Source of the DNA: a virus
Virus record (IMG/VR): IMGVR_UViG_3300045988_167582
Reading direction: 5' to 3' (one strand)
DNA length: 64,000 nucleotides
Under the pieces are notes generated by a model that saw only the letters and a list, made by a program, of their open reading frames with translations, was not told where the DNA came from and made no database searches. Positions 1 through 64,000 of the stretch are shown here, piece by piece (positions within the stretch are counted from its first letter, which is position 1; each line of letters opens with the position of its first letter). The position numbers were made by a program, and so were the translations under genes.

Positions 1-118
1 CGGTGTAGGGTGTAGGGCAAACGCCCGACAGCACCCCACCCTTTGCGGTGTAGGGTGTAGGGCAAACGCCCGACAGCACCCCACCCTTTGCGGTGTAGGG
101 TGTAGGGCAAACGCCCGA
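1..118. repeat. 45-bp direct tandem repeat, about 2.6 copies, truncated by the window edge
   Basis: cggtgtagggtgtagggcaaacgcccgacagcaccccaccctttg is identical at 1-45 and 46-90; a third copy matches up to 118; it contains an internal ggtgtagg sub-repeat. Confidence 0.95.
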
Positions 119-547
119 AAAGCCCGACTGAGGGGCATTAAAACACAGTATAGCTGATATATTCAGCCGTCGCTGGTGCGTGGGAATTAAGCCCACGGTT
201 TACGAGATAGTGAAAATCCCCAGAGGTTTGAGCCTATGAGCCTAAGTGCGGCTTGCATAACTGAGGGCTATACACCAAAGTGTTAGACCTTTGAGGGTAT
301 CAGCGAAACCTCCGCCCAAGGGCGTTATATTCCAAGGAATTGAGGAATTGCAACACGGTATCTGAAAAGCGAAAACGCAAGTAATGTGAATATGCAAAGA
401 AAACAATCCGTATCGGAATACTGATGCGGTTTGGTAAACCTATAAATCAAGCACATCTGCCGGTAGTTATGAGATGCCCGTAGGTGTGCTTTCTTATAGG
501 CTTATCCTTTGAGCCTATAAATATTAGCCGATTGAGAGGTAATCAGA

Positions 548-1387
548 ATGGCAACAGAAAATATCATTCGTGAAATCGAAGGAAAATCGACAAAGGATAC
601 CTTTAAGTTGACGGTATCAAGCAAGCCTGAGCTTCGCACTATGGCGGAGAGTCTGGCAGCGGTCTATAACGACGCTGTTCTTGACGGCAATTTTAACCCC
701 GTTATCGAGATTATTGCCGAGGACAACAAGGAAACCGCTGTGGCGGTTCGAGAGGCTATGGAGTTCGCTGTGAACAAGTATACTTCTATCGCCCGTACCG
801 AGTGCTTTGACGCTCTCAAAGCGACAGATAATCCTATGCTTGAAGCGGTCAAACAGCTTACCTATCCGACCATCCGTATCGTTGACAAGCCCGGCAAAAA
901 AGACGGTGAGGCACCCAAAACCTCTATTGAGGACAGCGAAAAGTCTATCGACCTGCTCAAACTTCATAAGTATGTCGGCGGCGACGGTATCGGAGCAGAC
1001 AAGAATTGGGCTTATAAGGTTGAAAAGCTTAACTTCCTTATGACCGCCCAAAAAGCGGTTGATTTGGGTATTGACCCGAAAGCGGTTCACGACAGTTACG
1101 CTATGTCGGAAATCAGTCGCGACATCAACCTCGGTAAGACACCGACTTCCAAGACCAATATCCTCAAAACCGTTCAGGCTATCGTAACGGCTATGGTCGG
1201 CGAGGAATATAAGGCGACATCGCACGATGTCAACTTCCTGATGTCGGTTTATTCCCGTAAGAACCGCAAGGCTTTGACGGTTACTTGTGCAAACCACAAG
1301 TATATGCGTCAGTATATGGCGGAAATCTGCCATCGTATCGTTCTTGGTAAGTCCTACGCCCTCGATTTCAAGGCAAAGAGACAGTAA
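548..1387 (+). CDS. hypothetical protein (279 aa)
   Basis: Long ORF with a gagagg RBS upstream of the ATG and a hairpin after the stop; I recognise no motif. Confidence 0.7.
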   Translation: MATENIIREIEGKSTKDTFKLTVSSKPELRTMAESLAAVYNDAVLDGNFNPVIEIIAEDNKETAVAVREAMEFAVNKYTSIARTECFDALKATDNPMLEAVKQLTYPTIRIVDKPGKKDGEAPKTSIEDSEKSIDLLKLHKYVGGDGIGADKNWAYKVEKLNFLMTAQKAVDLGIDPKAVHDSYAMSEISRDINLGKTPTSKTNILKTVQAIVTAMVGEEYKATSHDVNFLMSVYSRKNRKALTVTCANHKYMRQYMAEICHRIVLGKSYALDFKAKRQ

Positions 1388-1399
1388 TCCAGCTATCAA

Positions 1400-1424
1400 G
1401 GGGCGGTTTTCTATCGCCCCGACA
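1400..1424 (+). terminator. putative intrinsic terminator
   Basis: ggggcg / cgcccc hairpin right after the stop of 548..1387, followed by a T-containing tail. Confidence 0.4.
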
Positions 1425-1520
1425 CTTTTCACACTGATGAGTCGTTATGGAAATACACGACGAAACCGCCGCAAACGGCGGTCTGTGGGTTTTCCACTAC
1501 TAATAAGGGAGGTTTTTGGT

Positions 1521-1727
1521 ATGAGCTACGAAGTTTTTAAGACGCGGGTAAATGCTCTTATCAATCGTGCCGGCGGTGGCATTAAGGTTTGGTTTTCGAC
1601 CGACCCCGATGAGGGTAAGCATTACGCAAACTGTTCCGACGGCACCACGATTATCGGGAACAAGCTGTGCAAGCGGGTTGAGGTTCGCTGGAATGGCAGA
1701 AATCACCGCAGTATTGCCACGATTTGA
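1521..1727 (+). CDS. hypothetical protein (68 aa)
   Basis: In-frame ATG within ORF 1287..1727, preceded by aagggagg. Confidence 0.6.
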   Translation: MSYEVFKTRVNALINRAGGGIKVWFSTDPDEGKHYANCSDGTTIIGNKLCKRVEVRWNGRNHRSIATI

Positions 1728-1738
1728 GGGAGGGTTTT

Positions 1739-1990
1739 ATGTATCGAAAGTATTTCGTTTACCTCGATGACGGCAGAGATGTTTTCAAAATCGCCATAGC
1801 TACGGTAAGTGAAGAAGCGGCAAAGGCTTGGTGCGCGGGAAACGGCGAGGTTATCGCCGTTCGTGATGTCACCGAGGATTATCCAATCAGCGCGGATAAA
1901 GTGCGTGATGCACTCCGCAAGGCTTGTTTTGGCGAGTTTGAACAAGATTTCATTGTTCGGGCTTTGACGGAATTTGAAATCGTCGAGTAA
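1739..1990 (+). CDS. hypothetical protein (83 aa)
   Basis: ATG at 1739 preceded by gagggagg; packed tightly against its neighbours. Confidence 0.6.
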   Translation: MYRKYFVYLDDGRDVFKIAIATVSEEAAKAWCAGNGEVIAVRDVTEDYPISADKVRDALRKACFGEFEQDFIVRALTEFEIVE

Positions 1991-2000
1991 GGAGGTTTTT

Positions 2001-2411
2001 ATGGCAAGCAACAACATCACCTTATCCCCGAAGTATGGGGTAAATCCGACCATTCCGGTTTGCTTTTGGTGCGGCGAGTCAAAGAATGAAATCGCTTTAC
2101 TTGGGCATATCGGAGACGGCAGGAAACACGAGGATTTTGAAGCGCCGAAGTATTCGGTAATCAACTATGAACCGTGCGATAAATGCCGAGCGCAGATGGC
2201 GCAGGGTTTCACGGTTATGGAAGCCACCACAAAGCCCAATCGGGTTTCTTCGGCGGAAATCCAAAAGGGTGTTTATCCTACTGGCAGATATGTGGTTCTC
2301 AAGAATGAGGCAGCCGAGAGGATTTTCGGAGACCTTATCAAGGGCAATCGCAAGGCTTTCCTTCCTGTTGAGGCTTTTTCGGAAATGTTCTGCGGAGGTG
2401 CCAATACATGA
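2001..2411 (+). CDS. hypothetical protein with two Cys pairs (zinc-ribbon-like)
   Basis: aaggagg RBS; CFWCG ... CDKC motifs. Confidence 0.6.
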   Translation: MASNNITLSPKYGVNPTIPVCFWCGESKNEIALLGHIGDGRKHEDFEAPKYSVINYEPCDKCRAQMAQGFTVMEATTKPNRVSSAEIQKGVYPTGRYVVLKNEAAERIFGDLIKGNRKAFLPVEAFSEMFCGGANT

Positions 2412-2553
2412 GGCATTTCCTGTTTTTCGATTTTGACTCCGAGTATATGGCTTGGAAATTCGTAAACAAACTGAAACACGGCAGGCGTTGCAGGCTGGTT
2501 TCCTATCCACTCTTTAAGTAGAGTAATTTCAAATATAAAAGGGGAATTTTATT

Positions 2554-2754
2554 ATGAAAGCATTACTCATTATCATCGTGGTTATTTACACCGCATTCAA
2601 TCTTATTACCGCCAAGCTTTACAGCGCACGGGAAATGAAGCATGATTTCGTTGACGGTCAGTGCGTAGTCGGCAAGGTTTTCGCAAACATCTTTTATCTT
2701 CCGGCGTGGGTACTCAAGGGCTTGAGATTTATTGTTGTGGCGGTGATTAAATAA
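2554..2754 (+). CDS. small hydrophobic (membrane) protein
   Basis: 66 aa; hydrophobic N-terminal (LLIIIVVIYTAF) and C-terminal segments. Confidence 0.5.
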   Translation: MKALLIIIVVIYTAFNLITAKLYSAREMKHDFVDGQCVVGKVFANIFYLPAWVLKGLRFIVVAVIK

Positions 2755-3055
2755 TGAAAAGGGTGTGGAGGTGGTTACTAAATGAGAAACAGTAAGTTTT
2801 GCTGGTGTGAAACTGGGCTTAGACAATTTGTTAATGAAAACAACTTTGACAGAAGCGTGGTGGCAGAGTTTGAAACATACGAGGAAGCTAAGAAGTTTGG
2901 TAAGACAAGTGGAGATAGTAGATGCTCTTCGTGATTGGGAATTGATTTAAGTAGAACAAGGCGCCTTTTGGAGGTAGTTTGAGGTGTCCTTATATACGGA
3001 AAGATATGACTTCGTGTTAGCACGGGAATTTAAAAATTAAAGAGGAGGAAATCGA

Positions 3056-3349
3056 GTGATTACCAAGGAAAATCTGATTTCGATTGTATCGCGTGATACG
3101 GGATACAGTTTTGGTATGGTTCGCACCATTGTCGAAAGCACGGTGAAAAACATCACGAAGATGGTATCCAGAGGACATAAGGTACAGTTCTCTGGGTTTG
3201 GGACTTTCGAGCCTAAGCGCAGAGCCGCAAGAACGGGTAGAAACCCGCACACGAATGAGCCGGTGCATATTCCCGAAAGGGTTTTGCCGGTGTTTAAGCC
3301 GAGCAAGGATTTCAAAGAGTCCTTGTCTGGCTTATCTGACAAAAAGTAA
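3056..3349 (+). CDS. hup: HU/IHF-family histone-like DNA-binding protein
   Basis: GTG start after agaggagg; GFGTFEPKRRAARTGRNPHTNEPVHIPERVLPVFKPSK is the canonical HU arm. Confidence 0.9.
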   Translation: MITKENLISIVSRDTGYSFGMVRTIVESTVKNITKMVSRGHKVQFSGFGTFEPKRRAARTGRNPHTNEPVHIPERVLPVFKPSKDFKESLSGLSDKK

Positions 3350-3636
3350 AAAGTATATCGGTGCTACGAAGCCCAGTACATTCTAAGGAACGGAAATACA
3401 TTTAGGTCGAAGCTTTTTGATAACAGCATAGAGAATAAATGTTAGCAGCAGTAGTTAAATGGAGTTAGATGAACAGCCGAATACATAGGGAATCCTGCAA
3501 AATTGCAGGGCGCGGGGACTGCGAAAGTGTTCAAGCGGTAGGAAATGCTGCCACCGCGAGGCGGTTTTGATTTGAAGTGCATCCTCCGGAAGCAGGAGAT
3601 GGCTATTTGTAAATAGCCGGTAAAGCTTCCTCGCCT

Positions 3637-3710
3637 GCGGGTGTAGTTTAGTGGTAAAACACCAGATTTCCAATCTGGTTTTCGGGGTTCAATTCCCCGT
3701 GCCCGCTCCA
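3637..3710 (+). tRNA. tRNA-Gly (anticodon TCC), CCA encoded
   Basis: Hand-folded cloverleaf: acceptor gcgggtg/tgcccgc, D stem gttt/aaac, anticodon arm ccaga-tttccaa-tctgg, T arm cgggg-ttcaatt-ccccg. Confidence 0.9.
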
Positions 3711-3735
3711 AATTTTATACAAGGTGGTAGAGAGT

Positions 3736-4179
3736 ATGAGAGCAGTTGGTATTATTCGTAGAGTGGACGACCTCGGGCGCATTGTAATTCCAAAAGAAGT
3801 GCGGCGTTCTCTTCGCATCAGGGAGGGAGACCCGATGGAACTGTTTATCGAGGACGGCGGTGTGGTTTTTCGCAAATATAATGCTCTCGAAGAGGATATG
3901 TTCGACACCATACAAAAAGCAATGAAAGCCGGAGGTCGTAGCTACGCATTGTACGATAGGGATATTAAAAGAGAAAGTTCTCGTGGCTCTGGTTATCCGC
4001 GCAACGTTCCTGATGAGTGGTTCGATAAGCGCGGGGAGTTTACCTATTTAGGTAATGCTGTTTACACCATTTATCGCTATGATGATGTATGGGGCTATAT
4101 TTGCACCGATAGGACAAACGATGATTACATCAGAGGAGTCATATCGATGGCAATCAGTTCTCTTGTAGATGACGCATAA
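3736..4179 (+). CDS. AbrB/SpoVT-family transcriptional regulator
   Basis: N-terminus VGIIRRVDDLGRIVIPKEVRRSLRIREGDPMELF matches the swapped-hairpin AbrB domain. Confidence 0.8.
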   Translation: MRAVGIIRRVDDLGRIVIPKEVRRSLRIREGDPMELFIEDGGVVFRKYNALEEDMFDTIQKAMKAGGRSYALYDRDIKRESSRGSGYPRNVPDEWFDKRGEFTYLGNAVYTIYRYDDVWGYICTDRTNDDYIRGVISMAISSLVDDA

Positions 4180-4192
4180 GGAGGAAACCATA

Positions 4193-4789
4193 ATGGCACA
4201 GAAAATTATTTTACAGCCGGATGAGGTGTGGGATTACTTCGTGGAGCACGAAGAGGAATGCGATGGATGTATGTTTGAAATCGCATCATGCTCCGAATAC
4301 GGAACAGCGGTGTATCTGTCGAGAAGTTCCAAGGGCGTTGGATGTATCACCGTGGAAGCGGACGACCAAGAGGTTTATAACGAGGAAGTTATTGACGCTG
4401 AGGATACAAAAAAGACGGTGCAGAAGGTTTATGACGATTATCTCACGGATAAAGTTATAGAAATTCTGTCTGATTTTGAACCGCAGGAAGACGATACCCT
4501 CCAAGACCAAGAGGATGAAATCGATATGCGTGAGGAAGAACTGGATAGCCTTATCTGGGATTTTGTGATGGGTGTTTTTGGCGGAGACACCTATACGGAT
4601 TTCGATTGTACCGGAGAAGTTCTCGATGACCTGAAAGACCATTTTCTCGAATATATGTACCGTAAACACGGGTTCGATATTTATCGCCCGATGGTTCTCG
4701 AGGACGAGGACGGAACAGAATTTTTTGAGGAATATCCATACGAACATATGGTGTTCGATGACGAGGATAACCCGATGTATAAGGATTGA
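4193..4789 (+). CDS. highly acidic hypothetical protein
   Basis: aaggagg RBS; D/E-rich throughout (e.g. DDTLQDQEDEIDMREEELD, VLEDEDGTEFFEE). Confidence 0.7.
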   Translation: MAQKIILQPDEVWDYFVEHEEECDGCMFEIASCSEYGTAVYLSRSSKGVGCITVEADDQEVYNEEVIDAEDTKKTVQKVYDDYLTDKVIEILSDFEPQEDDTLQDQEDEIDMREEELDSLIWDFVMGVFGGDTYTDFDCTGEVLDDLKDHFLEYMYRKHGFDIYRPMVLEDEDGTEFFEEYPYEHMVFDDEDNPMYKD

Positions 4790-4952
4790 TTTCCCCGATA
4801 GCGGCTCAATGCTGCCTTAATTATAGAGACCAGCCGGTTCCTCCCCTCCGGCTGGTATGCTGCACGATTGGCTCTGCCTCCTCGTGGCGTGCGGCGGATG
4901 CGGGTTTATGCCCGTAACGAAAAGAGTACATTGAATGTAAGGAGTACATATC

Positions 4953-5345
4953 ATGGCAAAAATCACTATCGCAGGGAAGGCTGTCGTTGTCACTTCCACC
5001 CTTAAGCTGGAGGACATCAAGACTGTCGGTAAGTATCGCCCCAAGGCTCTCTCCGTTTACGGCGGTGAGGACGGAAAGGAGGAGGTCTTTGCTATCAAGG
5101 CAGGCTGTAACGAGAATTTCTCCAAGTATGGCATCTGCTTTGCGGATGAGACTCGCGACGAGAAGCTCGCGACCATCACGATGACCACCAACTACGACGG
5201 CGATGACATCGAGGGTTTCGTTGCCGACTATTTCGGTGCAGCTATCATCTACCTCAATAAGCTTGAGGAGACTCTTCCCGCCGTCATCGAGGAAATCGCC
5301 GCAGAGCGTGCCTCTGTGATGAGCAACATCACCGTTATCGCCTAA
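4953..5345 (+). CDS. hypothetical protein (130 aa)
   Basis: aaggag RBS, with a strong terminator directly downstream; no motif recognised. Confidence 0.7.
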   Translation: MAKITIAGKAVVVTSTLKLEDIKTVGKYRPKALSVYGGEDGKEEVFAIKAGCNENFSKYGICFADETRDEKLATITMTTNYDGDDIEGFVADYFGAAIIYLNKLEETLPAVIEEIAAERASVMSNITVIA

Positions 5346-5367
5346 GCGATTTCGGTAACGAACCGTG

Positions 5368-5394
5368 CCCGCCGCAGAAATGCGGCGGGTTTTC
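5368..5394 (+). terminator. intrinsic terminator
   Basis: cccgccgca-gaaa-tgcggcggg followed by tttt. Confidence 0.7.
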
Positions 5395-5440
5395 AAATCA
5401 ATATCAACCGAAAATTAAATGAATTAAAGGAGAATTGAAC

Positions 5441-5668
5441 ATGGTACAGGTTACTGTAGGTAATAACGTTAAGCGCGAAAAGGTTATCGTCGATACGCAC
5501 GCAACCCTTCGCTCCGTTCTTGAAGATGCGGGTGTGGATTACACTCGCGGTGTGATGCACCTCGATGGTTCTTCACTCAATCCGGGCGACCTTGATAAGA
5601 CCTTTGCCGATTTTGGCATCGGTGAAAAGTGCTTCCTTCTCAATGTCGTTAAGGCTGATAACGCCTAA
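5441..5668 (+). CDS. small beta-grasp / ubiquitin-like candidate (75 aa)
   Basis: aaaggag RBS. The strand-helix-strand pattern (VQVTVGN / KVIVDT / TLRSVLEDAG / VMHLDG / CFLLNVVK) has the size and periodicity of a beta-grasp fold. The C-terminus is ADNA, not GG. Confidence 0.5.
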   Translation: MVQVTVGNNVKREKVIVDTHATLRSVLEDAGVDYTRGVMHLDGSSLNPGDLDKTFADFGIGEKCFLLNVVKADNA

Positions 5669-5686
5669 TCAGTAGACACCCCGGAA

Positions 5687-5712
5687 CCCCGTCATGAAAA
5701 TGACGGGGTTTT
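5687..5712 (+). terminator. intrinsic terminator
   Basis: ccccgtca-tgaaaa-tgacgggg followed by tttt. Confidence 0.7.
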
Positions 5713-5716
5713 ATCT

Positions 5717-5802
5717 GGGGGATTGGCGGAACAGGCAGACGCAATGGACTTAAAATTCATCGCTTTGAAAGCGTACCGGTTCAAATCCGGTATCCCCCAC
5801 CA
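5717..5802 (+). tRNA. tRNA-Leu (anticodon TAA), class II, CCA encoded
   Basis: Acceptor gggggat/atccccc, anticodon arm atgga-cttaaaa-ttcat, long variable hairpin cgctttgaaagcg, T arm ccgg-ttcaaat-ccgg. Confidence 0.9.
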
Positions 5803-5830
5803 AATGAATTTATAAACAAGGAGAGGTTTT

Positions 5831-7306
5831 ATGTTTAGGCAGAAAGTTTGTCAAACGATGATGACTTCGGAGGCTGCTAATAACTTCTTCCAGCACATTA
5901 CGGGTGACAATTTGCACGGAGATGTGAGCTTTGTCTCTACTCTCCGAGCCTTGGTTGCTCCCAGAATGCAGGAAGGTGAGCGACTGAATGTTGTATTCAA
6001 TTCTACAAGATATTCGGCACAGGAAATTTCCAGCGTTCCTGCAAAGAATGCCGTCACAGCCATATTTAACGCCAGCGCTTGGGATGCAGGAACCATTATG
6101 GTTCATAGTTTTGCAAGCCAGTCCCAAGAGGACAACTACGCGTGTCTGGAACTATTGAAGAGCACATTTGAGTCTACCTATTCCGGATGGCATCGCCTCG
6201 AAAAGATTACGGACTTCTTCCGTAAAAGATTCTATGCCCTTTGCTTTATCCATCCGGAAACAAAGCGAGTGGCTCTCTTCATAGACAATCTGGATTTACC
6301 CAAATTGCATTATCTTCAGTGTGCAGTTTTTGCATTTCTCCCGTGGTATTTCGACCCCGAGAAGGGTGTTTCGGAAGAAGAGATGGCGCTTATCGAATCA
6401 CTCAGAGATAAATCTTCTTCAAAGTATGAAGCGTGTATCGCAAGAATTGCGGAAAAATATGATTTCAAAACAGCCCGTGTTCGCCAGCTGCTTGCAGGGT
6501 TTGAAACGAGATTCGAGCGCAGAAAATGCGAAGAACTCAGAGAAAGCATTTCTACAATTGACTTGGAAATCGATAGACTCAGCAATTCAATTTCCCATCA
6601 TCTTATGCAGCGTAGGGACAACGAGGCTAAGCTCCTTGGTTTGGAACTGAAAATCGAGCAGGATAATGGTGGTGAGTCGGAGATTATGGATTACTTCCTG
6701 AGCAACGACAGGTTAATCCTCGAAAGAGTGACGAACTCCGAGATGGTTTTTGTTGTAAAGGCAAATTGCGAGTATTTCGATGAGGATATGGCAAAATCCA
6801 TTATCGATAAGCCTGAGAGCTATGTGTACAGACCGGCTGGCAGAGCTTGTAATGCGTATATCCAGAGCGAGGATATGAAGCGGCTCATGTATGCCATCTT
6901 TATCGACCAAACTGTAAAGCTTCGTTTCTGTGCGGCTTATAGTTTTGACATTGGTTGTCAAAGTGTCGGAGGAATCAGAGGTTATGGCTACGGTGCGGAA
7001 TGTGCAGGGTATATGCCGAATACGCACATCGACAAATTTTCCTGCATGGGAAATTATCAGAATACTATCAACAGAATGCTGAAAGATAACAATTATATCA
7101 GTGCAATCGAACAGTGCATCGCTTCTTGCAAGAGTCTGAATTTTGCGGACAGCACGGTTATGAGCGAGTTTATGTGTTGTATGTACGGGCTTCAGGGGCA
7201 CACCAACGTGAACAACAGATGTCTGGAACTGCCTAACGAACAGATTGTTACACCGAAAGAAGCAGCTAATTGGCTGAGAGAACAGGAGTGTGGCAGCAAT
7301 GAGTAA
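5831..7306 (+). CDS. hypothetical protein (491 aa) with a central coiled coil and a Cys-rich C-terminus
   Basis: aaggagagg RBS; the central segment (ELRESISTIDLEIDRLSNSISHHLMQRRDNEAKLLGLELKIEQ) looks coiled-coil; the C-terminal third has many Cys. Confidence 0.75.
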   Translation: MFRQKVCQTMMTSEAANNFFQHITGDNLHGDVSFVSTLRALVAPRMQEGERLNVVFNSTRYSAQEISSVPAKNAVTAIFNASAWDAGTIMVHSFASQSQEDNYACLELLKSTFESTYSGWHRLEKITDFFRKRFYALCFIHPETKRVALFIDNLDLPKLHYLQCAVFAFLPWYFDPEKGVSEEEMALIESLRDKSSSKYEACIARIAEKYDFKTARVRQLLAGFETRFERRKCEELRESISTIDLEIDRLSNSISHHLMQRRDNEAKLLGLELKIEQDNGGESEIMDYFLSNDRLILERVTNSEMVFVVKANCEYFDEDMAKSIIDKPESYVYRPAGRACNAYIQSEDMKRLMYAIFIDQTVKLRFCAAYSFDIGCQSVGGIRGYGYGAECAGYMPNTHIDKFSCMGNYQNTINRMLKDNNYISAIEQCIASCKSLNFADSTVMSEFMCCMYGLQGHTNVNNRCLELPNEQIVTPKEAANWLREQECGSNE

Positions 7307-8240
7307 GAATATCAAAATCACAGATGAGAGTCTTAATGAAGTACGCAAGGCTTTTGAGGAAGCATTGTCCACGGGAAAGTTCTCCGACGGGAAAATCACT
7401 TTCACAAAAACTCTCGGCATCGTCAATCGAAAGGCTACCATTTTCTTCACTGAGCTTGCTTGGCTCAAGATGCAGACTCTTATACGAGAGTTCGATAAAG
7501 AGGTTGCTTGGCACGGTATCGCCAAGCGCGGAGAAGACGCTTCTAAGGATGAGTATTACATAACGGATATTCTGGTGTATCCGCAGGAAGTGACAGGAGC
7601 AACGGTGAGCACCGACCAAGAAAAATACCAGATGTGGCTTATGAGCCACGATGATGAGGTTTTCAATAACATTCGGATGCAGGGACATTCTCATGTAAAT
7701 ATGGATGTCACTCCGAGTAGTGTGGACACATCGCTCTATGACCGGATTCTTGAGCAACTTGACGACGATATGTTCTACATCTTCATGATTTGGAATAAGC
7801 GCAAAGAAAAGACCATCAAGATTTACGACCTTGCTAAGAATATTTTTTTCGATACTTCGGATGTCACAGTTGAAGTCCTTGAAGATGGAACCGGTATCGA
7901 AAAATTTCTCAATGACGCGAAGGACGCGGTAAAGGACAAGCCTACCACACCGACATCGACATATCAAAGCCCCTATCGTAGTTCTTATGGGTATGGCGGA
8001 TATTATGGCGGATACGGCAGTTCCTACGGAGGCTCTGCAGAAGAGAAAGAGCCAAAAAAGACCGAGTCGCCCAAAGAAACAGCGAGTTCTCAGAAAAAAC
8101 GAAAGGGAAAGCGCAAAGGGAAACGCAAAGGTAAACACGGCGGGGTCAACAATACCTGTGATGAGAGTAAGCAAGTGACTCTTTGGGATGGGTATGATTA
8201 TGACGATATGGATGACCCGTTCTATGCAAGAGGTTATTAA
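7299..8240 (+). CDS. JAB/JAMM (MPN+) metalloprotease-domain protein with a low-complexity tail
   Basis: GHSHVNMDVTPSSVD fits HxHx7Sx2D exactly, with an upstream E (EVAWHG). The C-terminal tail contains SSYGYGGYYGGYGSSYGGS and KKRKGKRKGKRKGK. Confidence 0.8.
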   Translation: MSKNIKITDESLNEVRKAFEEALSTGKFSDGKITFTKTLGIVNRKATIFFTELAWLKMQTLIREFDKEVAWHGIAKRGEDASKDEYYITDILVYPQEVTGATVSTDQEKYQMWLMSHDDEVFNNIRMQGHSHVNMDVTPSSVDTSLYDRILEQLDDDMFYIFMIWNKRKEKTIKIYDLAKNIFFDTSDVTVEVLEDGTGIEKFLNDAKDAVKDKPTTPTSTYQSPYRSSYGYGGYYGGYGSSYGGSAEEKEPKKTESPKETASSQKKRKGKRKGKRKGKHGGVNNTCDESKQVTLWDGYDYDDMDDPFYARGY

Positions 8241-8256
8241 CAGGAGGTGATTTTCA

Positions 8257-8817
8257 ATGACAAGGCAGGAGTTTCTTGACGATGTTTACGATTTCAGAGA
8301 GCTGATGGATTTTTGTTATGATAATGACTGTGGGATTTGCGACGACATCTACGATGATGAGTCGAAGGATGAATATATCAATGAACATCTTTCGGATATG
8401 GCAGATAACGCAGATGACTGGCAAAGTCTCTATCGTACTTTGGATTATATCCCGACCGGGTATGATTACTATCGTTTAGATGATTACGACGATTTCAACG
8501 GTTTGGACGATGACGACTTCGATGACTACAAAAACGATGTGCTCGAGTGGATGGATGATAATGAATACTGGGACGAGGACGAAGATGACGAGGAAGAGTA
8601 TTTCCCTCCGGAAGAAGAGTATAGCGAAGAGGAAGACGACGAAGAGTCATGTGAAGAAGATATGCAGCCTGTCGATGAGCTTTTCAGCTTATGCAGTGAG
8701 CAGCTCAGAGTAATCGATGCAAAAGAAAAAGCCGAAGAGCAGAGGTGCAATGAAGAATTTCTTGCTTTTACAGCGGAAATCGGCGTGGTAGTAAACGAGG
8801 GAGGCAAAGCAGTATGA
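8257..8817 (+). CDS. extremely acidic hypothetical protein
   Basis: caggagg RBS; long D/E runs (DDYDDFNGLDDDDFDDY, WDEDEDDEEEYFPPEEEYSEEEDDEE). Confidence 0.7.
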   Translation: MTRQEFLDDVYDFRELMDFCYDNDCGICDDIYDDESKDEYINEHLSDMADNADDWQSLYRTLDYIPTGYDYYRLDDYDDFNGLDDDDFDDYKNDVLEWMDDNEYWDEDEDDEEEYFPPEEEYSEEEDDEESCEEDMQPVDELFSLCSEQLRVIDAKEKAEEQRCNEEFLAFTAEIGVVVNEGGKAV

Positions 8818-9488
8818 TGGATTTAAGCAAATCTTATGATTTTTTTCAGCCTGAAAAGGACGACGCCCGTATCCATATTGTTGGGTGCGGCTCTGTTGGT
8901 TCCACCATTGCGGAAAACTTGGCTCGCTGTGGTGTAACAAAGATGACCCTGTGGGATTTTGATAAGGTTGAAGCCCACAATATTGTCAATCAGATGTTCC
9001 GACAGCAGGATGTCGGTAAGTTAAAGGTCGAAGCTCTTAAAGATATTCTGAGCGACATCAACCCCGACATCATCGATGATGTCGAACTCAAACCTGACGG
9101 CTGGAAAGGAAGGCTTATGTCCGGCTACATCTTCCTCTGTGTGGACAGTATTGAGCTACGCAGAGAAATTGTCGAGAAGCATATGGATAGTCCATATGTA
9201 AAAGCGGTATTTGATTTTCGTACACTTCTTGAAAGTGCGCAGCACTACGCCGCTGACTGGTCGGATTATAAAATGAAAAAGGACTTATTGAAGTCCATGC
9301 AGTTCTCGCACGAAGAAGCCGCCGTGGAAACTCCAGTATCGGCTTGCGGGGTCACGCTCGGAGTTGCGACGACAGTGCGTGCGGTTTGCGCTATTGGTGT
9401 TGCGAACTTTATCAGGTTCTCCAAGGGTCAGGGCATTAAGAAGTTTATGAACATTGACCTGAGTACATTCATGCTTGACGCTTTTTAA
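8814..9488 (+). CDS. E1-like ThiF/MoeB-fold (Rossmann) protein
   Basis: IHIVGCGSVGSTIAENLARCGV ... LWDFDKVEAHNIVNQMF resembles the GxGxxG plus DxDxV..N..RQ nucleotide-binding core of ThiF/E1 adenylyltransferases. Confidence 0.7.
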   Translation: MMDLSKSYDFFQPEKDDARIHIVGCGSVGSTIAENLARCGVTKMTLWDFDKVEAHNIVNQMFRQQDVGKLKVEALKDILSDINPDIIDDVELKPDGWKGRLMSGYIFLCVDSIELRREIVEKHMDSPYVKAVFDFRTLLESAQHYAADWSDYKMKKDLLKSMQFSHEEAAVETPVSACGVTLGVATTVRAVCAIGVANFIRFSKGQGIKKFMNIDLSTFMLDAF

Positions 9489-9504
9489 CAGATAAACGAA
9501 CTTA

Positions 9505-9758
9505 GACTGTAATGAAATGTGTTTCTTTGAAACAGCTTTTCGCTGTCAGCAAAAGTAACAACTTGAGAGGAAAATGGTAGCCCCAAGGAGGTGTCTTCTT
9601 CGAAGGTGGGGACTGTACACTCCGGAAATCACGAGGACATTAACCATCAGATGTAAGAATATTCCATTGTCCCGCAATAAGTCATCAAATAAGAAAGCCA
9701 TCAGTGCCGGTTCCCAGACTCGAATCGACGCCCGCTTCTATCTATAATGATTACAGTC
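9505..9758 (+). ncRNA. retron-like structured RNA element, copy A (directly upstream of the RT)
   Basis: Ends pair (gactgtaat 9505-9513 with attacagtc 9750-9758); G at 9514; conserved hairpin cttttcGCTGTCAGCaaaag at 9536-9555; G at 9749 precedes the 3' strand. Confidence 0.6.
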
Positions 9759-9779
9759 AAACATAAAGGAGGTATCCGC

Positions 9780-10922
9780 GTGGTTTATATCACAGTAAAG
9801 CAACCACCAATGTATAGACAAATGACATTGGAAGAGCTTCTTTTTGGAACGGAAATTAAACCTTCCATAGTAAACAACAACATAACAAACACGCATACAT
9901 ATGTTGTTGACAGAGTAAACGATAAATATCGCAAGCGAATCGATGTCGATAAGATGATTGAAAAGCTTGCACAATTCAATCAGCAAACAGAATCGCTCAG
10001 AGTGCATCAGCCACGCACAGATTTATATTATACATTCCATATTCCTAAGAAAAGCGGCGGGCTTCGGCGTATCGATGCTCCGAACGATGAGCTGAAGAAC
10101 GCACTTAGAAATTTGAAAGAGATATTCGAGAATGATTTCGGATGCCTGTATCACACAAGTGCGTTTGCATATATAAAAGGACGCGGAACAATTCCTTCGG
10201 TTAAACGACATCAGGCAAATGAGTCCAAGTGGTTTGGAAAATATGACCTTTCTAACTTCTTTGGAAGTACAACGCCTGACTTCATTATGAAGATGTTTTC
10301 AATGATTTTCCCTTTCTCGGAAATCGTTAAGACGAGTGATGGTAAGGCAGAACTCAGTAAAGCACTCGACCTTGCCTTTTTGAACGGAGGTCTTCCGCAG
10401 GGAACGCCGCTTTCGCCGACGCTGACAAACATTATGATGATTCCGATTGACCATAAGTTATCCAATGGACTGCGTAACTTCAATAATCAGTCCTTTGTTT
10501 ACACAAGGTACGCGGATGATTTTCTTGTATCCTCAAAATACGAGTTTAAGTTTATGGATGTAGAAAAATTCATCGTTGATGTGTTGGCAGAGTTTGGTGC
10601 CCCGTTCACAATCAAGACAGCCAAAACCAGATACGGCTCGTCTGCCGGTTCCAATTGGAACCTCGGAGTTATGCTGAATAAGGATAACAACATCACAATC
10701 GGTCATAAAAAGAAAAGACAGTTTCAAGCAATGCTCAGTTCATATGTCCTTGATAAACAGAACGGGCATCCGTGGGATAGAACCGATATCCAGACCTTAG
10801 AGGGTTATCGGAATTATTATCGCATGGTAGAGGGAGAGACTATCGATAAAATTGTCGAGCACATTGGAGAGAAGTATCATATTGATATAGTTGCTTCCCT
10901 TCATGACGATTTACGAACATAA
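9780..10922 (+). CDS. reverse transcriptase, retron/group-II-like RVT_1 type, stand-alone
   Basis: YYTFHIPKKSGGLRRIDAPNDELK, KYDLSNFFGS, GLPQGTPLSPTLTN, YTRYADDFLVSS. GTG at 9780 lies 7 nt after aggagg; alternative starts are ATG 9747 (inside the RNA stem) and ATG 9810. Confidence 0.9.
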   Translation: MVYITVKQPPMYRQMTLEELLFGTEIKPSIVNNNITNTHTYVVDRVNDKYRKRIDVDKMIEKLAQFNQQTESLRVHQPRTDLYYTFHIPKKSGGLRRIDAPNDELKNALRNLKEIFENDFGCLYHTSAFAYIKGRGTIPSVKRHQANESKWFGKYDLSNFFGSTTPDFIMKMFSMIFPFSEIVKTSDGKAELSKALDLAFLNGGLPQGTPLSPTLTNIMMIPIDHKLSNGLRNFNNQSFVYTRYADDFLVSSKYEFKFMDVEKFIVDVLAEFGAPFTIKTAKTRYGSSAGSNWNLGVMLNKDNNITIGHKKKRQFQAMLSSYVLDKQNGHPWDRTDIQTLEGYRNYYRMVEGETIDKIVEHIGEKYHIDIVASLHDDLRT

Positions 10923-10928
10923 CAAAGA

Positions 10929-11194
10929 TTTCTGTAATGAATATCCATTTTTATGGGGCTTTTTGCTGTAAGCGGAAGTGACGCGATGGTAAGGGAAAAG
11001 ACGCAGGGAACTGGCACGCAAATCAATCCCTCCTCGCAGAGATGACCAGCGAACAAATCAATACACAAGAAATGAGCTGTTGCTACACAACAGTCCAATC
11101 CGTCAGCAAGCAACAAATACACCTGCACCTCGCTTCCGAGGCGCCTGAGCCGCACCGGTATCCCGCCTGCTGCTGACATTGTAGATTACAGAAA
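10929..11194 (+). ncRNA. retron-like structured RNA element, copy B
   Basis: tttctgtaat 10929-10938 pairs with attacagaaa 11185-11194; G at 10939; hairpin ctttttGCTGTAAGCggaag at 10959-10978; G at 11184. Confidence 0.6.
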
Positions 11195-11204
11195 CAACTA
11201 AAAT

Positions 11205-11472
11205 GGATAAGCTGATAATGCAATTGCTTTGCCTATGCAAACGCGCTCTTTGCTGTCAGTGAGAGTAACAACTTGAGAAGAAAATAGAGGATGAAGAAGA
11301 CGACAGAATAAAATTAAAGAATATATCAAGTAATCCAAATAACTTGGTGTAGACCCTGAAGACATTGTCCCACAACAACACACTGAACTATCCTCTGGAT
11401 TTCCTCATCTGGAACACCGGTACCTGCATCCCAGTTTTGTGCAGCTGTTCCCTTGTAGATTATCACTTATCC
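11205..11472 (+). ncRNA. retron-like structured RNA element, copy C
   Basis: ggataag(c)tgataat 11205-11219 pairs with attatcacttatcc 11459-11472; G at 11220; hairpin ctctttGCTGTCAGTgagag at 11246-11265. About 40 nt after the hairpin is near-identical to copy A. Confidence 0.6.
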
Positions 11473-11914
11473 AACAAAAGAATTGTTCCTTTTAAGGAGC
11501 TCCCGAAAATCTATTGTAACACAATAGGTTTTCGAGAATTCTACAACCGCCGAGGTTGTAAAACGCTATATTGCTCTGATGCCAGAGCTTTATAAACCCT
11601 CCCGAAAGCGCACCGGCAAACTATGAATTGGCAATCGACTCATAGGTAAGAAACGACAGGTAATGAGCCGACCTATCTGGATTGCGTCCAGACAACGCAA
11701 GTTGGTCGAAATTCGGGAGATATATTTTTAATGCTTTAAGACGAGGTGAAAAATATTCGCACGGATATACTTGAAAGAAAGACGGAAATCCTCAAATCCT
11801 CAATTGGATAAATGAGAAAAAGACCAAAGCTTTTATAAGTCGTCAATTATTGTGTCCAAATTGTCACGCGGTACAAAATCTCATGATGATTCGAGGCGAA
11901 TTTATAATAAGAAT

Positions 11915-11987
11915 GTGGGCTAAACGAGAACATAGTTAATAATGTGCCCATTAGGGCGTGTAAGTTCAAGTCTCATTGCCCACACCA
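11915..11987 (+). other. degenerate tRNA-like sequence (possible tRNA pseudogene)
   Basis: 73 nt ending in acca; acceptor gtgggc/gcccac and a TTCAAGT T-loop are present, but I cannot fold a proper D arm or 7-nt anticodon loop. Confidence 0.3.
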
Positions 11988-11990
11988 CTT

Positions 11991-12065
11991 GGCGCTATCG
12001 TCTAATCGGTCAGGACATCGCTCCTTCAAGGCGGGAATATGGGTTCAACCCCGTTAGCGTCACCA
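11991..12065 (+). tRNA. tRNA-Glu (anticodon TTC), CCA encoded, non-canonical details
   Basis: Acceptor ggcgcta/tagcgtc, D loop with GG, anticodon loop ccttcaa. By my fold, position 33 is C and the T-loop has 6 nt. Confidence 0.6.
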
Positions 12066-12070
12066 TTTAT

Positions 12071-12147
12071 GTGGGTATAGCTCAACTGGTAGAGCACCTC
12101 TCTTTTAATGAGGGAGTCCGGCGTTCGAGGTCGCCGTACCCACACCA
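12071..12147 (+). tRNA. tRNA-Lys (anticodon TTT), CCA encoded
   Basis: Acceptor gtgggta/tacccac, D arm gctc-aactggta-gagc, anticodon loop cttttaa. T stem cggcg/cgccg has an 8-nt loop by my fold. Confidence 0.75.
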
Positions 12148-12238
12148 TGCGTGAGTTATGGTTTTCTCACGCATTCTCTCTGCTACCCTCCCGTCATGCA
12201 CGGGAGGGTTAACTAATAATTCAGGAGGTAGGTTTAGT

Positions 12239-12982
12239 ATGAGTTCACTCATTAAGTGTCCGCATTGCAATAAAGAATTCAACAACGAGCCTCTGGAGGA
12301 AGTGCTAAATCCTACTGTGAATATTATAAAGCATTCCACAGAGCGTAGTTCGTGGCATGATATTGCGGATATGATTCATGTAGGCGAGTATTATAGGATG
12401 TTCGATGTAGGAGATTCGATTTCCTGTACGCTGAAAGATGGGAAAAGAATTGATATCGATGTTGCCGCTGCCAATCCGTTTGGAGATAATCAGGTTGCTT
12501 TTTGTTTCCATGATTGCTTAAACGACGCTTCAATGAATCGCACAAATACAAATCGCGGTGGATTTTGCGAATCAAAAATGCAGGACTACCTCAATAACGA
12601 TATATTCAATTTACTTCCGGATGACCTTAAGGAAGTAATCACTGCAAGAAAAATTGTCCAAACCATTAGAAGTGCGGAATTCAGCGCAGAATGTAAGCTT
12701 TGGCTCCCGTCGCTTTACGAGGTTTATGGTGAAGTATATACCAGATATAATTGCGAGTCCAATGAAAAGCAGTTTGAATTATTCCAAAACCCGAGGAATC
12801 GTATCAAGTTTAGACGCGGTGCTTCTGGAGAAGATTATAGCCATAGCCTTTACTGGTGGCTACGCTCGCCCAGTGTCAGCAACTTTACCACCTTCTGGGG
12901 TGTCAACTACTATGGCAGCTGCGGCAGCGGCTTCGGAGACGCCAGCAATACGCTTGGCGTCTGCCCCTGCTTCTTAATCTGA
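12239..12982 (+). CDS. hypothetical protein, paralogous in its C-terminal half to 35196..35753
   Basis: caggagg RBS; N-terminal CPHC zinc knuckle; C-terminal YWWLRSPS ... GVCPCFLI resembles WTLTPWS ... GVAPVVLF in the paralog. Possibly a DUF6273-like family (from memory only). Confidence 0.65.
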   Translation: MSSLIKCPHCNKEFNNEPLEEVLNPTVNIIKHSTERSSWHDIADMIHVGEYYRMFDVGDSISCTLKDGKRIDIDVAAANPFGDNQVAFCFHDCLNDASMNRTNTNRGGFCESKMQDYLNNDIFNLLPDDLKEVITARKIVQTIRSAEFSAECKLWLPSLYEVYGEVYTRYNCESNEKQFELFQNPRNRIKFRRGASGEDYSHSLYWWLRSPSVSNFTTFWGVNYYGSCGSGFGDASNTLGVCPCFLI

Positions 12983-13045
12983 AAATTGGTATACATTTAT
13001 ATTTGGCGGCTTGCCCGCCAGCAACATGAAATATGAGGTGTAGTT

Positions 13046-15082
13046 ATGGGATTTGTTGATTTTAGAACAAAAATTCAGGAACAATTCAATTCGATGGCGG
13101 AGAATTCTGCGCGGTTATTTGTCGTCGATGTCAATAAGGACGAAATGTGGAATTTGTATTTAGACAGCTTTCCTGTCGGTACAAACAATATTTATCGTGA
13201 GCGAAGAGAACACGACTGCTCTTGTTGCAGACAGTTTATCAAGCAGATTGGCAACGTTGTTGCCATCAACAATGGTGAGGTTTCTTCCATTTGGGATATT
13301 GATATGTCGGATGCAACCTATCAGACAGTTGCAAAGGCAATGTCGGAGTATATTAAGTCTAAGACTGTCGTAAATGTCTTTTTCTGTAAAGAGAGCAGAG
13401 TCGGAACGATGCATAATTTCGAACTGTTACCTACCGGAGAAAGTAAGAAATGGGAGCATTTTTACGCTGAAATTCCTGCGATTGCGCTTGAAAGAAGACG
13501 CTCTATCGGAGATGTTCAGGGCGAGTTTAGGTCTACTAAGGATGTTTTTAAGCGCTCTCTCGAAGAAATTACTGAGGAAAGCGTGATAACCGTTCTTGAA
13601 CTGATTTCTCAGCGTTCTCTTTATAGAGGAGAAGAGTGGAAGAACCCGCTTAATATTTTCCTTGAGTATAAGCGAGCTTATTCAGCTCTGCCCGACACGC
13701 AAAAGGACTTATACGCATGGGAAAAATCTGTTAAGGCAGGCGGAGCGATTGGTCGCATCCGCAATCACAGTATCGGTACGCTCCTTGTAAATATCAGCGA
13801 GGGTATGGAACTTGATTTAGCCGTTCGTAAATACGAACAAATAGTTGCTCCTGTAAATTATAAACGTCCCAAGGCGATTTTCACAAAGAAGATGTTAGAA
13901 GAGGCGCAAAAGACAATCGAAGAACTGGGGTATATGTCTGCTCTCGGTCGTCGGTTTGCAACTCTTGACGATATTACCGCAAACAACATTCTGTTTTCAA
14001 ATAAAGACTCCGCAAGACGCATTACGGGAGTCTCTATTTTCGACGAGATGAAAAAAGACATTCCTGTGAACCCGAAAAAGTTTTCGAGAATCGAGGAAAT
14101 CGCTATTTCGGATTTTGTGTCCGATGTCCTGCCAAACGCACAGGAAGTCGAGCTGTTCCTCGAGAGCCGTCATTCCGGTAATCTGGTGTCTCTCATCTCT
14201 CCAAAGGATAAGACGAGCAAGAGTATGTTCAAGTGGAACAACGGGTTTAGCTGGACGTATACAGGAAACATTGCAGACAGCACGATGAAAGAAAATGTTA
14301 AGGCTGCCGGTGGTAAGGTTGATGGCGTGCTGCGTTTTTCAATTCAGTGGAATGACGAGGACTATAATCCTAATGACTTCGATGCTCACTGCACCCAACC
14401 TAATGGCAATCATATTTACTTCGGCTCCAAACATGACGCTCGCACGAGCGGCGAACTCGATGTTGATATTATCAATCCGACCCGTAATAAGGCAGCGGTT
14501 GAGAATATTACTTGGCTGAGTAAGGGACGAATGCCGAAGGGTACATATCGGTTCTTTGTTAATTGTTATAGTAACAGAGGTGGCAGAAGCGGATTCAAAG
14601 CGGAAATTGAGTTCGACGGTCAGATTTTTTCCTTTGATTACAACAAAGAGCTTCGCACAGGTGAAAATGTTTATGTTGCGGATGTTGAATTCGACGGTGA
14701 AAACTTCCGCCTTATCGAGAAACTTTCGTCCGGTGTGTCTACCCGTGACCTCTGGGGGCTTAAAACAAACCAGTTTATTCCGATTTCTGTGATTTGCTAT
14801 TCACCGAACTACTGGGACGAGCAGACTGGTGTGGGTAATCGCCACTACTTCTTTATGTTAAAGGATTGTGTTAATCCGGAGAGACCGAACGGTATGTTCA
14901 ATGAATATCTCAAGGAAGAACTGTTAAAACATAAGCGCGTTTTCGAGGCGCTTGGTAGCAAAATGGCTGTTGAAGACTCTGCCGACCAGTTATCCGGTGT
15001 GGGATTTTCATCTACACGCAGAAATGATGTTGTTGTCAGGGTAAAAGGTGCTACCGAAAGAGTACTCAAAATTAAATTTTAA
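13046..15082 (+). CDS. large hypothetical protein (678 aa)
   Basis: Uninterrupted ORF with a gaggtg RBS; no catalytic motif recognised. The C-terminal third (LRFSIQWND...DFDAHC...LDVDIINP...) looks like a beta-sandwich module. Confidence 0.8.
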   Translation: MGFVDFRTKIQEQFNSMAENSARLFVVDVNKDEMWNLYLDSFPVGTNNIYRERREHDCSCCRQFIKQIGNVVAINNGEVSSIWDIDMSDATYQTVAKAMSEYIKSKTVVNVFFCKESRVGTMHNFELLPTGESKKWEHFYAEIPAIALERRRSIGDVQGEFRSTKDVFKRSLEEITEESVITVLELISQRSLYRGEEWKNPLNIFLEYKRAYSALPDTQKDLYAWEKSVKAGGAIGRIRNHSIGTLLVNISEGMELDLAVRKYEQIVAPVNYKRPKAIFTKKMLEEAQKTIEELGYMSALGRRFATLDDITANNILFSNKDSARRITGVSIFDEMKKDIPVNPKKFSRIEEIAISDFVSDVLPNAQEVELFLESRHSGNLVSLISPKDKTSKSMFKWNNGFSWTYTGNIADSTMKENVKAAGGKVDGVLRFSIQWNDEDYNPNDFDAHCTQPNGNHIYFGSKHDARTSGELDVDIINPTRNKAAVENITWLSKGRMPKGTYRFFVNCYSNRGGRSGFKAEIEFDGQIFSFDYNKELRTGENVYVADVEFDGENFRLIEKLSSGVSTRDLWGLKTNQFIPISVICYSPNYWDEQTGVGNRHYFFMLKDCVNPERPNGMFNEYLKEELLKHKRVFEALGSKMAVEDSADQLSGVGFSSTRRNDVVVRVKGATERVLKIKF

Positions 15083-15097
15083 GAAGGAGTAATTGAT

Positions 15098-15484
15098 ATG
15101 AATACAGAAAAAATGTTTGAAACAGCTGTAAGAAATAAAATGAGATTTCCCTATAAAGGTCAGATTTCTGTCGAAGACCTGTGGGATTTAGATGTCAACG
15201 CACTCGACGGCATTTTTAAGACCTTAAACAGCAAAGTCAAGGTTAGTCAGGAAGAAAGCTTACTCAGAACTCGTTCTAAGGAGAGCGAGGAACTGATGGT
15301 GCAGATTGAAATCGTGAAATATATCGTATCTGTGAAGCTTGCCGAGATTGAGGCGCGAAAAAATGCGGAAGCGAATCGTGCAAAGAGACAGCAGATTCTC
15401 GGAATTCTTGCCGATAAGCAGGAAAGTGACCTCAAAAATAAGAGTCCTGAAGAGTTACAAGCAATGCTCGCGGCGTTGGAGTAA
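15098..15484 (+). CDS. hypothetical coiled-coil protein (128 aa)
   Basis: aaggag RBS; charged heptad-like C-terminal half. Confidence 0.7.
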   Translation: MNTEKMFETAVRNKMRFPYKGQISVEDLWDLDVNALDGIFKTLNSKVKVSQEESLLRTRSKESEELMVQIEIVKYIVSVKLAEIEARKNAEANRAKRQQILGILADKQESDLKNKSPEELQAMLAALE

Positions 15485-15496
15485 GGGAGGCTTTTC

Positions 15497-16030
15497 ATGA
15501 AAACTCTCATTGTGATTGATGTGCAAAATGATTTTATCACAGGAGCACTTGGCTCGAAAGAGGCTGTAAATATTTTGCCGAACATCAAGAAGAAAATCGA
15601 AGCGTATATTGACGCCGGTGATGAAGTAATTTTCACTCGTGATACGCATGGCGAAGCTTACCTTGACACCAATGAAGGAAAACATCTTCCGATTCCTCAC
15701 TGCATCAAAGGAACAGATGGCTGGCAGATTGTCAAGGAAATCGACCGTCCTGAATGTGAGCATATTGATAAGTTCACATTCGGATATCCCGATTGGGATA
15801 TCTCTGCTTCTGATGATGGAAGCTTTTCAGACCGTAATTTTAGTGAAATTGAAATAATCGGTGTCTGCACCGATATTTGCGTGATTTCTAATGCCCTGAT
15901 TCTCAAGGCGCTTTTTCCGGAAATTGATATTACCGTTGATGCGAGTTGCTGTGCAGGAGTCACTCCCGAGACTCACAAGGCGGCGCTCACCGCTATGAAA
16001 TCATGTCAAATCAATATTGTTGGAGAGTGA
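15497..16030 (+). CDS. pncA: isochorismatase-fold cysteine hydrolase, nicotinamidase (PncA)-like
   Basis: LIVIDVQNDF at the N-terminus and IIGVCTDICV (catalytic Cys context) are typical of nicotinamidases. Confidence 0.8.
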   Translation: MKTLIVIDVQNDFITGALGSKEAVNILPNIKKKIEAYIDAGDEVIFTRDTHGEAYLDTNEGKHLPIPHCIKGTDGWQIVKEIDRPECEHIDKFTFGYPDWDISASDDGSFSDRNFSEIEIIGVCTDICVISNALILKALFPEIDITVDASCCAGVTPETHKAALTAMKSCQINIVGE

Positions 16031-16034
16031 TTAA

Positions 16035-16838
16035 GTGTTAAAAGTTAATTGCAAACCGGTTGAATTAAACAAATTTCCGGACGGTACTTTTTTGATTAAG
16101 GAGAAACCGTCCGGCGATAGGGCTCTTATCTCGTGGAAGTTTGAAAATAATGAGGAGCTTGTTGCACTGATTTATATTACTCATCATCTGCGTGCCCACG
16201 GCGTTAAGACAATTCATTTGTTTATGCCGTATATCCCCAATGCACGGCAGGACAGGGTAAAAACAGATGAGGATGTATTTACACTCAAATATTTTGCTTG
16301 GGTTGTTAATTCTTTGGAGTTTGATAAGGTCATGGTGGTAGACCCCCATTCATCTGTATCTGAGGCTTTGATTGAGCGTATAAAGATTATATCTCCCGCC
16401 GATTTAATCAACATCGCTTACAATCGTGTCTGTGAGGAATGCTCGTGTGGAGATAATGATGTCTTGATGTTCTATCCTGACGAAGGCGCGATGAAACGAT
16501 ATTCCGGAATGATTTCGGCGCCCTATGCTTTCGGCATTAAAGAGCGCGACTGGGCTACTGGAAAGATTAAAGGATTATCTGTTTTTGAGGGTGAGAGCTC
16601 CGTCAAAGGCAAGAACATCCTGATTGTTGATGACATCAGTAGTCGAGGCGGAACCTTCTACCACAGCGCCAAAAAACTTAAAGAACTCGGCGCTGAGAAG
16701 GTATTTCTTTATGTAACGCACTGTGAAAACACAATCCTCGAAGGCGAGGTTTTATCCAGTGGGCTGATTGAGAAGGTTTATACCACGGACAGCCTGCTTA
16801 CGATAAAACACGAAAAGATTGAGGTGATGGAGCTGTGA
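16035..16838 (+). CDS. ribose-phosphate pyrophosphokinase (Prs)-family protein; possibly an Adps-type enzyme
   Basis: GTG start; NILIVDDISSRGGTFYHSAKKLKELGA is the PRPP-synthetase/PRTase ribose-phosphate loop. Confidence 0.8.
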   Translation: MLKVNCKPVELNKFPDGTFLIKEKPSGDRALISWKFENNEELVALIYITHHLRAHGVKTIHLFMPYIPNARQDRVKTDEDVFTLKYFAWVVNSLEFDKVMVVDPHSSVSEALIERIKIISPADLINIAYNRVCEECSCGDNDVLMFYPDEGAMKRYSGMISAPYAFGIKERDWATGKIKGLSVFEGESSVKGKNILIVDDISSRGGTFYHSAKKLKELGAEKVFLYVTHCENTILEGEVLSSGLIEKVYTTDSLLTIKHEKIEVMEL

Positions 16839-18310
16839 TTAAAATGAATCCAATGCTTTTGATTGACTTTTATAAAGCCGTTCACGCCGAAATGCTACCG
16901 AAGCACATGACAAAATCGGTATCCTATTATACCCCTCGTATGAGTCGAGTGAATCGCTGGGATAAGGTCGTCATGTTCGGTTTGCAGGGATTTATTAAGA
17001 CATATCTCATCGATTACTTCAATGAGGAGTTCTTTGCGAAACCTTTTAAGACGGTGATGGCTGATTATCAGCGAGTAATGGACGCGTCTCTTGGAAAGGG
17101 CATTTATGGTATGAAAAAAATCGAAAATCTCCATAAGCTTGGCTATCTTCCGATTGAGATTGTCGCCATTCCAGAGGGCACCCGTGTTCCGATGCATTGC
17201 CCAATGTTTGGAATCACAAATACACTCCCTGATTTTGCTTGGCTTCCCCAGTCTCTCGAAAGCCTCATCTCCGCTGAGAGCTGGCATCCTATGCTGGCTG
17301 CTACCGTAGGATACACCTACAGAGAAATCGTAAATCATTATTACGGTTTAACTTGTGATGACAACATTCCTCGAGCAAAGGCGCTTGGCGCGTTTGATTT
17401 TCGAGGCGAAGAAAGCTTGGAGTCTGCCATTAAAGCCGGAGCAGGGTGGTGTATGTCATTCCTGAATACAGCAACAGTCCCTGTTATTCCGTATTTGGAG
17501 AGTGTATATAATTGTGACTGCACTAAGGAGCTTGTGGCTTTTGGCAGCCCGAGTACAGAGCACTCTGTTATGTGCTCGAACTATGCGGTTGATGGTGATG
17601 AAATCACACTACTCAGACGGCTACTCACGGAGATTTATCCCAATACCAGTTTCTCCGCCGTGCTTGACTCATATGATTACTGGAATGTAATTGACAATAT
17701 TCTTCCGCAAATCAAGGATGAGATTCTTGCGCACAATGGATGTATGTTAATGCGCGGTGATTCCGGTGACTGCGTAGAGGTTGTGACAAAGACGGTTTTC
17801 AAGCTCTGGGGAGAATTCGGCGGTACAATTAACAGTAAGGGGTACAAGGTACTTGACCCCCATGTAAAGGCTATCTACGGAGACAGCATTACCGTTCAGC
17901 GCTGTGAGGAGATTTACAAGATTTTGATGGGGCACGGATTTGCCTGCTCCAATGTCGCTCTTGGCGTCGGTTCTTTCTCTTTTCAGTGTATTGAAGAAGA
18001 CGGAATATTAAAGCCATTTACGAGAGACACATTTAGTTCCTGTATTAAGGCAACCTACTGCGAAATTGACGGGAAGCCTCTCCCAATTTTCAAAAACCCC
18101 AAAGACGGTGGATTCAAAAAGAGTCAAAAGGGGTGCTGTGTGGTTTACAAAGACAACGATAACGGACTCTGTTATAAGGACGAGTTTACTTGGGACGAAG
18201 CATATAGTGATTCACGAAATATGCTTGTACCCGTGTTTAAGGACGGCGTAATGACAAAGGAGTTTACTCTTGAAGAGGTCAGAGCCAATCTGCATGGAGG
18301 TAATTTCTAA
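16835..18310 (+). CDS. nicotinamide phosphoribosyltransferase (NAMPT/NadV)-family protein; possibly Namat-type
   Basis: N-terminal LLIDFYKAVH and the overall length and pattern fit the NAMPT family; 4-nt overlap with the Prs-like gene. Confidence 0.8.
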   Translation: MIKMNPMLLIDFYKAVHAEMLPKHMTKSVSYYTPRMSRVNRWDKVVMFGLQGFIKTYLIDYFNEEFFAKPFKTVMADYQRVMDASLGKGIYGMKKIENLHKLGYLPIEIVAIPEGTRVPMHCPMFGITNTLPDFAWLPQSLESLISAESWHPMLAATVGYTYREIVNHYYGLTCDDNIPRAKALGAFDFRGEESLESAIKAGAGWCMSFLNTATVPVIPYLESVYNCDCTKELVAFGSPSTEHSVMCSNYAVDGDEITLLRRLLTEIYPNTSFSAVLDSYDYWNVIDNILPQIKDEILAHNGCMLMRGDSGDCVEVVTKTVFKLWGEFGGTINSKGYKVLDPHVKAIYGDSITVQRCEEIYKILMGHGFACSNVALGVGSFSFQCIEEDGILKPFTRDTFSSCIKATYCEIDGKPLPIFKNPKDGGFKKSQKGCCVVYKDNDNGLCYKDEFTWDEAYSDSRNMLVPVFKDGVMTKEFTLEEVRANLHGGNF

Positions 18311-19119
18311 TGGATTACGAAGAATATATGAGAAAATTTAACGCAAAAGCGGTAAAAGACGGAGTTGTCTCATGGATTCGCCAGTGGTTTAAAACAAACG
18401 GCAATGGGTGTAATGCCGTTGTCGGTATTTCCGGCGGGAAAGACAGCTCAGTCGTTGCTGCACTGTGCGTTGAAGCGCTTGGAAAAGAAAGAGTAGTTGG
18501 TGTGTTAATGCCGAATCACGAACAGGCAGATATCGGTTCAGCGTACAAGTTGGTTGACCACCTTGGCATTATGTATACCGTTGTCAATATCGGCGGTGCT
18601 GTTGACTATTTATCCAGTCACGTTGATTCAAGCATTTTAAGAACAGCGAAATTATTTAGTTCGCAGGTTAGCTTAAAAATGTCCGTCCAATCAAAAACAA
18701 ATCTGCCTTGCCGAATCCGCATGGCTACGCTTTACGCGGTTTCACAGAGTGTCAACGGCAGGGTTGCCAACACTTGCAATCTCAGCGAGGATTGGGTCGG
18801 GTACTCAACGCGATACGGAGATTCCGTTGGTGATTTCAGTCCTCTGTCAATGTTAACAACGGATGAGGTGATTGCAATCGGCAAGGAATGTGGCATTCCG
18901 AACGAGCTTATCGAAAAAGTACCATCGGATGGGCTTTGCGGTAAAACCGATGAAGAAAATCTTGGCTTCTCCTATAGAGTTCTTAACGAATATATCAGAA
19001 CAGGGCATTGTGACGACGAACGAATCCGAGTGCTAATCGACGAAAAGCACAGCAAAAGCTTATTTAAGCTCTTGCCGATGCCGGTTTTCTTATATGAACC
19101 CATAAGAATCACGTGTTGA
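18310..19119 (+). CDS. nadE: NH3-dependent NAD+ synthetase
   Basis: PP-loop GISGGKDSSVVAAL; NadE-sized (269 aa). Confidence 0.9.
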   Translation: MDYEEYMRKFNAKAVKDGVVSWIRQWFKTNGNGCNAVVGISGGKDSSVVAALCVEALGKERVVGVLMPNHEQADIGSAYKLVDHLGIMYTVVNIGGAVDYLSSHVDSSILRTAKLFSSQVSLKMSVQSKTNLPCRIRMATLYAVSQSVNGRVANTCNLSEDWVGYSTRYGDSVGDFSPLSMLTTDEVIAIGKECGIPNELIEKVPSDGLCGKTDEENLGFSYRVLNEYIRTGHCDDERIRVLIDEKHSKSLFKLLPMPVFLYEPIRITC

Positions 19120-19131
19120 GATTTTAATAAA

Positions 19132-19290
19132 ACCCACAATGTAGATTGATTGCAAATTGAGTATTTATACATATGTGCAGTCGCTCGTCGCTGTTAGTGC
19201 GAGTATGAAATTGAAAACGGTTCTCCGGAAAAGCACAACCCATAAGGCGTTCTGCGTCCGTGCACGCCTTCTGAGTTACGGATTGTGGGT
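19132..19290 (+). ncRNA. retron-like structured RNA element, copy D (shortest)
   Basis: acccacaat 19132-19140 pairs with attgtgggt 19282-19290; G at 19141; gtagattgattgc box; hairpin ctcgtcGCTGTTAGTgcgag at 19184-19203; G at 19281. Confidence 0.55.
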
Positions 19291-19301
19291 AATATTTATA
19301 T

Positions 19302-19416
19302 GCCGATGTAGTTTTAAGCTGCGATAAAGAGCTGAGCCTTTTCAGTGACTGCGTATGAGGGTAAAACTTGCTCAGGATGTGTGAGTAGAATGCAGGTTCA
19401 AGTCCTGCCGTCGGCA
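19302..19416 (+). other. 115-nt tRNA-like element without encoded CCA
   Basis: 7-bp acceptor gccgatg/cgtcggc and a perfect T arm gcagg-ttcaagt-cctgc. The middle holds a 6-bp stem ctgagc/gctcag enclosing 32 nt instead of a normal anticodon arm. Confidence 0.4.
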
Positions 19417-19421
19417 ACTAT

Positions 19422-19497
19422 GCTGGTGTAGCTCAGTTGGTAGAGCAGCTGATTTGTAATCAGCCGGTCGGGGGTTCGAGTCCGTCCACCAGCTCCA
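19422..19497 (+). tRNA. tRNA-Thr (anticodon TGT), CCA encoded
   Basis: Acceptor gctggtg/caccagc, D arm gctc-agttggta-gagc, anticodon arm gctga-tttgtaa-tcagc; one G-G mismatch in the T stem. Confidence 0.8.
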
Positions 19498-19715
19498 AAA
19501 TAGGAGAGCTATACTCCGAGGCACCCTTGGGGTCTGGAGCAACAAGGAAAAATAACGTCCCCAGAATGGTTTGCGGTAGTCAGAAGAAAACCGCCGAAAA
19601 CCGAAAGGTTTGGAGAGCAAAAGTGTTGGATAGGTCGGCACCCCACATGGCATTAGAGGCGTGGATAAGGACAAGGCGTGGAAATCTGCGGAAGCGCGAA
19701 AAACCACAGTTATTT

Positions 19716-19808
19716 GGAGAGTTAGCCTAATTGGTTAAGGCACCGGTCTTGAAAACCGGCGTTCCGTAGCAATGCGGATTCAGGGTTCGAGTCCCTGACT
19801 CTCCGCCA
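19716..19808 (+). tRNA. tRNA-Ser (anticodon TGA), class II, CCA encoded
   Basis: Acceptor ggagagt/actctcc, anticodon arm ccggt-cttgaaa-accgg, long variable arm, T arm caggg-ttcgagt-ccctg. Confidence 0.9.
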
Positions 19809-19834
19809 AAATAATAAATAGCGAGGTGATTTTA

Positions 19835-20011
19835 ATGGTTTTTGTTCCGTATGAAAAGCTCTCAAAGAAAAAGCAGAAAGAAATTGACGCGCAGAAGCGA
19901 GGAATATGGGGCGAAATTTGCCCGATTACGAGGAAAACCAAAAACCTCACAGTATATAATCGCCAAAACGAAAAGAAAAACGCGAGGAGGGATATAAATG
20001 ACTCTTACTGA
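19835..20011 (+). CDS. small basic hypothetical protein (58 aa)
   Basis: gaggtga RBS before the ATG at 19835; K/R-rich. Confidence 0.5.
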   Translation: MVFVPYEKLSKKKQKEIDAQKRGIWGEICPITRKTKNLTVYNRQNEKKNARRDINDSY

Positions 20012-21278
20012 AAAAGTGATTGCACTTCAGGAGTTAAATGGAGCGAATGAAAAACAGAGATTTCTGAAAGAGAATGCGGATGACGCCCGGTTCACAAAGT
20101 TTCTGTATTATGCGCTAAATCCACTTCTTACATACAATCTTTCGGAGAATACGCTTCGGGATAAGCCGGATAATTCTCCGTGCAAAGGGTTTATTACCTT
20201 TACAGATATCTTTGATTGCTGTGAGCAGTTGTCCCGCTTACGAGGACTTGATGATGCGACGGTTCGTCAGGTAAAAAACTTTTTGTACAATCAAATTGAT
20301 AAGGACGCGACCCGTGAGATTTTTATTAAGCTTCTGGCGAAAACTTTGAGACTTGGAGTAACCGCAAAGACTGTTAACAAAGTGATTCCCAACTTACTTC
20401 CGGAGTGGGAAGTTCAGCAGGCGTATCCGATAGATAAGTATCCGGTCTCAAGCGGTACAGAGTTTTGGTTGACCCAAAAACTGAACGGTGTGCGTGCAAC
20501 ATTATATAATGGTCAACTTATCGCACGAAGCGGCGTTCCGTTCAAGGGTCTTGACCACATACTCAAGGAACTTCGATGGGCTGATTGCGCTCATATTGCT
20601 TTGGACGGTGAGCTTACGCTTGTAGATACGCATGGGTTAAGAGACAATGAGGCTTTCCGTGAGGCAACCGGTATTCTGAACTCGGATGATGAGCATAAAA
20701 CAGGGATTTGCTTCACAATTTTTGACGCAATTCCTTATGCAGATTTTGATAGCGCCAACCCAAAGGTTTCTTATTCTCATCGGAGAACCATTCTTAACGA
20801 GGTAGAGGAGACGGTGAGTAACTCGGAATGTGTAAGAGTGCTACCGGTGCTTTACCACGGCAAAGACCTGCGGAAAATTGATGAACTTCTTGAGCAGATG
20901 ATTCGAGAGGATAAAGAGGGCTTAATGCTCAATACCGATGTGCCGTATAAGAGAACAAGACACAAAGGCATTCTGAAAATCAAGCGGTTTTACACAATGG
21001 ATTTACCGATTACCGGAGTTGAGGAAGGAAGCGGCAGACTCACCGGTAGGTTAGGGGCTTTTGTGCTTGACTACAAAGGAAATGAAGTAAAAGTCGGTTC
21101 CGGGTTTACGGATGAACAGCGCAGAGGTTATTGGGATATGCGTAACAGCCTTATAGGTCAACTGTGTGAAGTAAAGTACAAGGAAATCTCCTATGACAAA
21201 AACACAGGGCTTGAAAGTCTCCAATTCCCCGTATTTGTACAGTTGCGAGCCGATAAGACGGAGGTAAGCTATGGCTGA
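19998..21278 (+). CDS. ATP-dependent DNA (or nucleic-acid) ligase
   Basis: Motif I TQKLNGVR (KxxG), EGLMLN, and ILKIKRF (motif V-like). Confidence 0.85.
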   Translation: MTLTEKVIALQELNGANEKQRFLKENADDARFTKFLYYALNPLLTYNLSENTLRDKPDNSPCKGFITFTDIFDCCEQLSRLRGLDDATVRQVKNFLYNQIDKDATREIFIKLLAKTLRLGVTAKTVNKVIPNLLPEWEVQQAYPIDKYPVSSGTEFWLTQKLNGVRATLYNGQLIARSGVPFKGLDHILKELRWADCAHIALDGELTLVDTHGLRDNEAFREATGILNSDDEHKTGICFTIFDAIPYADFDSANPKVSYSHRRTILNEVEETVSNSECVRVLPVLYHGKDLRKIDELLEQMIREDKEGLMLNTDVPYKRTRHKGILKIKRFYTMDLPITGVEEGSGRLTGRLGAFVLDYKGNEVKVGSGFTDEQRRGYWDMRNSLIGQLCEVKYKEISYDKNTGLESLQFPVFVQLRADKTEVSYG

Positions 21279-21609
21279 TTTTGATAGAGAACAAGCGGAG
21301 CAAGAGCTGTATGAAAGAATGCTCGCAGAGCTCAGCACCTTTCGAGATTCGCTGTTGAGGCTTTCTCCCTCAGAGATAATCAGTAACTATAACCCATACG
21401 AACTCGTTTATAAAGAAGATATACTGATGTGCTTTGAGGATGACGAGTTATGCTTAAGCGATGAAAATGTTCTGGTTTTGCTTGAAAAGGAGAACCCGCT
21501 TGACTGGCTTTACCAGTCTTGGTGTGACTCCGGCATTTCTCACATGGATATGATGCGTGAATTCATTCACGATACAGTACAGGCACAGGAGGTGTCCAAT
21601 AATGATTAA
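21271..21609 (+). CDS. hypothetical acidic protein (112 aa)
   Basis: Start overlaps the ligase stop; no motif recognised. Confidence 0.6.
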   Translation: MADFDREQAEQELYERMLAELSTFRDSLLRLSPSEIISNYNPYELVYKEDILMCFEDDELCLSDENVLVLLEKENPLDWLYQSWCDSGISHMDMMREFIHDTVQAQEVSNND

Positions 21610-22105
21610 AATCGTAGACGGCGATATTTTTAACTGTGATGCAGATGCAATTCTACACCAAGTAAATTGTCAGGGTGTTATGGGGAGCGGAGTTGCTAAG
21701 CAAGTGCGAGAAAAGTTCCCTACGGTATTCAAGTATTATAAAGCTCGTTGTGATGAGGATAAGCGTTTCAAGGAGCAGTCCGGTATCACGAAATCGAGCC
21801 TGCTCGGTTTAGCACAGGTGTGTTATAAAGATGATTACCCCGTTGGTGATATTAAGGATAAACAGGTTATTATCAATCTGTTTGCACAGGACAGATATGG
21901 TTACGACGGTAACTGCTACACTGACTATGAGGCTCTTCGTAAATGCCTAAAGACGGTCAACAAGCAGTTTTCTGGCAAAAGAGTAGCCATTCCGTATCTT
22001 ATGGCTTGCCACAGAGGCGGTGGAGACTGGGATACGGTTTATCAGATGATAGTTGAGGAATTAGCTGATTGCGATGTAACCTTATATCGATATACCGCCG
22101 GGTAA
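21602..22105 (+). CDS. macro-domain protein (ADP-ribose binding/hydrolase family)
   Basis: IVDGDIFNCDADAILHQVNCQGVMGSGVAKQVREKFP is a typical macro-domain N-terminus; ggaggtg RBS. Confidence 0.85.
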   Translation: MIKIVDGDIFNCDADAILHQVNCQGVMGSGVAKQVREKFPTVFKYYKARCDEDKRFKEQSGITKSSLLGLAQVCYKDDYPVGDIKDKQVIINLFAQDRYGYDGNCYTDYEALRKCLKTVNKQFSGKRVAIPYLMACHRGGGDWDTVYQMIVEELADCDVTLYRYTAG

Positions 22106-22115
22106 GGAGGAGCCA

Positions 22116-22514
22116 ATGTGTAAAAATAAACAAGCGCCTCCGCAATTTTCTGCAAACATAAGCGGGTTTTGTGCTATGGCTGAGAATGCTAAGAGGGATT
22201 ACGAATGGAATCGAGAAGAGGTAAATCGCCTTGATAGACTGACGCAAGACTACTTGCATATGCTCGAACTTGACGGACTTGATTATAAAGAACGCGCCAA
22301 GGTCGCCACAAAACTGTCTCAGTGCAGACAACTTCGCAGGAACTCAAAAGACACAGTTGAAATTTTAGAACCATTCATTATGTTTTTGGATAGCGACAAA
22401 GGAAAGAACATGATGAACCTTGTTCGAGAGGCTCTCGGAAAGACCCGGAAAGTAGAGGAGCGAATGATGGGAAGAACCTACAGATTCAAGGTTTATGAGG
22501 GGAGATGTGAGTAA
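22116..22514 (+). CDS. hypothetical protein (132 aa)
   Basis: aaggagg RBS. Confidence 0.6.
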   Translation: MCKNKQAPPQFSANISGFCAMAENAKRDYEWNREEVNRLDRLTQDYLHMLELDGLDYKERAKVATKLSQCRQLRRNSKDTVEILEPFIMFLDSDKGKNMMNLVREALGKTRKVEERMMGRTYRFKVYEGRCE

Positions 22515-22804
22515 TGGATGAGGTTAATAACTTTTTAAAACGATTTCATCTGTCGAGCAATGTTGACGAGGTGTTCACCTGCGGTTGTTGCTATTGGTTC
22601 GCGGCAATCCTGTTTCGCAGATTTATCAGAAACGGTGCGGAAATCGTGTATTCAGTAGAAGATAATCACTTCGGCACAAAGATTAGAGGAAAGGTTTATG
22701 ACATAACCGGAGATGTTACGACTAAGTACAACTGGATTTCGTGGCTCAATTATAGTGATTCAGCTCATAAAGAAAGAATTGTTCGTGATTGCATTATGTT
22801 TTAG
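22514..22804 (+). CDS. hypothetical protein (96 aa)
   Basis: ATG overlaps the upstream stop (taATGg). Confidence 0.6.
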   Translation: MDEVNNFLKRFHLSSNVDEVFTCGCCYWFAAILFRRFIRNGAEIVYSVEDNHFGTKIRGKVYDITGDVTTKYNWISWLNYSDSAHKERIVRDCIMF

Positions 22805-22961
22805 GAGGTGAAATGTCAATGCGTGAAAGAAGTTGTGTGTCCAGTCCCGACATACTTCAGAATTGTTCATCAACTTATCAAGTACGATGATGCGATAGCG
22901 ACAAGATAAGTTCTTCACACTTTTTTCAAAATATTTTTATTGTTTCTGGGATTAAATATTA

Positions 22962-23255
22962 ACTTGTAATGTAGATTGCTATCTTGCATAGCGCTTCTCG
23001 CTGTAAGCAGAAGTATCGCATTGGTGGGAAATAGAACAGGGGATGACGACCCTGTAAGCCTCACTCAGGCGAGCTAATCGCCGTCAGTGAAGCTCAAAGA
23101 CAGACAACCAATCAAAAGAACATCCAAACGCATTGTGTAGCAACGCGAATCACCCAGCAAAACAGTCAACTAACCATATGAAACAGAGGTTCAGTTGGGC
23201 AGGTATCTATAGTGCAGCGATTCATGATGCGGCAATGTAATATAAGATTACAAGT
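22962..23255 (+). ncRNA. retron-like structured RNA element, copy E
   Basis: acttgtaat 22962-22970 pairs with attacaagt 23247-23255; G at 22971; gtagattgc box; hairpin cttctcGCTGTAAGCagaag at 22994-23013; G at 23246. Confidence 0.55.
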
Positions 23256-23449
23256 GAACGCGAAACGTTAGGGTGTGACAACAAAGCACCCAATGAAAGG
23301 TTGGGATTTTTAATGTGGTTATCTACCGCACCTAAAGAAGAAATTAAAAAGGTGGTTTATAACCGTAAATAACTTGAGTAATATACTGAATCACGGCTGC
23401 GGATGTGATGAGGTGTGTTATATTAAATAAACTTGAAGGAGTAAGATAA

Positions 23450-24406
23450 TTGACTATTTTTCTAAAAATCGTTTCTCTTTTACTTTTTGCGAGCGCATTC
23501 GCCGTCCCGGCAATTGTAAACTATGTACGACGTGAAAACTCTTATGATGACAACTATAAAAGAGTTCCCAAGAGATGGACTGTTGTTACTACATTAGTGG
23601 CAGCGGTTCTTTTTATTGTCTCTTGTGCTTTTGTCATCATTCCGACTGGGTACACAGGCGTTCGTACAACATTCGGGCAGATTGATAGCGTCACTATGCA
23701 GAACGGGTTTAATTGGAAAGTTCCGTTCGCACAGACTGTGCGAACGGTGAACAACAAGCAGCAGGATTTGCTTTTTGAAAAAGATAAGATTTGGTCTGAA
23801 ACGGAAAGCCGAACAGCAATTTATTATGAGGGCGTAACGGTTACATATCAGATTAGCGCCGAAAAATCCGCGTGGATTTATGCGAATGTTGCAAACTACA
23901 AAGAGGTGCTGGTTTCATCCAATCTGGTTGCATCTGCAATCAAGTCGAGCAGCAAGAGCCTGAGCGATACCGATGCGACAAATCGAGCCGTGGTTGAGCC
24001 TCTTACTATGCAGAACCTTCAGAAATCTCTTGATGAAAAATATGGGGAAAATGTTGTGTTCGTAAATAAAGTGACAATCAGCAACATTGATTTTGAAGAT
24101 TCTTACAATGCGGCAATCGCTGCAAAGCAGCAGGCGCAGCTCAATGCAGAGCAGCAGGCAATTGAAAATCAGCGTGCAATCGATAAAGCAGAAGCTGACG
24201 CGGAGGTAAAGTGCAGGACTGCGCAGGCAGAAGCCGATGCTAAACTCATTACAGCGCAGGCTGAGGCAGAAGCGAACACTCTTCTGGAAAAATCGCTGAC
24301 AAGTCAGATTTTACAGGAAAAGTATATTGAAAAATGGAATGGACAGATGCCCAATGTGATTGCCGGAGATGACGGTACATCCATTCTGGTTCAGCCCACT
24401 CCGTAA
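23450..24406 (+). CDS. SPFH/Band-7 (prohibitin-like) membrane protein
   Basis: TTG start after gaaggag; N-terminal TM segments, TGYTGVRTTFGQI ... NWKVPF SPFH core, and an A/E/Q-rich coiled-coil tail. Confidence 0.85.
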   Translation: MTIFLKIVSLLLFASAFAVPAIVNYVRRENSYDDNYKRVPKRWTVVTTLVAAVLFIVSCAFVIIPTGYTGVRTTFGQIDSVTMQNGFNWKVPFAQTVRTVNNKQQDLLFEKDKIWSETESRTAIYYEGVTVTYQISAEKSAWIYANVANYKEVLVSSNLVASAIKSSSKSLSDTDATNRAVVEPLTMQNLQKSLDEKYGENVVFVNKVTISNIDFEDSYNAAIAAKQQAQLNAEQQAIENQRAIDKAEADAEVKCRTAQAEADAKLITAQAEAEANTLLEKSLTSQILQEKYIEKWNGQMPNVIAGDDGTSILVQPTP

Positions 24407-24446
24407 GGTCAATAAAATAACGGCGCAGAACCGCAGACCTGCACCG

Positions 24447-24689
24447 TAATCACAATGTAGATTGATTGCTTTCAGGTTTAATACATATACAGGCAATCAC
24501 TCCTGCTGTCAGCAAGAGTATCAAGATGAGTCTTGCACTTCGGCTGGCGGACACACAATTTGCGAGCAAGCTCTAAGGAGCTTGCTCGTGTTCTTTGAAT
24601 CCCACGGATTCAAAGAACTGCCAGCCGAAGTGGCACTTATAGGTACAACAAATAAGTTCAAGGAACCTATTTGTTACAGATTGTGATTG
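24447..24689 (+). ncRNA. retron-like structured RNA element, copy F
   Basis: (t)aatcacaat 24447-24456 pairs with attgtgatt(g) 24680-24689; G at 24457; gtagattgattgc box; hairpin ctcctGCTGTCAGCaagag at 24500-24518; G at 24679. The interior has 11-13 bp helices. Confidence 0.55.
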
Positions 24690-24720
24690 AAAGATTTAAC
24701 TATGAAAGGCGGAATAAACG

Positions 24721-26946
24721 ATGAGAGTTCTCTTGTTATTAAGAGGCAGCGCTGGGTGCGGGAAATCCACATGGATTGAGCAAAACGGTCTCAAACCGTA
24801 TACCTTATCGGCAGATGACATTAGAATGATGTGTTCAAGTCCGGTCTTGAATGTTGACGGGAAAGAGGAAATCAATCAAAACAATGACACTGCTGTATGG
24901 AGTACACTCTTTAAGCTGCTCGAGCTGCGTATGCAGAATGGTGAATTTACGGTAATTGATGCTACCAATTCCAAAACGTCAGAAATGAACCGTTATAAAG
25001 AGCTTTGCTCTTCTTATAAGTACAGAATTTATTGCGTTGATTTCACTGACATTCCTATTGAAGTCACAAAGGAAAGAAATTTGCAGAGGGTCGAGATGAA
25101 ACAGGTGCCCGAGTCTGCAATTGACAAAATGTATGCTCGCTTTCAGACTCAAAAAATTCCGTCCGGTATTACAGTAATTAAGCCCGATGAACTCGAAAAA
25201 GTTTGGATGCGAAGAATCGACTTGTCCGAATACAATAAAGTCCACGTGATTGGAGATATTCACGGTTGTAACACTGCTCTCCAGACATATCTCGGTAGAG
25301 AAATTAAGGAAGATGAGTTTTACATCTTTACAGGGGACTATGTTGATAGAGGACTTGAAAATGCTGAGGTTGTGCAGTTCCTGCTCTCGATTTACGAGAA
25401 GAAAAATGTATGCCTTCTTGAAGGGAATCATGAAAGATGGCTGTGGATTTGGTCAAACGACGGAGTAAGCAAACCCAAGGAGTTTGAGTTTGTAACAAAG
25501 ACGCAGCTCGAAAATGCGCGGGTAAAGAAAAAGGATGTTCGTCGGTTATACCGTAGAATTGGGCAGTGCGCTTACTTTTCGTATGGAGAGAACGTTTATC
25601 TCGTAACTCATGCAGGCTTAAGCACTATTCCTGATAACCTGACCTTTGTTTCAACCGCGCAGATGGTTAAAGGAGTCGGAAGTTACAACGATTTTGAAGC
25701 CGTAGAAAAGGCTTTTGATAAAAACACTGCACAGAATTGCTATCAAATTCATGGGCACAGAAATACGAAACAGCTTCCAGTTAGAGCAAGCGAAAGATGT
25801 TTCAATCTCGAGGGACGAGTAGAGTTTGGCGGATGCCTTCGTTGTGTTGACTTACATCGGGACGGGACTATGGAAACTTCCGAAATTCAGAACACTGTAT
25901 TCAAGGCGCCTGATGAGATTCCGAAACCTGCAGCCGTATCTCATCAGACAGTTGGCGACGCTATTATCGCTCTCCGTCAGAACCGATATGTTCAGGAAAA
26001 GAAATACGGGAATATCTCTTCATTTAACTTCACCAAAACAGCGTTTTATGACAAGATTTGGGACGAGCAAACAACAAAAGCCCGTGGGTTATACATCAAT
26101 ATCCCCGAACAGCGCGTCGTTGCCCGTGCATACGACAAGTTTTTTAATATTAACGAACGCCCCGAAACGAAGCTCGATATGCTCCAGTACAAATTGAGTT
26201 TCCCCGCGACAGCCTATGTCAAAGAAAACGGATTTTTGGGTATCGTTTCCTATAACGATGAAGATGAATCGCTGTTCGTAACAACGAAATCTTCTCCGGA
26301 TGGGGATTTTGCCGGTTGGCTTAAAGATATGCTCTACGAGAAGTATTCCAAGGAAACACTTGAGGCGATTCGCTCTTTTTCCAGAGACAATAATGTCTCG
26401 TTTGTCTTTGAGTGCGTCGATATGAAAAACGACCCTCATATCATCGATTATGATGCAAGCAAACTGTTCTTGCTTGATATCGTATATAACGAAATGGCAT
26501 ATCGCAAGTTTAGCTTTGAGCAGCTTTGCGAATTTGCGGACAAGCATGGAATTACTCATAAGGAGAAAGCGTTCGTGCTTGAAACTTGGCAGGAATTCTT
26601 CGACTGGTACTACAAAGTTATCGATGAGGATTATAAGTACAACGGTCGAAATATCGAGGGCTTTGTTATCGAGGACTCCAACGGCTATATGGTCAAGCTG
26701 AAGCTTACCTATTATAACTTCTGGAAATTTATGCGCTCAATTTCTCACGAGGCAATTCGCAACGGGTACATTAGCGGTCGCCGCACATCGGCATTAACTA
26801 CACCGTTGGCGAATCAGTATTACAGTTGGGCTAAAACTCTCCATGATACAGAAGACCGAGATGCAGTTCCGAAGGATATTTGTACTTTAAGAAAAATGTT
26901 CTACCAGACGGATATTGGCAGACAATTTGCCGAGGAGGATACATAA
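24721..26946 (+). CDS. trifunctional Pnkp-type RNA repair enzyme (P-loop kinase, metallophosphatase, ligase/adenylyltransferase)
   Basis: LLLRGSAGCGKST (P-loop); VIGDIHGC ... TGDYVDRG ... LEGNHE (calcineurin-like); AYVKENGFLG (KxxG nucleotidyl-transfer motif I) in the C-terminal domain. Confidence 0.8.
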   Translation: MRVLLLLRGSAGCGKSTWIEQNGLKPYTLSADDIRMMCSSPVLNVDGKEEINQNNDTAVWSTLFKLLELRMQNGEFTVIDATNSKTSEMNRYKELCSSYKYRIYCVDFTDIPIEVTKERNLQRVEMKQVPESAIDKMYARFQTQKIPSGITVIKPDELEKVWMRRIDLSEYNKVHVIGDIHGCNTALQTYLGREIKEDEFYIFTGDYVDRGLENAEVVQFLLSIYEKKNVCLLEGNHERWLWIWSNDGVSKPKEFEFVTKTQLENARVKKKDVRRLYRRIGQCAYFSYGENVYLVTHAGLSTIPDNLTFVSTAQMVKGVGSYNDFEAVEKAFDKNTAQNCYQIHGHRNTKQLPVRASERCFNLEGRVEFGGCLRCVDLHRDGTMETSEIQNTVFKAPDEIPKPAAVSHQTVGDAIIALRQNRYVQEKKYGNISSFNFTKTAFYDKIWDEQTTKARGLYINIPEQRVVARAYDKFFNINERPETKLDMLQYKLSFPATAYVKENGFLGIVSYNDEDESLFVTTKSSPDGDFAGWLKDMLYEKYSKETLEAIRSFSRDNNVSFVFECVDMKNDPHIIDYDASKLFLLDIVYNEMAYRKFSFEQLCEFADKHGITHKEKAFVLETWQEFFDWYYKVIDEDYKYNGRNIEGFVIEDSNGYMVKLKLTYYNFWKFMRSISHEAIRNGYISGRRTSALTTPLANQYYSWAKTLHDTEDRDAVPKDICTLRKMFYQTDIGRQFAEEDT

Positions 26947-27162
26947 ATGAGACTGGTTTTCAGGTCGAACCTTGTTGGATGGGACGAAACTGCCACCAGA
27001 GCCTATCTTTATGAGCTTGAAGAGGGTGACTATGAAATGCTCAACGATATGACCCACGATGAATTGTGCGATTACTTCATGGGGCAGAAGTATCACATTT
27101 ATCACTTTGAGTTGAATGCACATTTTCTTGTAATGTATGAAGTTACAGCTCTAAATGTTTGA
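26947..27162 (+). CDS. hypothetical protein (71 aa)
   Basis: ATG abuts the upstream stop. Confidence 0.5.
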   Translation: MRLVFRSNLVGWDETATRAYLYELEEGDYEMLNDMTHDELCDYFMGQKYHIYHFELNAHFLVMYEVTALNV

Positions 27163-27176
27163 AGGGAGTCAGCAAT

Positions 27177-27669
27177 ATGGACATAGTTGGTAAACGATAT
27201 GGTCGTCTTGTGGTAATCGGGCTTTCCGAGAATCGCAATCGATATGTTATATGCAAGTGCGATTGCGGAAACACTTGCGAGGTAAATCAGTATAGCCTTG
27301 TTTCCGGGAATACACGCTCTTGCGGGTGCTTACGGAAAGAGATGAGTAGGGAAACGGGGAAAAGAACCCTGCTTAAAAAATTCAGAACAGCGTCTTGCTA
27401 CGAATCGGAAATATAATACAAACTTCCAGATTATCGAGAGTAAGCAGCCTAACAATCGAAATAAAAGCGGAACAAAGGGTGTTTGGTTTGACGCCTCACG
27501 CGGGGTTTACGAAACATACATCAGTCTGCACCGCAAGCGTATCTTGCTTGGACGATTTAAGACGCTTGCCGAAGCTGTAAAAGCTCGAAGCCGCGCCGAA
27601 GAGGAATTGTTCGCACCGTTAATCGCTGCGAAATATGCGGATTTACATAGCACAAAACACGAATCGTAA
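27177..27669 (+). pseudogene. frame-interrupted AP2-like DNA-binding / homing-endonuclease-associated gene
   Basis: N-terminal GKRYGRLVVIG...CKCDCG...SCGC is in one frame and stops at 27416. The AP2-like GVWFDASRGVYETYISLHRKRILLGRFKTLAEAVKAR continues in the +1 frame to 27669. The A6 run at about 27374-27379 is the likely switch point. Confidence 0.6.
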
Positions 27670-27685
27670 TTTGGAGGTATTATCT

Positions 27686-27991
27686 ATGAATTTGAAGGAA
27701 TCCTTTCGCTATCAGAATTTTCTCGATATGTTGATGCGCTCTGCAACCGTCAGTATCACATCCAAAGACCACTGCCTTGTGACCACAAAGACTCATCATT
27801 ACAATAAGGCGAACCCGGAGGCAGAAGATGTCGAAGAAACAATCTCTGTGGACGAGTTCTTCCCCAACGATACGGTAATCGCCTTTATGAAGTGGCTTGT
27901 TGAGGAGCGCGAAAAGCTGACTAAGGCAATCGGCACTGCTAAAGCATCCGTTGGTTTCGACATTGATGCAGCTGTCGCGACAAACAAATGA
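27686..27991 (+). CDS. hypothetical protein; probably continues in another frame to 28172
   Basis: ggaggt RBS. ORF 27951..28172 overlaps in the +1 frame and reads like a continuation. Confidence 0.55.
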   Translation: MNLKESFRYQNFLDMLMRSATVSITSKDHCLVTTKTHHYNKANPEAEDVEETISVDEFFPNDTVIAFMKWLVEEREKLTKAIGTAKASVGFDIDAAVATNK

Positions 27992-28171
27992 GGCTTATGA
28001 TAAAGAAGGAGCGAAACAGTATATGCGTTCCGTAATTACCGATGCCGATAAGGTCTCTGCGGATATTGATTCCGCAATGATTAACACGCAGGTGGATTAT
28101 GCACCGGTATTTGATGTGAACGACACATTTGAGGACGCTATGACGGAGTTTTCAAAGACCTACGGCTGCTA

Positions 28172-28205
28172 ACCCAAACGAGAGCTTCGGCTCTCCGATT
28201 TGGGT
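28172..28205 (+). terminator. stem-loop, putative terminator
   Basis: acccaaa-cgagagc-ttcg-gctctcc-g-atttgggt immediately after the stop at 28172. Confidence 0.5.
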
Positions 28206-28672
28206 AGTAATCATCAGGAAGTATTTCGATTTGACGCCCGACGGTGCGAAACCGTTAACCATTAGCGATAATGGTTTTCGACCTGAAAGTATTAAAGCAC
28301 AACAAGATTCGGCTTAGAGTGTTGGAAATATTTTTTAGGAAAAGGCTCCACCTTTGGGCTCCTTAAGGGGTTTAATGCCCTTACTTATTGACAGTCGATA
28401 AACGCAGCACAAAGCGTTAATACACGATTCGTCGTTTTGCAATTCGTTATACATGATAACGTGTGGTCTTGCGGCTCGCATCTCACTAAACAAAACATAG
28501 ACCACTTTGGAAGAAATTTCTTAACAGTAAATTGGATTGCAGATTATTCAAATTGTTATAAAACAATTTTTACTTAATGTTCGGTTGCTTTGCGACCATT
28601 TTTCAAACCGAATTATGGAATTTTGATTACTATCCAAATCAGAGAGGCGAAACAAAAAGGAGGTATACATCG

Positions 28673-29122
28673 ATGAAATATGTCGGGGTCAGACACGCGC
28701 CCAGTCAGATTGGTTTGTATTGGTTTAGTGTACCGGAAGAACTTCTTGACTACGTTACAGTAGGCACTAAGGTGATTTGTGACACACGAAAAGGAAAGAC
28801 GGAAGGAACCGTTGAGAGGGTTCTGGATGGTTTCTTCGAAGACGAGGTAAAACAGATTTCCGGTAATCGCTACCCATTCAAAAGCATTGTTGGAGTTATG
28901 GTTGATTACGTGGTTGCCAACATTCATATTCCGTGGGAGATGGAGGCGTCTACGCCGCCACCGGATAAGATTTGCTGTAGAATGGGAGAATTTTATAGCA
29001 CGGGGACTTTTAAGACAAAAATCGTTATTGCAGCAGACGGTACGCTGCTCGATGGATATACCGCATATCTTGTTGCAAAAATGTTTGGGCATGATTCGTT
29101 GCGTGTCCTGATGAAGATTTAG
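28673..29122 (+). CDS. hypothetical protein (149 aa), weak ParB-N-like C-terminal motif
   Basis: aaaggagg RBS. IVIAADGTLLDGYTAYLVAK loosely resembles the ParB/Srx-fold DGxxR segment; low certainty. Confidence 0.55.
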   Translation: MKYVGVRHAPSQIGLYWFSVPEELLDYVTVGTKVICDTRKGKTEGTVERVLDGFFEDEVKQISGNRYPFKSIVGVMVDYVVANIHIPWEMEASTPPPDKICCRMGEFYSTGTFKTKIVIAADGTLLDGYTAYLVAKMFGHDSLRVLMKI

Positions 29123-29311
29123 ATAAGGATGGCGTTTTGTATGGAGACAATTGCAAACGTCGTCCTTTTTGTTTTAACAATTGTCATGGGCGCGGTTTTT
29201 ATATATGGAGTGTGCAGCACGAACGGTCAAAAACCTCATTGCGATGATGATTGCGACAATTGACCATTTCTAAGATGTGAACGATGCTTCAAGAAAGGAT
29301 GTGGATAAGCA

Positions 29312-30073
29312 GTGATTTTTATTACAGGTGATTGCCATGCTGACTACTCGAAGTTTTCAACAAACAGTTTCCCGGAGCAAAAAGAAATGACACGGGACGA
29401 TTATGTAATCGTGTGTGGGGATTTTGGCGTATGGCACCCGGATAATACCGAAAAATGGTGGTTCAGATGGTTTTCGGAAAAGAACTTCACGCTACTGTTT
29501 GTTGACGGTAATCACGAGAACTTCGACAGACTTTATAGCGACGAATTTGAAATCGTGGATTTCCACGGAGGTAAGGCGCACAAAATCTGCGAAAATGTTT
29601 ACCACCTTATGCGAGGATATGTTTTTGAGCTGTGCGGTAAGAAATTCTTTGCGTTTGGCGGCGCAAGCAGCCACGACATTCAGGACGGAATCCTTGAGCC
29701 AAGCGATTATAAATCGACTAAAGAACTGGCAAATGATTATAATAAGCGGACGCAGCGTGGAGAAATGTTGAGAATCAATCATATTTCGTGGTGGAAACAG
29801 GAAATGCCGTCGGAAGATGAAATGAAATTCGGGCTTGAAACACTCAGAAACAATGGAAATAAAGTGGATTATATTGTAAGCCACTGTTGCCCGCAAGAGG
29901 TTGCTTCGCTCTTTTCACACGGTTTTTACAAGCCGGATAAACTTACAGATTATTTTAATACTGTTGCGAGAACCACCGAGTTTTCCAAATGGTTTTTCGG
30001 TCACTACCATAATAACAAGCAAATTTTAGATAAGTTCATTATGCTCTACGAGCAGATTGTGAGGGTGGTATAA
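29312..30073 (+). CDS. calcineurin-like metallophosphoesterase
   Basis: GTG start; FITGDCHAD, VCGDFG, VDGNHENF. Confidence 0.8.
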   Translation: MIFITGDCHADYSKFSTNSFPEQKEMTRDDYVIVCGDFGVWHPDNTEKWWFRWFSEKNFTLLFVDGNHENFDRLYSDEFEIVDFHGGKAHKICENVYHLMRGYVFELCGKKFFAFGGASSHDIQDGILEPSDYKSTKELANDYNKRTQRGEMLRINHISWWKQEMPSEDEMKFGLETLRNNGNKVDYIVSHCCPQEVASLFSHGFYKPDKLTDYFNTVARTTEFSKWFFGHYHNNKQILDKFIMLYEQIVRVV

Positions 30074-30675
30074 TGAATGTAAAGATAAGTAGCGGAAATT
30101 CAAAAATGGGAGCAATCCCAAGTGTCTCATTACCAGCCGGTGTTACTTGCCGCCAAGATTGCGAGTGCAGTAAGAAGTGCTACGCCAAGCGGTTAGAACG
30201 GATGAGACCTTCGGTGCATCAGGCATATCAGCATAATTACGATTTGCTAACCCATGATTCGGATACATATTGGAGAGAAGTCGAGGCATCAATTATGATG
30301 TCTCGATTTTTTAGATATCATGTTTCCGGGGACATTCCGGATAATGTATACCTCGCACACATGATTGAAATTGCAGAACGTAATCCGCATTGCGAAATGC
30401 TGTGTTTCACAAAAAAGTATAATCTCGTTAATGACCATCTTGATTTTGGCGGCACCATTCCCAAAAACCTACACATCATTTTCAGCGGCTGGCGCGGCAT
30501 GAAAATGGTTAATCCATATAACCTACCGGAAGCTCATGTCCGTTACAGGGACGGTACGACTACAGCCCGTGAAAATGCGAAACCGTGCGGCGGGAACTGC
30601 GCGGAGTGCGCAATCACAGATGGAGGGTGTTGGGCGGCAAAGCACGGAGAACAAGTGGTTTTCAACGAACACTAA
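30073..30675 (+). CDS. Cys-rich hypothetical protein (possibly Gp88-like family)
   Basis: SLPAGVTCRQDCECSKKCYA near the N-terminus and CGGNCAECAITDGGCW near the C-terminus. The family name is from memory only. Confidence 0.6.
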   Translation: MNVKISSGNSKMGAIPSVSLPAGVTCRQDCECSKKCYAKRLERMRPSVHQAYQHNYDLLTHDSDTYWREVEASIMMSRFFRYHVSGDIPDNVYLAHMIEIAERNPHCEMLCFTKKYNLVNDHLDFGGTIPKNLHIIFSGWRGMKMVNPYNLPEAHVRYRDGTTTARENAKPCGGNCAECAITDGGCWAAKHGEQVVFNEH

Positions 30676-30691
30676 CCAAGGAGGCATTCTT

Positions 30692-31543
30692 ATGAGTAAC
30701 ATAAAAGACAGTCTCGGAGACCGCATGAAAGGGTACGAGAATGTATCTCGGAATTATTTAACTCGCAGAATTCCGGCGATTATTCGTATTGACGGAAAGG
30801 CTTTTCACACATTTACGAGAGGTATGAAAAAGCCGTTTGACCGTATCTTAATGTCTACAATGCAGGATGTTATGAAATACCTTTGTGAGAATATCCAAGG
30901 ATGTGTGTTCGGGTATACTCAGTCGGACGAAATTACGCTTGTTCTTACCGACTATGAGAAAATTACGACCGATGCGTGGTTCGGATACAATATTCAGAAA
31001 ATGTCAAGCATCGCCGCCAGTATGGCTTCGGTTGCGTTTAATAAGTTTTTCTACAAGGCGATTGACGATTACGCCAATACTGATGAAGCCCTTTCATATT
31101 TAATCTCCGAAGACGAAGAAAAGAAGAAAGAGATAAAATGTTATCTTTCAACTCTACACGGTGCTTTAAGCAAAGGTGCGGTATTTGACGCGAGAGCTTT
31201 TTCAATTCCTAAAGATGAAGTTTGCAACTGCTTAATTTGGCGGCAGCAGGATGCTACACGAAATAGTATTGAAGCAGTGGGGCAGGCATATTTCAGCCAC
31301 AGTGTTTTACATAAGAAATCCTGCAACATGATTCAGGAAATGCTCTGGAGCCAAAAGAATATCAACTGGAACGATTTCCCGACGGACTGTAAGCGCGGCA
31401 CTTGTTGCTACAGACAGCCGTCAACTGAATACATCGAAACAAAAACGGGCGAGTTCATTGAGGTTTCTCGCAATCGATGGACAATTGATAAGGACATCCC
31501 GATTTTTACACAGAACAGAGCTTTCATTGAAAAATGGATTTAG
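30692..31543 (+). CDS. Thg1-like 3'-5' nucleotidyltransferase (tRNA-His guanylyltransferase family / TLP)
   Basis: aaggagg RBS; LGDRMKGYE ... IIRIDGKAFHTFTRG ... GYTQSDEITLVL are characteristic Thg1/TLP motifs. Confidence 0.8.
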   Translation: MSNIKDSLGDRMKGYENVSRNYLTRRIPAIIRIDGKAFHTFTRGMKKPFDRILMSTMQDVMKYLCENIQGCVFGYTQSDEITLVLTDYEKITTDAWFGYNIQKMSSIAASMASVAFNKFFYKAIDDYANTDEALSYLISEDEEKKKEIKCYLSTLHGALSKGAVFDARAFSIPKDEVCNCLIWRQQDATRNSIEAVGQAYFSHSVLHKKSCNMIQEMLWSQKNINWNDFPTDCKRGTCCYRQPSTEYIETKTGEFIEVSRNRWTIDKDIPIFTQNRAFIEKWI

Positions 31544-31614
31544 CGTAGAGATAATGTTATGGGGTGTTTGCGGAATGGTAAATAAGCTAACGGAAGGCGA
31601 AAGGTGTAGCGTAA

Positions 31615-31905
31615 ATGATAACATATGAAAGTATACCAGATGGATATGAGTTTTCTACAGAATTTCCAACATATATTTTAGGGTTTTGTCCTGATACGGA
31701 TAGTTGGTTTGCCACTAATCAAAGATTTTTCTTTTACGAATATCCTATGGGTTTTCCAAACGAGGAGACTGCAATTGAATATTTCAAGAGAAACCCAGAA
31801 GTGTTTTACAATTTGGAAAAAGAAATGAGCATATATCGCCCTTCATTTTATAATGATGGCGTTTGGTTGGAAAATACAAAGGAACTTATAATGATAAAAG
31901 ATTAG
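31615..31905 (+). CDS. hypothetical protein (96 aa)
   Basis: ORF only. Confidence 0.5.
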   Translation: MITYESIPDGYEFSTEFPTYILGFCPDTDSWFATNQRFFFYEYPMGFPNEETAIEYFKRNPEVFYNLEKEMSIYRPSFYNDGVWLENTKELIMIKD

Positions 31906-31925
31906 TTTTATAAGGAGTGAATCTT

Positions 31926-32489
31926 ATGTCAAGTACAGCAGACAATGTTTTAATAAATACAGATGCAAGATTATTTTACATATCGGATGATGTAGATAGC
32001 GCATCCATCGGAAAGATGTGTTTTAATCTTTTGTACTTGCTGAAACAAGATGATGATAACGAATCAAAAGAAAGGGATTTCAAAAGAGAACCAATCAAAA
32101 TATATGTAAACTCATATGGTGGAGAAGTGTATGATATGTGGGCTTTGATAGACATTATTGAGAAATCTAAAACACCAATTTATACATACTGTACTGGATA
32201 CGCAATGAGTGCAGCATTTAAGATATTTTTAGCAGGGCATAAAAGATTTGGAACGAAACATTCAACATTTATGTATCATCAGATGAATTGTTATAGATAT
32301 GGGAAATATCAGGATTTAGTAGAAGACAGAAAAGAAATGGATTTCCTTAATACTGCTAACGAACAATATGTCATTGAAAGAACCAAAATTCCGCAGGAAT
32401 ACATAAATGAAATCAGAGAGAAAAAGAGAGATACATATTTTCACGCAGACGAAGCGTTAATGTTCGGAATCATTGACGAAATAATTTAA
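31926..32489 (+). CDS. ClpP/S14-family serine protease-like protein, paralog 1
   Basis: taaggag RBS; YVNSYGGEVYDMWALIDII ... GYAMSAAF (Ser) ... MYHQM (His). Confidence 0.75.
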   Translation: MSSTADNVLINTDARLFYISDDVDSASIGKMCFNLLYLLKQDDDNESKERDFKREPIKIYVNSYGGEVYDMWALIDIIEKSKTPIYTYCTGYAMSAAFKIFLAGHKRFGTKHSTFMYHQMNCYRYGKYQDLVEDRKEMDFLNTANEQYVIERTKIPQEYINEIREKKRDTYFHADEALMFGIIDEII

Positions 32490-32494
32490 GGTCA

Positions 32495-32881
32495 TTAAAG
32501 AGAGTCGCTACTATTTCCTTCGCGCCTGTTCCATAACTTTGCTACAAAATCGGCAGCAGATTCTTTGCCATCATAGTTACAATCTTGGGGATTGATTGAA
32601 CCGTTATTACCAAAAGTCATCTGAGTGGTTCTGGCGCGGCAATTTTTGCACTCAATCCAGATAGCCCATTGAAAGTAGGCGCTTGTGTTTAGTTTTATTA
32701 TGGCTGTGCCGTTACAGAATGGGCACGGCAATAGTTGTTTGACTTGGAGTTCCACGTAATACTTTCTTTCACAATAACATTTAAAAATATAATCTGCAGT
32801 TAGTTGTGTAATATACGTAATAGTTAGGAGAAATACTTTTATGCTTGATATTATTTTGAAAAGCGGGAAGGATGATGACAA
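32495..32881 (-). CDS. Lar-family restriction-alleviation-like zinc-ribbon protein
   Basis: LLPCPFCNG ... ECKNCRA ... FVAKLWNRR matches the Lar-type pattern. The N-terminal 50 aa of the ORF may not be translated (internal GTG possible). Confidence 0.6.
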   Translation of the reverse strand: MSSSFPLFKIISSIKVFLLTITYITQLTADYIFKCYCERKYYVELQVKQLLPCPFCNGTAIIKLNTSAYFQWAIWIECKNCRARTTQMTFGNNGSINPQDCNYDGKESAADFVAKLWNRREGNSSDSL

Positions 32882-32919
32882 TTGAAGAGGCTGATAAGTC
32901 TTTATTTGGAGAAATTATT

Positions 32920-33732
32920 ATGAGCCACAAAATGAATTACATACCGTTTATAAGTTCTTATGACGATATACGAGCAGAGATGAATGACGACCTACAATAT
33001 AGACTGAAAAGCCGAACGTCAAAAACATCCCTTGGACGACCTCTGTATTATCGTATCAATATTCAGTTAATTACGACACAAGAATGCCCATTTCATTGCC
33101 CGTTTTGCTTAGAAAGACAACATCCGATGACAGGGGATAATAATTTTCCAGCTCAAATCGAAGCGCTCAAAAAGGTCTTAGGCGAACATCCGAACGCGCG
33201 ACTAACAATTACCGGCGGCGAGCCCGGGCTGTATCCGAAACATATTGAGGATGTGGTCACGGCGTATAAAGAAAGCGGCAACAACGTATTTTGCTCAATC
33301 AATACCGCAGGATATAGCACAGCCATAAACGATTTAGCTCACATAAATCTTTCACATAACGATTTTGTACATCAAAATCCCAATAAATTTCCGGGGTGTA
33401 CCGTTCAAACAGTCGCGGACAATCTGTCGGTTCGGTTTATTAAGGACTTTATGCGGATGAACGCTTATAGCTTTTCATTTCGATTTATGAGCGGCATGGA
33501 GAAAAAAGACTATCCAATAGACGTATGGAATGAATTGCAAAATGACGTAGAGATAGATGTAGGCACTTTTAGAATAGGAGATTTTTTCGTTTATTCGACG
33601 TTCAGCTATGCAGGCAAACGCGCTCGCATAACACTCGGTGATATGTGGCAGCAACAGCACAACGATTACCGTGACGGTTATTCTAATATCATCATTCATC
33701 CGAACGGTCATATTGCAACGAATTGGAGGTAA
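32920..33732 (+). CDS. radical SAM enzyme of unknown specificity
   Basis: ECPFHCPFCLE is CX3CX2C; LTITGGEPGLYP (SAM-binding GGE motif); ggaga RBS before ATG 32920 (the ORF opens at 32872). Confidence 0.8.
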   Translation: MSHKMNYIPFISSYDDIRAEMNDDLQYRLKSRTSKTSLGRPLYYRINIQLITTQECPFHCPFCLERQHPMTGDNNFPAQIEALKKVLGEHPNARLTITGGEPGLYPKHIEDVVTAYKESGNNVFCSINTAGYSTAINDLAHINLSHNDFVHQNPNKFPGCTVQTVADNLSVRFIKDFMRMNAYSFSFRFMSGMEKKDYPIDVWNELQNDVEIDVGTFRIGDFFVYSTFSYAGKRARITLGDMWQQQHNDYRDGYSNIIIHPNGHIATNWR

Positions 33733-33737
33733 AAATC

Positions 33738-34016
33738 ATGAATAGCGAAAAGGGGTTTATAGTTTATGAAGATAGCGGAACAAGTTTTAAAAATTGCAAA
33801 ACATCCGAAAAATGGTTCTCGACATATGATGACGCGATGGAATATGCGATAAAGATTGTACAAAGAAGAACAAGCGAGTTCAAAATTGGTATTGGTATTA
33901 ACAGCTCATTGACGGTATATGAAGGAGTAGAAGCAATTCTGCATAAACCGCATTTAGTTCCATGCGGTAAGGTCGCTTTTAGTTGGCATACCTACGCTCA
34001 GATATTCAGAGAATGA
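33738..34016 (+). CDS. hypothetical protein (92 aa)
   Basis: ggaggt RBS. Confidence 0.55.
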   Translation: MNSEKGFIVYEDSGTSFKNCKTSEKWFSTYDDAMEYAIKIVQRRTSEFKIGIGINSSLTVYEGVEAILHKPHLVPCGKVAFSWHTYAQIFRE

Positions 34017-34076
34017 GGCGAAAAGCTTGCATATTAGCTGAAAAATTATAGAGTACTACGAGGAGGTTAGATTTGT

Positions 34077-34361
34077 ATGGAGAAAGATAACAAAAGGATT
34101 GTCATAAACTTATCCAATGGCTTTAGGTTGGTAGCGGAGCAGAGCCAAGACCCAGAGTTTCGGAATGAGATTTATGTCGGGATTGAAACTGATGACGGCG
34201 TATATTATCAAGATTTGGCTGTAATAAGAAATGCGTATTCAATCAACGAAAATCTCCGGGTTGTCTGGAACCCAGATATATTGGAAGTCCTCGTTTATGC
34301 AGATAAAAACGATGAGGATTACACAAATAAGTATTCCGTTGGTATCAGGGAAGACACTTAA
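34077..34361 (+). CDS. hypothetical protein (94 aa)
   Basis: gaggaggt RBS. Confidence 0.55.
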   Translation: MEKDNKRIVINLSNGFRLVAEQSQDPEFRNEIYVGIETDDGVYYQDLAVIRNAYSINENLRVVWNPDILEVLVYADKNDEDYTNKYSVGIREDT

Positions 34362-34424
34362 ATAATTATGAGAGGTATTAAGGCGAGAAACCCAAGAGTG
34401 TATTGAAGAAACGAGGTATTGAAG

Positions 34425-34841
34425 ATGAGTGTATCTTATTGGATGTGTCAGGGTGTAGGTATCCGCACAAATAAATTATTACCATTTTTAAGCACATATA
34501 AATGTGTTCAGTTTATGAAAACACAGTTACCGGATGAAGATATTCAGGAAGACAAGTTTGATATTGATGACTATCTTTATGGCGAGCCTTTTGATAATCT
34601 TGCCGAGATGTTTACTGTTTGCGATAATACAGACTCATTAACATATGGCGATAATGGTGACGGCGAGTACTACTTTTATTATATGCCTACCTATCCGTGG
34701 GAGCGAACAGATAACGAACCGACAAGTATTGAGGAAGTACATAAACGTATTATTGATGCCGTTCTCTGTTTATGCGATATAACTGAAGAACAGGTTAACG
34801 CATTGATTGATGACGATATTTATGATTTGGGGTGTGGCTAA
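34425..34841 (+). CDS. hypothetical acidic protein (138 aa)
   Basis: ATG at 34425 inside ORF 34419..34841. Confidence 0.55.
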   Translation: MSVSYWMCQGVGIRTNKLLPFLSTYKCVQFMKTQLPDEDIQEDKFDIDDYLYGEPFDNLAEMFTVCDNTDSLTYGDNGDGEYYFYYMPTYPWERTDNEPTSIEEVHKRIIDAVLCLCDITEEQVNALIDDDIYDLGCG

Positions 34842-34845
34842 CAAT

Positions 34846-35130
34846 ATGATTACAAATGTAGCTGACGCGTTAGCTCCCTTTTTCTCCGGCGACAAACAGT
34901 TGGACGAGGCAATTGCAGATGTTTGCAAATTGTTTCTCAAAACGTTTGAGGACGAAACCTTTATGTGTAAAGGATGTGGGAAAATCATATTTCCGAAAGT
35001 TACAGTGAATGAGCACGGAATTTTTATTGAAAGCGGTCGTGCTGAGATTAGAGGCGGCAAAGAAAATTACTGCATCGAAAGAGATATATGTGAAGAATGT
35101 GTCAAGAGAGTAAGTGTAATTAGGTGGTGA
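34846..35130 (+). CDS. hypothetical zinc-ribbon protein (94 aa)
   Basis: CKGCG ... CEEC pairs; ATG at 34846. Confidence 0.5.
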   Translation: MITNVADALAPFFSGDKQLDEAIADVCKLFLKTFEDETFMCKGCGKIIFPKVTVNEHGIFIESGRAEIRGGKENYCIERDICEECVKRVSVIRW

Positions 35131-35195
35131 CATATATGGTCAGTGAAAAGGACTTTATGATTTTTGTAGTTATGGGAACATAAAAGGAGAAAGAA

Positions 35196-35753
35196 ATGAG
35201 ACGAATTAAAACTATAAAAGTAAAGATAGCTACGAAGCCAAATATACATATTGGAGACCACTTTGTTTATAAAGATATTGAATGGATATGTTTAGACATC
35301 ATTAACGGCAACTGCCTTGCAATCACTGCAAAAGTATGGAAGGAACTTCCGTTTAATGTTGGTAACCACAACAACTGGGAGAAGTCATCCTTACGTACAA
35401 TGTTGAATTATATGTTTCTTGACAATCTTTATAAAGGACACCTTGTAATGCAGACATCTGACATGATAGCAGATAACGGAGACAAACAGTACGGCTCTTG
35501 TGAAGATTATGTAACGATACTGTCTTGCGACCAGTATCGTAAATATAGAGACCTTGTGCCGAACTACCCTGAATGTATGTGGACATTAACTCCGTGGAGC
35601 TGTTTCAGCGGCACCGGTTATGTTCGCTTTGTCCGTCCGACGGGTAACATTGATGACGGCAGTGCTTGCCTCTGTTACGGAGTCGCCCCTGTGGTTTTGT
35701 TTTCGTTTGAAATACTTAAGTCACTTAGGTGTTTAAAAAACCAAATCAATTAG
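35196..35753 (+). CDS. hypothetical protein, paralog of the C-terminal half of 12239..12982
   Basis: aaaggag RBS; WEKSSLRTMLN ... WTLTPWS ... GVAPVVLF. Confidence 0.65.
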   Translation: MRRIKTIKVKIATKPNIHIGDHFVYKDIEWICLDIINGNCLAITAKVWKELPFNVGNHNNWEKSSLRTMLNYMFLDNLYKGHLVMQTSDMIADNGDKQYGSCEDYVTILSCDQYRKYRDLVPNYPECMWTLTPWSCFSGTGYVRFVRPTGNIDDGSACLCYGVAPVVLFSFEILKSLRCLKNQIN

Positions 35754-35912
35754 GAAAGTAGTTGCAGATGAAACATAAAGTAGAGTTAGTGCATAACTTA
35801 ATGTATAAAGGTTGTGAGCCACATTGGCATTGTACACAGTGTGATATTTACATACCAATTCATTGCTATAGTAAAAAAGAAATAGAAAATATGAATTGTG
35901 AGGGGAATAGGA

Positions 35913-36203
35913 ATGACAAATGAGAAGCTTACAGATGAAGAAGTGCTAAAAGGCTTGAATGAATTAAGTCAATGTGCAGGCTTAAAGATACACGTAATAC
36001 AAATACTTAAGGGAGCAATTGACCTTCTCAATTGTCAAAAGGCAAAGATTATAAAATTAGAATATTACAATGAAGATTTGCTTGCTGAAGTCAGAAAATT
36101 GAAGGGTTCTACAATAGTTAGTAACATTGTAGAACATCAGAGAATTAAAAGCGAAACAGAAGCTGAAGCATACAAAGAACTTATAGACATATTGTTGAAG
36201 TAG
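35913..36203 (+). CDS. hypothetical coiled-coil protein, paralog of 36603..36908
   Basis: KLTDEEVLKGLNELSQCAGLKIHVIQILKGAIDLL compared with KLTDEKVIKGLNELSQYTGLKIQIAQTLKEAIDLI. Confidence 0.55.
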   Translation: MTNEKLTDEEVLKGLNELSQCAGLKIHVIQILKGAIDLLNCQKAKIIKLEYYNEDLLAEVRKLKGSTIVSNIVEHQRIKSETEAEAYKELIDILLK

Positions 36204-36433
36204 CATAAAAGGAGAATAAACAAAATGGAAGAGTATATTAGAGAAATTAAACAAATTGCAACTAAATACACAGAAAATCGATATGATGGATATTCACAGA
36301 TTATGAGAGTCTGTGATGCTATGAGAGAACAACAGAAATACTGTTTAGGGTATATGTCTAAAGATGAAATAACATCACCTCAGTTTGATTAGACTTAAAA
36401 TAAATTTCTTGATAAAACTGGAGGTAATTAAGA

Positions 36434-36625
36434 ATGACAAACTATGAACAAATTAAGAATATGAGTATTGAAGAAATGTCAGACTATTTTAACGAAATAT
36501 TTGATTGTCGTAATTGTCCAAATGATAGGTTTTTATGTGAAGGTAACGGCTATGTATGCACAAAGTATATTAAGCAATGGCTTGAAAGTGAGGCTAAACA
36601 AAATGCCGAAAGTAATAAAAAATAA
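36434..36625 (+). CDS. hypothetical small Cys-containing protein (63 aa)
   Basis: ggaggt RBS; CRNC ... C ... C. Confidence 0.5.
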   Translation: MTNYEQIKNMSIEEMSDYFNEIFDCRNCPNDRFLCEGNGYVCTKYIKQWLESEAKQNAESNKK

Positions 36626-36908
36626 AAAGCTTACAGATGAAAAAGTAATAAAAGGCTTGAATGAATTAAGTCAATACACAGGTTTGAAAATACAAATAGC
36701 ACAAACGCTTAAAGAAGCTATCGACCTTATCAAACGCCAAAAGTCGGAAATTGAGAGGTTGAAATCAGCTAACGATGAAAAATTTCGCCAATGGGATATG
36801 CTTGCAGAAAAGACAAAACAGCATTATGCTGATTTATACAACGAAGCAAAGGATATACTTAAAGCCGAAGCATACAAAGAGTTTGCAGAGGAGTTAAAAA
36901 CATATTAA
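36603..36908 (+). CDS. hypothetical coiled-coil protein, paralog of 35913..36203
   Basis: In-frame ATG 36603 within ORF 36468..36908; similar to its paralog at both protein and DNA level. Confidence 0.55.
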   Translation: MPKVIKNKKLTDEKVIKGLNELSQYTGLKIQIAQTLKEAIDLIKRQKSEIERLKSANDEKFRQWDMLAEKTKQHYADLYNEAKDILKAEAYKEFAEELKTY

Positions 36909-37231
36909 GAAACATTCCAAAATGGAATGTTAAAAAATTAAACTTTAATAATGTCGGCTTTTCCTATGATGATGTGTTTTTTAGTATCGACAATCTCTTA
37001 AAAGAAATGTTAGGTGAAGAGTGATGAATGAAGGAAAATTAAAGTTTGGTATTGATATTACAAAAAATGATAGAGGAATTTGGTCTTTTGGTGTTTGTTT
37101 ATCACACTACGAAGATGAAACTTATATCTTTGTTAATTTTCATAGATATTCAATAACAATTGGTAAGTTTTATAAGTAAAGAAGTGACAACAATACGGAA
37201 TGAGAATTGAGGAATAAAGGAGAAAAATCTA

Positions 37232-37462
37232 ATGAAAAAGACAATGCTGAAAACAATCAGTAAGGGGGTCGCACAATGGTGTTCATATTATCGAGCCAAT
37301 CCTCATCGTTTCGCAAAGGACTATCTACATCTTAACTTACACTTGTTCCAAAAAATTCTTATTGTAATGATGAACTGGTCTACGACTACTGCATTCAGAG
37401 GTATGACAATGTTCATTTGGCTCACATGTCCGACTATCGGACAGGTACTTGTATGGCTTTAA
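37232..37462 (+). pseudogene. N-terminal fragment of a terminase large subunit-like gene
   Basis: WCSYYRANPHRFAKDYLHLNLHLFQKILIVMM resembles the conserved N-terminus of TerL proteins. The ORF ends after 76 aa, before any Walker A motif. Confidence 0.45.
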
Positions 37463-37475
37463 CAGAGGTGCCCTT

Positions 37476-38498
37476 ATGACAATCGAAGAAATTAAGAACA
37501 TGGTTGAAAAAGAGAAATATGATTTTCTACGAACCAACCCGCATTTATCAGGAAGGTTGGTCTTCCTGACACTTGGCGGAAGTTACGCATACGGAACGAA
37601 CGTAGAAACCTCCGATGTAGATATTCGTGGCTGTGCTCTGAATCGCAAGAGCGATTTGCTTGGGTTATCTAATTTTGAACAGGTGGTTAATACCGAAACG
37701 GATACCACCGTTTATAGTTTTAATAAGTTGGTAAACTTACTGATTAACTGCAACCCGAATACAATTGAGCTCCTTGGATGTAAACCTGAACACTATTTCC
37801 TGCTTACCGATGTTGGCAGACAGATGATTGAAAATAGGGGGCTTTTCTTATCACAGAAGGCAGTTGCGTCTTTTGGCGGTTATGCTACGCAGCAGTTGCG
37901 TAGGCTCCAAAATACTCTCGCCAGAGATAGGGTTTCTCAAGCCCAGACGGAAGAACATATCAAAGGGGCGTTGGAACGTTCCATTAAATCCTTTGAGAAC
38001 AAGTTTACCTCGTTTGAAAATGGTGGAATTAAACTCTTGACCGACAAAAGCCAGCGTGACGACCTTGATTTGGAGGTTTACTGCAACATTCATATTGATA
38101 AATACCCGGCGAGGGAGTTTCAAACATTGCTTAACACACTTTCCTCTGTTATCGGGAACTACGAAAAGTTGAATCATAGAAATCATAAGAAAGACGATGC
38201 ACACCTTAATAAACACGCTATGCATCTTATCAGGTTGTACCTCATGTGCTTAGATATTCTCGAGAAACAAGAAATCTGTACCTATCGTGAAAATGATAGA
38301 GACTTTTTGCTGAGTATCAGAAATGGTGCGTTTCAGAATGAGGATGGAACATACAAACAGGAATTCTTTGAATTGGTTTCTGATTATGAAGCCCGTCTTC
38401 GGTATGCGAAAGAGAATACCAGTCTCCCAGAAAAGCCCAACATGAAACGAATCGAGGAATTTGTGGTGAGTGTAAATGAGAAATCAGTCAATCTCTAA
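37476..38498 (+). CDS. Pol-beta-fold nucleotidyltransferase (RlaP-like RNA-repair-associated family)
   Basis: TLGGSYAYGTNVETSDVDIRG is the GS...DxD minimal nucleotidyltransferase signature. Confidence 0.7.
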   Translation: MTIEEIKNMVEKEKYDFLRTNPHLSGRLVFLTLGGSYAYGTNVETSDVDIRGCALNRKSDLLGLSNFEQVVNTETDTTVYSFNKLVNLLINCNPNTIELLGCKPEHYFLLTDVGRQMIENRGLFLSQKAVASFGGYATQQLRRLQNTLARDRVSQAQTEEHIKGALERSIKSFENKFTSFENGGIKLLTDKSQRDDLDLEVYCNIHIDKYPAREFQTLLNTLSSVIGNYEKLNHRNHKKDDAHLNKHAMHLIRLYLMCLDILEKQEICTYRENDRDFLLSIRNGAFQNEDGTYKQEFFELVSDYEARLRYAKENTSLPEKPNMKRIEEFVVSVNEKSVNL

Positions 38499-39840
38499 AA
38501 TCAATATGCCGGTCGGCGCCAAGAGAATCATTGAGAACCTGACAAAACATGGTTTTGAAGCGTATGTGGTCGGAGGGTGTGTTAGAGATAGTTTGCTCGG
38601 CTATTCTCCAAAGGACTGGGATATTTGCACCTCTGCAACTCCTGAAGTTATCAAAGAACTGCATAACCGCACGATTGATACTGGACTAAAGCATGGGACA
38701 GTAAGTGTAGTCGAAAGCGACGGGATTTACGAGGTTACAACATTCAGAGTGGATGGGGTGTACAGCGATAATCGAAGACCGGATACGGTTGAATTTGTGA
38801 CAGACCTGAAAATGGATTTATCCAGACGGGATTTCACCATCAATGCGATGGCATATAACGATGAAGCTGGAATAATCGACTATTACGGCGGGCTTTCGGA
38901 TTTGGCAGAGCACAAAATAAAGTGTGTCGGCAGCGCCGGTGACAGATTTGATGAGGACGCGCTGCGAATTTTACGGGCAATTCGTTTTTCGTCTGTATAT
39001 GGTTTCTCAGTCGAGCACGATACATCAAAAGCCATTCACGATAAGGCGGCGCTTCTCCAGAACATTGCGAGTGAACGAATCCGGAGTGAGCTGTGTAAAA
39101 CAATTGTATTCGGGCAGAGAACAGCGGATGTTCTCTTGGAATATTCCGATGTGGTGTCAATAATAATCCCGGAGATTGAACCCTGTATCGGATTTGTTCA
39201 GAACAACAGATTCCACAAGTACGATGTGTATGAACACATGGTACGAGCGATGGAGGCATACGCAGGTCATGACTTGTCGGTAAAATTTGCTCTGCTTATC
39301 CATGACATCGGAAAGCCGCTGTGCTATACCGAGGATGAAAACGGAGGTCATTTTTATGGTCACTCCGTCCCGTCGCACGATATTGCAGAACAAGTGGTAG
39401 ACAGGTTGAAATTCGATAACAAAACTAAAGATGAGGTTCTTGAACTGGTTTTATATCATGATTCCGCGATAGAGCCTACTGCCAAGACCGTGAAGCGGTG
39501 GCTCAACAGAATTGGAGCAGAAAGACTCTCTCAGCTCTTGGATGTCAAAATGGCTGATATCGCAGCCCACGCAGATAATACACAGACGGAAAGAATCAAT
39601 CAATATCTATCTGTGAGGGAAATTGCTAAAGAGGTTATTGCATCAGAACAATGTTTCCAGCTCAAGGATTTGGAGATTAACGGGCGAGATGTCATGTCTC
39701 TCGGTGTGGAGGAAGGCAGACAGGTCGGCAGAATTCTGAATTATTTGCTCGAAGGCGTAATTGCCGGTGATATTGATAACACATACGGAGCGCTGCTTAA
39801 ATATGCTCGTGAGATAATTGAAAAGGAAGTGACGAAATGA
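38476..39840 (+). CDS. cca: CCA-adding tRNA nucleotidyltransferase with an HD domain
   Basis: AYVVGGCVRDSLLG..KDWDI, RRDFTINAMA, LLIHDIGKP. Confidence 0.85.
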   Translation: MRNQSISKINMPVGAKRIIENLTKHGFEAYVVGGCVRDSLLGYSPKDWDICTSATPEVIKELHNRTIDTGLKHGTVSVVESDGIYEVTTFRVDGVYSDNRRPDTVEFVTDLKMDLSRRDFTINAMAYNDEAGIIDYYGGLSDLAEHKIKCVGSAGDRFDEDALRILRAIRFSSVYGFSVEHDTSKAIHDKAALLQNIASERIRSELCKTIVFGQRTADVLLEYSDVVSIIIPEIEPCIGFVQNNRFHKYDVYEHMVRAMEAYAGHDLSVKFALLIHDIGKPLCYTEDENGGHFYGHSVPSHDIAEQVVDRLKFDNKTKDEVLELVLYHDSAIEPTAKTVKRWLNRIGAERLSQLLDVKMADIAAHADNTQTERINQYLSVREIAKEVIASEQCFQLKDLEINGRDVMSLGVEEGRQVGRILNYLLEGVIAGDIDNTYGALLKYAREIIEKEVTK

Positions 39841-40400
39841 AATTTTACATTTCAGATACCCATTTTGGTCATCAGAACATCATTCGATATGATAATCGCC
39901 CGTTTAGTACGGCAGATGAAATGGACGAGGTTCTCATTGACCGATGGAATGATGTAGTGTCTGACGAGGATACGGTGTATGTGCTTGGTGATTTTAGCTG
40001 GCATAGAGAAGAGAAAACACTCAAAATCCTCGATAGTCTTTCAGGACACAAGGTTCTGATTAAGGGAAATCACGATAGGGTTTCGCCCAAAATTGCGAGG
40101 AGATTTGATAAGGTTTGCGACTACCTTGAGATTACGGACGGGAAAGAAAGAGTTGTGATGAGCCATTACCCGATGCCGTTTTGGAACGGGCAGTTTAGGA
40201 ACACGGTTCATCTATATGGTCATGTGCATAACTCACATCAGTGGAATGTTTGCGAGAGTTTGCGAAAAGAACTCAAGGCACTGCAGGATATTCCAATGAG
40301 AATGGTTAATGTCGGTTGCATGATGGAATGGATGGACTATACACCTCAGCCTCTCCATGTTTTAACCGATTCTTTAGGGCAGGAGGGTGAGGCGCTATGA
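39837..40400 (+). CDS. metallophosphoesterase
   Basis: ISDTHFGH, VLGDFSW, KGNHD, YGHVH; 4-nt overlap with cca. Confidence 0.8.
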   Translation: MKFYISDTHFGHQNIIRYDNRPFSTADEMDEVLIDRWNDVVSDEDTVYVLGDFSWHREEKTLKILDSLSGHKVLIKGNHDRVSPKIARRFDKVCDYLEITDGKERVVMSHYPMPFWNGQFRNTVHLYGHVHNSHQWNVCESLRKELKALQDIPMRMVNVGCMMEWMDYTPQPLHVLTDSLGQEGEAL

Positions 40401-40588
40401 GCAAAATCAACACGAACAAGGAAGTTGAAAAAGCAATTCTAAACGCTGCGGATATCCTGAAAAATAATGCCCTTGCATTAACACATGATATCGATTTGCA
40501 GAAGGTGTCTGGAATCAGTATTTGGATTCGGTTTGACGCCGATAGTATTCCTACGCTTGAAATTGAAAAGGATTACTTTTTGTATTGA
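40397..40588 (+). CDS. hypothetical protein (63 aa)
   Basis: Start overlaps the upstream stop. Confidence 0.5.
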   Translation: MSKINTNKEVEKAILNAADILKNNALALTHDIDLQKVSGISIWIRFDADSIPTLEIEKDYFLY

Positions 40589-40690
40589 TGTTGAAAAACC
40601 AGAAGCATTGTATTTGGTTGAGAGGCAATCAGATACAGTGCAATTGATGAGGCACTATAGTGTTACATCCTATAAGGGGGTTAGAATACT

Positions 40691-41899
40691 GTGATTTATC
40701 TTGATAATGCTGCAACAACTCAGATTACTCCTGCTGTGGTGGCAGCGATGTTGCCATACTTAACGGATAGCTACGGGAACGCAGGGTCTTTATACAAACT
40801 TGGACGAGATTCTGCTCTCGCTATAGAAAAAGCACGAGCGCAGGTTGCCGGTCTGATGGGTGCAAAGCCGGAACAGATTATTTTCACCTCCGGCGGAAGT
40901 GAGTCAAACAGCTTGGTATTTCATGGACTACGGGATTATCTGCCAAGAATCGGGAAGAAAACGGTGGTGGTTTCTGCTACCGAACATGACTCAGTTCTGA
41001 AGGCAGCAAATGCTCTTCGTATTCCGTTGTGTCGCAACACGGAAATGAATATAAAAGACGACTTTGATATTCGTTTTTTACGTGTTGACCCGTATGGCGA
41101 AGTCGTGCTTGACGACCTTGAAGAAATGCTTGTTTCCTCAGATGTCGGGCTGGTTTCTGTGATGTATGTGAACAATGAAACGGGCGCAATCAATAATGTA
41201 AGAGAAATCGGACGCCTTTGCAAAGAACATGGCGTGCTTTTTCATACCGACTGCGTTCAAGCTGCTGGATGCCATAAAATCGATGTGCGAGAAATGAAGT
41301 GTGATTTCGCCTCAATCTCGTCTCACAAAATTCATGGTTGCAAGGGCGTGGGCGCCTTGTTTGTCAAAGACAAGAATATCCTGTCTCCGATTATCTATGG
41401 AGGCACCGAACAAGAATATGGGTTGCGCGGAGGGACAGAAAATGTTGCAGGAATAGTCGGTTTTGGCGTGGCTGCGGAGATTGCTGCCACGCGGCAAGCG
41501 GAGACCTTAAGCACCGTTACATACTATAAAAAACGATTCTTCCAAAAGGTTTCCGATACACTCCGGAATAATCAAATGCGAGATATTCTAAAAGTCAACG
41601 GGCATTTGTCAAATGCCGGGAAGACACTGAATATCCGGTTTGACGATGTTGACGGTGAGACATTGGTTCTTATGTTGGATTCAAAGGGAATCTGCATTTC
41701 ATCCGGTTCTGCTTGCAGGAGCCACGAATCAGAACCAAGTCATGTCCTAAGAGCAATGGGATTAGAACCGGATGAGGCGAGAGACTCTGTACGAATCTCG
41801 TTTTCAGATTTTAACAGCATCTCTGAAATCGATAACGCTGCAGAAACCATAGCAGAGGTAGTAGTTTTCCTGCGGAAAGGCTTACAAAATGGAAATTAA
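40691..41899 (+). CDS. cysteine desulfurase (NifS/IscS class V aminotransferase)
   Basis: GTG start; IYLDNAATT, SISSHKIHG (PLP lysine), SSGSACRS (catalytic Cys loop). Confidence 0.9.
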   Translation: MIYLDNAATTQITPAVVAAMLPYLTDSYGNAGSLYKLGRDSALAIEKARAQVAGLMGAKPEQIIFTSGGSESNSLVFHGLRDYLPRIGKKTVVVSATEHDSVLKAANALRIPLCRNTEMNIKDDFDIRFLRVDPYGEVVLDDLEEMLVSSDVGLVSVMYVNNETGAINNVREIGRLCKEHGVLFHTDCVQAAGCHKIDVREMKCDFASISSHKIHGCKGVGALFVKDKNILSPIIYGGTEQEYGLRGGTENVAGIVGFGVAAEIAATRQAETLSTVTYYKKRFFQKVSDTLRNNQMRDILKVNGHLSNAGKTLNIRFDDVDGETLVLMLDSKGICISSGSACRSHESEPSHVLRAMGLEPDEARDSVRISFSDFNSISEIDNAAETIAEVVVFLRKGLQNGN

Positions 41900-42101
41900 G
41901 TATCCAAAAGGCGAAATGGTATGGGTATCGTACTTCAATTCGCAAAAAGAAACGGTTTGCATATTGACAAGCAAACCGTCACGAGATTTCTACTACTTAT
42001 ATGAGGTTCTTTCGTCAGGAGAAGCGAAAAGGCTTGGAAAAGCTCGTTCTCCTACAGAACTTGAGGAAAAGTTTGATGTAAAGGCGCGGATGAGCCACTA
42101 A
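41889..42101 (+). CDS. hypothetical protein (70 aa)
   Basis: Start overlaps the desulfurase stop. Confidence 0.5.
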   Translation: MEIKYPKGEMVWVSYFNSQKETVCILTSKPSRDFYYLYEVLSSGEAKRLGKARSPTELEEKFDVKARMSH

Positions 42102-42106
42102 TCATC

Positions 42107-42135
42107 TTGAAAATTTCGTAAAAATATGATATAAT
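42107..42135 (+). promoter_or_regulatory. sigma-A/sigma-70 type promoter
   Basis: TTGAAA, 17 nt spacer, TATAAT, with TGa at the extended -10 position; about 30 nt upstream of the 42164 start. Confidence 0.7.
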
Positions 42136-42163
42136 AAAATGTCAAGAAGGGTGTATGTGAAGC

Positions 42164-42568
42164 ATGAGTAAAAACGAAGATTACGGTTTTGATACAGAAT
42201 TTATGACCGATGAAGAGGTTGAACAGATGCTCGACTCTATCGTCACATCCGTTGGCGATGTGGCTTCTGACGATAATAGCAGGACTTCGGTTGTGAATGT
42301 ATATAAAATGCAGCAAGTGTTGTATGTATATAAAGTCATGAAATATCTGGCAAAAGGGCAAAAAGGCGTAAAGGTTGACTGCAAGCTTCATACTCCGTAT
42401 AACAGCATGGGGTATGTGAGTGTGGTTGGGAAGAAACTTGTTTTTCGCAAACCGGAATGGTTTATGAAAGCGGTCGAATTATCGAATAATTTCGAGGTGT
42501 ATCCTAAAACAAACGGAACCGTCCAGATGAATTTCACGTTTCATGGGCTTACGACACCGATTGAATAA
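42164..42568 (+). CDS. hypothetical protein (134 aa)
   Basis: ORF downstream of the consensus promoter. Confidence 0.6.
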   Translation: MSKNEDYGFDTEFMTDEEVEQMLDSIVTSVGDVASDDNSRTSVVNVYKMQQVLYVYKVMKYLAKGQKGVKVDCKLHTPYNSMGYVSVVGKKLVFRKPEWFMKAVELSNNFEVYPKTNGTVQMNFTFHGLTTPIE

Positions 42569-42582
42569 AGGAGGATAATGCT

Positions 42583-42939
42583 ATGGGTAGTTTTGTAAAA
42601 TGTTTTGACACGGTTTCAATGGTCGTAGATGAGGCAACATCTCAGTTCGCACCGATTTGGAAAGAAAATAAAGAAAGCAAAAGAATTTTAGCTCAGTATT
42701 GTGGGGTTATTGATTCTTTGTCAAATGAGTTCGGCGGAGAATCGTTCGAGGTTGATGTAGATGATGTTAAGATGACTATCACTATCAGATTAGAGTGTCA
42801 GGATATGACGCTGGAATCTCAAAAGCATAAGTACTATGACATTGCACAGAGAGCGTTGTCTTTTGGATTTTCGGTATCAGAGTCAGGGAATTTAGTCGTC
42901 GAATTTGTGTTCCCGAGTATTTGGGAAAGAGCTGTTTGA
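42583..42939 (+). CDS. hypothetical protein (118 aa)
   Basis: aaggagg RBS. Confidence 0.6.
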   Translation: MGSFVKCFDTVSMVVDEATSQFAPIWKENKESKRILAQYCGVIDSLSNEFGGESFEVDVDDVKMTITIRLECQDMTLESQKHKYYDIAQRALSFGFSVSESGNLVVEFVFPSIWERAV

Positions 42940-42952
42940 TTGGAGGAATCCA

Positions 42953-43183
42953 ATGAACAATAAACGACGCGATGTTCTTAAACGTGCTTTGAATTTACTC
43001 GAAAATGCGTCAGAACTCGTCAATCGGGTTCTTGATGAAGAACAGGACAGTCTTGATAACACACCGGAAAATTTGATGGAAAGCGACCAGTATCAAAAAA
43101 GAGAGACTGCCGTCGATAGACTTGAAGAGGCTATTGAACAGATAGAGGAAGCGAAGAATAGCGTAGAGGCAGCGGCAGAATAG
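42953..43183 (+). CDS. hypothetical helical protein (76 aa)
   Basis: ggagga RBS before ATG 42953. Confidence 0.55.
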   Translation: MNNKRRDVLKRALNLLENASELVNRVLDEEQDSLDNTPENLMESDQYQKRETAVDRLEEAIEQIEEAKNSVEAAAE

Positions 43184-43195
43184 GGGGAGGTTATT

Positions 43196-43912
43196 ATGTT
43201 TGAGTTTTTTATTGCTCTGTTTGGAGGCTCTTTTTTGGGAGCTAAACTTCATTCAGAGAAGAAGCAACTGAAAGAATTCGATAAGAAACAAGCTGTCATA
43301 AAAGATGCTTACGACTCCGGCGTACAAGCTTGGGAAGCATCTGTAGTTGACAGAAATCTCGAGGACGAATTAACAGAGCGTCTGAATAGCGATATAGAAT
43401 TCAAACAGGCTGCGATTCAGGAAATGCAAGAAGAGCTTGGTGATGACATCCCAGAAACATTGGGTTATCCTACTCCTCGTTCGGCTGTGCTTAGATATTT
43501 GCTTGCAAAGAAAGGAAAATTACTTTCCGCCGATGCTTCGCAATTTGGGATTCGAGTTGTTGCGCCTCAGCCTCACGACAGCAAAGACAAGGCGCGATGG
43601 AAGCAGGAAGTAAAATTTGTTCGTTGGATGGGCTCTAAAATTAAAGATTTTGTTCCTGATGCAACTTTAATGTTTAAGAGCGCTGGGGGTTTTGACAGCA
43701 AACCTCTTTCGGCTAACGCCATCTCTGACTATGACGGCGGAGATTTCTTCTGGGACGTATCTTCTTATGTAACCTACGGCAGTAAGTTTGAACCGACGCA
43801 GGAACAGAAAGAAAAAGAAGCAAGTCTGTCTAACGCCTGTGGGATTTTTGCAGGAATTCTTATTTTGATTTTTGCCTTTGTTATCGCCGTTCTTGCTATT
43901 AAAAGCATTTAA
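43196..43912 (+). CDS. hypothetical protein with N- and C-terminal hydrophobic segments
   Basis: gggggagg RBS; FEFFIALFGGSFLGA and GIFAGILILIFAFVIAVLAI. Confidence 0.6.
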   Translation: MFEFFIALFGGSFLGAKLHSEKKQLKEFDKKQAVIKDAYDSGVQAWEASVVDRNLEDELTERLNSDIEFKQAAIQEMQEELGDDIPETLGYPTPRSAVLRYLLAKKGKLLSADASQFGIRVVAPQPHDSKDKARWKQEVKFVRWMGSKIKDFVPDATLMFKSAGGFDSKPLSANAISDYDGGDFFWDVSSYVTYGSKFEPTQEQKEKEASLSNACGIFAGILILIFAFVIAVLAIKSI

Positions 43913-44712
43913 TCAAATAAATAATCCGGCAAATCCACTTTGTACCCCAGTAGCACTCTGCCATAGCAGCGGACTTCCGATACGCTATCAGCGCTAACGA
44001 AAACATTCGTGTTTTTTAGCCTCGGGTTTGCAGAAACAAGAGTCAGATTCCTCTTATCATCAACATAGTATTGCTTGCAATATATTGCACCATCAACACA
44101 AAAAATACCAACATCTCCGACAGATAAGTCGCAGTCCTTTTTGACGTAGACAGTGTCGCCATCGTGAATATAGGGTGACATACTGTTGCCTTGAATTCCA
44201 ACAGCAAAGTCTGCGTCGGCAGGGACTGTATCGTCCACGAGAATCATTTCAAAATCATCACCGTCCAAAGGCACGGAATAACCAGCAGCTGACGGCGTTG
44301 AGTATCTCGGGATATATCTGCTCGGGGATTTTCCCTTTTCAAGTGAGACAATCGGCTCGGTGATATTGGAAACTTTAGTTTCGGATTCAACACGGGATTT
44401 TTCCAAGAGGCAGAGGGTTTCTACAGCCTTACGACCATGACGGTCAAGCATTCTATAATTAGACAACAGTATGGATTCTTGCTTGTTAAGCAAAATCGGT
44501 TCCTTTTTAGGTTCGCCACTTATGCCGAGAAGGTAGTCTGTCGAAACACCAAATAACGAAGCCAGAGCAATAATAGCTTTCATGGAAGGGGCTTTAGTAC
44601 CGCTTTCCCAACATCTTACACTTACTTCGGACACACCAAGCCTTTGACTTACATATTTTTGAGTAAGATTTTTTTCAAATCGCAATGAACGAATTCTACT
44701 GCTGAGTTCCAT
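43909..44712 (-). CDS. LexA/CI-type repressor (XRE HTH plus S24 peptidase domain)
   Basis: N-terminal LTQKYVSQRLGVSEVSVRCWESG HTH; C-terminal GNSMSPYIHDGDTVYV ... S24 Ser/Lys-type domain; ggagg RBS on the - strand. Confidence 0.85.
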   Translation of the reverse strand: MELSSRIRSLRFEKNLTQKYVSQRLGVSEVSVRCWESGTKAPSMKAIIALASLFGVSTDYLLGISGEPKKEPILLNKQESILLSNYRMLDRHGRKAVETLCLLEKSRVESETKVSNITEPIVSLEKGKSPSRYIPRYSTPSAAGYSVPLDGDDFEMILVDDTVPADADFAVGIQGNSMSPYIHDGDTVYVKKDCDLSVGDVGIFCVDGAIYCKQYYVDDKRNLTLVSANPRLKNTNVFVSADSVSEVRCYGRVLLGYKVDLPDYLFD

Positions 44713-44750
44713 GATTTATCCTCCAGAGACGATTTTCTTTTAATGGGTGG

Positions 44751-44779
44751 TTGACACCCGGGAAGTTTCGTGGTATTAT
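44751..44779 (+). promoter_or_regulatory. sigma-A type promoter (rightward)
   Basis: TTGACA, 17 nt spacer, TATTAT, with TGg at the extended -10. Confidence 0.7.
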
Positions 44780-44808
44780 TAAGACCGAAACAAAAGTTTA
44801 GCATAGAC

Positions 44809-44837
44809 ATGATAACACGAACAAAAGTTTTTGTCAA
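44809..44837 (-). promoter_or_regulatory. candidate leftward promoter for the repressor
   Basis: On the - strand: TTGACA (44837-44832), 17 nt spacer, TATCAT (44814-44809). It overlaps an imperfect palindrome ataacac...gtgttat. Confidence 0.4.
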
Positions 44838-45020
44838 GTGTTATTGCCAAAGTACACAGCGGTAAAAAGAAAACACCCCATTCGAAGATGGGGTGCCGGA
44901 ACGCACCACAAAGCGACCAAACAATGTGATGCAACCACAACAGAGTCGTAGTGTTATCTACAACCCGGATAGGTTGAATAACCACAAACCACCTATCCTA
45001 TTGTAGTATACCACAAAGAT

Positions 45021-45365
45021 TTGAAAAAATCAATGGAGGAGTATCTACAAATGCAGAAAATATCTCTTAGCGAGTTCAGCAAGTGCTGTTCCGCACAATC
45101 ATACACAAGATTCATTTTATCTACGGATAATCAAGCTTGGGATAAAATTGATAACACGATGCGTATGGAATTTGAATTTAACTCTATTAGTGTCAGTTAT
45201 AATCCAAATATAATTAGGTTGAGTCTCGGCAGTAATTATATGAGTTTTGAAAGAGTAAAATACATAAAAATCGAGGAATCTTCGATTCTCGGTATGGTAT
45301 ATACTATCGTTTGCGGTAATCCAATAGTCAAAAGCGATGATTTTTATACCATCATAGCCCGCTGA
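45021..45365 (+). CDS. hypothetical protein; start uncertain (TTG 45021, ATG 45033 or ATG 45051)
   Basis: ORF; ggaggag lies 9 nt before ATG 45051. Confidence 0.5.
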   Translation: MKKSMEEYLQMQKISLSEFSKCCSAQSYTRFILSTDNQAWDKIDNTMRMEFEFNSISVSYNPNIIRLSLGSNYMSFERVKYIKIEESSILGMVYTIVCGNPIVKSDDFYTIIAR

Positions 45366-45395
45366 ATAATTTTTGAAGTAAATTTTATAATTATC

Positions 45396-45424
45396 TTGAC
45401 AAAGAAGATTTTTTGTGCTATACT
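45396..45424 (+). promoter_or_regulatory. sigma-A type promoter
   Basis: TTGACA, 17 nt spacer, TATACT, with TGc at the extended -10. Confidence 0.7.
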
Positions 45425-45442
45425 GTTGCCGTAAGATGAACT

Positions 45443-45895
45443 ATGGCGAAAGGATGTGGCACCTTGAGTCTCCCTACTATCAGCGGCAGACAGCCCCAAA
45501 TCGGGGATATTTACTTAATGCACTTCGGAGGAAGCGGAAATGAACAAAAAGGCTGGAGACCCGGATTGGTATTTCAAAACAATCTGGGAAATCGGTATAG
45601 CCCTAATATAATAGCATTACCCTTAACGAGTGCAATTAAAAAATCAAACCAACCAACCCATGTATTTATTCCGTCAAGAGACACTGGGCTTGTAAAAGAC
45701 AGTATGGTTCTTTGCGAAAATCCTGAATGTATGTCAAAGGAGAGAATCGGAAACTACCTTACGACTTTACCGAAAGAATACATGAGCAAAATTGCGATTG
45801 CTAATTTATTGGCTTCATCAGCGTTGTCTTATATCGACCCAGATATACTCCTTGCAGTTTGGCAGAAGGCGTTAGCATTAAATGCGATAGCCTAA
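45443..45895 (+). CDS. PemK/MazF-family toxin (mRNA interferase fold)
   Basis: GDIYLMHFGG...GWRPGLVFQNNLGNRYSPNIIALPLTS ... SMVLCENPECMSKERI follows the MazF/PemK pattern. Confidence 0.8.
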   Translation: MAKGCGTLSLPTISGRQPQIGDIYLMHFGGSGNEQKGWRPGLVFQNNLGNRYSPNIIALPLTSAIKKSNQPTHVFIPSRDTGLVKDSMVLCENPECMSKERIGNYLTTLPKEYMSKIAIANLLASSALSYIDPDILLAVWQKALALNAIA

Positions 45896-45917
45896 TACAT
45901 AGAAGGAGGTTAAGGCT

Positions 45918-46868
45918 ATGTATAACGAAGAATTAAAAGCACGATTTGTTCATGGATATACAAAAAGTATTTCGACTGCAAAGTTGTGCGAAACAATTTT
46001 TAACGCCATTGAACCATATGAAGTCCAGTGGGGCGCAGATATGTGTACCAGAAGCGCAGAGGAACTGCAGCCGGTAATTGAAAATATCACAGGGTTTCGT
46101 CTGAAAAGCAAGTGGAGTCGAATTATTATCCTAAAAGATTACGTGAAGTGGTGTATGACCGTTGCAAATGTCCCGAATGCTTGTGACGGAATGCTTCAAG
46201 TCAATTCTGCTGGGCTTGACAAAATCAGGCGGCAAATGGTAGCGAGTCCACTACATCTTCAAAAATATCTTGACCAATTATACGACAATGAATCCATGCA
46301 TACAACTGATAACATTTATCGTTGTTATTATTGGCTTGCGTATGGCGGTGTAGCAGAAGAGGATATCATCAAGATTAAATGCAAAGATATCGATTTCTCA
46401 AATATGGTTGTTCATTACAACGGGACGGAAGTGCCGATATATCGGGAAGCAATACAGGCTTTTAAAAATTGCGTAGAATTAACGCAGTTTGTTTATAACC
46501 ATCCCAACTATAACAAGACTGTTTGGAAAGATAGGGCAGAAGGAGATACCGTTGTCCGAGGTATTCGTTCAACGGCGTCTGTAAAATATCTTCGTGTTGA
46601 GCTATCCAGAAAGGCAAAATCGAAGGAAGAGCAGACTGGAATTCGCTTAAGTTACTACAGGGCATGGCTTTCAGGGATTTTTTATCGAGCTTACGAGCGA
46701 GAGGCTGTTGGAGAGACGCCGAATTTCAGGGCGGTTGCTTCAGCTCATATGGATGGTAGGGTTTATAAACTCGACAGCGGCAGAAATACTGAGGAAGCAA
46801 AAAAAAGACAGCTTGCAAAAGACTATATGAGCGACTATCAAAGATGGAAACTTGCATTTAAGATTTAG
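45918..46868 (+). CDS. hypothetical protein (316 aa), possibly a regulator with an integrase-N-terminal-like domain
   Basis: aaggagg RBS. I find no tyrosine-recombinase R-H-R-Y catalytic signature. Confidence 0.5.
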   Translation: MYNEELKARFVHGYTKSISTAKLCETIFNAIEPYEVQWGADMCTRSAEELQPVIENITGFRLKSKWSRIIILKDYVKWCMTVANVPNACDGMLQVNSAGLDKIRRQMVASPLHLQKYLDQLYDNESMHTTDNIYRCYYWLAYGGVAEEDIIKIKCKDIDFSNMVVHYNGTEVPIYREAIQAFKNCVELTQFVYNHPNYNKTVWKDRAEGDTVVRGIRSTASVKYLRVELSRKAKSKEEQTGIRLSYYRAWLSGIFYRAYEREAVGETPNFRAVASAHMDGRVYKLDSGRNTEEAKKRQLAKDYMSDYQRWKLAFKI

Positions 46869-46941
46869 TTTCAAAAATGAGAACACCCGTGTTACGGGTT
46901 TCTCTTTACATATATCAACCTAATTAGAAAAACTGCAATAT

Positions 46942-47016
46942 TGAGGTGTAGCCAAGCGGTAAGGCACAGGACTTTGACTCCTGCATTCGTCAGTTCAAAT
47001 CTGACCATCTCAGCCA
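46942..47016 (+). tRNA. tRNA-Gln (anticodon TTG), CCA encoded
   Basis: U1-A72 acceptor tgaggtg/catctca (as in bacterial tRNA-Gln), anticodon arm cagga-ctttgac-tcctg, T arm with ttcaaat. Confidence 0.9.
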
Positions 47017-47056
47017 AGGCGAAAGCCTAAAAATCTTTAGTGAAAGGAGAATTCGG

Positions 47057-47617
47057 ATGGATAACAAAGAACGGTTTGTTTCTTTGTGCAGTACAGTTAA
47101 CCGAGAGGGTATGGCAGAGTTAATGAAGTGGCTTGATGATAATGACTTCTACACTTGCCCTGCAAGCAGCAGATTTCATGGCGCGTATCCCGGCGGGTTA
47201 TTAGAACACTCGCTGAATGTTTATGATGAGTTAAAACGACTTTTGAGTGTGTATCCGGAAATCAAGGTTTCCGAAGATAGTGTAGTCGTCGCAGCTCTGT
47301 TTCACGACCTCTGTAAGGTGAATATGTATGCTACGGAGAAAAGAAATCGAAAAAATGAAAACGGTCAATGGGAAAGCTATGACGCATACACGATTAAGGA
47401 GAAGTTTTGCTATGGCGGACATGGCAGCAAGTCGATTTTTCTCGTCCAGCACTTTATTAAGCTTACTCCAGAAGAAGCTGTGGCAATCAATGCTCATATG
47501 AGTTGCTGGGATGGTAACACAAGTGTCGGAAACGCATACGAGCAATTCCCGTTTGCATGGTTACTTCATGTAGCTGACGAGTCAGCGACCTATATCAAGG
47601 AGGGAAAGGTAAACTAA
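47057..47617 (+). CDS. HD-domain phosphohydrolase
   Basis: FHGAYPGGLLEHSLNV ... AALFHDLCK. Confidence 0.75.
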   Translation: MDNKERFVSLCSTVNREGMAELMKWLDDNDFYTCPASSRFHGAYPGGLLEHSLNVYDELKRLLSVYPEIKVSEDSVVVAALFHDLCKVNMYATEKRNRKNENGQWESYDAYTIKEKFCYGGHGSKSIFLVQHFIKLTPEEAVAINAHMSCWDGNTSVGNAYEQFPFAWLLHVADESATYIKEGKVN

Positions 47618-48312
47618 TGGCAGGACAGTTAAATCTGGTTCAGAAACTTGCGAAAATTCGAGCAATTTCTGATGTGGTATCCAAAGAAAAGCGTGGCTAC
47701 AACTACACATATGCGGATATTACGACCATTCTGGCGAATATTACAGCCGGAATGAAGAAGTATGGCGTGTCGTTAATCCCGTCGGTTGTACCGGGAACGG
47801 CAGAGGTTTCTCAGAATGTGGTTACAAACACGAAGTTTGATAAGACCGGCAAGGCTTATGATAATACCGCGACAGAGATGTTGGTAAAGGCAGAAATGGT
47901 TTTCAAATGGGTAAACGATGAGAACCCAGAGGAATTTATTGAGGTTCCGTGGTTTGTAACTGGTTCACAGACAGACCCCTCGCAAGCATTTGGTTCCGGA
48001 CTGACCTATTGTACGAGATATTTTCTCTGCAATTATTTTCAGATTGCGCAGTCGGATTCAGATGTTGATACATATCGCAGCAAACAGAAAGCTGCAGAAG
48101 AGTCTGAGGAAAAGGCTATCGCCGAAGAAATCATCAATGGTTTTGATATGCTTGTAAAACAGTTTCTTGCGGACAACTCCGATAAGGTCGATGAGGTTAA
48201 AAAGTTTATTTCCAAATACGCTAAGAACGCTAATTACCTTGCTATCAAAGAGCCGATGCTTGCGTCTAAGCTACTTGCTGATTTCAAGGCAAAATACAAA
48301 GTGGAGGGTTGA
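47617..48312 (+). CDS. ERF-family single-strand annealing protein
   Basis: LAKIRAISDVVSKEKRGYNYTYADITTILANITAGMKKYGVSLIP fits the ERF N-terminal core; it lies next to ssb. Confidence 0.7.
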   Translation: MAGQLNLVQKLAKIRAISDVVSKEKRGYNYTYADITTILANITAGMKKYGVSLIPSVVPGTAEVSQNVVTNTKFDKTGKAYDNTATEMLVKAEMVFKWVNDENPEEFIEVPWFVTGSQTDPSQAFGSGLTYCTRYFLCNYFQIAQSDSDVDTYRSKQKAAEESEEKAIAEEIINGFDMLVKQFLADNSDKVDEVKKFISKYAKNANYLAIKEPMLASKLLADFKAKYKVEG

Positions 48313-48314
48313 TT

Positions 48315-48698
48315 ATGGGTTTTCGTAAAGAGGCATTTGCAACAATTTGGTCAGTAGAGTCCACATCGGATACGCTTACTAAGGCAAGGATTTCTATCAG
48401 TCGTAAGAACAAGCAGACCGGTGAATACGATACCGACTTCAGTGGTTTTGTAAGTTTCGTTGGTACTGCAGCGGCAATAAAGGCTGCTGGTCTTAAAGAA
48501 AAAGACCGTATTCGTCTCGGAGATGTGGATGTTACTAACAAGTATGTCAAAGAGAAGAACATCACCTATACAAACTACAAGATTTTCAGTTTTGCAACGC
48601 AGAATGAGATTGATGGAACGTCGAGAAATACTGAATCTCCTGAGCCGAAGAAACCGGTTGACGACGGTGAGATTGACGACGACCGCCTGCCATTTTAG
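48315..48698 (+). CDS. ssb: single-stranded DNA-binding protein
   Basis: OB-fold-sized N-terminus and an acidic tail ending in DDDRLPF. Confidence 0.85.
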   Translation: MGFRKEAFATIWSVESTSDTLTKARISISRKNKQTGEYDTDFSGFVSFVGTAAAIKAAGLKEKDRIRLGDVDVTNKYVKEKNITYTNYKIFSFATQNEIDGTSRNTESPEPKKPVDDGEIDDDRLPF

Positions 48699-48707
48699 GG
48701 GTGCTGT

Positions 48708-49508
48708 ATGGGAGAAGTAAGCTATAGACCACTCATCGAAGAAATGGTTTGGAGCTATAGCCGAATCGAATCGTTTGAAGACTGCCCATATCGATGGTTT
48801 TTGAAGTATATTAGCAAGTGTTCGGAAGAACCTAAGTTTTATGCTTCGTTTGGGTCTTTTATGCACAAGCTGATTGAAATGTACTACAGAGGGCAACTTA
48901 CAAAAGAGGATATGCTTACAAAGTATCTTACGGATTTTTCTAAGGAAGTACAAGGCGTGAGACCCTCTGAAAGTATAACAAAAAACTACATCAAATGCGG
49001 GGCAGAATATCTGAGAAGTTTCAAACCATTCAATTTTGAGATGGTTGATGTTGAGAAAAGAGTCCGGTTCGACATAGACGGTATCCCGTTTATCGGGTAT
49101 ATTGATTATCTTGGCTTAAAAGACGGGAAATACTACATCGTTGATAATAAGTCACGGAATCTGCAACCCAAAAGTAAAAGGGCAAAGCCAACAGTCAAAG
49201 ACAGAGAGCTTGATTCAATGCTTAGACAGCTATACATATACTCTGCGGCGATTAAACAAGAATATGGGGTGTTCCCAGAAGCGCTGTGCTTTAACTGCTT
49301 TAGAACAGGAACATTTATCGAAGAGCCTTTTAATGAAGAGGCATATCATTCGGCTATAGATTGGGTTAAGAACATGGTTGAGGATATCAAAAATACGGAT
49401 GAGTTCTATCCCAATAGAGAATTTTTCTCGTGCTACTATATTTGCGGTGTAAGCGGTGATTGCTGTTATGACCAACAAGCACGGAAGGAAAGGAGGCTTA
49501 AGGTATGA
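48708..49508 (+). CDS. PD-(D/E)XK nuclease, Cas4/RecB-like with Cys cluster
   Basis: N-terminal CPYRWF, IDYLG...YYIVDNKS core, C-terminal CYYICGVSGDCC. Confidence 0.75.
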   Translation: MGEVSYRPLIEEMVWSYSRIESFEDCPYRWFLKYISKCSEEPKFYASFGSFMHKLIEMYYRGQLTKEDMLTKYLTDFSKEVQGVRPSESITKNYIKCGAEYLRSFKPFNFEMVDVEKRVRFDIDGIPFIGYIDYLGLKDGKYYIVDNKSRNLQPKSKRAKPTVKDRELDSMLRQLYIYSAAIKQEYGVFPEALCFNCFRTGTFIEEPFNEEAYHSAIDWVKNMVEDIKNTDEFYPNREFFSCYYICGVSGDCCYDQQARKERRLKV

Positions 49509-50836
49509 TGAGAGCAGAAGATATAAACAGTATTGAAAGTGAATCCGGCATTATTGCTTCGCTGATTCATAATCCAGAGCTTTCATTCTATTCCGAATAC
49601 TTACTTCCGAACCATTTCACAAACAAGGAGAATCGGTGTATATACACGGCGATTTGTGACCTCGCCAGAAAGGGTATCACAACGATTGACCCGTACAATA
49701 TTATCGAAGACCTGAATTCCTCGGAAGCTACAAGGAAATATGCCGATGAACTTTCTGTGGATAAACTGCAGGAGCTCGTAGAGATGAGTGATGTTCTCGC
49801 GAGAAGTTCAGTAGAAGAATATAAAATGCTTGTCTCGAATGTTATGGATGCGGCATTTCGCAGAGATACATTCCAACGTCTCAAAGAATGTCAGGCACTA
49901 TGCTATGACCGTTCCGAAGAAAATGTAGAACAGAAAATTTATGCAGTCATAGACGATGTTATGACGGAATTCTCAACGGCTAATGAAGTTCCTCCATACA
50001 AGGATGTCATTGATGACTGTTGGGAAGAAATCAAGACGCGACAAGGAAACGGGTTTGCCGGTATTCCGTTTAAGTTTGCAGCTCTTAATGAGTATGCAAC
50101 AATTGAACCCGGTGAACTGTTCATTTTTGCAGCAGAGGCAAAGCAGGGGAAATCAATGATGCTTCTGAATTGCGCTATCGATTTATTAAAGAAAGACCTC
50201 GCCGTTTTATACTTGGATAGCGAGCTCAACACGCGACTGTTTACTGCGAGAGTTCTCGCTCATCTTTCAGGTGTAGAATATAAGCGACTTACATCCGGAA
50301 ATTATACCGAGGAAGAAGCAAACAAGATTGACAAGGCGAGAGAGTGGATGAAAACAAGAAAATTCACGCATATCTACATTCCTATGTTTGACCAGCAAAG
50401 CATTTATACTGCGGTAAAGAAGGTTAAACATACACAGGGACTTGATGTGTTGATTGTTGATTATTTCAAAGGGTCGGGCGACGGTGACGCTTTTGATTCC
50501 TATCAGGAACTCGGCAGGTTTGTTGATATGGTAAAGAATCAGATTTGTGGCGAGATGGGAATTTGCGGAATCGGAGCTGCACAGGCAACTATAAATGGAA
50601 GGGTAGCGGATTCAGCCAAAATCGGACGCAACGCCAGTACAATTGCCCTTATACAGGATAAGTCTCCGGAGGAAGTAGAAGCGGACGGCGCAGAATGCGG
50701 AAATAAAAAGTTGCGCGTAATTCTAAATCGAAACGGTATGCAGATGGCGCCCGGAGAATACATAGATTTGCTGTTTGACGGAAATCATATTCTTTACAAG
50801 GAAGCCAAGCAGCACATCCCACAGAGTCCTTTTTAA
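49505..50836 (+). CDS. dnaB: DnaB-like replicative helicase
   Basis: DnaB N-terminal domain pattern (ESGIIASLIHNPE...) and a RecA-like C-terminus (FAAEAKQGKSMMLLN, VLIVDYF). Confidence 0.85.
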   Translation: MMRAEDINSIESESGIIASLIHNPELSFYSEYLLPNHFTNKENRCIYTAICDLARKGITTIDPYNIIEDLNSSEATRKYADELSVDKLQELVEMSDVLARSSVEEYKMLVSNVMDAAFRRDTFQRLKECQALCYDRSEENVEQKIYAVIDDVMTEFSTANEVPPYKDVIDDCWEEIKTRQGNGFAGIPFKFAALNEYATIEPGELFIFAAEAKQGKSMMLLNCAIDLLKKDLAVLYLDSELNTRLFTARVLAHLSGVEYKRLTSGNYTEEEANKIDKAREWMKTRKFTHIYIPMFDQQSIYTAVKKVKHTQGLDVLIVDYFKGSGDGDAFDSYQELGRFVDMVKNQICGEMGICGIGAAQATINGRVADSAKIGRNASTIALIQDKSPEEVEADGAECGNKKLRVILNRNGMQMAPGEYIDLLFDGNHILYKEAKQHIPQSPF

Positions 50837-50878
50837 CAAATCAGCCTAATTAAAAAAATTGCTATCGGAGGTGATGGT

Positions 50879-51862
50879 GTGGAGCTGGAAGATTTGATTG
50901 AATCAATCGATATTGTGGACTACATATCTCAATTTGTTGACCTCGAAGAGAAAAACGGAGAATATTGGGGATTAAGTCCATTTAAGGATGAAAAAACACC
51001 ATCATTCTCCGTTAGGAGAGAAACAAATAGTTTCTATGATTTTTCAAGTGGTATTGGTGGCAATGTTTTCACATTTGTGAGGTTTTACAATCATTGCACA
51101 AACGCCGAAGCGGTAAGCATTCTCAAAACGTTTGCTGGTTACGACGGTGAAACTGTTGTTCCAAGGAAGAAGATGGCGGCAACATTGATTTGCAAACGTT
51201 TCAAACCGCAAAAGACACGTAAGAAAACCAGTGGGGGAACAATTTACCCCGATAACTGTATGGAGAAGTATGAAAAGCGCGAAGATAAGCTCGCTGTATG
51301 GGAGAACGAAGGCATTTCAAAAGAATCTTTGGATAAATATCAAGTGTATTATGATAGCTTCTCAGATAGACTTGTTTACCCTATACGAAATATCTCCGGA
51401 AGGATTGTAAACATCGGTGGAAGAACGCTTGACCCGAAATGGAAAGAAAAGAAATTGCGGAAATATACCTACTTTTCGGGCTGGGGAGAGATGGATGTAA
51501 TCTATGGTCTTTTTGAAAACATGGATGCCATTCTTTCTGCACACGAAGTTATCCTTTTTGAAGGCTGCAAATCCGTGCTCTTAGCGAATACTTGGGGTAT
51601 TCACAATACAGGAGCTCTTCTGACCTCTCACCTCAATCCGCAGCAGTTGAAAATACTTGTGCGACTTGGTGTCAGAGTTGTATTTGCTCTTGATAAAGAT
51701 GTTAGGGTAAGAGATGACCATAATATCAGCAAGTTAAAGCAGTATGTAAACACCTTTTATCTCTGGGATAAAGAAGATTTGCTTGACGAGAAAGACGCGC
51801 CTGTAGATAAAGGGCAAGAGGTTTTCCAGATACTGTATGAGCAGCGTTTGAGATATAGGTAG
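50879..51862 (+). CDS. dnaG: DnaG-type primase (TOPRIM) with a degenerate zinc-binding motif
   Basis: GTG start after ggaggtga; SPFKDEKTPSFSV ... GIGGNVFTFV, VILFEGCKSV, FALDKD. Confidence 0.8.
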   Translation: MELEDLIESIDIVDYISQFVDLEEKNGEYWGLSPFKDEKTPSFSVRRETNSFYDFSSGIGGNVFTFVRFYNHCTNAEAVSILKTFAGYDGETVVPRKKMAATLICKRFKPQKTRKKTSGGTIYPDNCMEKYEKREDKLAVWENEGISKESLDKYQVYYDSFSDRLVYPIRNISGRIVNIGGRTLDPKWKEKKLRKYTYFSGWGEMDVIYGLFENMDAILSAHEVILFEGCKSVLLANTWGIHNTGALLTSHLNPQQLKILVRLGVRVVFALDKDVRVRDDHNISKLKQYVNTFYLWDKEDLLDEKDAPVDKGQEVFQILYEQRLRYR

Positions 51863-51872
51863 GAGAGTGTTT

Positions 51873-52462
51873 ATGGCAAGATTTATTGACTTAACCAATA
51901 ATAAGTTCGGAAGATTAGTCGCTATACGCCCAACCGATAAGAGAGGTGCCGACGGAAGCGTTGTATGGGAATGTATGTGTGAATGCGGAATACTTCTTTA
52001 CGGTCTGTAAACACACTCAGTTGCGGATGCTATGAAATAGATTTGATAAAAATGTGGATAAAGACAAACGAAATCATCAAATCAATAGACGGATATTACA
52101 TAGGAATTACATCTAATACAGGTAATCATTTCCTGTTTGATGAGCAAGATTACAGCATCGTATCAGAACATACTTGGAGAGAGGACGCATATGGGTACAT
52201 CGTTACAGACATTGGCAGTAAGCGTTCGGTTAGGCTTCATAGATTACCGCTAAACAACCCAGACAATATTATAGACCACAAGAACGGAAATCTGAAAGAC
52301 AACAGGCGGTGTAATCTGCAGCTTGCGGATGCACACACGAACCAAATGAATAGGAAATGCAACTCAAATAGTTTAACTGGTATCAAGGGAGTTACGTTCA
52401 GAAAAGAGCGTAACAACTATTTATATCAGTTTAGCAGGGAGGTGAAAAACAATGGGCAATAA
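51873..52462 (+). pseudogene. frame-interrupted HNH homing endonuclease with an AP2-like domain
   Basis: N-terminal NKFGRLVAIRP...WECMCECG stops at 52010. The -1 frame continues NTSLRSVNTLSCGC ... IIDHKNGNLKDNRRCNLQ ... GIKGVTF. One missing A in tgcggaatact would fuse the two frames. Confidence 0.7.
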
Positions 52463-55400
52463 AAGCTATATACCATATCATATGCACACGGAGTATAGTC
52501 TGATAGATAGTTGCTCTAAGTATCCAGAATACATCGAACTTGCCGTCAGAGATGGAGCTAAGGCAATATCTTTCAGCGAACATTCAAAGCCATTAAATTG
52601 GTGCGAAAAATGGAACGCCTGCAAACAAGCGGGAATACGATATATTCATTCAGTTGAGATATATCTGACGGAATCGCTCAAGGAGAAAGTTCGTGACAAT
52701 TACCATACCGTCCTTATGGCACGGAATATGGAAGGGCTTCGTGAGCTGAACGCACTCGTAAGTTTGTCGTGTGACAAAGACCACTTTTACTATACCAATA
52801 GGCTCTCATTCGATGAGTTCCTCGGTATTTCAAAGAATATTATTACCACAAGCGCTTGCTTGGCTTCCCCGCTTAATAAGTTAGACGAGAGCCACCCACG
52901 GTATATGGAGTTAGCGAGAAAGTATGACTTTCTCGAAGTACAGGCGCACAATCATCCAGAACAGATTGAGTTCAACAAAAGGCTTGTGAAACTCGCAAAG
53001 CAGCTTGGGAAACCGCTTATTGCCGGAACAGACACGCATAGTTCCAGCAAATACAAAGCGGAGTGCAGAGCGGTTCTTTTGGCGGCAAAGCATAAGTCAT
53101 ACGGCGACGAAGACGCCTTTGATTTGACATATAAAACATACGATGAACTCGTAGAAATGTTCCGGACGCAGGGAGCCCTGACAGAGAATGAGTACTTAGA
53201 AGCGATTGAAAACACGAATCGGCTTTACGACATGACAGAAGATATCGAGTTGGACACATCTATTAAGTACCCCATCCTATATGGTACAAGAGAGGCGGAC
53301 TCGGAGAAGTTCACAGAAACGGTCGAAAGAAAATTCAAAGAGAAGCTCGAAACCGGCATAATTCCGGCAAGTCAAGAGGCTGCGTTCCGTACCGCAATCG
53401 AGGAGGAAATGCGAGTTTTCCGAAAACTTAAAATGGATGGATTTATGCTCTCGATGTCTGAACTGATTAGTTGGTGCAAAGAGCAGGGAATGGCAATTGG
53501 TACGGCGAGAGGTTCGGTCGGCGGTTCCAGAGTGGCGTATATCACTGATATCATCGACTTGAATCCGGAAACTTGGCAAACTGTTTTCTCGAGATTCTGT
53601 AATGAAGACCGTGTTGAAATCGGAGACATCGATATAGACTGCGTTGAATCTGACAGACCCGCAATTTTCAAACACATTACAGACCGATTCGGGAAGGACA
53701 AAACGGCGCGAGTTGCATCCTTTGGCACAATGCAATCAAAAGGAGTGATTGATGACGTTGGGCGAAGTCTCGCTATCAAATGGGAGAAATCGAACCCCGG
53801 CAGACCAAACGGGGATAACCCTTGGTCATTATCCAATGTTGCTCGTATCAAAACCGAGTTCGAGGCGAATGAAGATAAGACGAAGAAGAAATACCCTGAG
53901 CTGTTCTACTATTATGATGGCTTAATTGATACGAAAATTTCGCAGTCGGTACATCCGGCTGGTATGGTCATCAGCCCAATTACACTCGTCGATAATTTCG
54001 GTGTCTTTGATAAAGACGACGAGAACTGCTTAATGTTGGATATGGAAAACATTCACGACTTCACAGGGCTCGCAAAATACGACTTCCTTATCCTAAAGAC
54101 CGTGCAAGTGATTCGCGATACCTGTCGATATCTGAATAAACCATATCCTAAGACGCACGAAATCGACTGGAATGATAAAGAAGTATGGGCAGATATGATT
54201 CGCAACCCATCAGGCATATTCCAGTTTGAAGGAGCATTTGCTTTCGAGAGCTTAAAGAAATTTGTGCCTCAAAGCATTTTCGATATGTCAATCGTTACAG
54301 CTTGTATTAGACCATCCGGTTCTTCATATAGAGATGTCCTCCTTGCAAGGCAAGTACATAAGAACCCGTCGGAAATGATTGATGATTTGCTCCGAGATAA
54401 TCTCGGGTATCTGATTTACCAAGAAGATACAATTAAGTTTCTTCAGCAGATTTGCGGTTTGTCTGGAAGTGAAGCTGACAACATCAGACGAGCAATCGGA
54501 CGAAAGCAAAAGGAAAGACTGGACAAGGCTATGCCGTCCATTCTTGAAGGGTACTGCAATAAATCTCCAAAACCAAGGGCTGAAGCAGAGCAAGAGGCAA
54601 AAGAGTTTCTTCAGATTATTGAGGACAGTGCCAGTTATCAGTTCGGCTACAATCACTCCGTAGCTTATTGCCTTCTCGGTTATTTGTGTGCTTACTACCG
54701 GTATTACCACCCGATTGAGTTTATCACTTCATTTCTTAACAACGCTGCTAACGAAGACGACATTCGCAATGGTACGGCATATGCAAATCGGGTCGGCATT
54801 AAAATCACGATGCCAAAGTGGGGTCTATCTAAGAGTGAATACTTCTTTGATAAAGATAAAAACATTATTGCCAAAGGGCTTTCCTCTATCAAATATATGA
54901 GTTCAGGGATTGCCGAAGAATTGTATGGTCTTGCACACGAAAAATCACATTGCAGATTTGTTGATGTTCTTCGAGACCTTGACCAAAAGACATCGCTTAA
55001 CACAAGACAGCTTGATATTTTGATTAAGATAGATTTCTTCTCCGATTTTGGAAATCAGAGAGAACTACTGCGAATTACGGATTTGTATTACGAGACATTT
55101 AAGAGAGGTCAGGCAAAGAAAATTAGTAAGGATAAGGTTGACGGTACGCCTCTTGAAGCAATCGTAAGTAAATATGCTGTCGGTGTTACAAAGTCAGGGG
55201 GAGTAGCTAAGAGCTATACATTGCTGGATATCGACTCTATTTTGAACGAGGCAGAAGACGCAGTAATGGCATTACATATGGACGACCTGAGCGACCTACT
55301 TAAAGTAAGAAACTTCGCTGATGTTATGGGCTATGTGGGATATGTTTCAGGTAAGGAAGAAGACCGCAGAAAACTTTATATTCTTGATGTGTATCCCTTG

Positions 55401-55598
55401 GTTCGTCGGAAAGACAATAAGCAATTCGGGTACTCCGTCATTACTAAATCTATAGGAAGCGGGAAAGAAGGAAGATTCACTGTGGTGAATAAGCTATATG
55501 ACGAAACACCGATTAGTAAAGGAGATATTGTCTACTGTAAAAGCTTTGAGCGAAACGGGCAGTATTTCAGACTTACCGGTTATGACAAAGTCTATTAA
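52452..55598 (+). CDS. dnaE: DNA polymerase III alpha subunit (DnaE-type, N-terminal PHP domain)
   Basis: YHMHTEYSLIDS (PHP), GTARGSVGGSRVAYITDIIDLNP, IGDIDIDC; 1048 aa. Confidence 0.9.
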   Translation: MGNKSYIPYHMHTEYSLIDSCSKYPEYIELAVRDGAKAISFSEHSKPLNWCEKWNACKQAGIRYIHSVEIYLTESLKEKVRDNYHTVLMARNMEGLRELNALVSLSCDKDHFYYTNRLSFDEFLGISKNIITTSACLASPLNKLDESHPRYMELARKYDFLEVQAHNHPEQIEFNKRLVKLAKQLGKPLIAGTDTHSSSKYKAECRAVLLAAKHKSYGDEDAFDLTYKTYDELVEMFRTQGALTENEYLEAIENTNRLYDMTEDIELDTSIKYPILYGTREADSEKFTETVERKFKEKLETGIIPASQEAAFRTAIEEEMRVFRKLKMDGFMLSMSELISWCKEQGMAIGTARGSVGGSRVAYITDIIDLNPETWQTVFSRFCNEDRVEIGDIDIDCVESDRPAIFKHITDRFGKDKTARVASFGTMQSKGVIDDVGRSLAIKWEKSNPGRPNGDNPWSLSNVARIKTEFEANEDKTKKKYPELFYYYDGLIDTKISQSVHPAGMVISPITLVDNFGVFDKDDENCLMLDMENIHDFTGLAKYDFLILKTVQVIRDTCRYLNKPYPKTHEIDWNDKEVWADMIRNPSGIFQFEGAFAFESLKKFVPQSIFDMSIVTACIRPSGSSYRDVLLARQVHKNPSEMIDDLLRDNLGYLIYQEDTIKFLQQICGLSGSEADNIRRAIGRKQKERLDKAMPSILEGYCNKSPKPRAEAEQEAKEFLQIIEDSASYQFGYNHSVAYCLLGYLCAYYRYYHPIEFITSFLNNAANEDDIRNGTAYANRVGIKITMPKWGLSKSEYFFDKDKNIIAKGLSSIKYMSSGIAEELYGLAHEKSHCRFVDVLRDLDQKTSLNTRQLDILIKIDFFSDFGNQRELLRITDLYYETFKRGQAKKISKDKVDGTPLEAIVSKYAVGVTKSGGVAKSYTLLDIDSILNEAEDAVMALHMDDLSDLLKVRNFADVMGYVGYVSGKEEDRRKLYILDVYPLVRRKDNKQFGYSVITKSIGSGKEGRFTVVNKLYDETPISKGDIVYCKSFERNGQYFRLTGYDKVY

Positions 55599-55610
55599 AA
55601 GGAGTTAGCG

Positions 55611-56033
55611 ATGGACAAATTAACATATGATTCACTTGCTGAGGTTTTCAAGCAATGCCACAGTAAACCGAATTATGCAGCCGGAATTTTCATTCCGGAT
55701 TATAGACGCCAAAAAGAGTTTGCAGATGAAATGATGCAACTGATACGTTCAGATGCACTTCGCGGAGCGAGGATTTGCAACAACCCATACGTTCAGATGC
55801 ACTTCCCAATTGATTTTACATCAAAGATTCTTTTTGAAAATGGTAGCTACATTACAACCAATGTATACGACAGCGACGTTAAATTTAATTCTCTGCTTTA
55901 CGATGGCTTGTGTGTATCCGATGAGACATTAAAGAATCTCGACGCAACCGTGGTGCCATATGGTTGGTTTGCAAGTGACACCGAAGATGAGAGCTCATTA
56001 AACGATTTCCTTAGTAGTTTCAAAATCACATAA
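55611..56033 (+). CDS. hypothetical protein (140 aa)
   Basis: aaggag RBS. Confidence 0.6.
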   Translation: MDKLTYDSLAEVFKQCHSKPNYAAGIFIPDYRRQKEFADEMMQLIRSDALRGARICNNPYVQMHFPIDFTSKILFENGSYITTNVYDSDVKFNSLLYDGLCVSDETLKNLDATVVPYGWFASDTEDESSLNDFLSSFKIT

Positions 56034-56084
56034 AAGTGTTTATAAAACTACGCTTTTATATTCGTATAGAAAGGAGGACGGTTA

Positions 56085-56282
56085 ATGGCTAAAGAAATCA
56101 TTTGCAATAAATGCGGAAAGAAATTTGATTTCTGGGACACTCAGGAGGACTTCTCGATTGAGAGAAGCTTGGGTTACGGAACGAAATATGATGGTTCAAC
56201 CCTTGAACTCGACCTGTGTTGCGAATGCATGGAGAAGCTCATTGAAGAGTGCGTTATTTCTCCAATATCAGATAATACATAA
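56085..56282 (+). CDS. small zinc-ribbon protein
   Basis: aaggagg RBS; CNKCGKKF ... CCEC. Confidence 0.55.
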   Translation: MAKEIICNKCGKKFDFWDTQEDFSIERSLGYGTKYDGSTLELDLCCECMEKLIEECVISPISDNT

Positions 56283-56294
56283 AACAAATCAAAA

Positions 56295-56969
56295 ATGGAA
56301 GGAGGCGATTTTATCAAGTCAAGTACTCGATATAATATTGCTGCATTGGGCGTGGTAATTCTTCTTGTCTTACTTGCTTCGAGAGTTTTAGCAGATAAAA
56401 GGCGGCTTGCTGCGGATACATCCACATTTGAAACATATTCCGAAACAACAATTATTTCTGATTGCTCTTCGGAGCCGGGAACCGAGACGGAAGAAATCCA
56501 GCCCACCACAGAAACAACGAGCGCTACCAATGCGAACGCCACCACAACTAACTCGGAGAGCGATAAGCACACCGTTATTTACTATACAGACAATGACGCA
56601 GTTGACATAGCGAAAGTTTTATACAGGGAATGCCGAGGTGTCCCGAGCGTTACCGAGCAGGCGTGTGTAGCGTGGACAATTCTAAATAGAGTTGATAACA
56701 ATAATGCATCCATCCACGATGTTGTTTCGTCACCGCATCAGTTTGCGTTTTCTGAAAACACACCAGTTGATGAAACGCTCCTGAACCTTGCTTATGATGT
56801 TCTTGAACGTTGGAATAGTGAGAAAAACGGTGAAACTAATGTTGGCAGAGTCTTGCCGGAGTCTTATCTCTGGTTTGAAGGACACAGCGGTCACAACTAT
56901 TTTAGGAACCGATATGACGGCGATTTTACCGTATGGAGCTATTCTTTAGAAAGCCCATATGAAAGTTAA
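56295..56969 (+). CDS. membrane-anchored SleB/CwlJ-type cell-wall hydrolase domain protein
   Basis: N-terminal TM segment (IAALGVVILLVLLA), a T/E-rich linker, and VLYRECRGVPSVTEQACVAWTILNRV...PHQFAF. Confidence 0.75.
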   Translation: MEGGDFIKSSTRYNIAALGVVILLVLLASRVLADKRRLAADTSTFETYSETTIISDCSSEPGTETEEIQPTTETTSATNANATTTNSESDKHTVIYYTDNDAVDIAKVLYRECRGVPSVTEQACVAWTILNRVDNNNASIHDVVSSPHQFAFSENTPVDETLLNLAYDVLERWNSEKNGETNVGRVLPESYLWFEGHSGHNYFRNRYDGDFTVWSYSLESPYES

Positions 56970-57014
56970 CCTGCCGTATCAAGATAATTAAAAAATATGC
57001 AAAGGAGCTAATAT

Positions 57015-57734
57015 ATGAATCCAAGAGACGCTTGCGAAGTCGCGTATCAGAATGGTTATGCTCAGGGGCTGCTTGATAGCGGTGTCCACCGCGTTGAAAA
57101 TTGCGAATGCGTTTCCAATGCGAAAGTCTTCGGGTTAGAAGACAGTATTCGCGGAGCTAAATTCCCTATGTCAACGGATGTAAGCAAACTTAACACAGAG
57201 ATGACCGATGGAATTAAGGCTTTAGCGCAAAGTAAAAAGGGAGAAGGGCATGACCAATGGCTCACGGGAGTGATTGTCCAGTTTGACCTAACGTTTTCAA
57301 ATAAAGCGTGGGTTGAAGCAGAACGTTATAGCTTTCTCGATTTCGTAAGTTCACAAAGTACAATGCACAGGATTTCAAGATTTAACTTTGAAAAGGTATA
57401 TAACGAGTTTGTTGATGATAGGATTATCGAGATTATCAAAGAAAAGGTTGAGCGGTACAACGATTATTGCGCCTCGATTACCACCGGGCTTACGCCACAG
57501 AGCGTAGAATGCCAGCAAGCCATTGAAGCCAAGAAAAAAGAATTATACCTTGATATCTTATATAACAACCCGGCTGGTTGCCAAATCACTGCGAGAATGT
57601 CAACAAACTATCGTCAGCTGAAAACAATTTATTCTCAGCGGAAAAATCATAGGCTGCCTGAGTGGCGGACATTCTGTAAATGGATTGAGACATTACCCAT
57701 GAGTGAGTTGATTACGGGCAACGATAAGGGGTGA
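57015..57734 (+). CDS. hypothetical protein (239 aa)
   Basis: aaaggag RBS; only a vague ThyX-like flavour (see noticed_but_rejected). Confidence 0.6.
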   Translation: MNPRDACEVAYQNGYAQGLLDSGVHRVENCECVSNAKVFGLEDSIRGAKFPMSTDVSKLNTEMTDGIKALAQSKKGEGHDQWLTGVIVQFDLTFSNKAWVEAERYSFLDFVSSQSTMHRISRFNFEKVYNEFVDDRIIEIIKEKVERYNDYCASITTGLTPQSVECQQAIEAKKKELYLDILYNNPAGCQITARMSTNYRQLKTIYSQRKNHRLPEWRTFCKWIETLPMSELITGNDKG

Positions 57735-58171
57735 GCACTACGAAGAGCAGGATACAGAACCCATATCGCATGAAACAGCTAATCGATTTTCAGGGGCTTG
57801 ATATAGATGGTTATATCTATCCAACTGATATCGATGGGTTAATTGAGTATAAAGACTCAGAATACATAATCTTTGAAATTAAATATGGCGGCGCAGAAGT
57901 GCCTGTCGGTCAAAAGCTTGCGCTTCAAAGAATGGTAGATGACTTTACTAAGGTCGGTAAGCAGGCGGTAGCACTTGTCTGTGAGCACACAGTACACGAT
58001 GCAGAAAAACCTGTTATAGCCGCTTGGTGCAAGGTGCGTGAAATCTATTACGGTAAGGAGAAACAGTGGCGAGCGCCTGATTCGGAGATAACCGTGAGAG
58101 AAGCCGTCGATAACTTTCAAAGATATTCAAGGCTTGTAGCCGACACAACGAGAGGAGATGATGCGGTTTGA
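57731..58171 (+). CDS. hypothetical protein, possible PD-(D/E)XK fold
   Basis: GTG start overlapping the upstream stop. DIDGLIEYKDSEYIIFEIKYG has a D...E.K spacing; weak. Confidence 0.5.
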   Translation: MSTTKSRIQNPYRMKQLIDFQGLDIDGYIYPTDIDGLIEYKDSEYIIFEIKYGGAEVPVGQKLALQRMVDDFTKVGKQAVALVCEHTVHDAEKPVIAAWCKVREIYYGKEKQWRAPDSEITVREAVDNFQRYSRLVADTTRGDDAV

Positions 58172-58710
58172 AGGTAATCTTAATTTCTGGCAAAGCACAA
58201 AACGGCAAAGACACGGTAGCAGCATATATGAGAGAAAAACTGACAGAAGATAAACACCGTGTTTTGATTACACATTATGCGGACTTGCTCAAATATATCT
58301 GTCGCAGTTATTTTGGCTGGGACGGAGTGAAGGACGAGAAGGGACGCAAAATGTTACAGTACGTTGGTACTGATGTTATTAGGAAAGAAAACCCGAGCCT
58401 ATGGGTGGATTTCGTGGCACTTATGCTGAAATACTTCCACGAAAACTGGGACTATGTTATTATCCCTGACTGCCGGTTTCCTAATGAGGTATCCACAATG
58501 CGAGATAGTGGGTTTGACACCTTATATCTGCGCATTATCAGAAGCAATTTTGCCAGCCCTCTTACAGAAGAACAGCAGAAACATCCGTCAGAGACAGCCC
58601 TTGACGGGTACGACGCTGACTACTGTATTGATAACAACGGAACGCTTTCGGAGTTAAAAACGAAAGTCGATAATTGGATTAAGGAGAGTTTATATGAGCA
58701 CGAATCATAA
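58168..58710 (+). CDS. P-loop deoxynucleoside monophosphate kinase-like protein
   Basis: TTG start; ILISGKAQNGKDT P-loop, as in phage dNMP kinases. Confidence 0.7.
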   Translation: MKVILISGKAQNGKDTVAAYMREKLTEDKHRVLITHYADLLKYICRSYFGWDGVKDEKGRKMLQYVGTDVIRKENPSLWVDFVALMLKYFHENWDYVIIPDCRFPNEVSTMRDSGFDTLYLRIIRSNFASPLTEEQQKHPSETALDGYDADYCIDNNGTLSELKTKVDNWIKESLYEHES

Positions 58711-59335
58711 GGGTTATTACGACATTGACATCGATATCGAAAAAGCACTGATTGATAGTGGAATGATTGATGAAATCTTCTACTTGAAAGACCTTAAACA
58801 GCGAAAGCTTTTCCTGAATACCGATGTCGAACAACTCTCCGTTGGAGAAATCGTAAAACACATCATGCAGTATAACAAAGAGGACATCGGCATTGAACCC
58901 GACAAGAGAACTCCCATCATTCTGTATGTATCTTCTAATGGAGGCGAAGTCGATTCCGGATTTGAACTTATTGATGTGATTATGGCAAGTAAGACACCTG
59001 TTTTTACTGTCAATCTCGGATATCAGTACAGCATGGGCTTTTTAATCGGTCTTGCCGGAACCAAAAGATTTGCTATGCGCAACGCAAAGTTCCTTATGCA
59101 TGACGGTTCAAATTTTGTATATAACTCGGGAGCGAAAGCACAAGACCAGATGGAATTTCAGCGTCGCGTAGAAGACATGATTAAGCAGTACATCCTCTCC
59201 CGAAGCAAAATTACAAGCAAGGAATACGACAGTAAACTTAGAGTTGAGTGGTACCTTTTTGCGGATGAAGCTAAGGACAAGGGGTTCTGTGATTACATTA
59301 TCGGAGACGACTGCGACATCGATGAGGTGATTTAA
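58694..59335 (+). CDS. ClpP/S14-family serine protease-like protein, paralog 2
   Basis: ILYVSSNGGEVDSGFELIDVI ... GYQYSMGF ... LMHDG. Confidence 0.7.
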   Translation: MSTNHKGYYDIDIDIEKALIDSGMIDEIFYLKDLKQRKLFLNTDVEQLSVGEIVKHIMQYNKEDIGIEPDKRTPIILYVSSNGGEVDSGFELIDVIMASKTPVFTVNLGYQYSMGFLIGLAGTKRFAMRNAKFLMHDGSNFVYNSGAKAQDQMEFQRRVEDMIKQYILSRSKITSKEYDSKLRVEWYLFADEAKDKGFCDYIIGDDCDIDEVI

Positions 59336-59346
59336 GGGAGGTTCCT

Positions 59347-60174
59347 ATGGACGAATATCTTGGCTTTAAGGAAGTTGTTTTATCCGATAATGAAATTAAC
59401 TCAATTTTCCAAAATAATATGGCAAACACCTTTGGTTGCCTTCCTAATCAGTACCTGATTGCAAAGGATGGTTGCGACAATAACCTCGAGTTAATGAGGT
59501 GTACGGGAGATAAGATGGTCAAAGTACCGTACAAAACTATTAACAGTAGGTTTTTAGGAAAGGTTAAACCACGAAATACTCAGCAGCAGCTTGCAATCGA
59601 TATGCTTTACAACAACGATATTACCGTCAAGGTAATTGCAGGCAAGTTCGGAACGGGCAAAGACTTCTTGATGTGCTCTGCGGCAATCGACCTTCTTGAA
59701 CACAACAAATTTGAAAAAATCGTTTATATTCGGAACAATATTGAGGTTAAAAACTCAAAACCCATCGGATATCTCCCCGGTTCATACAATGAAAAGCTCC
59801 TTCCGTTCGCAATGCCGCTGGCAGACCATTTAGGAGGAACTGACGGTTTGAGTTTAATGGTCGGACACGGTCAGATTGAGATTGTCCACCTCGGCTTTAT
59901 CAGAGGTCGTGACATTAAGAACTCAATTATCCTTTGCTCCGAGGCAGAAAACATGACAAAGGAACATATCCAGCTACTTCTCGGGCGAGTCGGAGAAGGG
60001 TCTGCGCTCTGGATTAACGGTGATTTTAAGCAGTGTGATGCAGAGGTTTTCAGACAGAATAGTGGGCTTATGGCTGCTGTTGATAAGCTTAAGGGACATC
60101 CGAGATTTGGGTATGTGAAACTATTAAAGACAGAGAGGAGCGAGACGGCAGCCATGGCTGACCTGTTGGATTAA
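59347..60174 (+). CDS. phoH: PhoH-family ATPase
   Basis: IAGKFGTGKDF (Walker A), GYLPGSYNEKLLPF, GFIRGRD, CSEAENMT, INGDFKQCD. Confidence 0.85.
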   Translation: MDEYLGFKEVVLSDNEINSIFQNNMANTFGCLPNQYLIAKDGCDNNLELMRCTGDKMVKVPYKTINSRFLGKVKPRNTQQQLAIDMLYNNDITVKVIAGKFGTGKDFLMCSAAIDLLEHNKFEKIVYIRNNIEVKNSKPIGYLPGSYNEKLLPFAMPLADHLGGTDGLSLMVGHGQIEIVHLGFIRGRDIKNSIILCSEAENMTKEHIQLLLGRVGEGSALWINGDFKQCDAEVFRQNSGLMAAVDKLKGHPRFGYVKLLKTERSETAAMADLLD

Positions 60175-60177
60175 AAA

Positions 60178-60738
60178 ATGAACAAACTCACAGTTCTTGT
60201 GGATATGGACGACACGCTCGAAAATCTTTGTGAAACGTGGGTTGAATATCTGAACGAGAGGCACGGTACCAATGTACATATCAATGATGTGAAAGAATGG
60301 GATATGACAAAAGCATTCCCAACGCTTTCAAAATCCGAGCTTTTTGCACCATTGTACGAAGAAGAGTTATGGAAGAGGGTAAAACCTCTTCCGGATTCGG
60401 TCAAATATGTTAAAAGACTGCTTGATGACGGACACAAGGTTATCATTGTGACGGCATCGCACCAAGATACTGTTGCGTATAAGCTCAACGATGTTTTGTT
60501 CAGATATTTTCCGTTTCTCACCACAAACGACGTGGTTATCGCATATCAAAAACAACTTATCAGAGGAGACGTTCTAATTGATGACGCCCCTCACAATCTC
60601 ATCGGAGGGGAATACAAAGGAATTCTGATGAACGCTCCTCATAACAAACAGTTTGACGAAAAAGCTACTGGCTTTGTAAGGGTTGCTAATTGGGAAGAGG
60701 CTTACAACGCAGTACGCAATATTGCAGAAGAGAGGTGA
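60178..60738 (+). CDS. HAD-family 5'(3')-deoxyribonucleotidase
   Basis: LVDMDDTLENL (DxDxT) with NT5C-like length and pattern. Confidence 0.8.
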   Translation: MNKLTVLVDMDDTLENLCETWVEYLNERHGTNVHINDVKEWDMTKAFPTLSKSELFAPLYEEELWKRVKPLPDSVKYVKRLLDDGHKVIIVTASHQDTVAYKLNDVLFRYFPFLTTNDVVIAYQKQLIRGDVLIDDAPHNLIGGEYKGILMNAPHNKQFDEKATGFVRVANWEEAYNAVRNIAEER

Positions 60739-60941
60739 ACGATATTTACATCTTATACTCAACAGGATGCCCCAAATGCGAAGTCTTAAAGAAAAAACTC
60801 GCCGAAAAAGGCGTCCAGTACACAGAAAATAACTCAGTGGACGAGATGTTAACGCTCGGCATTGAAGCAGTCCCGGTCTTAAAGGTGAACGACCGACTCC
60901 TTGATTTTAAGGGAGCGGTTGACTGGGTAAATAAACAGTAA
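60735..60941 (+). CDS. glutaredoxin/NrdH-like redoxin
   Basis: GTG 60735; YSTGCPKCEVLKKKL ... VPVL thioredoxin-fold CxxC; directly upstream of nrdD. Confidence 0.65.
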   Translation: MNDIYILYSTGCPKCEVLKKKLAEKGVQYTENNSVDEMLTLGIEAVPVLKVNDRLLDFKGAVDWVNKQ

Positions 60942-60952
60942 GGAGATGGCAA

Positions 60953-62869
60953 ATGAACATTCCATTAAAGATGAATAGAGATTTTGAAAAGGTTATGCAG
61001 TCGATGCTTGAGAAATACGGGGAGGATTTCGAGTATCTTAACGGATTCCACGAAACACAGTTAAATTTCTCGGACTTTATCGACAGCTTTGTTGACAAAA
61101 AGGTTGCAGACGTAACGATTGACGCAAACGCCAATGCGTCAAACAAGGATATTCGCAGTCTTATCAATGAAAAAGGGAAATCTCTCGACAAGCTCTTCGC
61201 TTTCAATAAGATTTTTTACGAACTCAAGAAGAAATACAACCTCAAAACAGCAAAAGAGTGGCTCGAATGCGAATATAATGGTGCTTTTTATCTGCACGAC
61301 GCATCATCGGCAACATATTTACCGTATTGTTATGCATACGACCTCACCAGACTTGCAACAGAGGGCTTATTCTTCCTTAAAAACTATAATAATCAGCCCC
61401 CGAAACACCTTACAACATTTATTGACGACGTAATCGAGTACATTAGCTACATGAGTAACCGGAGTTCCGGCGCTGTGGGTATCCCCAATGTGCTTATTTG
61501 GACTTATTACTTCTGGAAACACGATTGTGAGACCGGTTTTTATATCAAGGACAAGGACTATTACATCAGACAGTCTTTCCAGAAGCTGATTTACCGTCTG
61601 AACCAACCGTTTATGCGCATCGACCAGACTGCATTCGTCAACGTATCGATTTTTGACCGTAACTATATCGAGTCTTTGTTCGGCGGTGTTCAATACCCCG
61701 ACGGAACCTATGTAATCGACTGCGTGGACGAGCTTATTGAACATCAGAAACTGTTTATGGAAGTGGTTTCGCAGATTCGCAGTGAAAATATGTTTACATT
61801 CCCTGTCCTGACATACTCGCTGCTTTATAAAGACGGCAAATTTGTTGACGAGGATTTTGCACGCTGGTGTTCAGACCACAACACAAAATGGAATGACAGC
61901 AATTTCTTCGTAAGCGGAGATGTTACGACTCTTAGTAACTGTTGCCGACTGCTTTCTGATACAACCAAACTCAGCGCTTTCATCAATTCAATCGGCGGCA
62001 CAGCACTCTCCATTGGTTCCGTTAAGGTCAACACGATTAACCTTATGAGAATTGCGCTTGAAACAGAGTGTGACGAGAAAAAGTACCTCGCATTGCTCAA
62101 AAAGCGAGCAACGCTGTGCTGCAAGACACTGGATATCGTAAGACATATTATGCGTCGCAATATTGAAAAGGGTCTTCTCCCGAACTATCAGGACGGTGCG
62201 GTTGAAATGGATAAACAGTATTGCACTATGGGTATTCTCGGTCTCTTCGAGGTCATCGAAGCATTCGGGTATACCAAAGTTGACGAACTGGGCTATACCT
62301 ACTACACGGATGAAGGAATTGAACTTGCCTGCAAAATCTTTGATGTGTTAAACGAGGTCAAGGACGGTTTTACAACGGAGTATTCGTTCAACATCGAGTC
62401 TGTTCCTGCAGAGCGTGCAGCGTGTATTCTCTGCCAGAAAGACAACGCACTGTTCGACCTAAATAATAAGTTCATTTACTCAAATCAGTGGATTCCGCTT
62501 TCAACAAAATGCACCATCAAAGAAAAACTGCGTCTCAGCGCCATTCTTGATGAAAAATGCAGCGGCGGCAGTATCGCACATATCAATCTCGAAGCCAATT
62601 TCCCGAACAATGATATGGCGTGGGAAATGCTCAATAAGATTGCTCAAGCTGGAGTAATTTACTTTGCGTTTAATACAAGAATCAACGAGTGTAAGAACCA
62701 CCACGGTTTTGTTGGAACGGATATCTGCCCGAATTGCGGTGAGCCCGTTTTTGATACATATGTAAGAATTGTAGGGTATTTAGTTCCAACTCGAAGTTTC
62801 TCTAATGATAGGTTTAGAGAGTTTACAACTCGACAGTGGTACGAACTTTCGGAGACTATGCGTGAGTAA
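60953..62869 (+). CDS. nrdD: anaerobic (class III) ribonucleoside-triphosphate reductase
   Basis: 638 aa; C-terminal CPNCGEPVFDTYVRIVGYLVP (zinc ribbon plus glycyl-radical RxxGY). Confidence 0.9.
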   Translation: MNIPLKMNRDFEKVMQSMLEKYGEDFEYLNGFHETQLNFSDFIDSFVDKKVADVTIDANANASNKDIRSLINEKGKSLDKLFAFNKIFYELKKKYNLKTAKEWLECEYNGAFYLHDASSATYLPYCYAYDLTRLATEGLFFLKNYNNQPPKHLTTFIDDVIEYISYMSNRSSGAVGIPNVLIWTYYFWKHDCETGFYIKDKDYYIRQSFQKLIYRLNQPFMRIDQTAFVNVSIFDRNYIESLFGGVQYPDGTYVIDCVDELIEHQKLFMEVVSQIRSENMFTFPVLTYSLLYKDGKFVDEDFARWCSDHNTKWNDSNFFVSGDVTTLSNCCRLLSDTTKLSAFINSIGGTALSIGSVKVNTINLMRIALETECDEKKYLALLKKRATLCCKTLDIVRHIMRRNIEKGLLPNYQDGAVEMDKQYCTMGILGLFEVIEAFGYTKVDELGYTYYTDEGIELACKIFDVLNEVKDGFTTEYSFNIESVPAERAACILCQKDNALFDLNNKFIYSNQWIPLSTKCTIKEKLRLSAILDEKCSGGSIAHINLEANFPNNDMAWEMLNKIAQAGVIYFAFNTRINECKNHHGFVGTDICPNCGEPVFDTYVRIVGYLVPTRSFSNDRFREFTTRQWYELSETMRE

Positions 62870-63017
62870 ACTAATCGATTTGACTTCACAACGCTTCGGT
62901 AGACTGATGGTGCTTTTCTAAGCACCATCTACTGGAGGGCAAGCAGAACGGATTTGTATGTGCAACTAAGGAGATAATTTTAAAGACGAGAACTGTCGAT
63001 TTAACAGGACAATAGAT

Positions 63018-63398
63018 GTGTTCTCTTCATATCTGACAACAGGAGATATAAAGTCCTGTGGATGTATTATGTCTTATAGAGAAACTTTAATTGAACGGTA
63101 TTTGATAAATCATAATATCCAATTTCAAAGACAGTTTACTTTTCAAGACCTCAGAGGAAAGAAATATCCATTAAGATTTGATTTTGCTGTGTTTGAAGAC
63201 GACGGAACCTTACAGTGTTTGATTGAGTATCAAGGCGAGCAGCATTATACTAATATATTCAAAATACCAGAAGATGATTATTTACAATCTATTGCAAGGG
63301 ATGAATTAAAACGAAAATACTGTAATGAGCATAAGATACCGTTATACGAGTTGAATAACGAAGAAACGATAGAAACGGAGCTGAAAAGGATTTTATGA
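63018..63398 (+). CDS. free-standing endonuclease-like ORF (PD-(D/E)XK/Vsr-like core) with a decayed N-terminal region upstream
   Basis: SCGC ... FDFAVFEDDG...LIEYQGEQHY. Upstream, 62862-63015 carries out-of-frame remnants (LIDLTSQRFGRLMVL, then EGKQNGFVCATKEIILKTRTVDLTGQ). Confidence 0.55.
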   Translation: MFSSYLTTGDIKSCGCIMSYRETLIERYLINHNIQFQRQFTFQDLRGKKYPLRFDFAVFEDDGTLQCLIEYQGEQHYTNIFKIPEDDYLQSIARDELKRKYCNEHKIPLYELNNEETIETELKRIL

Positions 63399-63880
63399 AG
63401 ATAAAAACAATTGTGGACGAGGATTTCGTGAATTACAAGGTTCCATCCATGTATATTGGTGCGGCGTATTGCAACGGAAAATGTTGCCGAGAAGCCGGAA
63501 TTCCGTTATCTGTCTGCCAGAACGATGCGTGGCGCGGTAGCGCCACCATCGCAATGGATGACGATGATATTATCCAGAGATATCTATCAAACGATATTAC
63601 AAAGGCTCTTTGCTTCGCGGGTCTGGAACCGTTTGAGCAGTTTGACGAGCTGTTGCGCCTCGTGTCTAAGCTCCGCACAGAGTATCACTGTAATGATACA
63701 GTGGTCATTTACACGGGATACAATATGACTGAAATTGTGTCCGAGGTCGCTACGCTGAGAAAATTTGATAATATTGTTATTAAGTTCGGGCGATATGTCC
63801 CCAACCAGTCAAAACATTTTGATGAGGTTTTGGGTGTATATCTGGCTTCCGATAACCAGTATGCAGAAAGAATCAGTTAA
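63395..63880 (+). CDS. nrdG: NrdG-like activase candidate (non-canonical Cys motif)
   Basis: Position next to nrdD, its size, and CFAGLEPF (GGEP-like). The Cys motif reads CNGKCC rather than CX3CX2C. Confidence 0.55.
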   Translation: MKIKTIVDEDFVNYKVPSMYIGAAYCNGKCCREAGIPLSVCQNDAWRGSATIAMDDDDIIQRYLSNDITKALCFAGLEPFEQFDELLRLVSKLRTEYHCNDTVVIYTGYNMTEIVSEVATLRKFDNIVIKFGRYVPNQSKHFDEVLGVYLASDNQYAERIS

Positions 63881-63891
63881 GGAGAATACAT

Positions 63892-64000
63892 ATGGGCAAC
63901 AAACTTACAATTTCATTTGGGCTCGTTGATGAGTTCGGAAACGAGTATTCGGCAACATCGAAAACAGAAACCTTTGAAGACCTTGGCGTTGGCAATATTG
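63892..64000 (+). CDS. 5' end of a hypothetical gene running off the window
   Basis: aaggaga RBS, ATG at 63892, open to the window end. Confidence 0.4.
   Translation, partial: MGNKLTISFGLVDEFGNEYSATSKTETFEDLGVGNI

Follow-up and report, generated by a model that had tools for sequence, protein, structure and literature searches.

Genes for ubiquitin-like proteins (Ubls), E1-type activating enzymes and JAB/JAMM peptidases are found together in several described systems. Bil (BilABCD) operons encode a small Ubl in a gene of its own, alongside a JAB/JAMM peptidase and an E1, and follow a conjugation logic without an E3. Type II CBASS uses Cap2, an E2-E1 fusion whose E1-type domain measures about 225 aa, together with the JAB antagonist Cap3, and both serve a CD-NTase. 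The tail of the E. cloacae CD-NTase (...TGRFA) has been caught in the active site of Cap2 as a conjugate with AMP (10.1101/2022.03.31.486616), a precedent for an E1-family domain that adenylates a C-terminal Ala. Bub (6E/DUF6527) operons compact Ubl, E1 and JAB parts into non-canonical variants of the cascade, in which Ubl is fused to E2 and JAB to E1, or else E2 to E1, alongside a DUF6527 serine protease, and the PRTRC cassettes of plasmids and ICEs combine ThiF-family, JAB-like and small Ubl-like proteins with others of unknown function. Trios of Ubl, E1 and JAB also occur in bacterial sulfur-assimilation clusters, known sulfur carriers terminate in Gly-Gly, and a phage-borne pairing of a Ubl (TAPI) with a JAB plus NlpC/P60 protein (TAPK) exists in Lambda/T1 tail assembly (PMC1779556).

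Here we describe an operon type for which we found no prior description in the literature and which looks like a virus-owned protein-tagging system. It lies at positions 4,953-9,488 of the window, the 64,000-nt stretch of IMG/VR virus record IMGVR_UViG_3300045988_167582 that was analysed. An earlier note had taken the co-occurrence of Ubl, JAMM and E1-like genes for a ubiquitin-type conjugation cassette, a reading that is supported by the analyses below, as the tests of fold, RadC relationship and gene linkage all came out in its favour.

A conserved block of phage genes

ORF calling, ARAGORN, Rfam and motif reading bore out the positions and motifs of the six plus-strand genes and the tRNA that had been read from the bare letters (Table 1). 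Five of the genes form a conserved plus-strand block in the order p130-Ubl-p491-JAMM-E1, with a reverse transcriptase (RT) gene downstream. In loci taken from IMG/VR, GenBank MT835544 and MAGs of Oscillospiraceae, Lachnospiraceae, Christensenellaceae, Defluviitaleaceae and others, this order is kept in 98 of 99 cases, with JAMM identity down to 34%, and the linkage of E1 to the other cassette genes, on which the earlier note had staked its reading, is retained in every related locus recovered. Because cassette genes served as the bait for retrieving every locus, this constancy is conditional. The operon is conserved across phages of gut Clostridia, in a group that is very large and diverse, and p130 and the RT belong to the conserved block. 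The invariance of the cassette motifs in 90-102 orthologues is beyond chance.

Flanking genes, spacers, tRNA inserts and the acidic gene vary, while gene order and tight spacing hold down to 23-34% protein identity. Depending on the phage, the block is found on either side of a shared 678-aa gene, and it is missing from most phages that share this neighbour. As read from the sequence, the JAMM gene start overlaps the 3' end of p491 and the E1 start overlaps the acidic gene by 4 nt. The cassette sits in the early/auxiliary arm of the genome, amid tRNA, NAD salvage and RNA repair genes; all its genes are oriented like the lytic genes, and a CI/LexA-like repressor gene lies on the opposite strand.

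Table 1. Features of the cassette and its surroundings (window coordinates)
Feature	Position	Strand	Description
Possible HDV-like self-cleaving ribozyme	4857..4931	+	about 25 nt upstream of the 130-aa gene; uncertain member
p130	4953..5345	+	orphan, 130 aa; first gene of the conserved block
Terminator-like hairpin and U-tract	5367..5394	+	after p130; 10-bp GC-rich stem, -21.7 kcal/mol, z -3.7
Ubl	5441..5668	+	75 aa from ATG; predicted single beta-grasp; ends ...VVKADNA
Terminator-like hairpin and U-tract	5683..5714	+	after the Ubl gene; 13-bp stem, -21.2 kcal/mol, z -4.3
tRNA-Leu(UAA)	5717..5802	+	Ubl-p491 spacer; ARAGORN and Rfam
p491	5831..7306	+	orphan, 491 aa; N-terminal alpha/beta domain, long helix, C-terminal domain
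JAMM/JAB metalloprotease	7299..8240	+	313 aa from ATG 7299
Acidic protein	8257..8817	+	186 aa, 37.6% Asp+Glu, pI 4.05
E1-like adenylating enzyme	8814..9488	+	224 aa, single ThiF-type domain, Pfam ThiF 83.4 bits
Structured-RNA 5' module	9514..9570	+	two hairpins, then GTAACAAnTTG; retron-like ncRNA candidate
Retron-type RT	9747..10922	+	NCBIfam retron_St85_RT, PADLOC RT_II-A

The Ubl and its C-terminus

The suggestion that the 75-aa protein (77 aa from an alternative TTG start at 5435) is a beta-grasp was upheld by its AF2 model (pLDDT 89.2, pTM 0.75), which has the order beta-beta-alpha-beta-(short helix)-beta and whose top Foldseek matches in the PDB are Ubl domains, ubiquitin, SUMO2, NEDD8, TtuB and a bacterial Ubl (TM about 0.6-0.72). 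The fold matches include 8tyx, a bacterial Ubl bound to a deubiquitinase. At the level of the predicted structure, we regard the beta-grasp Ubl as shown. It is also the most conserved protein of the block, with a median identity of 83% versus 49% for p491.

The Ubl ends in ADNA and not in GG, a worry that the C-termini of its orthologues resolve. Across them, a nearly invariant Lys71 is followed by x-D-N-A, or the end reads ...KADGA, ...KAYGG or ...IGG. Among 196 Ubl sequences matching the pattern, ...KADNA ends 165 and ...KADGA seven; distant orthologues have ...KADGA plus a tail, ...KAYGG or ...IGG, and in two of them the stop follows immediately after GG. The penultimate Asn, nearly invariant within the main clade, gives way to Gly in divergent orthologues, and the position after it holds Ala or Gly. 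Judged from these alignments, the ...KADNA end is the diverged equivalent of the di-glycine end. The motif is followed by 0-5 variable residues (none in 125 sequences; A, AA, R, LA, NK, VAA, LAA etc. in others), about a third of the sequences at hand bearing short extensions like those of ubiquitin-like precursors. A common variant (P0207 and L008; on 357 contigs) ends at ...KAD, indicating that the final two residues may be dispensable.

The JAMM and E1-like enzymes

The JAMM reading frame opens at GTG 7290 (7290-8240, 316 aa), and ATG 7299 is the most likely start because every orthologue starts with MSK or MAK and an AGGAG precedes this ATG by 10 nt. The motif HSHVNMDVTPSSVD occupies residues 133-146, with Glu71 upstream, and the perfect JAMM motif (E...HSHx7SSVD) recognised in the earlier note proved invariant at E71, H133, H135, S143 and D146 in 102 sequences, by which measure the metalloprotease is shown to be catalytically intact. 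Its tail is of low complexity, passing from a Tyr/Gly-rich part through GKRKGKRKGK to an acidic/aromatic end. Profile matches are weak only (2 of 22 Prok-JAB members, best E 0.0027; PADLOC JAB models, E 0.002; RPN11 in the PDB, E 0.12), and no RadC signal was found in profile and PDB sequence searches, which speaks against a RadC-type protein.

The 224-aa protein, previously described as a ThiF/E1-like Rossmann protein, scores above the Pfam ThiF cut-off (28.1 bits) with a match that begins at residue 17. Its nucleotide-binding motifs, GCGSVGS and DFDKVEAHNIVNQ, are invariant in about 100 orthologues, the invariant residues being G24-C-G26, G29, D48, D50, N56, N59, Q60, K71, D111, R116 and C178. 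Asn59 stands where the canonical E1 motif, ...NLxRQ, carries Arg. The best NCBIfam matches are ThiF models, and the protein falls far under the ThiF and MoeB equivalog cut-offs (82 vs 159 bits; 55 vs 266-377). Its best PDB sequence matches are true Ubl-activating enzymes, UBA5 (2e-15) and Uba1, ahead of MoeB and ThiF, which speaks against a plain ThiF/MoeB enzyme. The UBA5 similarity is limited to residues 18-89. For the C-terminal half (100-224) no PDB sequence relative could be detected, and since this half matches no solved E1 by sequence, Cys178 as the catalytic Cys is only a guess.

p491, p130 and accessory elements

No E2/UBC-like protein was detected with Pfam, NCBIfam or PADLOC, in line with the earlier observation that the cassette has no recognisable E2, and when the p491 C-terminal domain was compared with four eukaryotic E2s by hhalign, the probability came to 0.2%. 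p491 itself has no family match in Pfam, NCBIfam, PHROGs or PADLOC, and its AF2 model (pLDDT 84, pTM 0.48) no significant PDB fold match; the sole BFVD match is an uncharacterised Siphoviridae protein (E 2.7e-20), and public data hold 2166 clusters at 50% identity. Its description as a coiled-coil protein with a Cys-rich C-terminus is matched by a long predicted helix (224-277) and by 11 of 18 Cys within the last 180 residues, but only Cys405 is invariant, together with His399, Gly407 and Asn437 (100 sequences). From this conservation, p491, with His399 and Cys405, is the only candidate for a thioester carrier or ligase replacing E2/E3.

p130 is without a match in Pfam, NCBIfam, PHROGs, PADLOC and PDB sequences and without an invariant Cys. 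It heads the block in 98 of 99 loci, and L081 and L082 carry the p130-Ubl pair as a tandem duplication, making p130 a candidate stoichiometric partner or target of the Ubl. The strong terminator claimed after its gene was recovered as a GC-rich hairpin with a U-tract. Neither this hairpin nor the second one after the Ubl gene, which the earlier note did not mention, was listed by a simple terminator scan.

A tRNA occupies the Ubl-p491 spacer in 63 of 103 loci (tRNA-Leu(UAA) in 55 of these); the spacer is a frequent tRNA insertion point, and the tRNA is probably not a functional part of the cassette. The extremely acidic protein matches its description in composition, but is accessory rather than a constant member: its gene separates JAMM and E1 in only a subset of loci, and elsewhere JAMM abuts E1 and an acidic homologue lies 5-7 kb off or is absent. 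The HDV-like candidate upstream of p130 stays under threshold for three HDV-family Rfam models (best RF02682, 26.5 bits, gathering 44; E 0.0024 on a 181-nt stretch), and none of the candidates in eight loci reached the gathering score. In 42 of 100 loci the core of the candidate, CCTCCTCGTGG, immediately precedes the p130 orthologue, and such an element may set the 5' end of the p130 mRNA.

The adjoining reverse transcriptase

The RT matches NCBIfam retron_St85_RT over its full length (E 4.8e-52, 177 bits, cut-off 235) and PADLOC RT_II-A (E 1.9e-47); its true start is probably GTG 9780, preceded by AAGGAGG. A structured RNA lies in the E1-RT spacer (9489-9779), its 5' module being defined from an alignment of 14 spacers. 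Across 12 diverse loci, nine pairs of the second hairpin are kept, seven with compensatory changes, and a 41-nt motif of this RNA is repeated at 10958 and 11245. In 87 of 98 loci no more than 1.5 kb separates the RT from the E1 gene upstream of it, and in two more the RT overlaps the end of the E1 reading frame; in six it is displaced (1.5-6 kb off, or moved between JAMM and E1), and in three (L081, L082, L089) no RT was present in the flank. The core of five genes is thus able to occur with no RT beside it. In one locus (L001), the RT gene is followed by one for an RNase H. It is probable that the Ubl module has a functional partner in this retron-type RT with its RNA.

Proposed pathway and alternatives

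We judge it somewhat probable that the block is one operon-like module encoding a self-contained, phage-owned pathway of Ubl activation, conjugation and deconjugation. The Ubl would be produced in excess, an inference from the terminator hairpins that come after the p130 and Ubl genes, and would be synthesised mature (...K-A-D-N-A) or with a tail of 1-5 residues removed by the JAMM enzyme, which would later reverse conjugation. An E1 homodimer would adenylate the C-terminal Ala (Gly in divergent orthologues) and then probably take the Ubl onto Cys178. From there it might be passed to Cys405 of p491, with His399 and Asn437 as helpers and p491 substituting for the missing E2/E3, and finally be joined to an amino group of a target, either a host protein or p130, whose gene is duplicated along with that of the Ubl. 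Conjugation remains an untested inference, as does the most likely biological role, host takeover or counter-defence during lytic growth. Against this pathway stand the undetected E2, the unmatched C-terminal half of the E1, Asn59 in place of Arg and the common ...KAD variant; moreover, most Ubls need no processing, and the JAMM substrate is thus unproven.

A retron-like element of RT and ncRNA could instead be the core, with the Ubl/E1/JAMM set priming, restraining or executing its output much as Cap2/Cap3 serve the CD-NTase, and the whole unit acting as a superinfection-exclusion, abortive-infection or phage anti-defence device. We consider this unlikely, and a role tied to the RT is not excluded: the RT is of retron type, comes straight after E1 in about 90% of loci and travels together with the block, the RNA upstream shows compensatory changes, RNase H follows in L001, and the repressor gene suggests that the phage may be temperate. 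The loci with an absent or displaced RT, an E1-RT spacing that varies from 0 to 1500 nt and the shared lytic-gene orientation argue otherwise, and no retron type with Ubl, E1 or JAB partners was found in the literature searched. This explanation overlaps the conjugation pathway, as the chemistry could be identical. A sulfur-carrier pathway of the ThiS/MoaD/CysO/TtuB type, in which the E1 adenylates the Ubl, a phage cysteine desulfurase supplies a persulfide that turns it into a thiocarboxylate, p491 thiolates tRNA, DNA or a cofactor and the JAMM enzyme trims the tail or resolves adducts, is improbable in our estimate without being excluded. The known trios, the ThiF models, the TtuB match, a class-V aminotransferase/cysteine desulfurase at 40691-41899, many tRNA-related genes in the window and the invariant Cys of E1 and p491, which could relay a persulfide, all fit it. 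The desulfurase, however, is 31 kb distant, no acceptor enzyme of the PP-loop, ThiG, MoaE or CysM type was found in or adjoining the block, the E1 has neither CxxC zinc motifs nor a rhodanese part and lies far below the equivalog cut-offs, the dominant ...KADNA end is not Gly-Gly, and the Ubl is apparently in excess over the enzymes.

The E1 N-terminal half counts MccB, PaaA and TcdA among its relatives in the PDB (E 1e-11 to 3e-9), and a C-terminal Asn is what MccB acts on. With a nearly invariant penultimate Asn and an RT close by as well, the E1-like enzyme could adenylate the Ubl C-terminus or another carboxylate to yield a nucleotide-linked or cyclised product, or a Ubl joined to RT-made nucleic acid. 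We see little chance of this, given that Asn gives way to Gly in divergent Ubls, that the last residue is Ala or Gly and not Asn, that the enzyme (224 aa, ThiF match from residue 17) has no N-terminal peptide-clamp domain, and that a beta-grasp substrate with a JAMM enzyme is the signature of Ubl systems. Hardly any credence is left for genes adjacent merely through the synteny of related phages, even with all loci from one broad phage group and fetched by cassette bait, and with frequent synteny also of other neighbours, among them an acidic p206 gene on the upstream side (70 of 96 loci): order and spacing persist to 23-34% identity while flanks change, genes overlap at stops and starts, the block shifts relative to the 678-aa gene, and its three recognisable proteins are the exact trio that cooperates elsewhere.

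Comparison with known systems

The cassette meets the definition of neither PRTRC, CBASS Cap2/Cap3, Bil nor Bub, and its likeness to them is one of logic only. PRTRC likewise sets ThiF-family, JAB-like and Ubl-like proteins beside unknowns on a mobile element, but its ThiF model gives the E1 only 26.7 bits (cut-off 144.75), and no model of PRTRC proteins A-F and no ParB matched any cassette protein (NCBIfam). Bub operons are similarly compact and non-canonical, and the cassette showed no fusions and, in Pfam, no DUF6527. TAPI/TAPK lack an E1 and lie in the tail module, so that they offer processing only and no activation. The sulfur-carrier systems (ThiS/MoaD/CysO/QbsE with ThiF/MoeB and the JABs Mec or QbsD) likewise combine a minimal E1 of the homodimer type with a beta-grasp carrier, and their JAB trims off residues that follow the C-terminal motif, as proposed for the phage JAMM; they differ in that the phage C-terminus is mostly Asn-Ala and no acceptor enzyme accompanies it. 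UBA5, a single-domain homodimeric E1, is the closest solved relative of the E1 N-terminal half, the DxDKVE..N motif variant included, but UFC1-, UFL1- and UFSP-like partners of UBA5-UFM1 are absent from the cassette. Among retrons, type II-A with its St85/Sen2-like RT resembles the neighbouring RT and its upstream structured RNA, in the absence of a known retron effector and with a score below the family cut-off.

With Bil, the cassette shares the separate small Ubl gene, the peptidase, the E1 and the conjugation logic without an E3; it differs in its single-domain E1, its lack of a detectable E2, its two orphan proteins and RT, and its carriage by a phage instead of a host. The resemblance to CBASS lies in the size of the E1-type domain, the JAB antagonist, the activated C-terminal Ala or Gly and the linkage to a nucleic-acid/nucleotide polymerase-type enzyme, CD-NTase in one case and RT in the other. 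The match of PADLOC Cap2 models to the phage E1 (5e-19) does not extend beyond its N-terminal 70 residues, and NCBIfam 6A-MBL cap2_3 scores 67.8 bits (cut-off 320). The phage cassette is without the E2 fusion and the CD-NTase of CBASS and has instead a dedicated beta-grasp Ubl, so that the polymerase need not be the conjugated moiety.

Organization of the cassette

The six genes and the tRNA that an earlier note had listed in this region were all found on the + strand. The five-gene core consists of p130 and p491 (orphan proteins of 130 and 491 residues), Ubl (a ubiquitin-like protein), JAMM (a JAB-type metalloprotease) and E1 (a ThiF-type adenylating enzyme); an acidic gene is accessory, and a gene for a retron-type reverse transcriptase (RT) lies downstream. 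Reading frames overlap at the p491/JAMM and acidic gene/E1 junctions, and the start given for JAMM is the most likely one because every orthologue opens with MSK or MAK. The strong terminator proposed after the p130 gene is present as a hairpin with a U-tract and a second one follows the Ubl gene, although a crude terminator scan detected neither, while the composition of the supposedly very acidic protein is as had been described. About 25 nt 5' of the p130 gene lies a candidate HDV-like ribozyme (4857-4931, +) that remains sub-threshold (RF02682, 26.5 bits versus a threshold of 44; RF00094 and RF01787 also match, again sub-threshold), and a ribozyme-like core (CCTCCTCGTGG) occupies the equivalent position in 42/100 related loci.

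Features of the cassette and its RT gene in the window
Feature	Position	Strand	Remarks
p130 gene	4953-5345	+	ORF, 130 aa
Hairpin and U-tract 3' of p130 gene	5367-5394	+	
Ubl gene	5441-5668	+	ORF, 75 aa
Hairpin and U-tract 3' of Ubl gene	5683-5714	+	
tRNA-Leu(UAA)	5717-5802	+	between Ubl and p491 genes
p491 gene	5831-7306	+	ORF, 491 aa
JAMM gene	ORF 7290-8240, likely start ATG 7299	+	start from orthologue N-termini
Acidic gene	8257-8817	+	37.6% Asp+Glu
E1 gene	8814-9488	+	ORF, 224 aa, ThiF-type
RT gene	ORF 9747-10922, probable start GTG 9780	+	AAGGAGG ahead of GTG

A beta-grasp protein with an Asn-Ala end

The 75-aa protein, suspected of being a beta-grasp from its strand/helix periodicity, is indeed predicted to be one: its AlphaFold2 model is confident (pLDDT 89.2, pTM 0.75, with the order beta-beta-alpha-beta-helix-beta), and Foldseek against the PDB returned only ubiquitin-like domains, ubiquitin, SUMO2, NEDD8, TtuB and a bacterial Ubl (TM ~0.6-0.72). 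The family search of the protein gave nothing significant, only DUF2604 at E 0.015. Ubl has the highest median identity to the window in the block (83%, compared to 71% for E1, 62% for RT, 60% for p130, 56% for JAMM and 49% for p491).

The earlier note had doubted the protein on account of its ADNA end. This end is real, since ...KADNA is found in 165/196 sequences and the main clade reads ...VVK-A-D-N-A followed by a stop or by A, AA, AAA, VAA, NK, K, V, TSK or LAA, but it does not count against a Ubl role, as divergent orthologues from metagenome-assembled genomes (MAGs) read G-A or G-G at the same positions. These end in ...K-A-D-G-A plus 1-3 residues (loci L101-L104, L107, L111 and L115), ...K-A-Y-G-G-stop (L109) or ...I-G-G-stop (L106), and Gly-Gly ends are rare and confined to divergent sequences (L106, L109 and one ...KADGG). 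Because of these orthologues, Asn-Ala is taken to stand in the place of Gly-Gly. Between 0 and 5 variable residues follow N-A, G-A or G-G, an extension of the kind found on Ubl precursors. That an E1-family domain can activate a C-terminal alanine is known from Cap2 and the tail of the E. cloacae CD-NTase, ...GRFA (10.1101/2022.03.31.486616).

A common Ubl variant (P0207, from locus L008, on 357 contigs) ends ...KAD at a TGA codon, beyond which the frame runs on as LAGNAK-TAG (L008 2533-2562). Ochre read-through of this stop by a phage suppressor tRNA is not supported, given a TGA stop and LAGNAK in the frame beyond it.

The JAMM and E1 enzymes carry intact motifs

The JAMM motif called perfect from the sequence was recovered as HSHVNMDVTPSSVD at residues 133-146, and Glu71, His133, His135, Ser143 and Asp146 are invariant over 102 orthologues. 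The window protein has no Pfam match of its own, and other matches are weak (PADLOC JAB models at E 0.002, Prok-JAB in 2/22 members, RPN11 at E 0.12). JAB-clade Pfam matches among 22 diverse members were limited to Prok-JAB and one Toxin-JAB1, and none matched RadC at E up to 1, so that a RadC-type protein, which would have spoken against the cassette, finds no support. The last 100 residues are of low complexity, passing from a Tyr/Gly-rich stretch through GKRKGKRKGK to an acidic/aromatic end. Relatives of JAMM fall into 2373 clusters at 90% identity.

The ThiF/E1-like assignment is borne out by GCGSVGS together with DFDKVEAHNIVNQ and by a Pfam ThiF score of 83.4 bits (cut-off 28.1). E1 is a minimal 224-aa single-domain enzyme in which GxGxxG, DxD, K71 and D111 are invariant; the sole motif deviation recorded is Asn59, which replaces the Arg of canonical E1s. 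For the N-terminal half of E1, the closest matches are UBA5 (2e-15), Uba1, MoeB, UBA6, TcdA, MccB, Cap2 and ThiF. The C-terminal half carries an invariant Cys178, which could not be placed by aligning this half to solved E1s (no match), and CxxC zinc motifs are absent from the protein. Nor does E1 reach the equivalog cut-offs of plain ThiF/MoeB sulfur-transfer enzymes, scoring 82.2 bits against PRK08644 (cut-off 159) and 54.9 against MoeB (cut-off 376).

Two orphan proteins and the missing E2

Neither p130 nor p491 has a match in Pfam, NCBIfam, PHROGs, PADLOC or PDB sequences. The p491 model (pLDDT 84) comprises an N-terminal alpha/beta domain, a 54-residue helix and a C-terminal domain, and it found no PDB fold match (a resemblance to PAP/TUTase nucleotidyltransferases was non-significant, probability <0.35) and a single match in BFVD, an uncharacterised Siphoviridae protein. 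A search of the representative library returned 150 full-length family members and nothing else, and therefore provided no bridge to a known family. The p491 family alone falls into 2166 clusters at 50% identity, and the operon is thus a common, so far unnamed feature of gut viromes.

The earlier note had seen no recognisable E2, in agreement with the absence of UQ_con and Prok-E2 matches from every cassette protein. Only Arg39, His399, Cys405, Gly407 and Asn437 of p491 are invariant over 100 sequences, and the spacing P396-N397-x-H399-x5-C405...N437 recalls the HPN...Cys...Asn/Asp pattern of UBC proteins. A canonical E2 was nonetheless rejected: hhalign of the C-terminal domain with four eukaryotic E2s gave 0.2% probability, no consistent match came from scanning 35 members with Pfam and PADLOC, and Foldseek with the whole model found no E2. 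Cys405/His399 is a candidate E2 substitute only, a lead. For p130, a second beta-grasp was discarded (hhalign against Ubl, 2%), as was an E2, there being no invariant Cys, no PDB sequence match and no consistent PHROG match.

Conserved linkage across gut phages

Using the cassette genes as bait, we gathered 59 loci from IMG/VR (contigs mostly 50-130 kb), 4 more by exact-protein look-up, GenBank MT835544 (human faeces) and 54 loci in MAGs, whose bins belong mainly to families of the Clostridia (Oscillospiraceae, Lachnospiraceae, Acutalibacteraceae, Christensenellaceae, Defluviitaleaceae and others) and in which JAMM identity goes down to 34%. A nucleotide search of the INPHARED phages found no close relative, and tblastn only MT835544. 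A profile scan of all ORFs recovered the order p130-Ubl-p491-JAMM-E1 in 98/99 loci holding all five genes, the single exception having a duplication, so the linkage without which the cassette would have been in doubt is conserved. The p130-Ubl pair is in tandem duplicate in two loci (L081 and L082). Two members listed in the window hold less widely: the acidic gene is present there, but lies between JAMM and E1 in only a subset of loci, and the tRNA-Leu is embedded as claimed, with a tRNA in the Ubl-p491 spacer of 63/103 loci.

Cassette gene fusions, which would have served as Rosetta-stone evidence, were not found across 198 loci, the sole cases being two paralogous Ubl-domain fusions upstream. 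In these, Ubl-like domains are joined to unrelated domains a few kb from the cassette (L086 3111-3695 and L069 3010-3651); in one of the pair the Ubl is C-terminal and without the KADNA end, and in the other it is N-terminal (...TVVKD-ISEDCC...) and resembles a ubiquitin-fusion precursor.

As an independent bait we used a 678-aa gene (13046-15082, +), whose very conserved phage product is unknown and has no Pfam match; its relatives, 56-65% identical, occur on >280 IMG/VR phage contigs (~6-300 kb long among those listed), most without the cassette. The cassette was found within 10 kb in only ~10/80 phage loci, and in one of these it lies on the opposite side of the 678-aa gene; the module thus forms a separate unit that not every phage carries.

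Other elements occur nearby. An acidic 206-aa ORF (4169-4789, +) lies upstream of p130, has a homologue within 1.5 kb upstream in 70/96 loci and may belong more loosely to this neighbourhood. The related locus L002 holds a decayed block (3937-5533) with a C-terminal p491 fragment, an intact JAMM and a fragment of the acidic gene, without Ubl, E1 or RT and adjoining Thg1 and RtcB genes. RNAs near the cassette in relatives include a tmRNA gene, RAGATH-16 and 'drum' (L001 20102-20412 and 875-945; L018 12918-13027).

A retron-type RT as near-constant partner

RT matches retron_St85_RT at E 4.8e-52 (177 bits versus a family cut-off of 235) and PADLOC RT_II-A at E 1.9e-47. In 87/98 loci it follows E1 within 1.5 kb and in 2 more it overlaps the end of the E1 frame, while it is displaced in 6/98 and absent from the flank in 3/98; RT is a near-constant partner, yet the five-gene core can exist without an adjacent RT. 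The E1-RT spacer opens with two hairpins, the second of which keeps 9 pairs, 7 with compensatory changes, over 12 diverse loci. Three copies of a 41-nt motif lie around RT (9535-9575, 10958-10998 and 11245-11285), and the upstream RNA element recurs as a second, incomplete copy in the ORF-poor stretch of ~1 kb after RT (10923-11990). The near-constant partnership suggests a link of protein tagging with reverse transcription, for which there is no described precedent.

Genome setting

Auxiliary functions abound in the window, a phage arm in which the cassette genes are co-oriented with lytic and auxiliary genes. The window encodes seven tRNAs including a UUA-anticodon suppressor, an AbrB-like regulator, NAD-salvage functions (NAMPT, a PRPP-synthetase-like protein, NAD synthase), RNA-repair and DNA-joining functions (DNA ligase, Pnkp/Rnl, Thg1-like, RlaP, CCA-adding enzyme), a cysteine desulfurase, Pol III alpha, DnaB, primase and NrdD. 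The NAD-salvage and RNA-repair genes cluster (16035-19119, 24721-26946, 30536-31543 and 37449-39840), which suggests an anti-defence arm of the genome. The UUA tRNA, of ochre-suppressor type (12071-12147, +), adjoins tRNA-Glu, and just upstream of it (11904-11987) are a tRNA-like 3' end (GTTCAAGTCTCATTGCCCACACCA) and a matching 5' TGTGGGC, for which ARAGORN made no call. TAA is the stop codon in 6/7 cassette/RT genes. The only long minus-strand gene encodes a CI/LexA-type repressor (HTH and S24 peptidase; 43909-44712, -), and an MrpR-like tyrosine recombinase is encoded at 45918-46868 (+); the phage may be temperate or plasmid-like.

A proposed Ubl pathway and its alternatives

On balance we incline to view the cassette as a phage-owned pathway for Ubl activation, conjugation and deconjugation. 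The Ubl fold, the intact catalytic motifs, the C-terminal pattern of Ubl, the fixed linkage and the gene overlaps are all observed; conjugation itself, its target and its role are not shown. In such a pathway Ubl and p130 would be made in excess, as inferred from the hairpin that follows each gene, and JAMM would trim the Ubl tail and reverse conjugation. E1 would adenylate Ala75 of Ubl, perhaps forming a thioester at Cys178, and p491 might take Ubl through Cys405/His399 and then deliver it to p130 or a host protein.

Three points argue against a sulfur-carrier pathway, namely the Asn-Ala end of Ubl, ThiF/MoeB scores below threshold and the lack of an acceptor enzyme, and we consider it improbable. 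Non-protein chemistry of the MccB/TcdA kind appears more improbable still, and mere synteny without joint function can hardly be credited. A role subordinate to the retron-like element overlaps in part with the conjugation pathway and is doubtful, if less so than these. The most far-reaching version of the pathway, a speculation in which we place only limited trust, is that this is the first complete bacteriophage-owned Ubl conjugation pathway, in which a non-UBC Cys/His protein, p491, replaces E2/E3, and which is coupled to the retron-type RT and its RNA and deployed against host defences, mirroring host Bil and CBASS Cap2. If such a coupling exists, reverse-transcribed DNA might, for instance, be under the control of Ubl tagging or else direct it.

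Comparison with known systems

The interpretation of the region as a conjugation-type cassette holds: Ubl, E1 and JAMM are each present, no E2 is detected, and the logic is that of the generic prokaryotic Ubl-E1-JAB cassettes (PMC1779556). PRTRC, CBASS Cap2/Cap3, Bil and Bub each fail at a defining feature. For PRTRC, the phage E1 reaches only 26.7 bits against the ThiF model TIGR03736 (cut-off 144.75), and p130, Ubl, p491, JAMM, the acidic protein and the upstream genes have no NCBIfam match to ParB or proteins A-F. Cap2 of CBASS is an E2-E1 fusion, whereas the phage E1 is single-domain and PADLOC Cap2 models align to residues 17-86 only; moreover, type II CBASS has as substrate a CD-NTase whose C-terminus is conserved, and no CD-NTase/SMODS match exists in the phage cassette. 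Bil systems combine a tandem-domain E1 with an E2, in contrast to one ThiF stretch in a 224-aa protein and no E2. Bub (6E/DUF6527) operons carry Ubl-E2 and JAB-E1 fusions, or an E2-E1 fusion, with a DUF6527 protease (PMC11601596), whereas all phage genes are separate and lack a DUF6527 match. ThiS/MoaD sulfur carriers end in Gly-Gly, unlike the ...KADNA of the phage Ubl (165/196), and relative to ThiF/MoeB systems the phage E1 is below the equivalog score and the block has no acceptor enzyme. As to retrons, RT is below the retron_St85_RT cut-off and the upstream RNA has a covarying hairpin, with msr/msd and msDNA not established. The open-access literature searched yielded no phage-borne Ubl/E1/JAB operon, no retron-ThiF link and nothing relevant on DUF2604.

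Until now, accounts of Ubl conjugation in bacteria have presented it as a weapon of the host against phages (Bil, Bub, CBASS Cap2/Cap3), whereas here the toolkit is on the side of the virus, in a very large and diverse group of gut phages, and three abundant orphan families (p130, p491 and the phage JAMM clade) gain a functional context. If conjugation does take place, this compact set of five genes would allow the study of a Ubl cascade that works without an E2 and on an Asn-Ala C-terminus, and it would probably provide a Ubl carrier or ligase of a new class. Compared to the known systems, the cassette is a new operon variant: it belongs to the phage, lacks an E2, has a Ubl that ends in Asn-Ala, includes two abundant orphan proteins and is partnered by a retron-type RT.

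Follow-up and report, generated by a model that had tools for sequence, protein, structure and literature searches.

The 64-kb window analyzed here, meaning the whole stretch of DNA from a large gut phage, carries a gene for a retron-clade reverse transcriptase (RT), a conserved gene cassette directly upstream of it, and six copies of a structured element, all on the plus strand. The RT gene (positions 9780 to 10922, plus strand) opens with a GTG codon and encodes 380 amino acids. Judging from the sequence, this GTG is probably the real start, because AGGAGG at 9767-9772 precedes it and homologs begin with M(F/V)YITV. With this start, the protein has 380 residues and the 3′ arm (a2) of the element copy preceding the gene lies outside the coding region; an alternative start, ATG at 9747, would overlap that arm. 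The motifs listed in a first-pass annotation of this DNA (IPKKSGGLRRI, LPQGTPLSP, and YADD) are all present in the translated open reading frame. The same annotation described the RT as a stand-alone protein, which holds insofar as RVT_1 (2.3e-18) is its sole Pfam domain and no other domain is fused to it, but not with respect to its surroundings, given the conserved cassette directly upstream.

The proposed clade assignment was borne out by profile and structure-database searches, in which the best matches from PADLOC, NCBIfam, and the solved structures were all retron RTs. PADLOC returned RT_II-A (1.9e-47) and RT_I-A (3.9e-41). The top NCBIfam model was retron_St85_RT (4.8e-52), with a score of 177 bits that falls below the curated cutoff of 235 and therefore indicates a related lineage rather than a member of the St85 family; the group II (4e-22) and Drt2 (1.5e-10) models scored lower. 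In a sequence search against solved structures, all nine top matches were retron RTs, those of Ec83 and Ec78 being the closest. By sequence comparison, then, retron RTs are the closest relatives of the phage enzyme. Two retron signatures are absent in their literal form, with only the H of one and the G of the other kept. The NAXXH motif of region X lies between RT2 and RT3, with H as its most conserved residue (PMC7736814), and the VTG triplet (RT7, region Y) occurs in “most” retrons, with G as the most conserved position (PMC8632793, PMC7736814). In the phage RT, SVKRH aligns to NAKIH of the Ec83 RT, so that a literal NAXXH is absent, and NLG aligns to VTG of Ec83 and Ec78. Across 11 members of the phage clade, the H of region X is invariant and N-A is replaced by (S/A/C)-(V/I); in region Y, L306 and G307 are invariant across the clade, preceded by either N or C.

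The elements share a common plan, in which pairing ends enclose a variable hairpin (hairpin 1), a conserved hairpin with the loop TGTNA (hairpin 2), and a divergent payload. An invariant G follows the 5′ arm of the closing stem (a1), and another precedes a2. Element A (9505 to 9758; 71.2 bits; E value, 5.9e-12) lies directly upstream of the RT gene, in the canonical msr-msd position, and is separated from the RT start by 21 nt. Its a1 arm (9505-9513) is followed by G 9514, hairpin 1 (approximately 9520-9534), and the hairpin 2 loop TGTCA (9544-9548); its 3′ part contains a payload hairpin (ATTGTCCCGCAAT, approximately 9666-9678), G 9749, and a2 (9750-9758). Compared with a relative whose RT is 99% identical (L001), this payload hairpin shows a compensatory A-T to G-C change. 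Element B (10929 to 11194; 52 bits; E value, 4.9e-8) begins 7 nt past the RT stop codon and comprises a1 at 10929-10938, G 10939, the hairpin 2 loop at 10967-10971, G 11184, and a2 at 11185-11194. Element C (11205 to 11472; 58.4 bits) follows in tandem, 10 nt past B, with a1 at 11205-11219, G 11220, the hairpin 2 loop at 11254-11258, G 11458, and a2 at 11459-11472; its closing stem consists of 7 + 7 bp interrupted by a single bulged C.

The first-pass annotation had recognized only these three copies. All three were recovered where it had placed them, with the paired ends and the flanking G residues that it described, but the true count is six. The additional copies sit 8 to 14 kb downstream of the RT gene. 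Element E (19132 to 19290; 27.4 bits; E value, 0.005), located just 5′ of a tRNA cluster, is a short copy of 159 nt that belongs to a long-hairpin-1 subtype with an ATACATA motif; its parts are a1 at 19132-19140, G 19141, the hairpin 2 loop at 19192-19196, G 19281, and a2 at 19282-19290. Element D (22962 to 23255; 59.8 bits; E value, 1.2e-9) occupies the gap preceding a Band_7/SPFH gene, with a1 at 22962-22970, G 22971, the hairpin 2 loop at 23002-23006, G 23246, and a2 at 23247-23255. Element F (24448 to 24688; nhmmer E value, 4.9e-4) is directly 5′ of a kinase-phosphatase-RNA ligase gene and comprises a1 at 24448-24456, G 24457, the hairpin 2 loop at 24507-24511, G 24679, and a2 at 24680-24688. 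It is also of the long-hairpin-1 subtype, and its payload resembles a classical msd in being a branched hairpin that is long and almost perfect. Thus, the six copies fall into two subtypes and range from 159 to 294 nt in length. Five of them were retrieved by a covariance model built on the 5′ handle (E values of 6e-12 to 5e-3), which gave no other match below an E value of 0.6 on either strand of the window; nhmmer recovered all six. The hairpin 2 motif occurs four times in the window, compared to none expected from 100 shuffles.

Support for the element comes from covariation rather than from free energy, which by itself is unremarkable for A and B. The sequence of the closing stem differs from copy to copy with its complementarity kept. 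In a set of 27 elements from many phages, 98.8% of 432 cells were paired and 14 of the 16 base pairs showed double changes; the covariation score was 0.671, versus 0.261 in shuffles, and none of 500 shuffles reached the observed value. When the register was slid as a control, only 35 to 52% of positions paired. For the closing stem alone, double changes were seen in eight of nine pairs, with 97.9% of cells paired. RNAalifold predicted the closing stem and both hairpins unprompted, with 17 of 27 pairs compensatory. The end pairing and the hairpin covariation noted in the first-pass annotation from three copies hold up in this larger set, in which closing stem and hairpins covary heavily. An unbiased test of the stem was anchored on the 5′ handle alone and covered 53 elements. 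The exact reverse complement of the 8-mer preceding the G was found 196 to 327 nt downstream in 31 of these, compared to 0 or 1 of 53 at control offsets. The anchor G was present in all 53, and the second G preceded a2 in each of the 31 cases with an exact stem. Approximately 8 of the 53 handle matches had no detectable a2, and several had one of only 6 to 7 bp. The handle is the sole part of the element that is conserved in sequence, and even this varies between RT lineages (e.g., GCUGUNAGC, AUUGUAAAU, and GGUUAAACC).

The payloads, by comparison with the handle, are poorly conserved. They had been described as divergent and A/C-rich; the divergence was confirmed, whereas the A/C-richness is mild (A,.32; C,.24; G,.21; T,.22, against.31,.19,.24, and.27 for the same bases in the whole window). 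Folding z-scores are approximately −1 for A and B, −2.2 to −2.5 for C, E, and D, and −10.65 for F. The payloads of A and B thus fold no better than shuffles, and the long msd hairpin typical of retrons is absent from them. A k-mer enrichment analysis of 44 nonredundant payloads, aimed at a shared motif, returned only words belonging to a small recurrent hairpin (TTGTCCC and CACAACA) and weak A/C-rich words. A mid-payload hairpin was considered as a universal feature and rejected, since a strict search located it in only about one-third of the short-type elements, generally 71 to 102 nt from a2 (one at 54 and one at 122); it is recurrent rather than defining. Rfam gave no match over any element, either at gathering thresholds or at relaxed E values (≤10 or ≤5).

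The cassette upstream of the RT begins with a conserved gene for a 491-amino-acid protein (5831 to 7306, plus strand). This protein has 879 homologs, with a Pfam domain in none of them, and itself matches no Pfam, NCBIfam, or PHROG entry and no solved structure by sequence. Its structural model is confident (pLDDT of 86); a comparison with solved structures gave no fold match, only nucleotidyltransferase-like hits at a probability of approximately 0.2, and a comparison with BFVD gave one uncharacterized phage protein. The next gene (7290 to 8240, plus strand) encodes a JAB/MPN+ metalloprotease, with the domain spanning residues 1 to approximately 215 and followed by a low-complexity tail that is Gly/Tyr-rich and Lys/Arg-rich. 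Its HSHx7SxxD motif is invariant in 27 homologs, and its AlphaFold model (pLDDT of 74) retrieves Rpn11, CSN5, and BubCD with Foldseek (E values of 1e-6 to 1e-4). In most relatives, the JAB gene is separated from the ThiF gene by one for a highly acidic protein of 186 amino acids (8257 to 8817, plus strand); in L002, this gene lies downstream of the RT. Last is a ThiF/E1-like adenylyltransferase of 224 amino acids (8814 to 9488, plus strand; Pfam ThiF, 1.8e-23), for which the best solved-structure matches are UBA5, MoeB, UBA1, TcdA, and Cap2. In all relatives with enough upstream sequence, the 491-residue protein, JAB, and ThiF/E1 genes precede the RT, and the ThiF gene is immediately 5′ of element A. 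This linkage is kept down to 41% RT identity, and from the gene neighborhood we consider that ThiF and the cassette may be functionally linked to the RT. Pfam, PADLOC, and NCBIfam identified no known retron effector adjacent to the RT. The surrounding early region is populated by counter-defense genes (NAD+ salvage, tRNA and RNA repair, and tRNAs) and replication genes, and the part of the phage examined shows no sign of a temperate lifestyle.

The same RT, accompanied by several co-oriented elements, was found in dozens of related phage contigs of 64 to 124 kb. The handle model gave 65 matches in these loci, on the RT strand in every locus that holds both. The recurring layout is one element upstream of the RT and one to three downstream, and the relatives carry three to four elements per 10 to 20 kb. 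Among the contigs searched, elements were seen only on those that also carry the RT; the possibility that they are common in RT-less phages, raised in the first-pass annotation as a way to overturn its proposal, thus found no instance. In relatives with 41 to 57% RT identity, the architecture is kept and the handle loops differ, consistent with coevolution of RT and RNA; the closing stem is present even at 41 to 48% RT identity. One relative (L010) encodes an RNase H directly after the RT. Homologs of the RT occur at roughly 5,000 loci, and MAG bins suggest Lachnospiraceae, Roseburia, or Ruminococcus as hosts. The layout of one RT with many elements recurs throughout a widespread family of phages, and no earlier description of it turned up in full-text literature searches.

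The interpretation offered in the first-pass annotation is supported in every part that can be tested computationally. We favor, as probable though well short of assured, a natural multi-template retron carried by phages, with a single RT shared by a family of msr-msd-like RNAs from several genomic sites. In the transcript, a1 would pair with a2, and the RT would recognize the conserved handle. The 2′-OH of the G following a1 would then prime DNA synthesis, with copying expected to begin just 5′ of a2 and to run into the variable payload, where the recurrent hairpin 70 to 100 nt upstream is one candidate stop. An RNase H, supplied by the host or, in some relatives, encoded adjacent to the RT, would trim the template. 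An infected cell would then harbor as many as six distinct branched RNA-DNA molecules (msDNAs), all products of a single enzyme. We lean toward a role for the resulting single-stranded DNAs (ssDNAs) in phage-host or phage-phage conflict, where they might act as decoys, sponges, or scaffolds and might cooperate with the conserved JAB/E1 cassette. Such a role is favored because the module sits in an early region full of counter-defense genes; drawn from the neighboring genes alone, it is the weakest step of the proposal. A classical abortive-infection retron appears less likely. As a more specific and tentative suggestion, which we would sooner doubt than endorse, the module may be an offensive retron of gut phages of approximately 115 to 120 kb, in which a diversifying panel of noncoding RNAs (ncRNAs) would yield several ssDNAs that misdirect or neutralize host immunity. 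The ssDNAs might in that case serve, for example, as decoys for nucleases or DNA sensors, perhaps in partnership with a phage ubiquitin-like conjugation module (a Ubl-like protein, JAB, and E1) fixed beside the RT.

Several other explanations account for part of these observations. Wherever a relative extends far enough upstream, the cassette is linked to the RT, as would also be expected of a classical tripartite defense retron with which the phage excludes competitors or kills a superinfected cell; RT-msDNA complexes would restrain a toxic effector made up of the upstream 491-residue, JAB, acidic, and ThiF/E1 proteins. An effector accompanies approximately 75% of retrons (PMC8632793), prophages often carry retrons (PMC8867640), and the ThiF protein matches both the E1 parts of Cap2-like defense proteins (PADLOC) and the anti-phage 6A-MBL cap2_3 model (NCBIfam). 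We nevertheless judge this arrangement unlikely. E1 and JAB partners occur in no known retron type, and a full-text search found no paper in which “retron,” “ThiF,” and “JAB” appear together. Moreover, sequestration requires one msDNA rather than six divergent ones, and the neighbors are the counter-defense and replication genes of a large phage. In some relatives, a hairpin resembling an intrinsic terminator separates ThiF from the first element, which further argues against strict coexpression. It is less probable still that the elements are never reverse transcribed and act as structured RNAs to which the RT or some other factor binds, serving as processing or stability modules of long phage transcripts (with the closing stem as an RNase III-type processing site), regulators of adjacent genes, or small-RNA scaffolds. 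Three copies do lie far from the RT, beside tRNA and RNA-repair genes; promoters and terminators around the RT-proximal copies are no more frequent than in shuffles, which places these copies inside polycistronic transcripts; and the payloads are poorly conserved. However, the strict G residues at both flanks have no role in processing and match the retron priming geometry exactly, a retron-clade RT accompanies the elements wherever they were seen, and the msr-msd position upstream of the RT is always occupied by one of them.

Templates for DRT2-style rolling-circle synthesis, which would produce concatenated cDNA and thereby a new gene, had been listed as an alternative in the first-pass annotation and are now disfavored; together with donors that rewrite a target in a manner resembling diversity-generating retroelements (DGRs) or recombineering, we give them very little credence. 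A stem that brings the template ends together is what rolling-circle copying requires, and open frames of unusual length occur in a few elements. Across 50 elements, though, a comparison of the longest stop-free runs on both strands with shuffles revealed a scattered, weak excess and no stop-free frame consistent among elements and strands, and the RT reaches 40.8 bits with the Drt2 model (NF041746), whose cutoff is 390. As for donors, a short-word blastn search with all payloads retrieved only self matches and the shared handle, hence no related second payload copy in the 64-kb window, and a blastn search of 50,697 GenBank phages at distant sensitivity gave no match to elements D and F or to the RT region. 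Multiple dispersed intergenic copies bounded by terminal inverted repeats of 9 to 15 bp also recall a MITE-like DNA spreading in the phage genome without connection to the RT, which we find the least credible of these readings. The terminal repeats vary yet stay complementary, whereas ends recognized by a transposase would be conserved. In addition, every copy is oriented with transcription, no target-site duplications are visible at the flanks, and covariation within the internal hairpins is that of an RNA, G-U pairs included.

Retrons are known as bacterial defense systems built from one RT, one RNA, and one effector. If the multi-template reading is true, the usual direction of retron biology is reversed, and viruses too make programmed ssDNA; in its offensive form, it would be without precedent both as a retron of viral, nondefensive function and as a natural retron array. 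The system would also offer a compact RT with a common handle and a family of closing stems that are orthogonal by nature, features that multiplexed retron editing now has to engineer. The constant association with JAB protease and E1-like enzyme genes hints at an unexplored tie between reverse transcription and ubiquitin-like conjugation.

Among known systems, the closest by RT are the II-A and I-A retrons (St85/Sen2, Ec86/Eco1, Ec78/Eco7, and Ec83). As in these, an ncRNA lies immediately 5′ of the RT, its ends form an a1/a2 closing stem, and a hairpin-rich 5′ part is followed by a template part. The a1-G...G-a2 geometry is identical to that of Ec86, whose ncRNA was checked against 48 E. coli genomes, in agreement with the retron-type end pairing proposed for the elements at the outset. 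Unlike these retrons, which have one ncRNA, the phages have three to six or more per RT, in two subtypes and in some cases many kilobases away from it. The phage locus has neither an NDT, an ATPase/HNH, nor any other known effector, but a JAB/E1 cassette instead. Further differences are an RT N terminus longer by approximately 65 amino acids, SVKRH and NLG at the NAXXH and VTG positions, elements of 159 to 294 nt with mostly weakly structured payloads, and a replicon that is a large phage with no temperate sign in the part examined. A definition of retrons as one ncRNA plus an effector of known type does not describe this locus, which has six elements next to JAB, ThiF, and uncharacterized neighbors; the layout is noncanonical, as the first-pass annotation had stated.

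Other RT systems resemble the locus in single respects. Staphylococcus and Listeria large phages and Klebsiella and Pseudomonas prophage-like phages encode annotated retron-type RTs of 24 to 30% identity; those of the Klebsiella phages sit beside an St85-family effector and are therefore ordinary defense retrons. DRT2 (UG2) likewise combines a single-domain RT with an adjacent structured ncRNA of approximately 250 to 300 nt whose template ends are brought together, but the phage RT is of a different lineage, and the phage elements have no endless open frame and possess the G/G-flanked stem that is a retron feature. A group II intron was rejected (78.8 bits with TIGR04416, for which the cutoff is 300; nothing from group II in Rfam at an E value of ≤10), as was a DGR, given that the 64-kb window contains no template/variable-repeat pair and that the RT profiles as retron rather than DGR. 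Retron RT clades 2 and 11 include (msr-msd)-RT cassettes without an effector (PMC7736814), and these share with the phage locus a retron RT and ncRNA lacking a recognized effector. They are single cassettes in bacterial genomes, and multiple dispersed ncRNAs, phage carriage, and E1/JAB partners are not described for them by Mestre et al. 2020, whose text contains neither “ThiF” nor “two ncRNA” (PMC7736814). The nearest parallel for several templates per enzyme is engineered and speaks for feasibility: in multitron arrays, one retron RT can serve many ncRNAs with different msd payloads (bioRxiv 10.1101/2023.07.17.549397). Multitrons are synthetic and Eco1-based, with identical handles and designed donors, whereas the phage elements are natural and have diversified closing stems.

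The window encodes a retron-clade reverse transcriptase (RT) and a co-oriented family of RNA elements sharing a common handle and a covarying closing stem flanked by a G at each foot. The elements are labeled A to F; a1 and a2 are the 5′ and 3′ arms of the closing stem, the handle is the conserved 5′ part bearing hairpins 1 and 2, and the payload is the divergent remainder. The first-pass annotation had described three elements, and A, B, and C lie exactly at the positions it gave, but the window holds six in total. Element E was located by a stem-plus-apex search, D by a mismatch-tolerant motif search, and F through a 19-nt identity with E. All six are on the + strand, as is every neighboring gene. 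In the order a1, G, hairpin-2 loop, G, and a2, their parts fall at 9505-9513, 9514, 9544-9548, 9749, and 9750-9758 (A); 10929-10938, 10939, 10967-10971, 11184, and 11185-11194 (B); 11205-11219, 11220, 11254-11258, 11458, and 11459-11472 (C); 22962-22970, 22971, 23002-23006, 23246, and 23247-23255 (D); 19132-19140, 19141, 19192-19196, 19281, and 19282-19290 (E); and 24448-24456, 24457, 24507-24511, 24679, and 24680-24688 (F). Searching both strands of the 64 kb with a covariance model built on the 5′ handle recovered copies A to E, at E values from 6e-12 (A) to 5e-3 (E), with no other match below 0.6; nhmmer recovered all six copies. The hairpin-2 motif occurs 4 times in the window versus 0 expected, and no element matched an Rfam family even at an E value of ≤10.

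Elements A to D constitute a short-hairpin-1 subtype. In E and F, hairpin 1 is long and carries a conserved ATACATA (within 19141-19182 and 24457-24499); this subtype begins AAUG-UAGAUUG, and its payloads are more structured. Copies of this long subtype in related phage contigs (L008 20544, L010 14097, L012 12649, and L018 5811) sit apart from the RT, and the ATACATA-bearing hairpin may be a second recognition feature.

The claim that the paired ends and hairpin 2 covary was borne out in a set of 27 distinct elements, drawn from related phage contigs as well as the window. When these two structures were scored, pairing held in 98.8% of 432 cells, and both partners had changed in 14 of 16 pairs; the covariation score reached 0.671, compared with 0.261 for shuffles (0 of 500 attain 0.671), and sliding the partner by 1 to 3 columns reduces pairing to 35 to 52%. 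Hairpin 2 consists of five pairs, a bulged pyrimidine, two further pairs that switch between G-C and A-U and between C-G and U-A, and a TGTNA loop. Because the closing-stem boundaries had been picked by complementarity, a second test was anchored on the handle alone. The 8-mer preceding the anchor G is exactly reverse-complemented 196 to 327 nt downstream in 31 of 53 distinct elements, compared with 0 to 1 of 53 for control 8-mers at six offsets. The G proposed to precede the 3′ strand invariably is present in all six window copies and directly 5′ of the complement in every one of these 31 cases. The rest of the 53 have mostly 6- to 7-bp, wobble, or bulged stems, with no closing stem detected in about eight. 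Unguided RNAalifold analysis of nine RT-upstream copies predicted both hairpins along with the closing stem, with 17 of 27 pairs compensatory. By free energy, A and B are unpersuasive on their own (z score, about −1); C, D, and E reach moderate z scores, and that of F is extreme (−10.65).

The RT open reading frame (9747/9780-10922, +) contains all of the motifs previously read from it (IPKKSGGLRRI, LPQGTPLSP, and YADD). Since homologues start with M(F/V)YITV and GTG 9780 has an AGGAGG 7 nt ahead of it, the protein is most likely 380 aa long and starts beyond the end of element A. PADLOC placed RT_II-A (1.9e-47) and RT_I-A (3.9e-41) ahead of other retron RT models. Among NCBIfam models, retron_St85_RT (4.8e-52) ranked well above the Ec67 fusion, group II, Drt2, and Drt3a, at a score of 177 bits that is under the family cutoff of 235. 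Retron RTs (Ec83, Ec78, St85-family, Ec67, and Kva2) account for all of the top nine solved-structure matches, with Ec86 next. In a HMMER alignment to Ec83, NAKIH stands opposite SVKRH in the phage RT and VTG opposite NLG; the H and G, the most conserved residues of the NAXXH/VTG signatures (Mestre et al., PMC7736814), are invariant across eleven phage-clade RTs, and the remaining positions depart from the retron consensus. The phage clade also conserves ∼65 additional N-terminal residues; in the RT of one relative, L002, an insertion of ∼75 aa follows the N-terminal region (L002 about 4290-4520). We assign the enzyme to a divergent lineage that lies either within the retron RTs or beside them.

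The database holds 5,024 RT homologues at E values of ≤1e-20, including a large clade at 67 to 75% identity with many members on 112- to 121-kb contigs. The handle model matched 65 times across loci from IMG/VR, GenBank, and metagenomes, with a further 13 matches in MAG loci, and matches share the RT strand in every locus containing both. Usually, one element lies 5′ of the RT and one to three lie in tandem 3′, with more copies kilobases away. The first-pass annotation had held that elements common in RT-less phages would speak against its reading; instead, the RT lies within the retrieved sequence for 16 of 17 real IMG/VR contigs, and the stretch retrieved for L022 excludes the RT region. Across 596 Gb of genomes from bacteria and archaea, a scan gave 14 pattern matches, and both the RT and the ThiF gene are present in all five loci with a model match and sufficient length. 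One 1.7-kb contig with a model match is too short to judge RT presence, and the other 8 of the 14, which lack a model match, are chance occurrences. At 56 to 57% RT identity (L003 and L004), the architecture is kept with the loop AUUGUAAAU; GenBank MT835544 (41%) has GGUUAAACC, and relatives at 46 to 48% carry the G-flanked stems CACTTAAA/TTTAAGTG and TGCATAAA/TTTATGCA immediately ahead of the RT. Such differing loops and stems across RT lineages (41 to 57% identity) point to handle and RT changing together. In one sublineage (L018 about 1790-1835, L032, L033, L035, and L036), an intrinsic-terminator-like hairpin, CCGCCAC...GTGGCGG plus a T run, lies directly 5′ of a1, ∼20 to 25 nt ahead of the putative priming G, a hint that transcription or processing there separates the ncRNA-RT unit from ThiF. 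L010 encodes an RNase H (Cauli_VI plus RNase_H, 11520-12161) directly 3′ of the RT and of the element that lies downstream of it.

The payload had been described as divergent and A/C rich; the divergence is clear, but the A/C enrichment is merely mild. Same-position copies from different phages are unalignable except for the handle and the final ∼10 nt. Compared in 50-nt bins with a relative whose RT is 99% identical, the payload shows 55 to 90% identity, the handle bin 100%, and most RT bins 90 to 100% (one 84%). A small hairpin in copy A carries a compensatory change from A-U to G-C (AUUGUCCCGCAAU to GUUGUCCUACAAC). The hairpin recurs in about one-third of short-type elements, 71 to 102 nt from a2 (one at 54 and one at 122), and may mark where copying stops. 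We found no second payload copy within the 64-kb window, no payload match among GenBank phages, and neither a common motif nor a consistent open frame across payloads.

The description of the RT as stand-alone holds for the protein, in which RVT_1 is the sole Pfam domain detected and no fused domain is seen, but not for its locus. Directly upstream, window 5435-9488 contains a ubiquitin-like conjugation-type cassette, whose genes precede the RT in every relative with sufficient upstream sequence, down to 41% RT identity. It comprises a familyless protein of ∼490 aa, 491 aa in the window (a confident model without a known fold match); a JAB/MPN+ metalloprotease with an invariant HSHx7SxxD, Gly/Tyr-rich and Lys/Arg-rich stretches in its tail, and Foldseek matches to Rpn11, CSN5, and BubCD at 1e-6 to 1e-4; usually, a very acidic protein; and a 224-aa ThiF/E1-like enzyme. 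No E2-like protein was recognized within the cassette. A 77-aa ORF at its start (5435-5668) has a weak full-length match (E value, 0.015) to DUF2604, which we take to be a ubiquitin-like family; as a candidate ubiquitin-like protein, it is a lead only. Further upstream, a 151-aa protein (3724-4179) has an N-terminal MazE/AbrB-type antitoxin domain (1.2e-11).

Elsewhere, the window represents a large phage's early and metabolic arm, with genes that serve replication and the supply of nucleotides (DNA ligase, Pol III alpha, DnaB-type helicase, and anaerobic ribonucleotide reductase), tRNA and RNA repair (kinase-phosphatase-RNA ligase, CCA-adding enzyme, RlaP, and Thg1), and NAD+ salvage (NAMPT). 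Salvage partners (ribose-phosphate pyrophosphokinase-like protein, NAD synthase, and an isochorismatase-family protein) are added in the syntenic genes of L008 only. Elements D, E, and F are situated among a dense set of counter-defense-type genes (16835-18310, 24721-26946, 30536-31543, and 37449-39840), including NAMPT, the kinase-phosphatase-RNA ligase fusion, the Thg1-like 3′-5′ polymerase, RlaP, and the CCA-adding enzyme. The window has seven tRNA genes. ARAGORN called a suppressor tRNA with anticodon UUA, reading the UAA stop, at 12071-12147 (Rfam tRNA, 59.2 bits), 6 nt past tRNA-Glu and ∼600 nt past element C; any UAA recoding is not general, because the TAA ends of nearby genes, RT and ThiF included, coincide with the ends of their homologues. 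Between element E and tRNA-Thr lies a 115-nt tRNA-like sequence (19302-19416) that scores 31.8 bits, barely over the Rfam gathering score, and is not called by ARAGORN; its acceptor stem and T arm are clear, and the extra length suggests an insertion. Non-coding stretches at 11473-11990 (∼520 nt, with strong local hairpins, e.g., 11501-11537) and 19498-19715 adjoin tRNA genes and match neither Rfam families nor the retron-like element. A full-length RAGATH-16 RNA (81.4 bits; gathering score, 65.6), of a motif class associated with phage self-cleaving ribozymes, occupies 153-225.

In the mechanism that we propose, the RT would bind the handle, the 2′-OH of the G following a1 would prime synthesis, and copying of the payload would begin adjacent to a2, yielding several distinct msDNA-like molecules per infection. 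The role of these DNAs is the weakest step. We favor a part in conflicts between the phage and its host or other phages, because the module lies among counter-defense genes and many diverging products are needed. Classical effector sequestration, as in a defense retron, seems less likely; the fixed JAB/E1 cassette keeps that explanation alive.

Full-text literature searches turned up no report of a multi-ncRNA phage retron and none of retron linkage to ThiF/JAB; stand-alone retron cassettes are mentioned by Mestre et al. (PMC7736814), without ThiF or multiple ncRNAs. That one RT can serve ncRNA arrays has been demonstrated with engineered Eco1 arrays (bioRxiv 10.1101/2023.07.17.549397). The retron-type end pairing with a G at the stem foot, proposed in the first-pass annotation, agrees with retron Ec86, the ncRNA sequence of which we checked as 100% identical in 48 complete E. 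coli genomes, beside a "retron St85 family effector" gene. The Ec86 ncRNA runs a1 (TGCGCACCCTTA), G, body, G, and a2 (TAAGGGTGCGCA), and its G/G-flanked closing stem is identical in plan to that of all six phage elements.

Follow-up and report, generated by a model that had tools for sequence, protein, structure and literature searches.

[quoted passage not shown] Also relevant to the locus described here are DRT2, a defence-associated RT with an ncRNA, rolling-circle cDNA and a neo gene, and the tRNA punctuation of polycistronic transcripts, in which RNase P and RNase Z cut at the tRNAs they contain. We know of no retron arrangement in which several ncRNAs are associated with one RT, and of no case in which tRNA-punctuated processing is linked to retron ncRNAs. 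The ncRNA of a retron is defined by paired ends, two opposing G residues, 5' hairpins and a template region (PMC7736814).

Within the window (the whole 64 kb stretch of viral DNA analysed here), a short intergenic sequence that we call element D is very probably a member of a genuine family of structured RNAs linked to an RT (Table 1). On balance we also favour reading it as one of six genes in the window for a retron-type (msr-msd-like) ncRNA, an assignment made by analogy: as in retrons, a1/a2-like ends pair, a G after a1 faces a G before a2, and 5' hairpins are followed by a putative template region. As in retrons, too, one copy (element A) lies right upstream of the RT on the same strand, whereas D itself is located 8.2 kb away.

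Table 1. Positions in the window of element D and its parts, of the other elements, and of neighbouring genes.
Feature	Position	Strand	Evidence or remark
Element A (T1)	9505..9758	+	Directly upstream of the RT start; ends 22 nt before it
Retron-type RT, presumed trans-acting partner	9780..10922	+	Pfam RVT_1, PADLOC, NCBIfam, PDB
Element B (T1)	10929..11194	+	Directly downstream of the RT stop
Element C (T1)	11213..11465	+	In tandem with B
nadE	18310-19119		Upstream neighbour of D
Element D, probable complete T2-class retron-like ncRNA gene	19132..19290	+	Sequence, covariance model matches, fold
Closing stem of D, 5' arm (a1-like), DNA ACCCACAAT / RNA ACCCACAAU	19132..19140	+	Pairs with 19282-19290
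G right behind the 5' arm, candidate branching (priming) G	19141	+	G in 88/89 elements
UAGAUUG box, specific to subclass T2	19142..19148	+	Conserved in 11 T2 elements; not in A-C
Hairpin 1 (GAUUGCA/UGCAGUC)	19148..19182	+	RNAfold; RNAalifold on 11 T2 elements
Conserved AUACAUA motif, apical part of hairpin 1	19167-19173	+	
Hairpin 2, CTCGTCGCTGTTAGTGCGAG: 5 bp, bulged C19189, 3 bp, GUU triloop	19184..19203	+	
Mini-hairpin CGG-UUCU-CCG, putative scar of a 73-nt deletion	19218..19227	+	Alignment with L001 orthologue
Payload hairpin AAGGCGU/ACGCCUU near the 3' end, candidate msd-like template hairpin	19244..19270	+	
G facing G19141, just ahead of the 3' arm	19281	+	G in 85/89 elements
Closing stem of D, 3' arm (a2-like), DNA ATTGTGGGT / RNA AUUGUGGGU	19282..19290	+	Pairs with 19132-19140
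tRNA-like sequence, 12 nt downstream of D, candidate RNase P site	19302..19416	+	Rfam tRNA 31.8 bits; fold
Element E: UAGAUUG box, but short hairpin 1 and T1-like payload	22962..23255	+	
Element F (T2): long, very stable payload hairpin (z=-10)	24447..24689	+	Upstream of the Pnkp-Rnl fusion gene

The likeness to retrons extends to the enzyme, which on sequence comparison belongs to the retron clade and is most similar to the RTs of types I-A (Ec83/Ec78) and II-A (St85). Its best PADLOC matches are RT_II-A (1.9e-47) and RT_I-A, and its top 12 PDB matches are all retron RTs (Ec83 at 1.2e-20, then Ec78, St85, Ec67, Kva2 and Ec86); the best NCBIfam match, retron_St85_RT, scores 177 bits, under its cutoff of 235, and there is a weak NCBIfam match to Drt2 (1.5e-10). 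The gene starts with the GTG at 9780, after AAGGAGG, and M1 is invariant in an alignment of homologues. The enzyme keeps YADD, and the positions of regions X and Y (NAXXH and VTG) are filled by the partial motifs SVKRH and NWNLG, of which the H and the G are invariant in a six-sequence RT alignment and are described as the best-conserved residues of these regions in retrons (PMC7736814). Relatives of this RT occur in more than 537 IMG/VR contigs and in 51 GTDB contigs, nearly all of the latter being gut MAGs, mostly labelled Clostridia, and 5237 database proteins match it at E<1e-20, many of them on contigs of ~115-120 kb. Some relatives (L002:10001-11368 and L051) have an insertion of ~75 aa behind the conserved IPKKSGG motif, in the N-terminal part of the enzyme.

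Among 89 non-redundant elements in which the closing stem has 8 bp or more (median length 292 nt, maximum 458), D is the shortest at 159 nt, in agreement with a preliminary description that had called it the shortest copy at about 160 nt. The parts listed there for D were likewise all found at their positions, among them a payload with one clean hairpin, in which AAGGCGT (19244-19250) pairs with ACGCCTT (19264-19270) over 7 bp. Folding with RNAfold bore out the proposed pairing of the ends, as the 9-bp end stem of D is present in both the MFE and the centroid structure (z=-2.5), and both 5' hairpins form as well. Retron geometry (PMC7736814) would give G19141 the priming role; the opposing 3' G was no requirement of the element search, yet that position is a G in 85 of the 89 elements. 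The sequence GTAGATTGATTGC occupies 19141-19153 and has its sole other exact copy in the window at 24457. Hairpin 2, the apical part of which can be written as GCUGUUAGU, is the most conserved module of the family and probably the part that the RT recognises.

A pattern that draws on the invariant positions of the six candidate copies, AATG-N(22-52)-GCTGTNAGNNNNAGTRNNNNNNTG, has exactly six matches in the window, with 0 expected (100 shuffles); a seventh copy suspected near 27050 was rejected as coding sequence. Element D scores 85.7 bits (E=1.4e-13) with covariance model R1, the training set of which comprises six sequences with D among them, and 51.4 bits (E=4.5e-7) with model R2, trained solely on other phages. 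Across the window and the RT-bearing IMG/VR loci, R2 finds 208 matches in 74 of 82 sources, with 73 more in MAG loci, and the RT strand carries all 281. They are placed just upstream of the RT, just downstream of it (often two in tandem), or up to +10 kb, which is the downstream limit of the DNA covered by the scan, and almost none lie further upstream. In total, the family flanks or follows RT relatives in more than 100 phage and MAG contigs, and pattern scans of all IMG/VR, made independently of the RT, returned true elements solely in RT-bearing contigs, the remaining matches being chance occurrences in coding DNA.

Two proposals of the preliminary description, that the family is RT-associated and that it is dispersed beyond a local duplication, therefore extend well past the window: the elements keep to RT-bearing contigs and to the RT strand, and their dispersal holds in many related phages, which rules out local duplication. 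Its placement of D 8 kb from the RT, between nadE and an aberrant tRNA-like sequence, was also correct, the distance being ~8.2 kb downstream, and the distal elements as a group lie 8-14 kb from the RT. No Rfam family overlaps any element, either at the gathering score or at E up to 5. The ncRNA is likewise a sequence family of its own: the best R2 match at a St85-type retron, in Klebsiella phage 4LV2017, is non-significant (E=1.2). A literature search of incomplete coverage for phage retrons with several ncRNAs found no such system, and a 21 kb megablast against isolate phages gave only tRNA-sized matches, and the window therefore has no close relative among deposited phages.

Covariation shows that the shared blocks of the family are parts of an RNA structure. 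In hairpin 2, 97.9% of cells are paired, compared with 33-53% in slid controls, and double changes occur in 7 of 8 pairs. The ends of 79 of the 98 elements pair over 8 or more contiguous bp, as against 13% in a null with mismatched partners, for which 5' arms were tested on the downstream DNA of other elements. An independent RNAalifold prediction from the cores of 11 T2 elements again gives hairpins 1 and 2, and compensatory changes support 13 of its 15 pairs, among them all 6 pairs of hairpin 1; in having two hairpins, both with compensatory changes, the elements resemble the retron msr. The arms of the closing stem take 62 distinct sequences across the family, and what is common to the copies is just the AAU/AUU adjoining the Gs. 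A MITE, or transposon with terminal inverted repeats, was considered and rejected, as the arms differ between copies and covary.

That the blocks might instead be DNA-level signals, such as a promoter, a terminator or a recombination site, we regard as extremely improbable. The 3' consensus TAGATT is loosely like a -10 hexamer and TTGACT-like strings occur in some payloads, but the candidate hexamers in the T2 box are spaced variably (12 to 17 nt), and promoter-like sites number 33 against 31.6 expected, none of them inside D. A scan for sigma-70 promoters and intrinsic terminators found no signature shared by the six elements. Pairing is moreover kept by compensatory changes, and G-U pairs, which are frequent in the stems and can form on the + strand alone, combine with the absolute strand bias (281 of 281 matches) to effectively exclude a DNA-level signal. 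The promoter or terminator signature that the preliminary description had itself raised as a possible explanation of the shared blocks thus finds no place in these data.

The elements fall into two structural subclasses. To T1 belong A-C and the majority of RT-flanking copies; here hairpin 1 is short and the payload, of 180-300 nt, is A/C-rich, U-poor and weakly structured. T2, which comprises D and F, with E sharing only the box, is laid out as a G, UAGAUUG, a longer hairpin 1 with AUACAUA, and then a hairpin-rich payload; when the 3' ends of the 14 listed T2 elements are inspected, most show a hairpin just before the 3' G. The earlier statement that D keeps every conserved part of the family stands for the closing stem, both Gs and the conserved hairpin, but the box GTAGATTGATTGC, which had been taken as family-wide, marks T2 (D, F and in part E), and because the RT-flanking elements A-C are without it, it is a subclass marker and not a family feature. 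The existence of two structural ncRNA subclasses, one of them linked to tRNAs, sets the system apart from retrons, as do the two to six ncRNA genes per RT, some of them 8-14 kb off, and the payloads, most of which lack the long msd hairpin: that of D has 7 bp, and the RT-flanking T1 elements are poorly structured.

Between these conserved cores the payloads change quickly. Comparison with a sister phage, L001, the genome of which is 93-96% identical to the window, finds elements A-C nearly identical over ~75 nt at the 5' end and ~35 nt at the 3' end and roughly 80-85% identical, with indels, in between. Among nine close phages, divergence amounts to 0.5-2.7% in cores and 9-23% in payloads, compared with 10% at RT third codon positions, and the payloads sort into two haplotype groups, a pattern suggestive of cassettes being exchanged between the conserved cores. 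Between more distant phages the payloads cannot be aligned at all, and a deep alignment of RT-upstream copies from 18 phages found no payload conservation, leaving a sequence-specific role for a cDNA unsupported.

A phage RT, a non-coding template RNA and hypervariable sequence nearby are also features of diversity-generating retroelements (DGRs), but no TR/VR pair accompanies this RT, and its best matches are to retron RTs and not to DGR RTs. Payload complementarity within the window is confined to core-to-core matches, and payload differences among close phages, judged by eye from the alignment, are mostly transitions. With no second payload copy in the window and no adenine-specific changes, the DGR reading was rejected. 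The pairing of an RT with a structured ncRNA, the ends of which are brought together, is equally reminiscent of DRT2. However, the phage RT is far closer to retron RTs, and on either strand the majority of frames in most payloads contain stop codons, which bars an endless ORF, for which reason a DRT2/neo-like stop-free ORF was likewise rejected.

The apical part of hairpin 2 behaves differently from the payloads, being of type GCUGUNAGC in the window and GCCAAAGGC, GCGUUUCGC or AUUGUAAAU in other genomes, with one type per genome common to all its copies, among which arms, lower stems and payloads differ. This uniformity points to one trans-acting reader in each genome. Multiple dispersed copies, variable in number and position among phages and strictly dependent on an RT-bearing genome, would also be expected of non-autonomous, SINE-like retro-mobile elements that the RT copies and reinserts between genes. 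We hold such mobility to be very unlikely, as arms and payloads are unrelated among the copies of one genome, so that no copy is recent, the positions of A-D are orthologous between the window and L001, and to our knowledge retron RTs have no integration activity.

Comparison with L001 also alters the standing of D itself, which the preliminary description had held to define the core of the family on account of being minimal. In L001, the orthologue of D has an additional hairpin of 73 nt, flanked by a TTCTC repeat on either side, and both this orthologue and element F have long hairpins. Of the 73-nt hairpin the window keeps the 5' arm alone (AACGGTTCTC), refolded as the mini-hairpin of Table 1, with TTCTC at 19221-19225. 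Given this orphaned arm, D would most simply be a recent deletion derivative that arose via microhomology in the window's lineage, and its shortness is likely to reflect truncation.

Such a history leaves room for D to be a dead, decaying copy in a possibly functional family, and uninformative about a minimal core, which we consider doubtful though far from negligible. The deletion relative to L001 has orphaned a stem arm, a blastn alignment of the two phages covers this neighbourhood except for the payload of D and the sequence downstream, and the downstream tRNA is likewise aberrant. Against this, the core of D differs from that of L001 at about 5 of 90 positions, an identity on a par with the genome-wide 93-96% or above it, all of the closing stem but the outermost base of the 3' arm is intact, and the 3'-proximal hairpin of other T2 copies is still there. 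Other natural T2 elements, at 168-200 nt, are also nearly as short. We predict that D is still active, with chances that we judge to be even or somewhat better. It is a plausible candidate for a minimal substrate, but could equally be a decaying copy.

The tRNA-like sequence downstream of D has a T arm and an acceptor stem of 8 bp, but in place of the D arm an insertion of ~59 nt, and ARAGORN calls no tRNA in it, even with introns allowed; a tRNA-Thr follows it, and at the same site L001 has a terminator-like hairpin instead. A tRNA starts 4-22 nt past the 3' arm in 5 of 11 T2 elements versus 2 of 81 T1 elements (Fisher p=1.8e-4), T2 elements being found before tRNA-Ile (L047), tRNA-Thr (L007), tRNA-Cys (L051), tRNA-Leu (L064) and tRNA-Met (L008), and an element begins 0-5 nt behind a tRNA in L064 and in L053. 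Judged by gene order, a position ahead of a tRNA is a recurrent feature of T2 and not incidental. The adjacency resembles tRNA-punctuated processing and suggests tRNA-directed 3' processing of T2 RNAs; on gene spacing alone, RNase P, and in some cases RNase Z, would trim elements from long transcripts.

Several further features of the tRNA-bearing regions were observed. Directly behind a tRNA-Glu, positions 12071-12147 encode a tRNA with the anticodon UUA, which would read the UAA stop; the ORFs of the window look normal under code 11, and recoding is not evident. An ORF-free stretch at 11466-11990 (~525 nt, after element C), beside tRNAs, is partly missing from L001, and another at 19498-19715 (~216 nt, from tRNA-Thr to tRNA-Ser) is conserved there; neither has an Rfam match.

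These observations could also accommodate structured RNA modules that are never reverse transcribed and that punctuate long phage transcripts for processing or stability, or form the leaders of tRNA or accessory-gene operons, whether their binding partner is the RT, a different phage protein or nothing at all. Every copy lies in intergenic DNA between gene modules and on the coding strand, T2 copies adjoin tRNAs, the payload sequence is unconstrained, T1 payloads have no msd hairpin, and no effector has been found. We nevertheless consider this unlikely: the end stem, the opposing Gs, the 5' hairpins and the copy before the RT are what a retron template needs and have no obvious use in punctuation, no element is seen without an RT, and homogenisation of the apical hairpin type within each genome points to one specific trans factor.

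The gene context of the RT is itself conserved. Upstream of it, a block at 4953-9488 encodes proteins of 130, 491 and 316 aa and a ThiF/E1-like protein, and the order of 130-aa, 491-aa, 316-aa and ThiF-like genes, element, RT and more elements recurs in 68-75 of 81 loci. Sixty loci were found via the 491-aa protein, and the RT lies ~4.3 kb downstream in all 59 that have enough downstream DNA, which makes it a core gene of the lineage. In place of the bacterial defence islands in which retrons reside, the setting is thus a syntenic core gene set of large gut-phage contigs, many of them about 115-120 kb long. Sequence searches of Pfam, PHROG, NCBIfam and the PDB found no match to the 491-aa or the 316-aa protein, and for an AF2 model of the former (pLDDT 85) the best Foldseek PDB match reaches just E=0.2; the two may be partners of the RT, or simply syntenic with it. 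A further departure from retrons is that no effector gene was recognised in the phage system: no known retron effector domain adjoins the RT, and the adjacent gene is the ThiF/E1-like one. In L096, L097, L099 and L100 a strong intrinsic-terminator-like hairpin (ACCGCCAC...GTGGCGGTTTT) directly precedes the element before the RT, which suggests that element and RT open a new transcription unit; in the window there is no terminator-like hairpin ahead of element A.

Around the distal elements, the region 15497-26946 is likely a counter-defence/repair gene cluster, with a nicotinamidase-like isochorismatase, a PRPP-synthetase-like protein, NAPRT/NAMPT, NadE, an ATP-dependent DNA ligase, a macro-domain protein, a Band-7 protein and a Pnkp-Rnl1-type fusion; a CCA-adding enzyme is encoded further on, at 38476-39840. 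Elsewhere in the window, three 45-nt tandem repeats at 1-135 are followed by a full-length RAGATH-16 RNA (RF03047, 81 bits) at 153-225, and a 142-nt direct repeat (35909-36050 and 36611-36752; 77% identity, spaced 702 nt) probably represents two paralogous small genes.

Taken together, the phage system departs from retrons yet would appear to work like one by most features legible at the sequence level. We propose that D is transcribed on the + strand within a nadE-tRNA transcript, and that an RNase P cut of the downstream tRNA-like sequence probably sets its 3' end. The ends of the RNA would then pair (19132-19140 with 19282-19290) and set G19141 opposite G19281, and the 5' hairpins, chiefly hairpin 2 (19184-19203), would serve as the handle by which the single phage RT recognises all six RNAs in trans. 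If retrons are a guide, the RT would use the 2'-OH of G19141 as its primer and copy the payload from the base before G19281 back toward the hairpins, yielding a short, branched, RNA-linked single-stranded DNA. Element D would take part as a truncated T2 copy, which has lost the inner 73-nt hairpin and kept the 3'-proximal one. That element RNAs are primers and templates for the RT is a proposal that draws wholly on the retron analogy, and one that we think probable.

A retron-type RT is thus part of a gene block that is conserved in a widespread phage lineage, with several cognate RNAs of hypervariable payload and no recognisable effector. The lineage of gut phages that carries RT and elements probably infects Clostridia. 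If the RT does copy the element RNAs, a virus would be using retron chemistry for its own ends, and the analogy suggests that one phage enzyme makes several different single-stranded DNAs. More tentatively, the core, syntenic retron-type RT of this gut-phage lineage may serve two to six template RNAs of two architectures, some of them released by tRNAs, to make a panel of branched single-stranded DNAs, the sequences of which evolve at or above the neutral rate. With tRNAs and genes for tRNA repair and NAD salvage nearby, these DNAs could be decoys or antitoxin mimics directed against retron-type or other abortive-infection systems of the host, or they might aid phage replication. If the RT does copy the element RNAs, a single retron RT would also naturally serve multiple templates in trans, which would be useful for multiplexed retron editing, and D and other short T2 copies would be natural guides to the smallest RNA that the enzyme accepts. 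The T2-tRNA arrangement, for its part, suggests a natural tRNA-based means of releasing retron RNAs from long transcripts.
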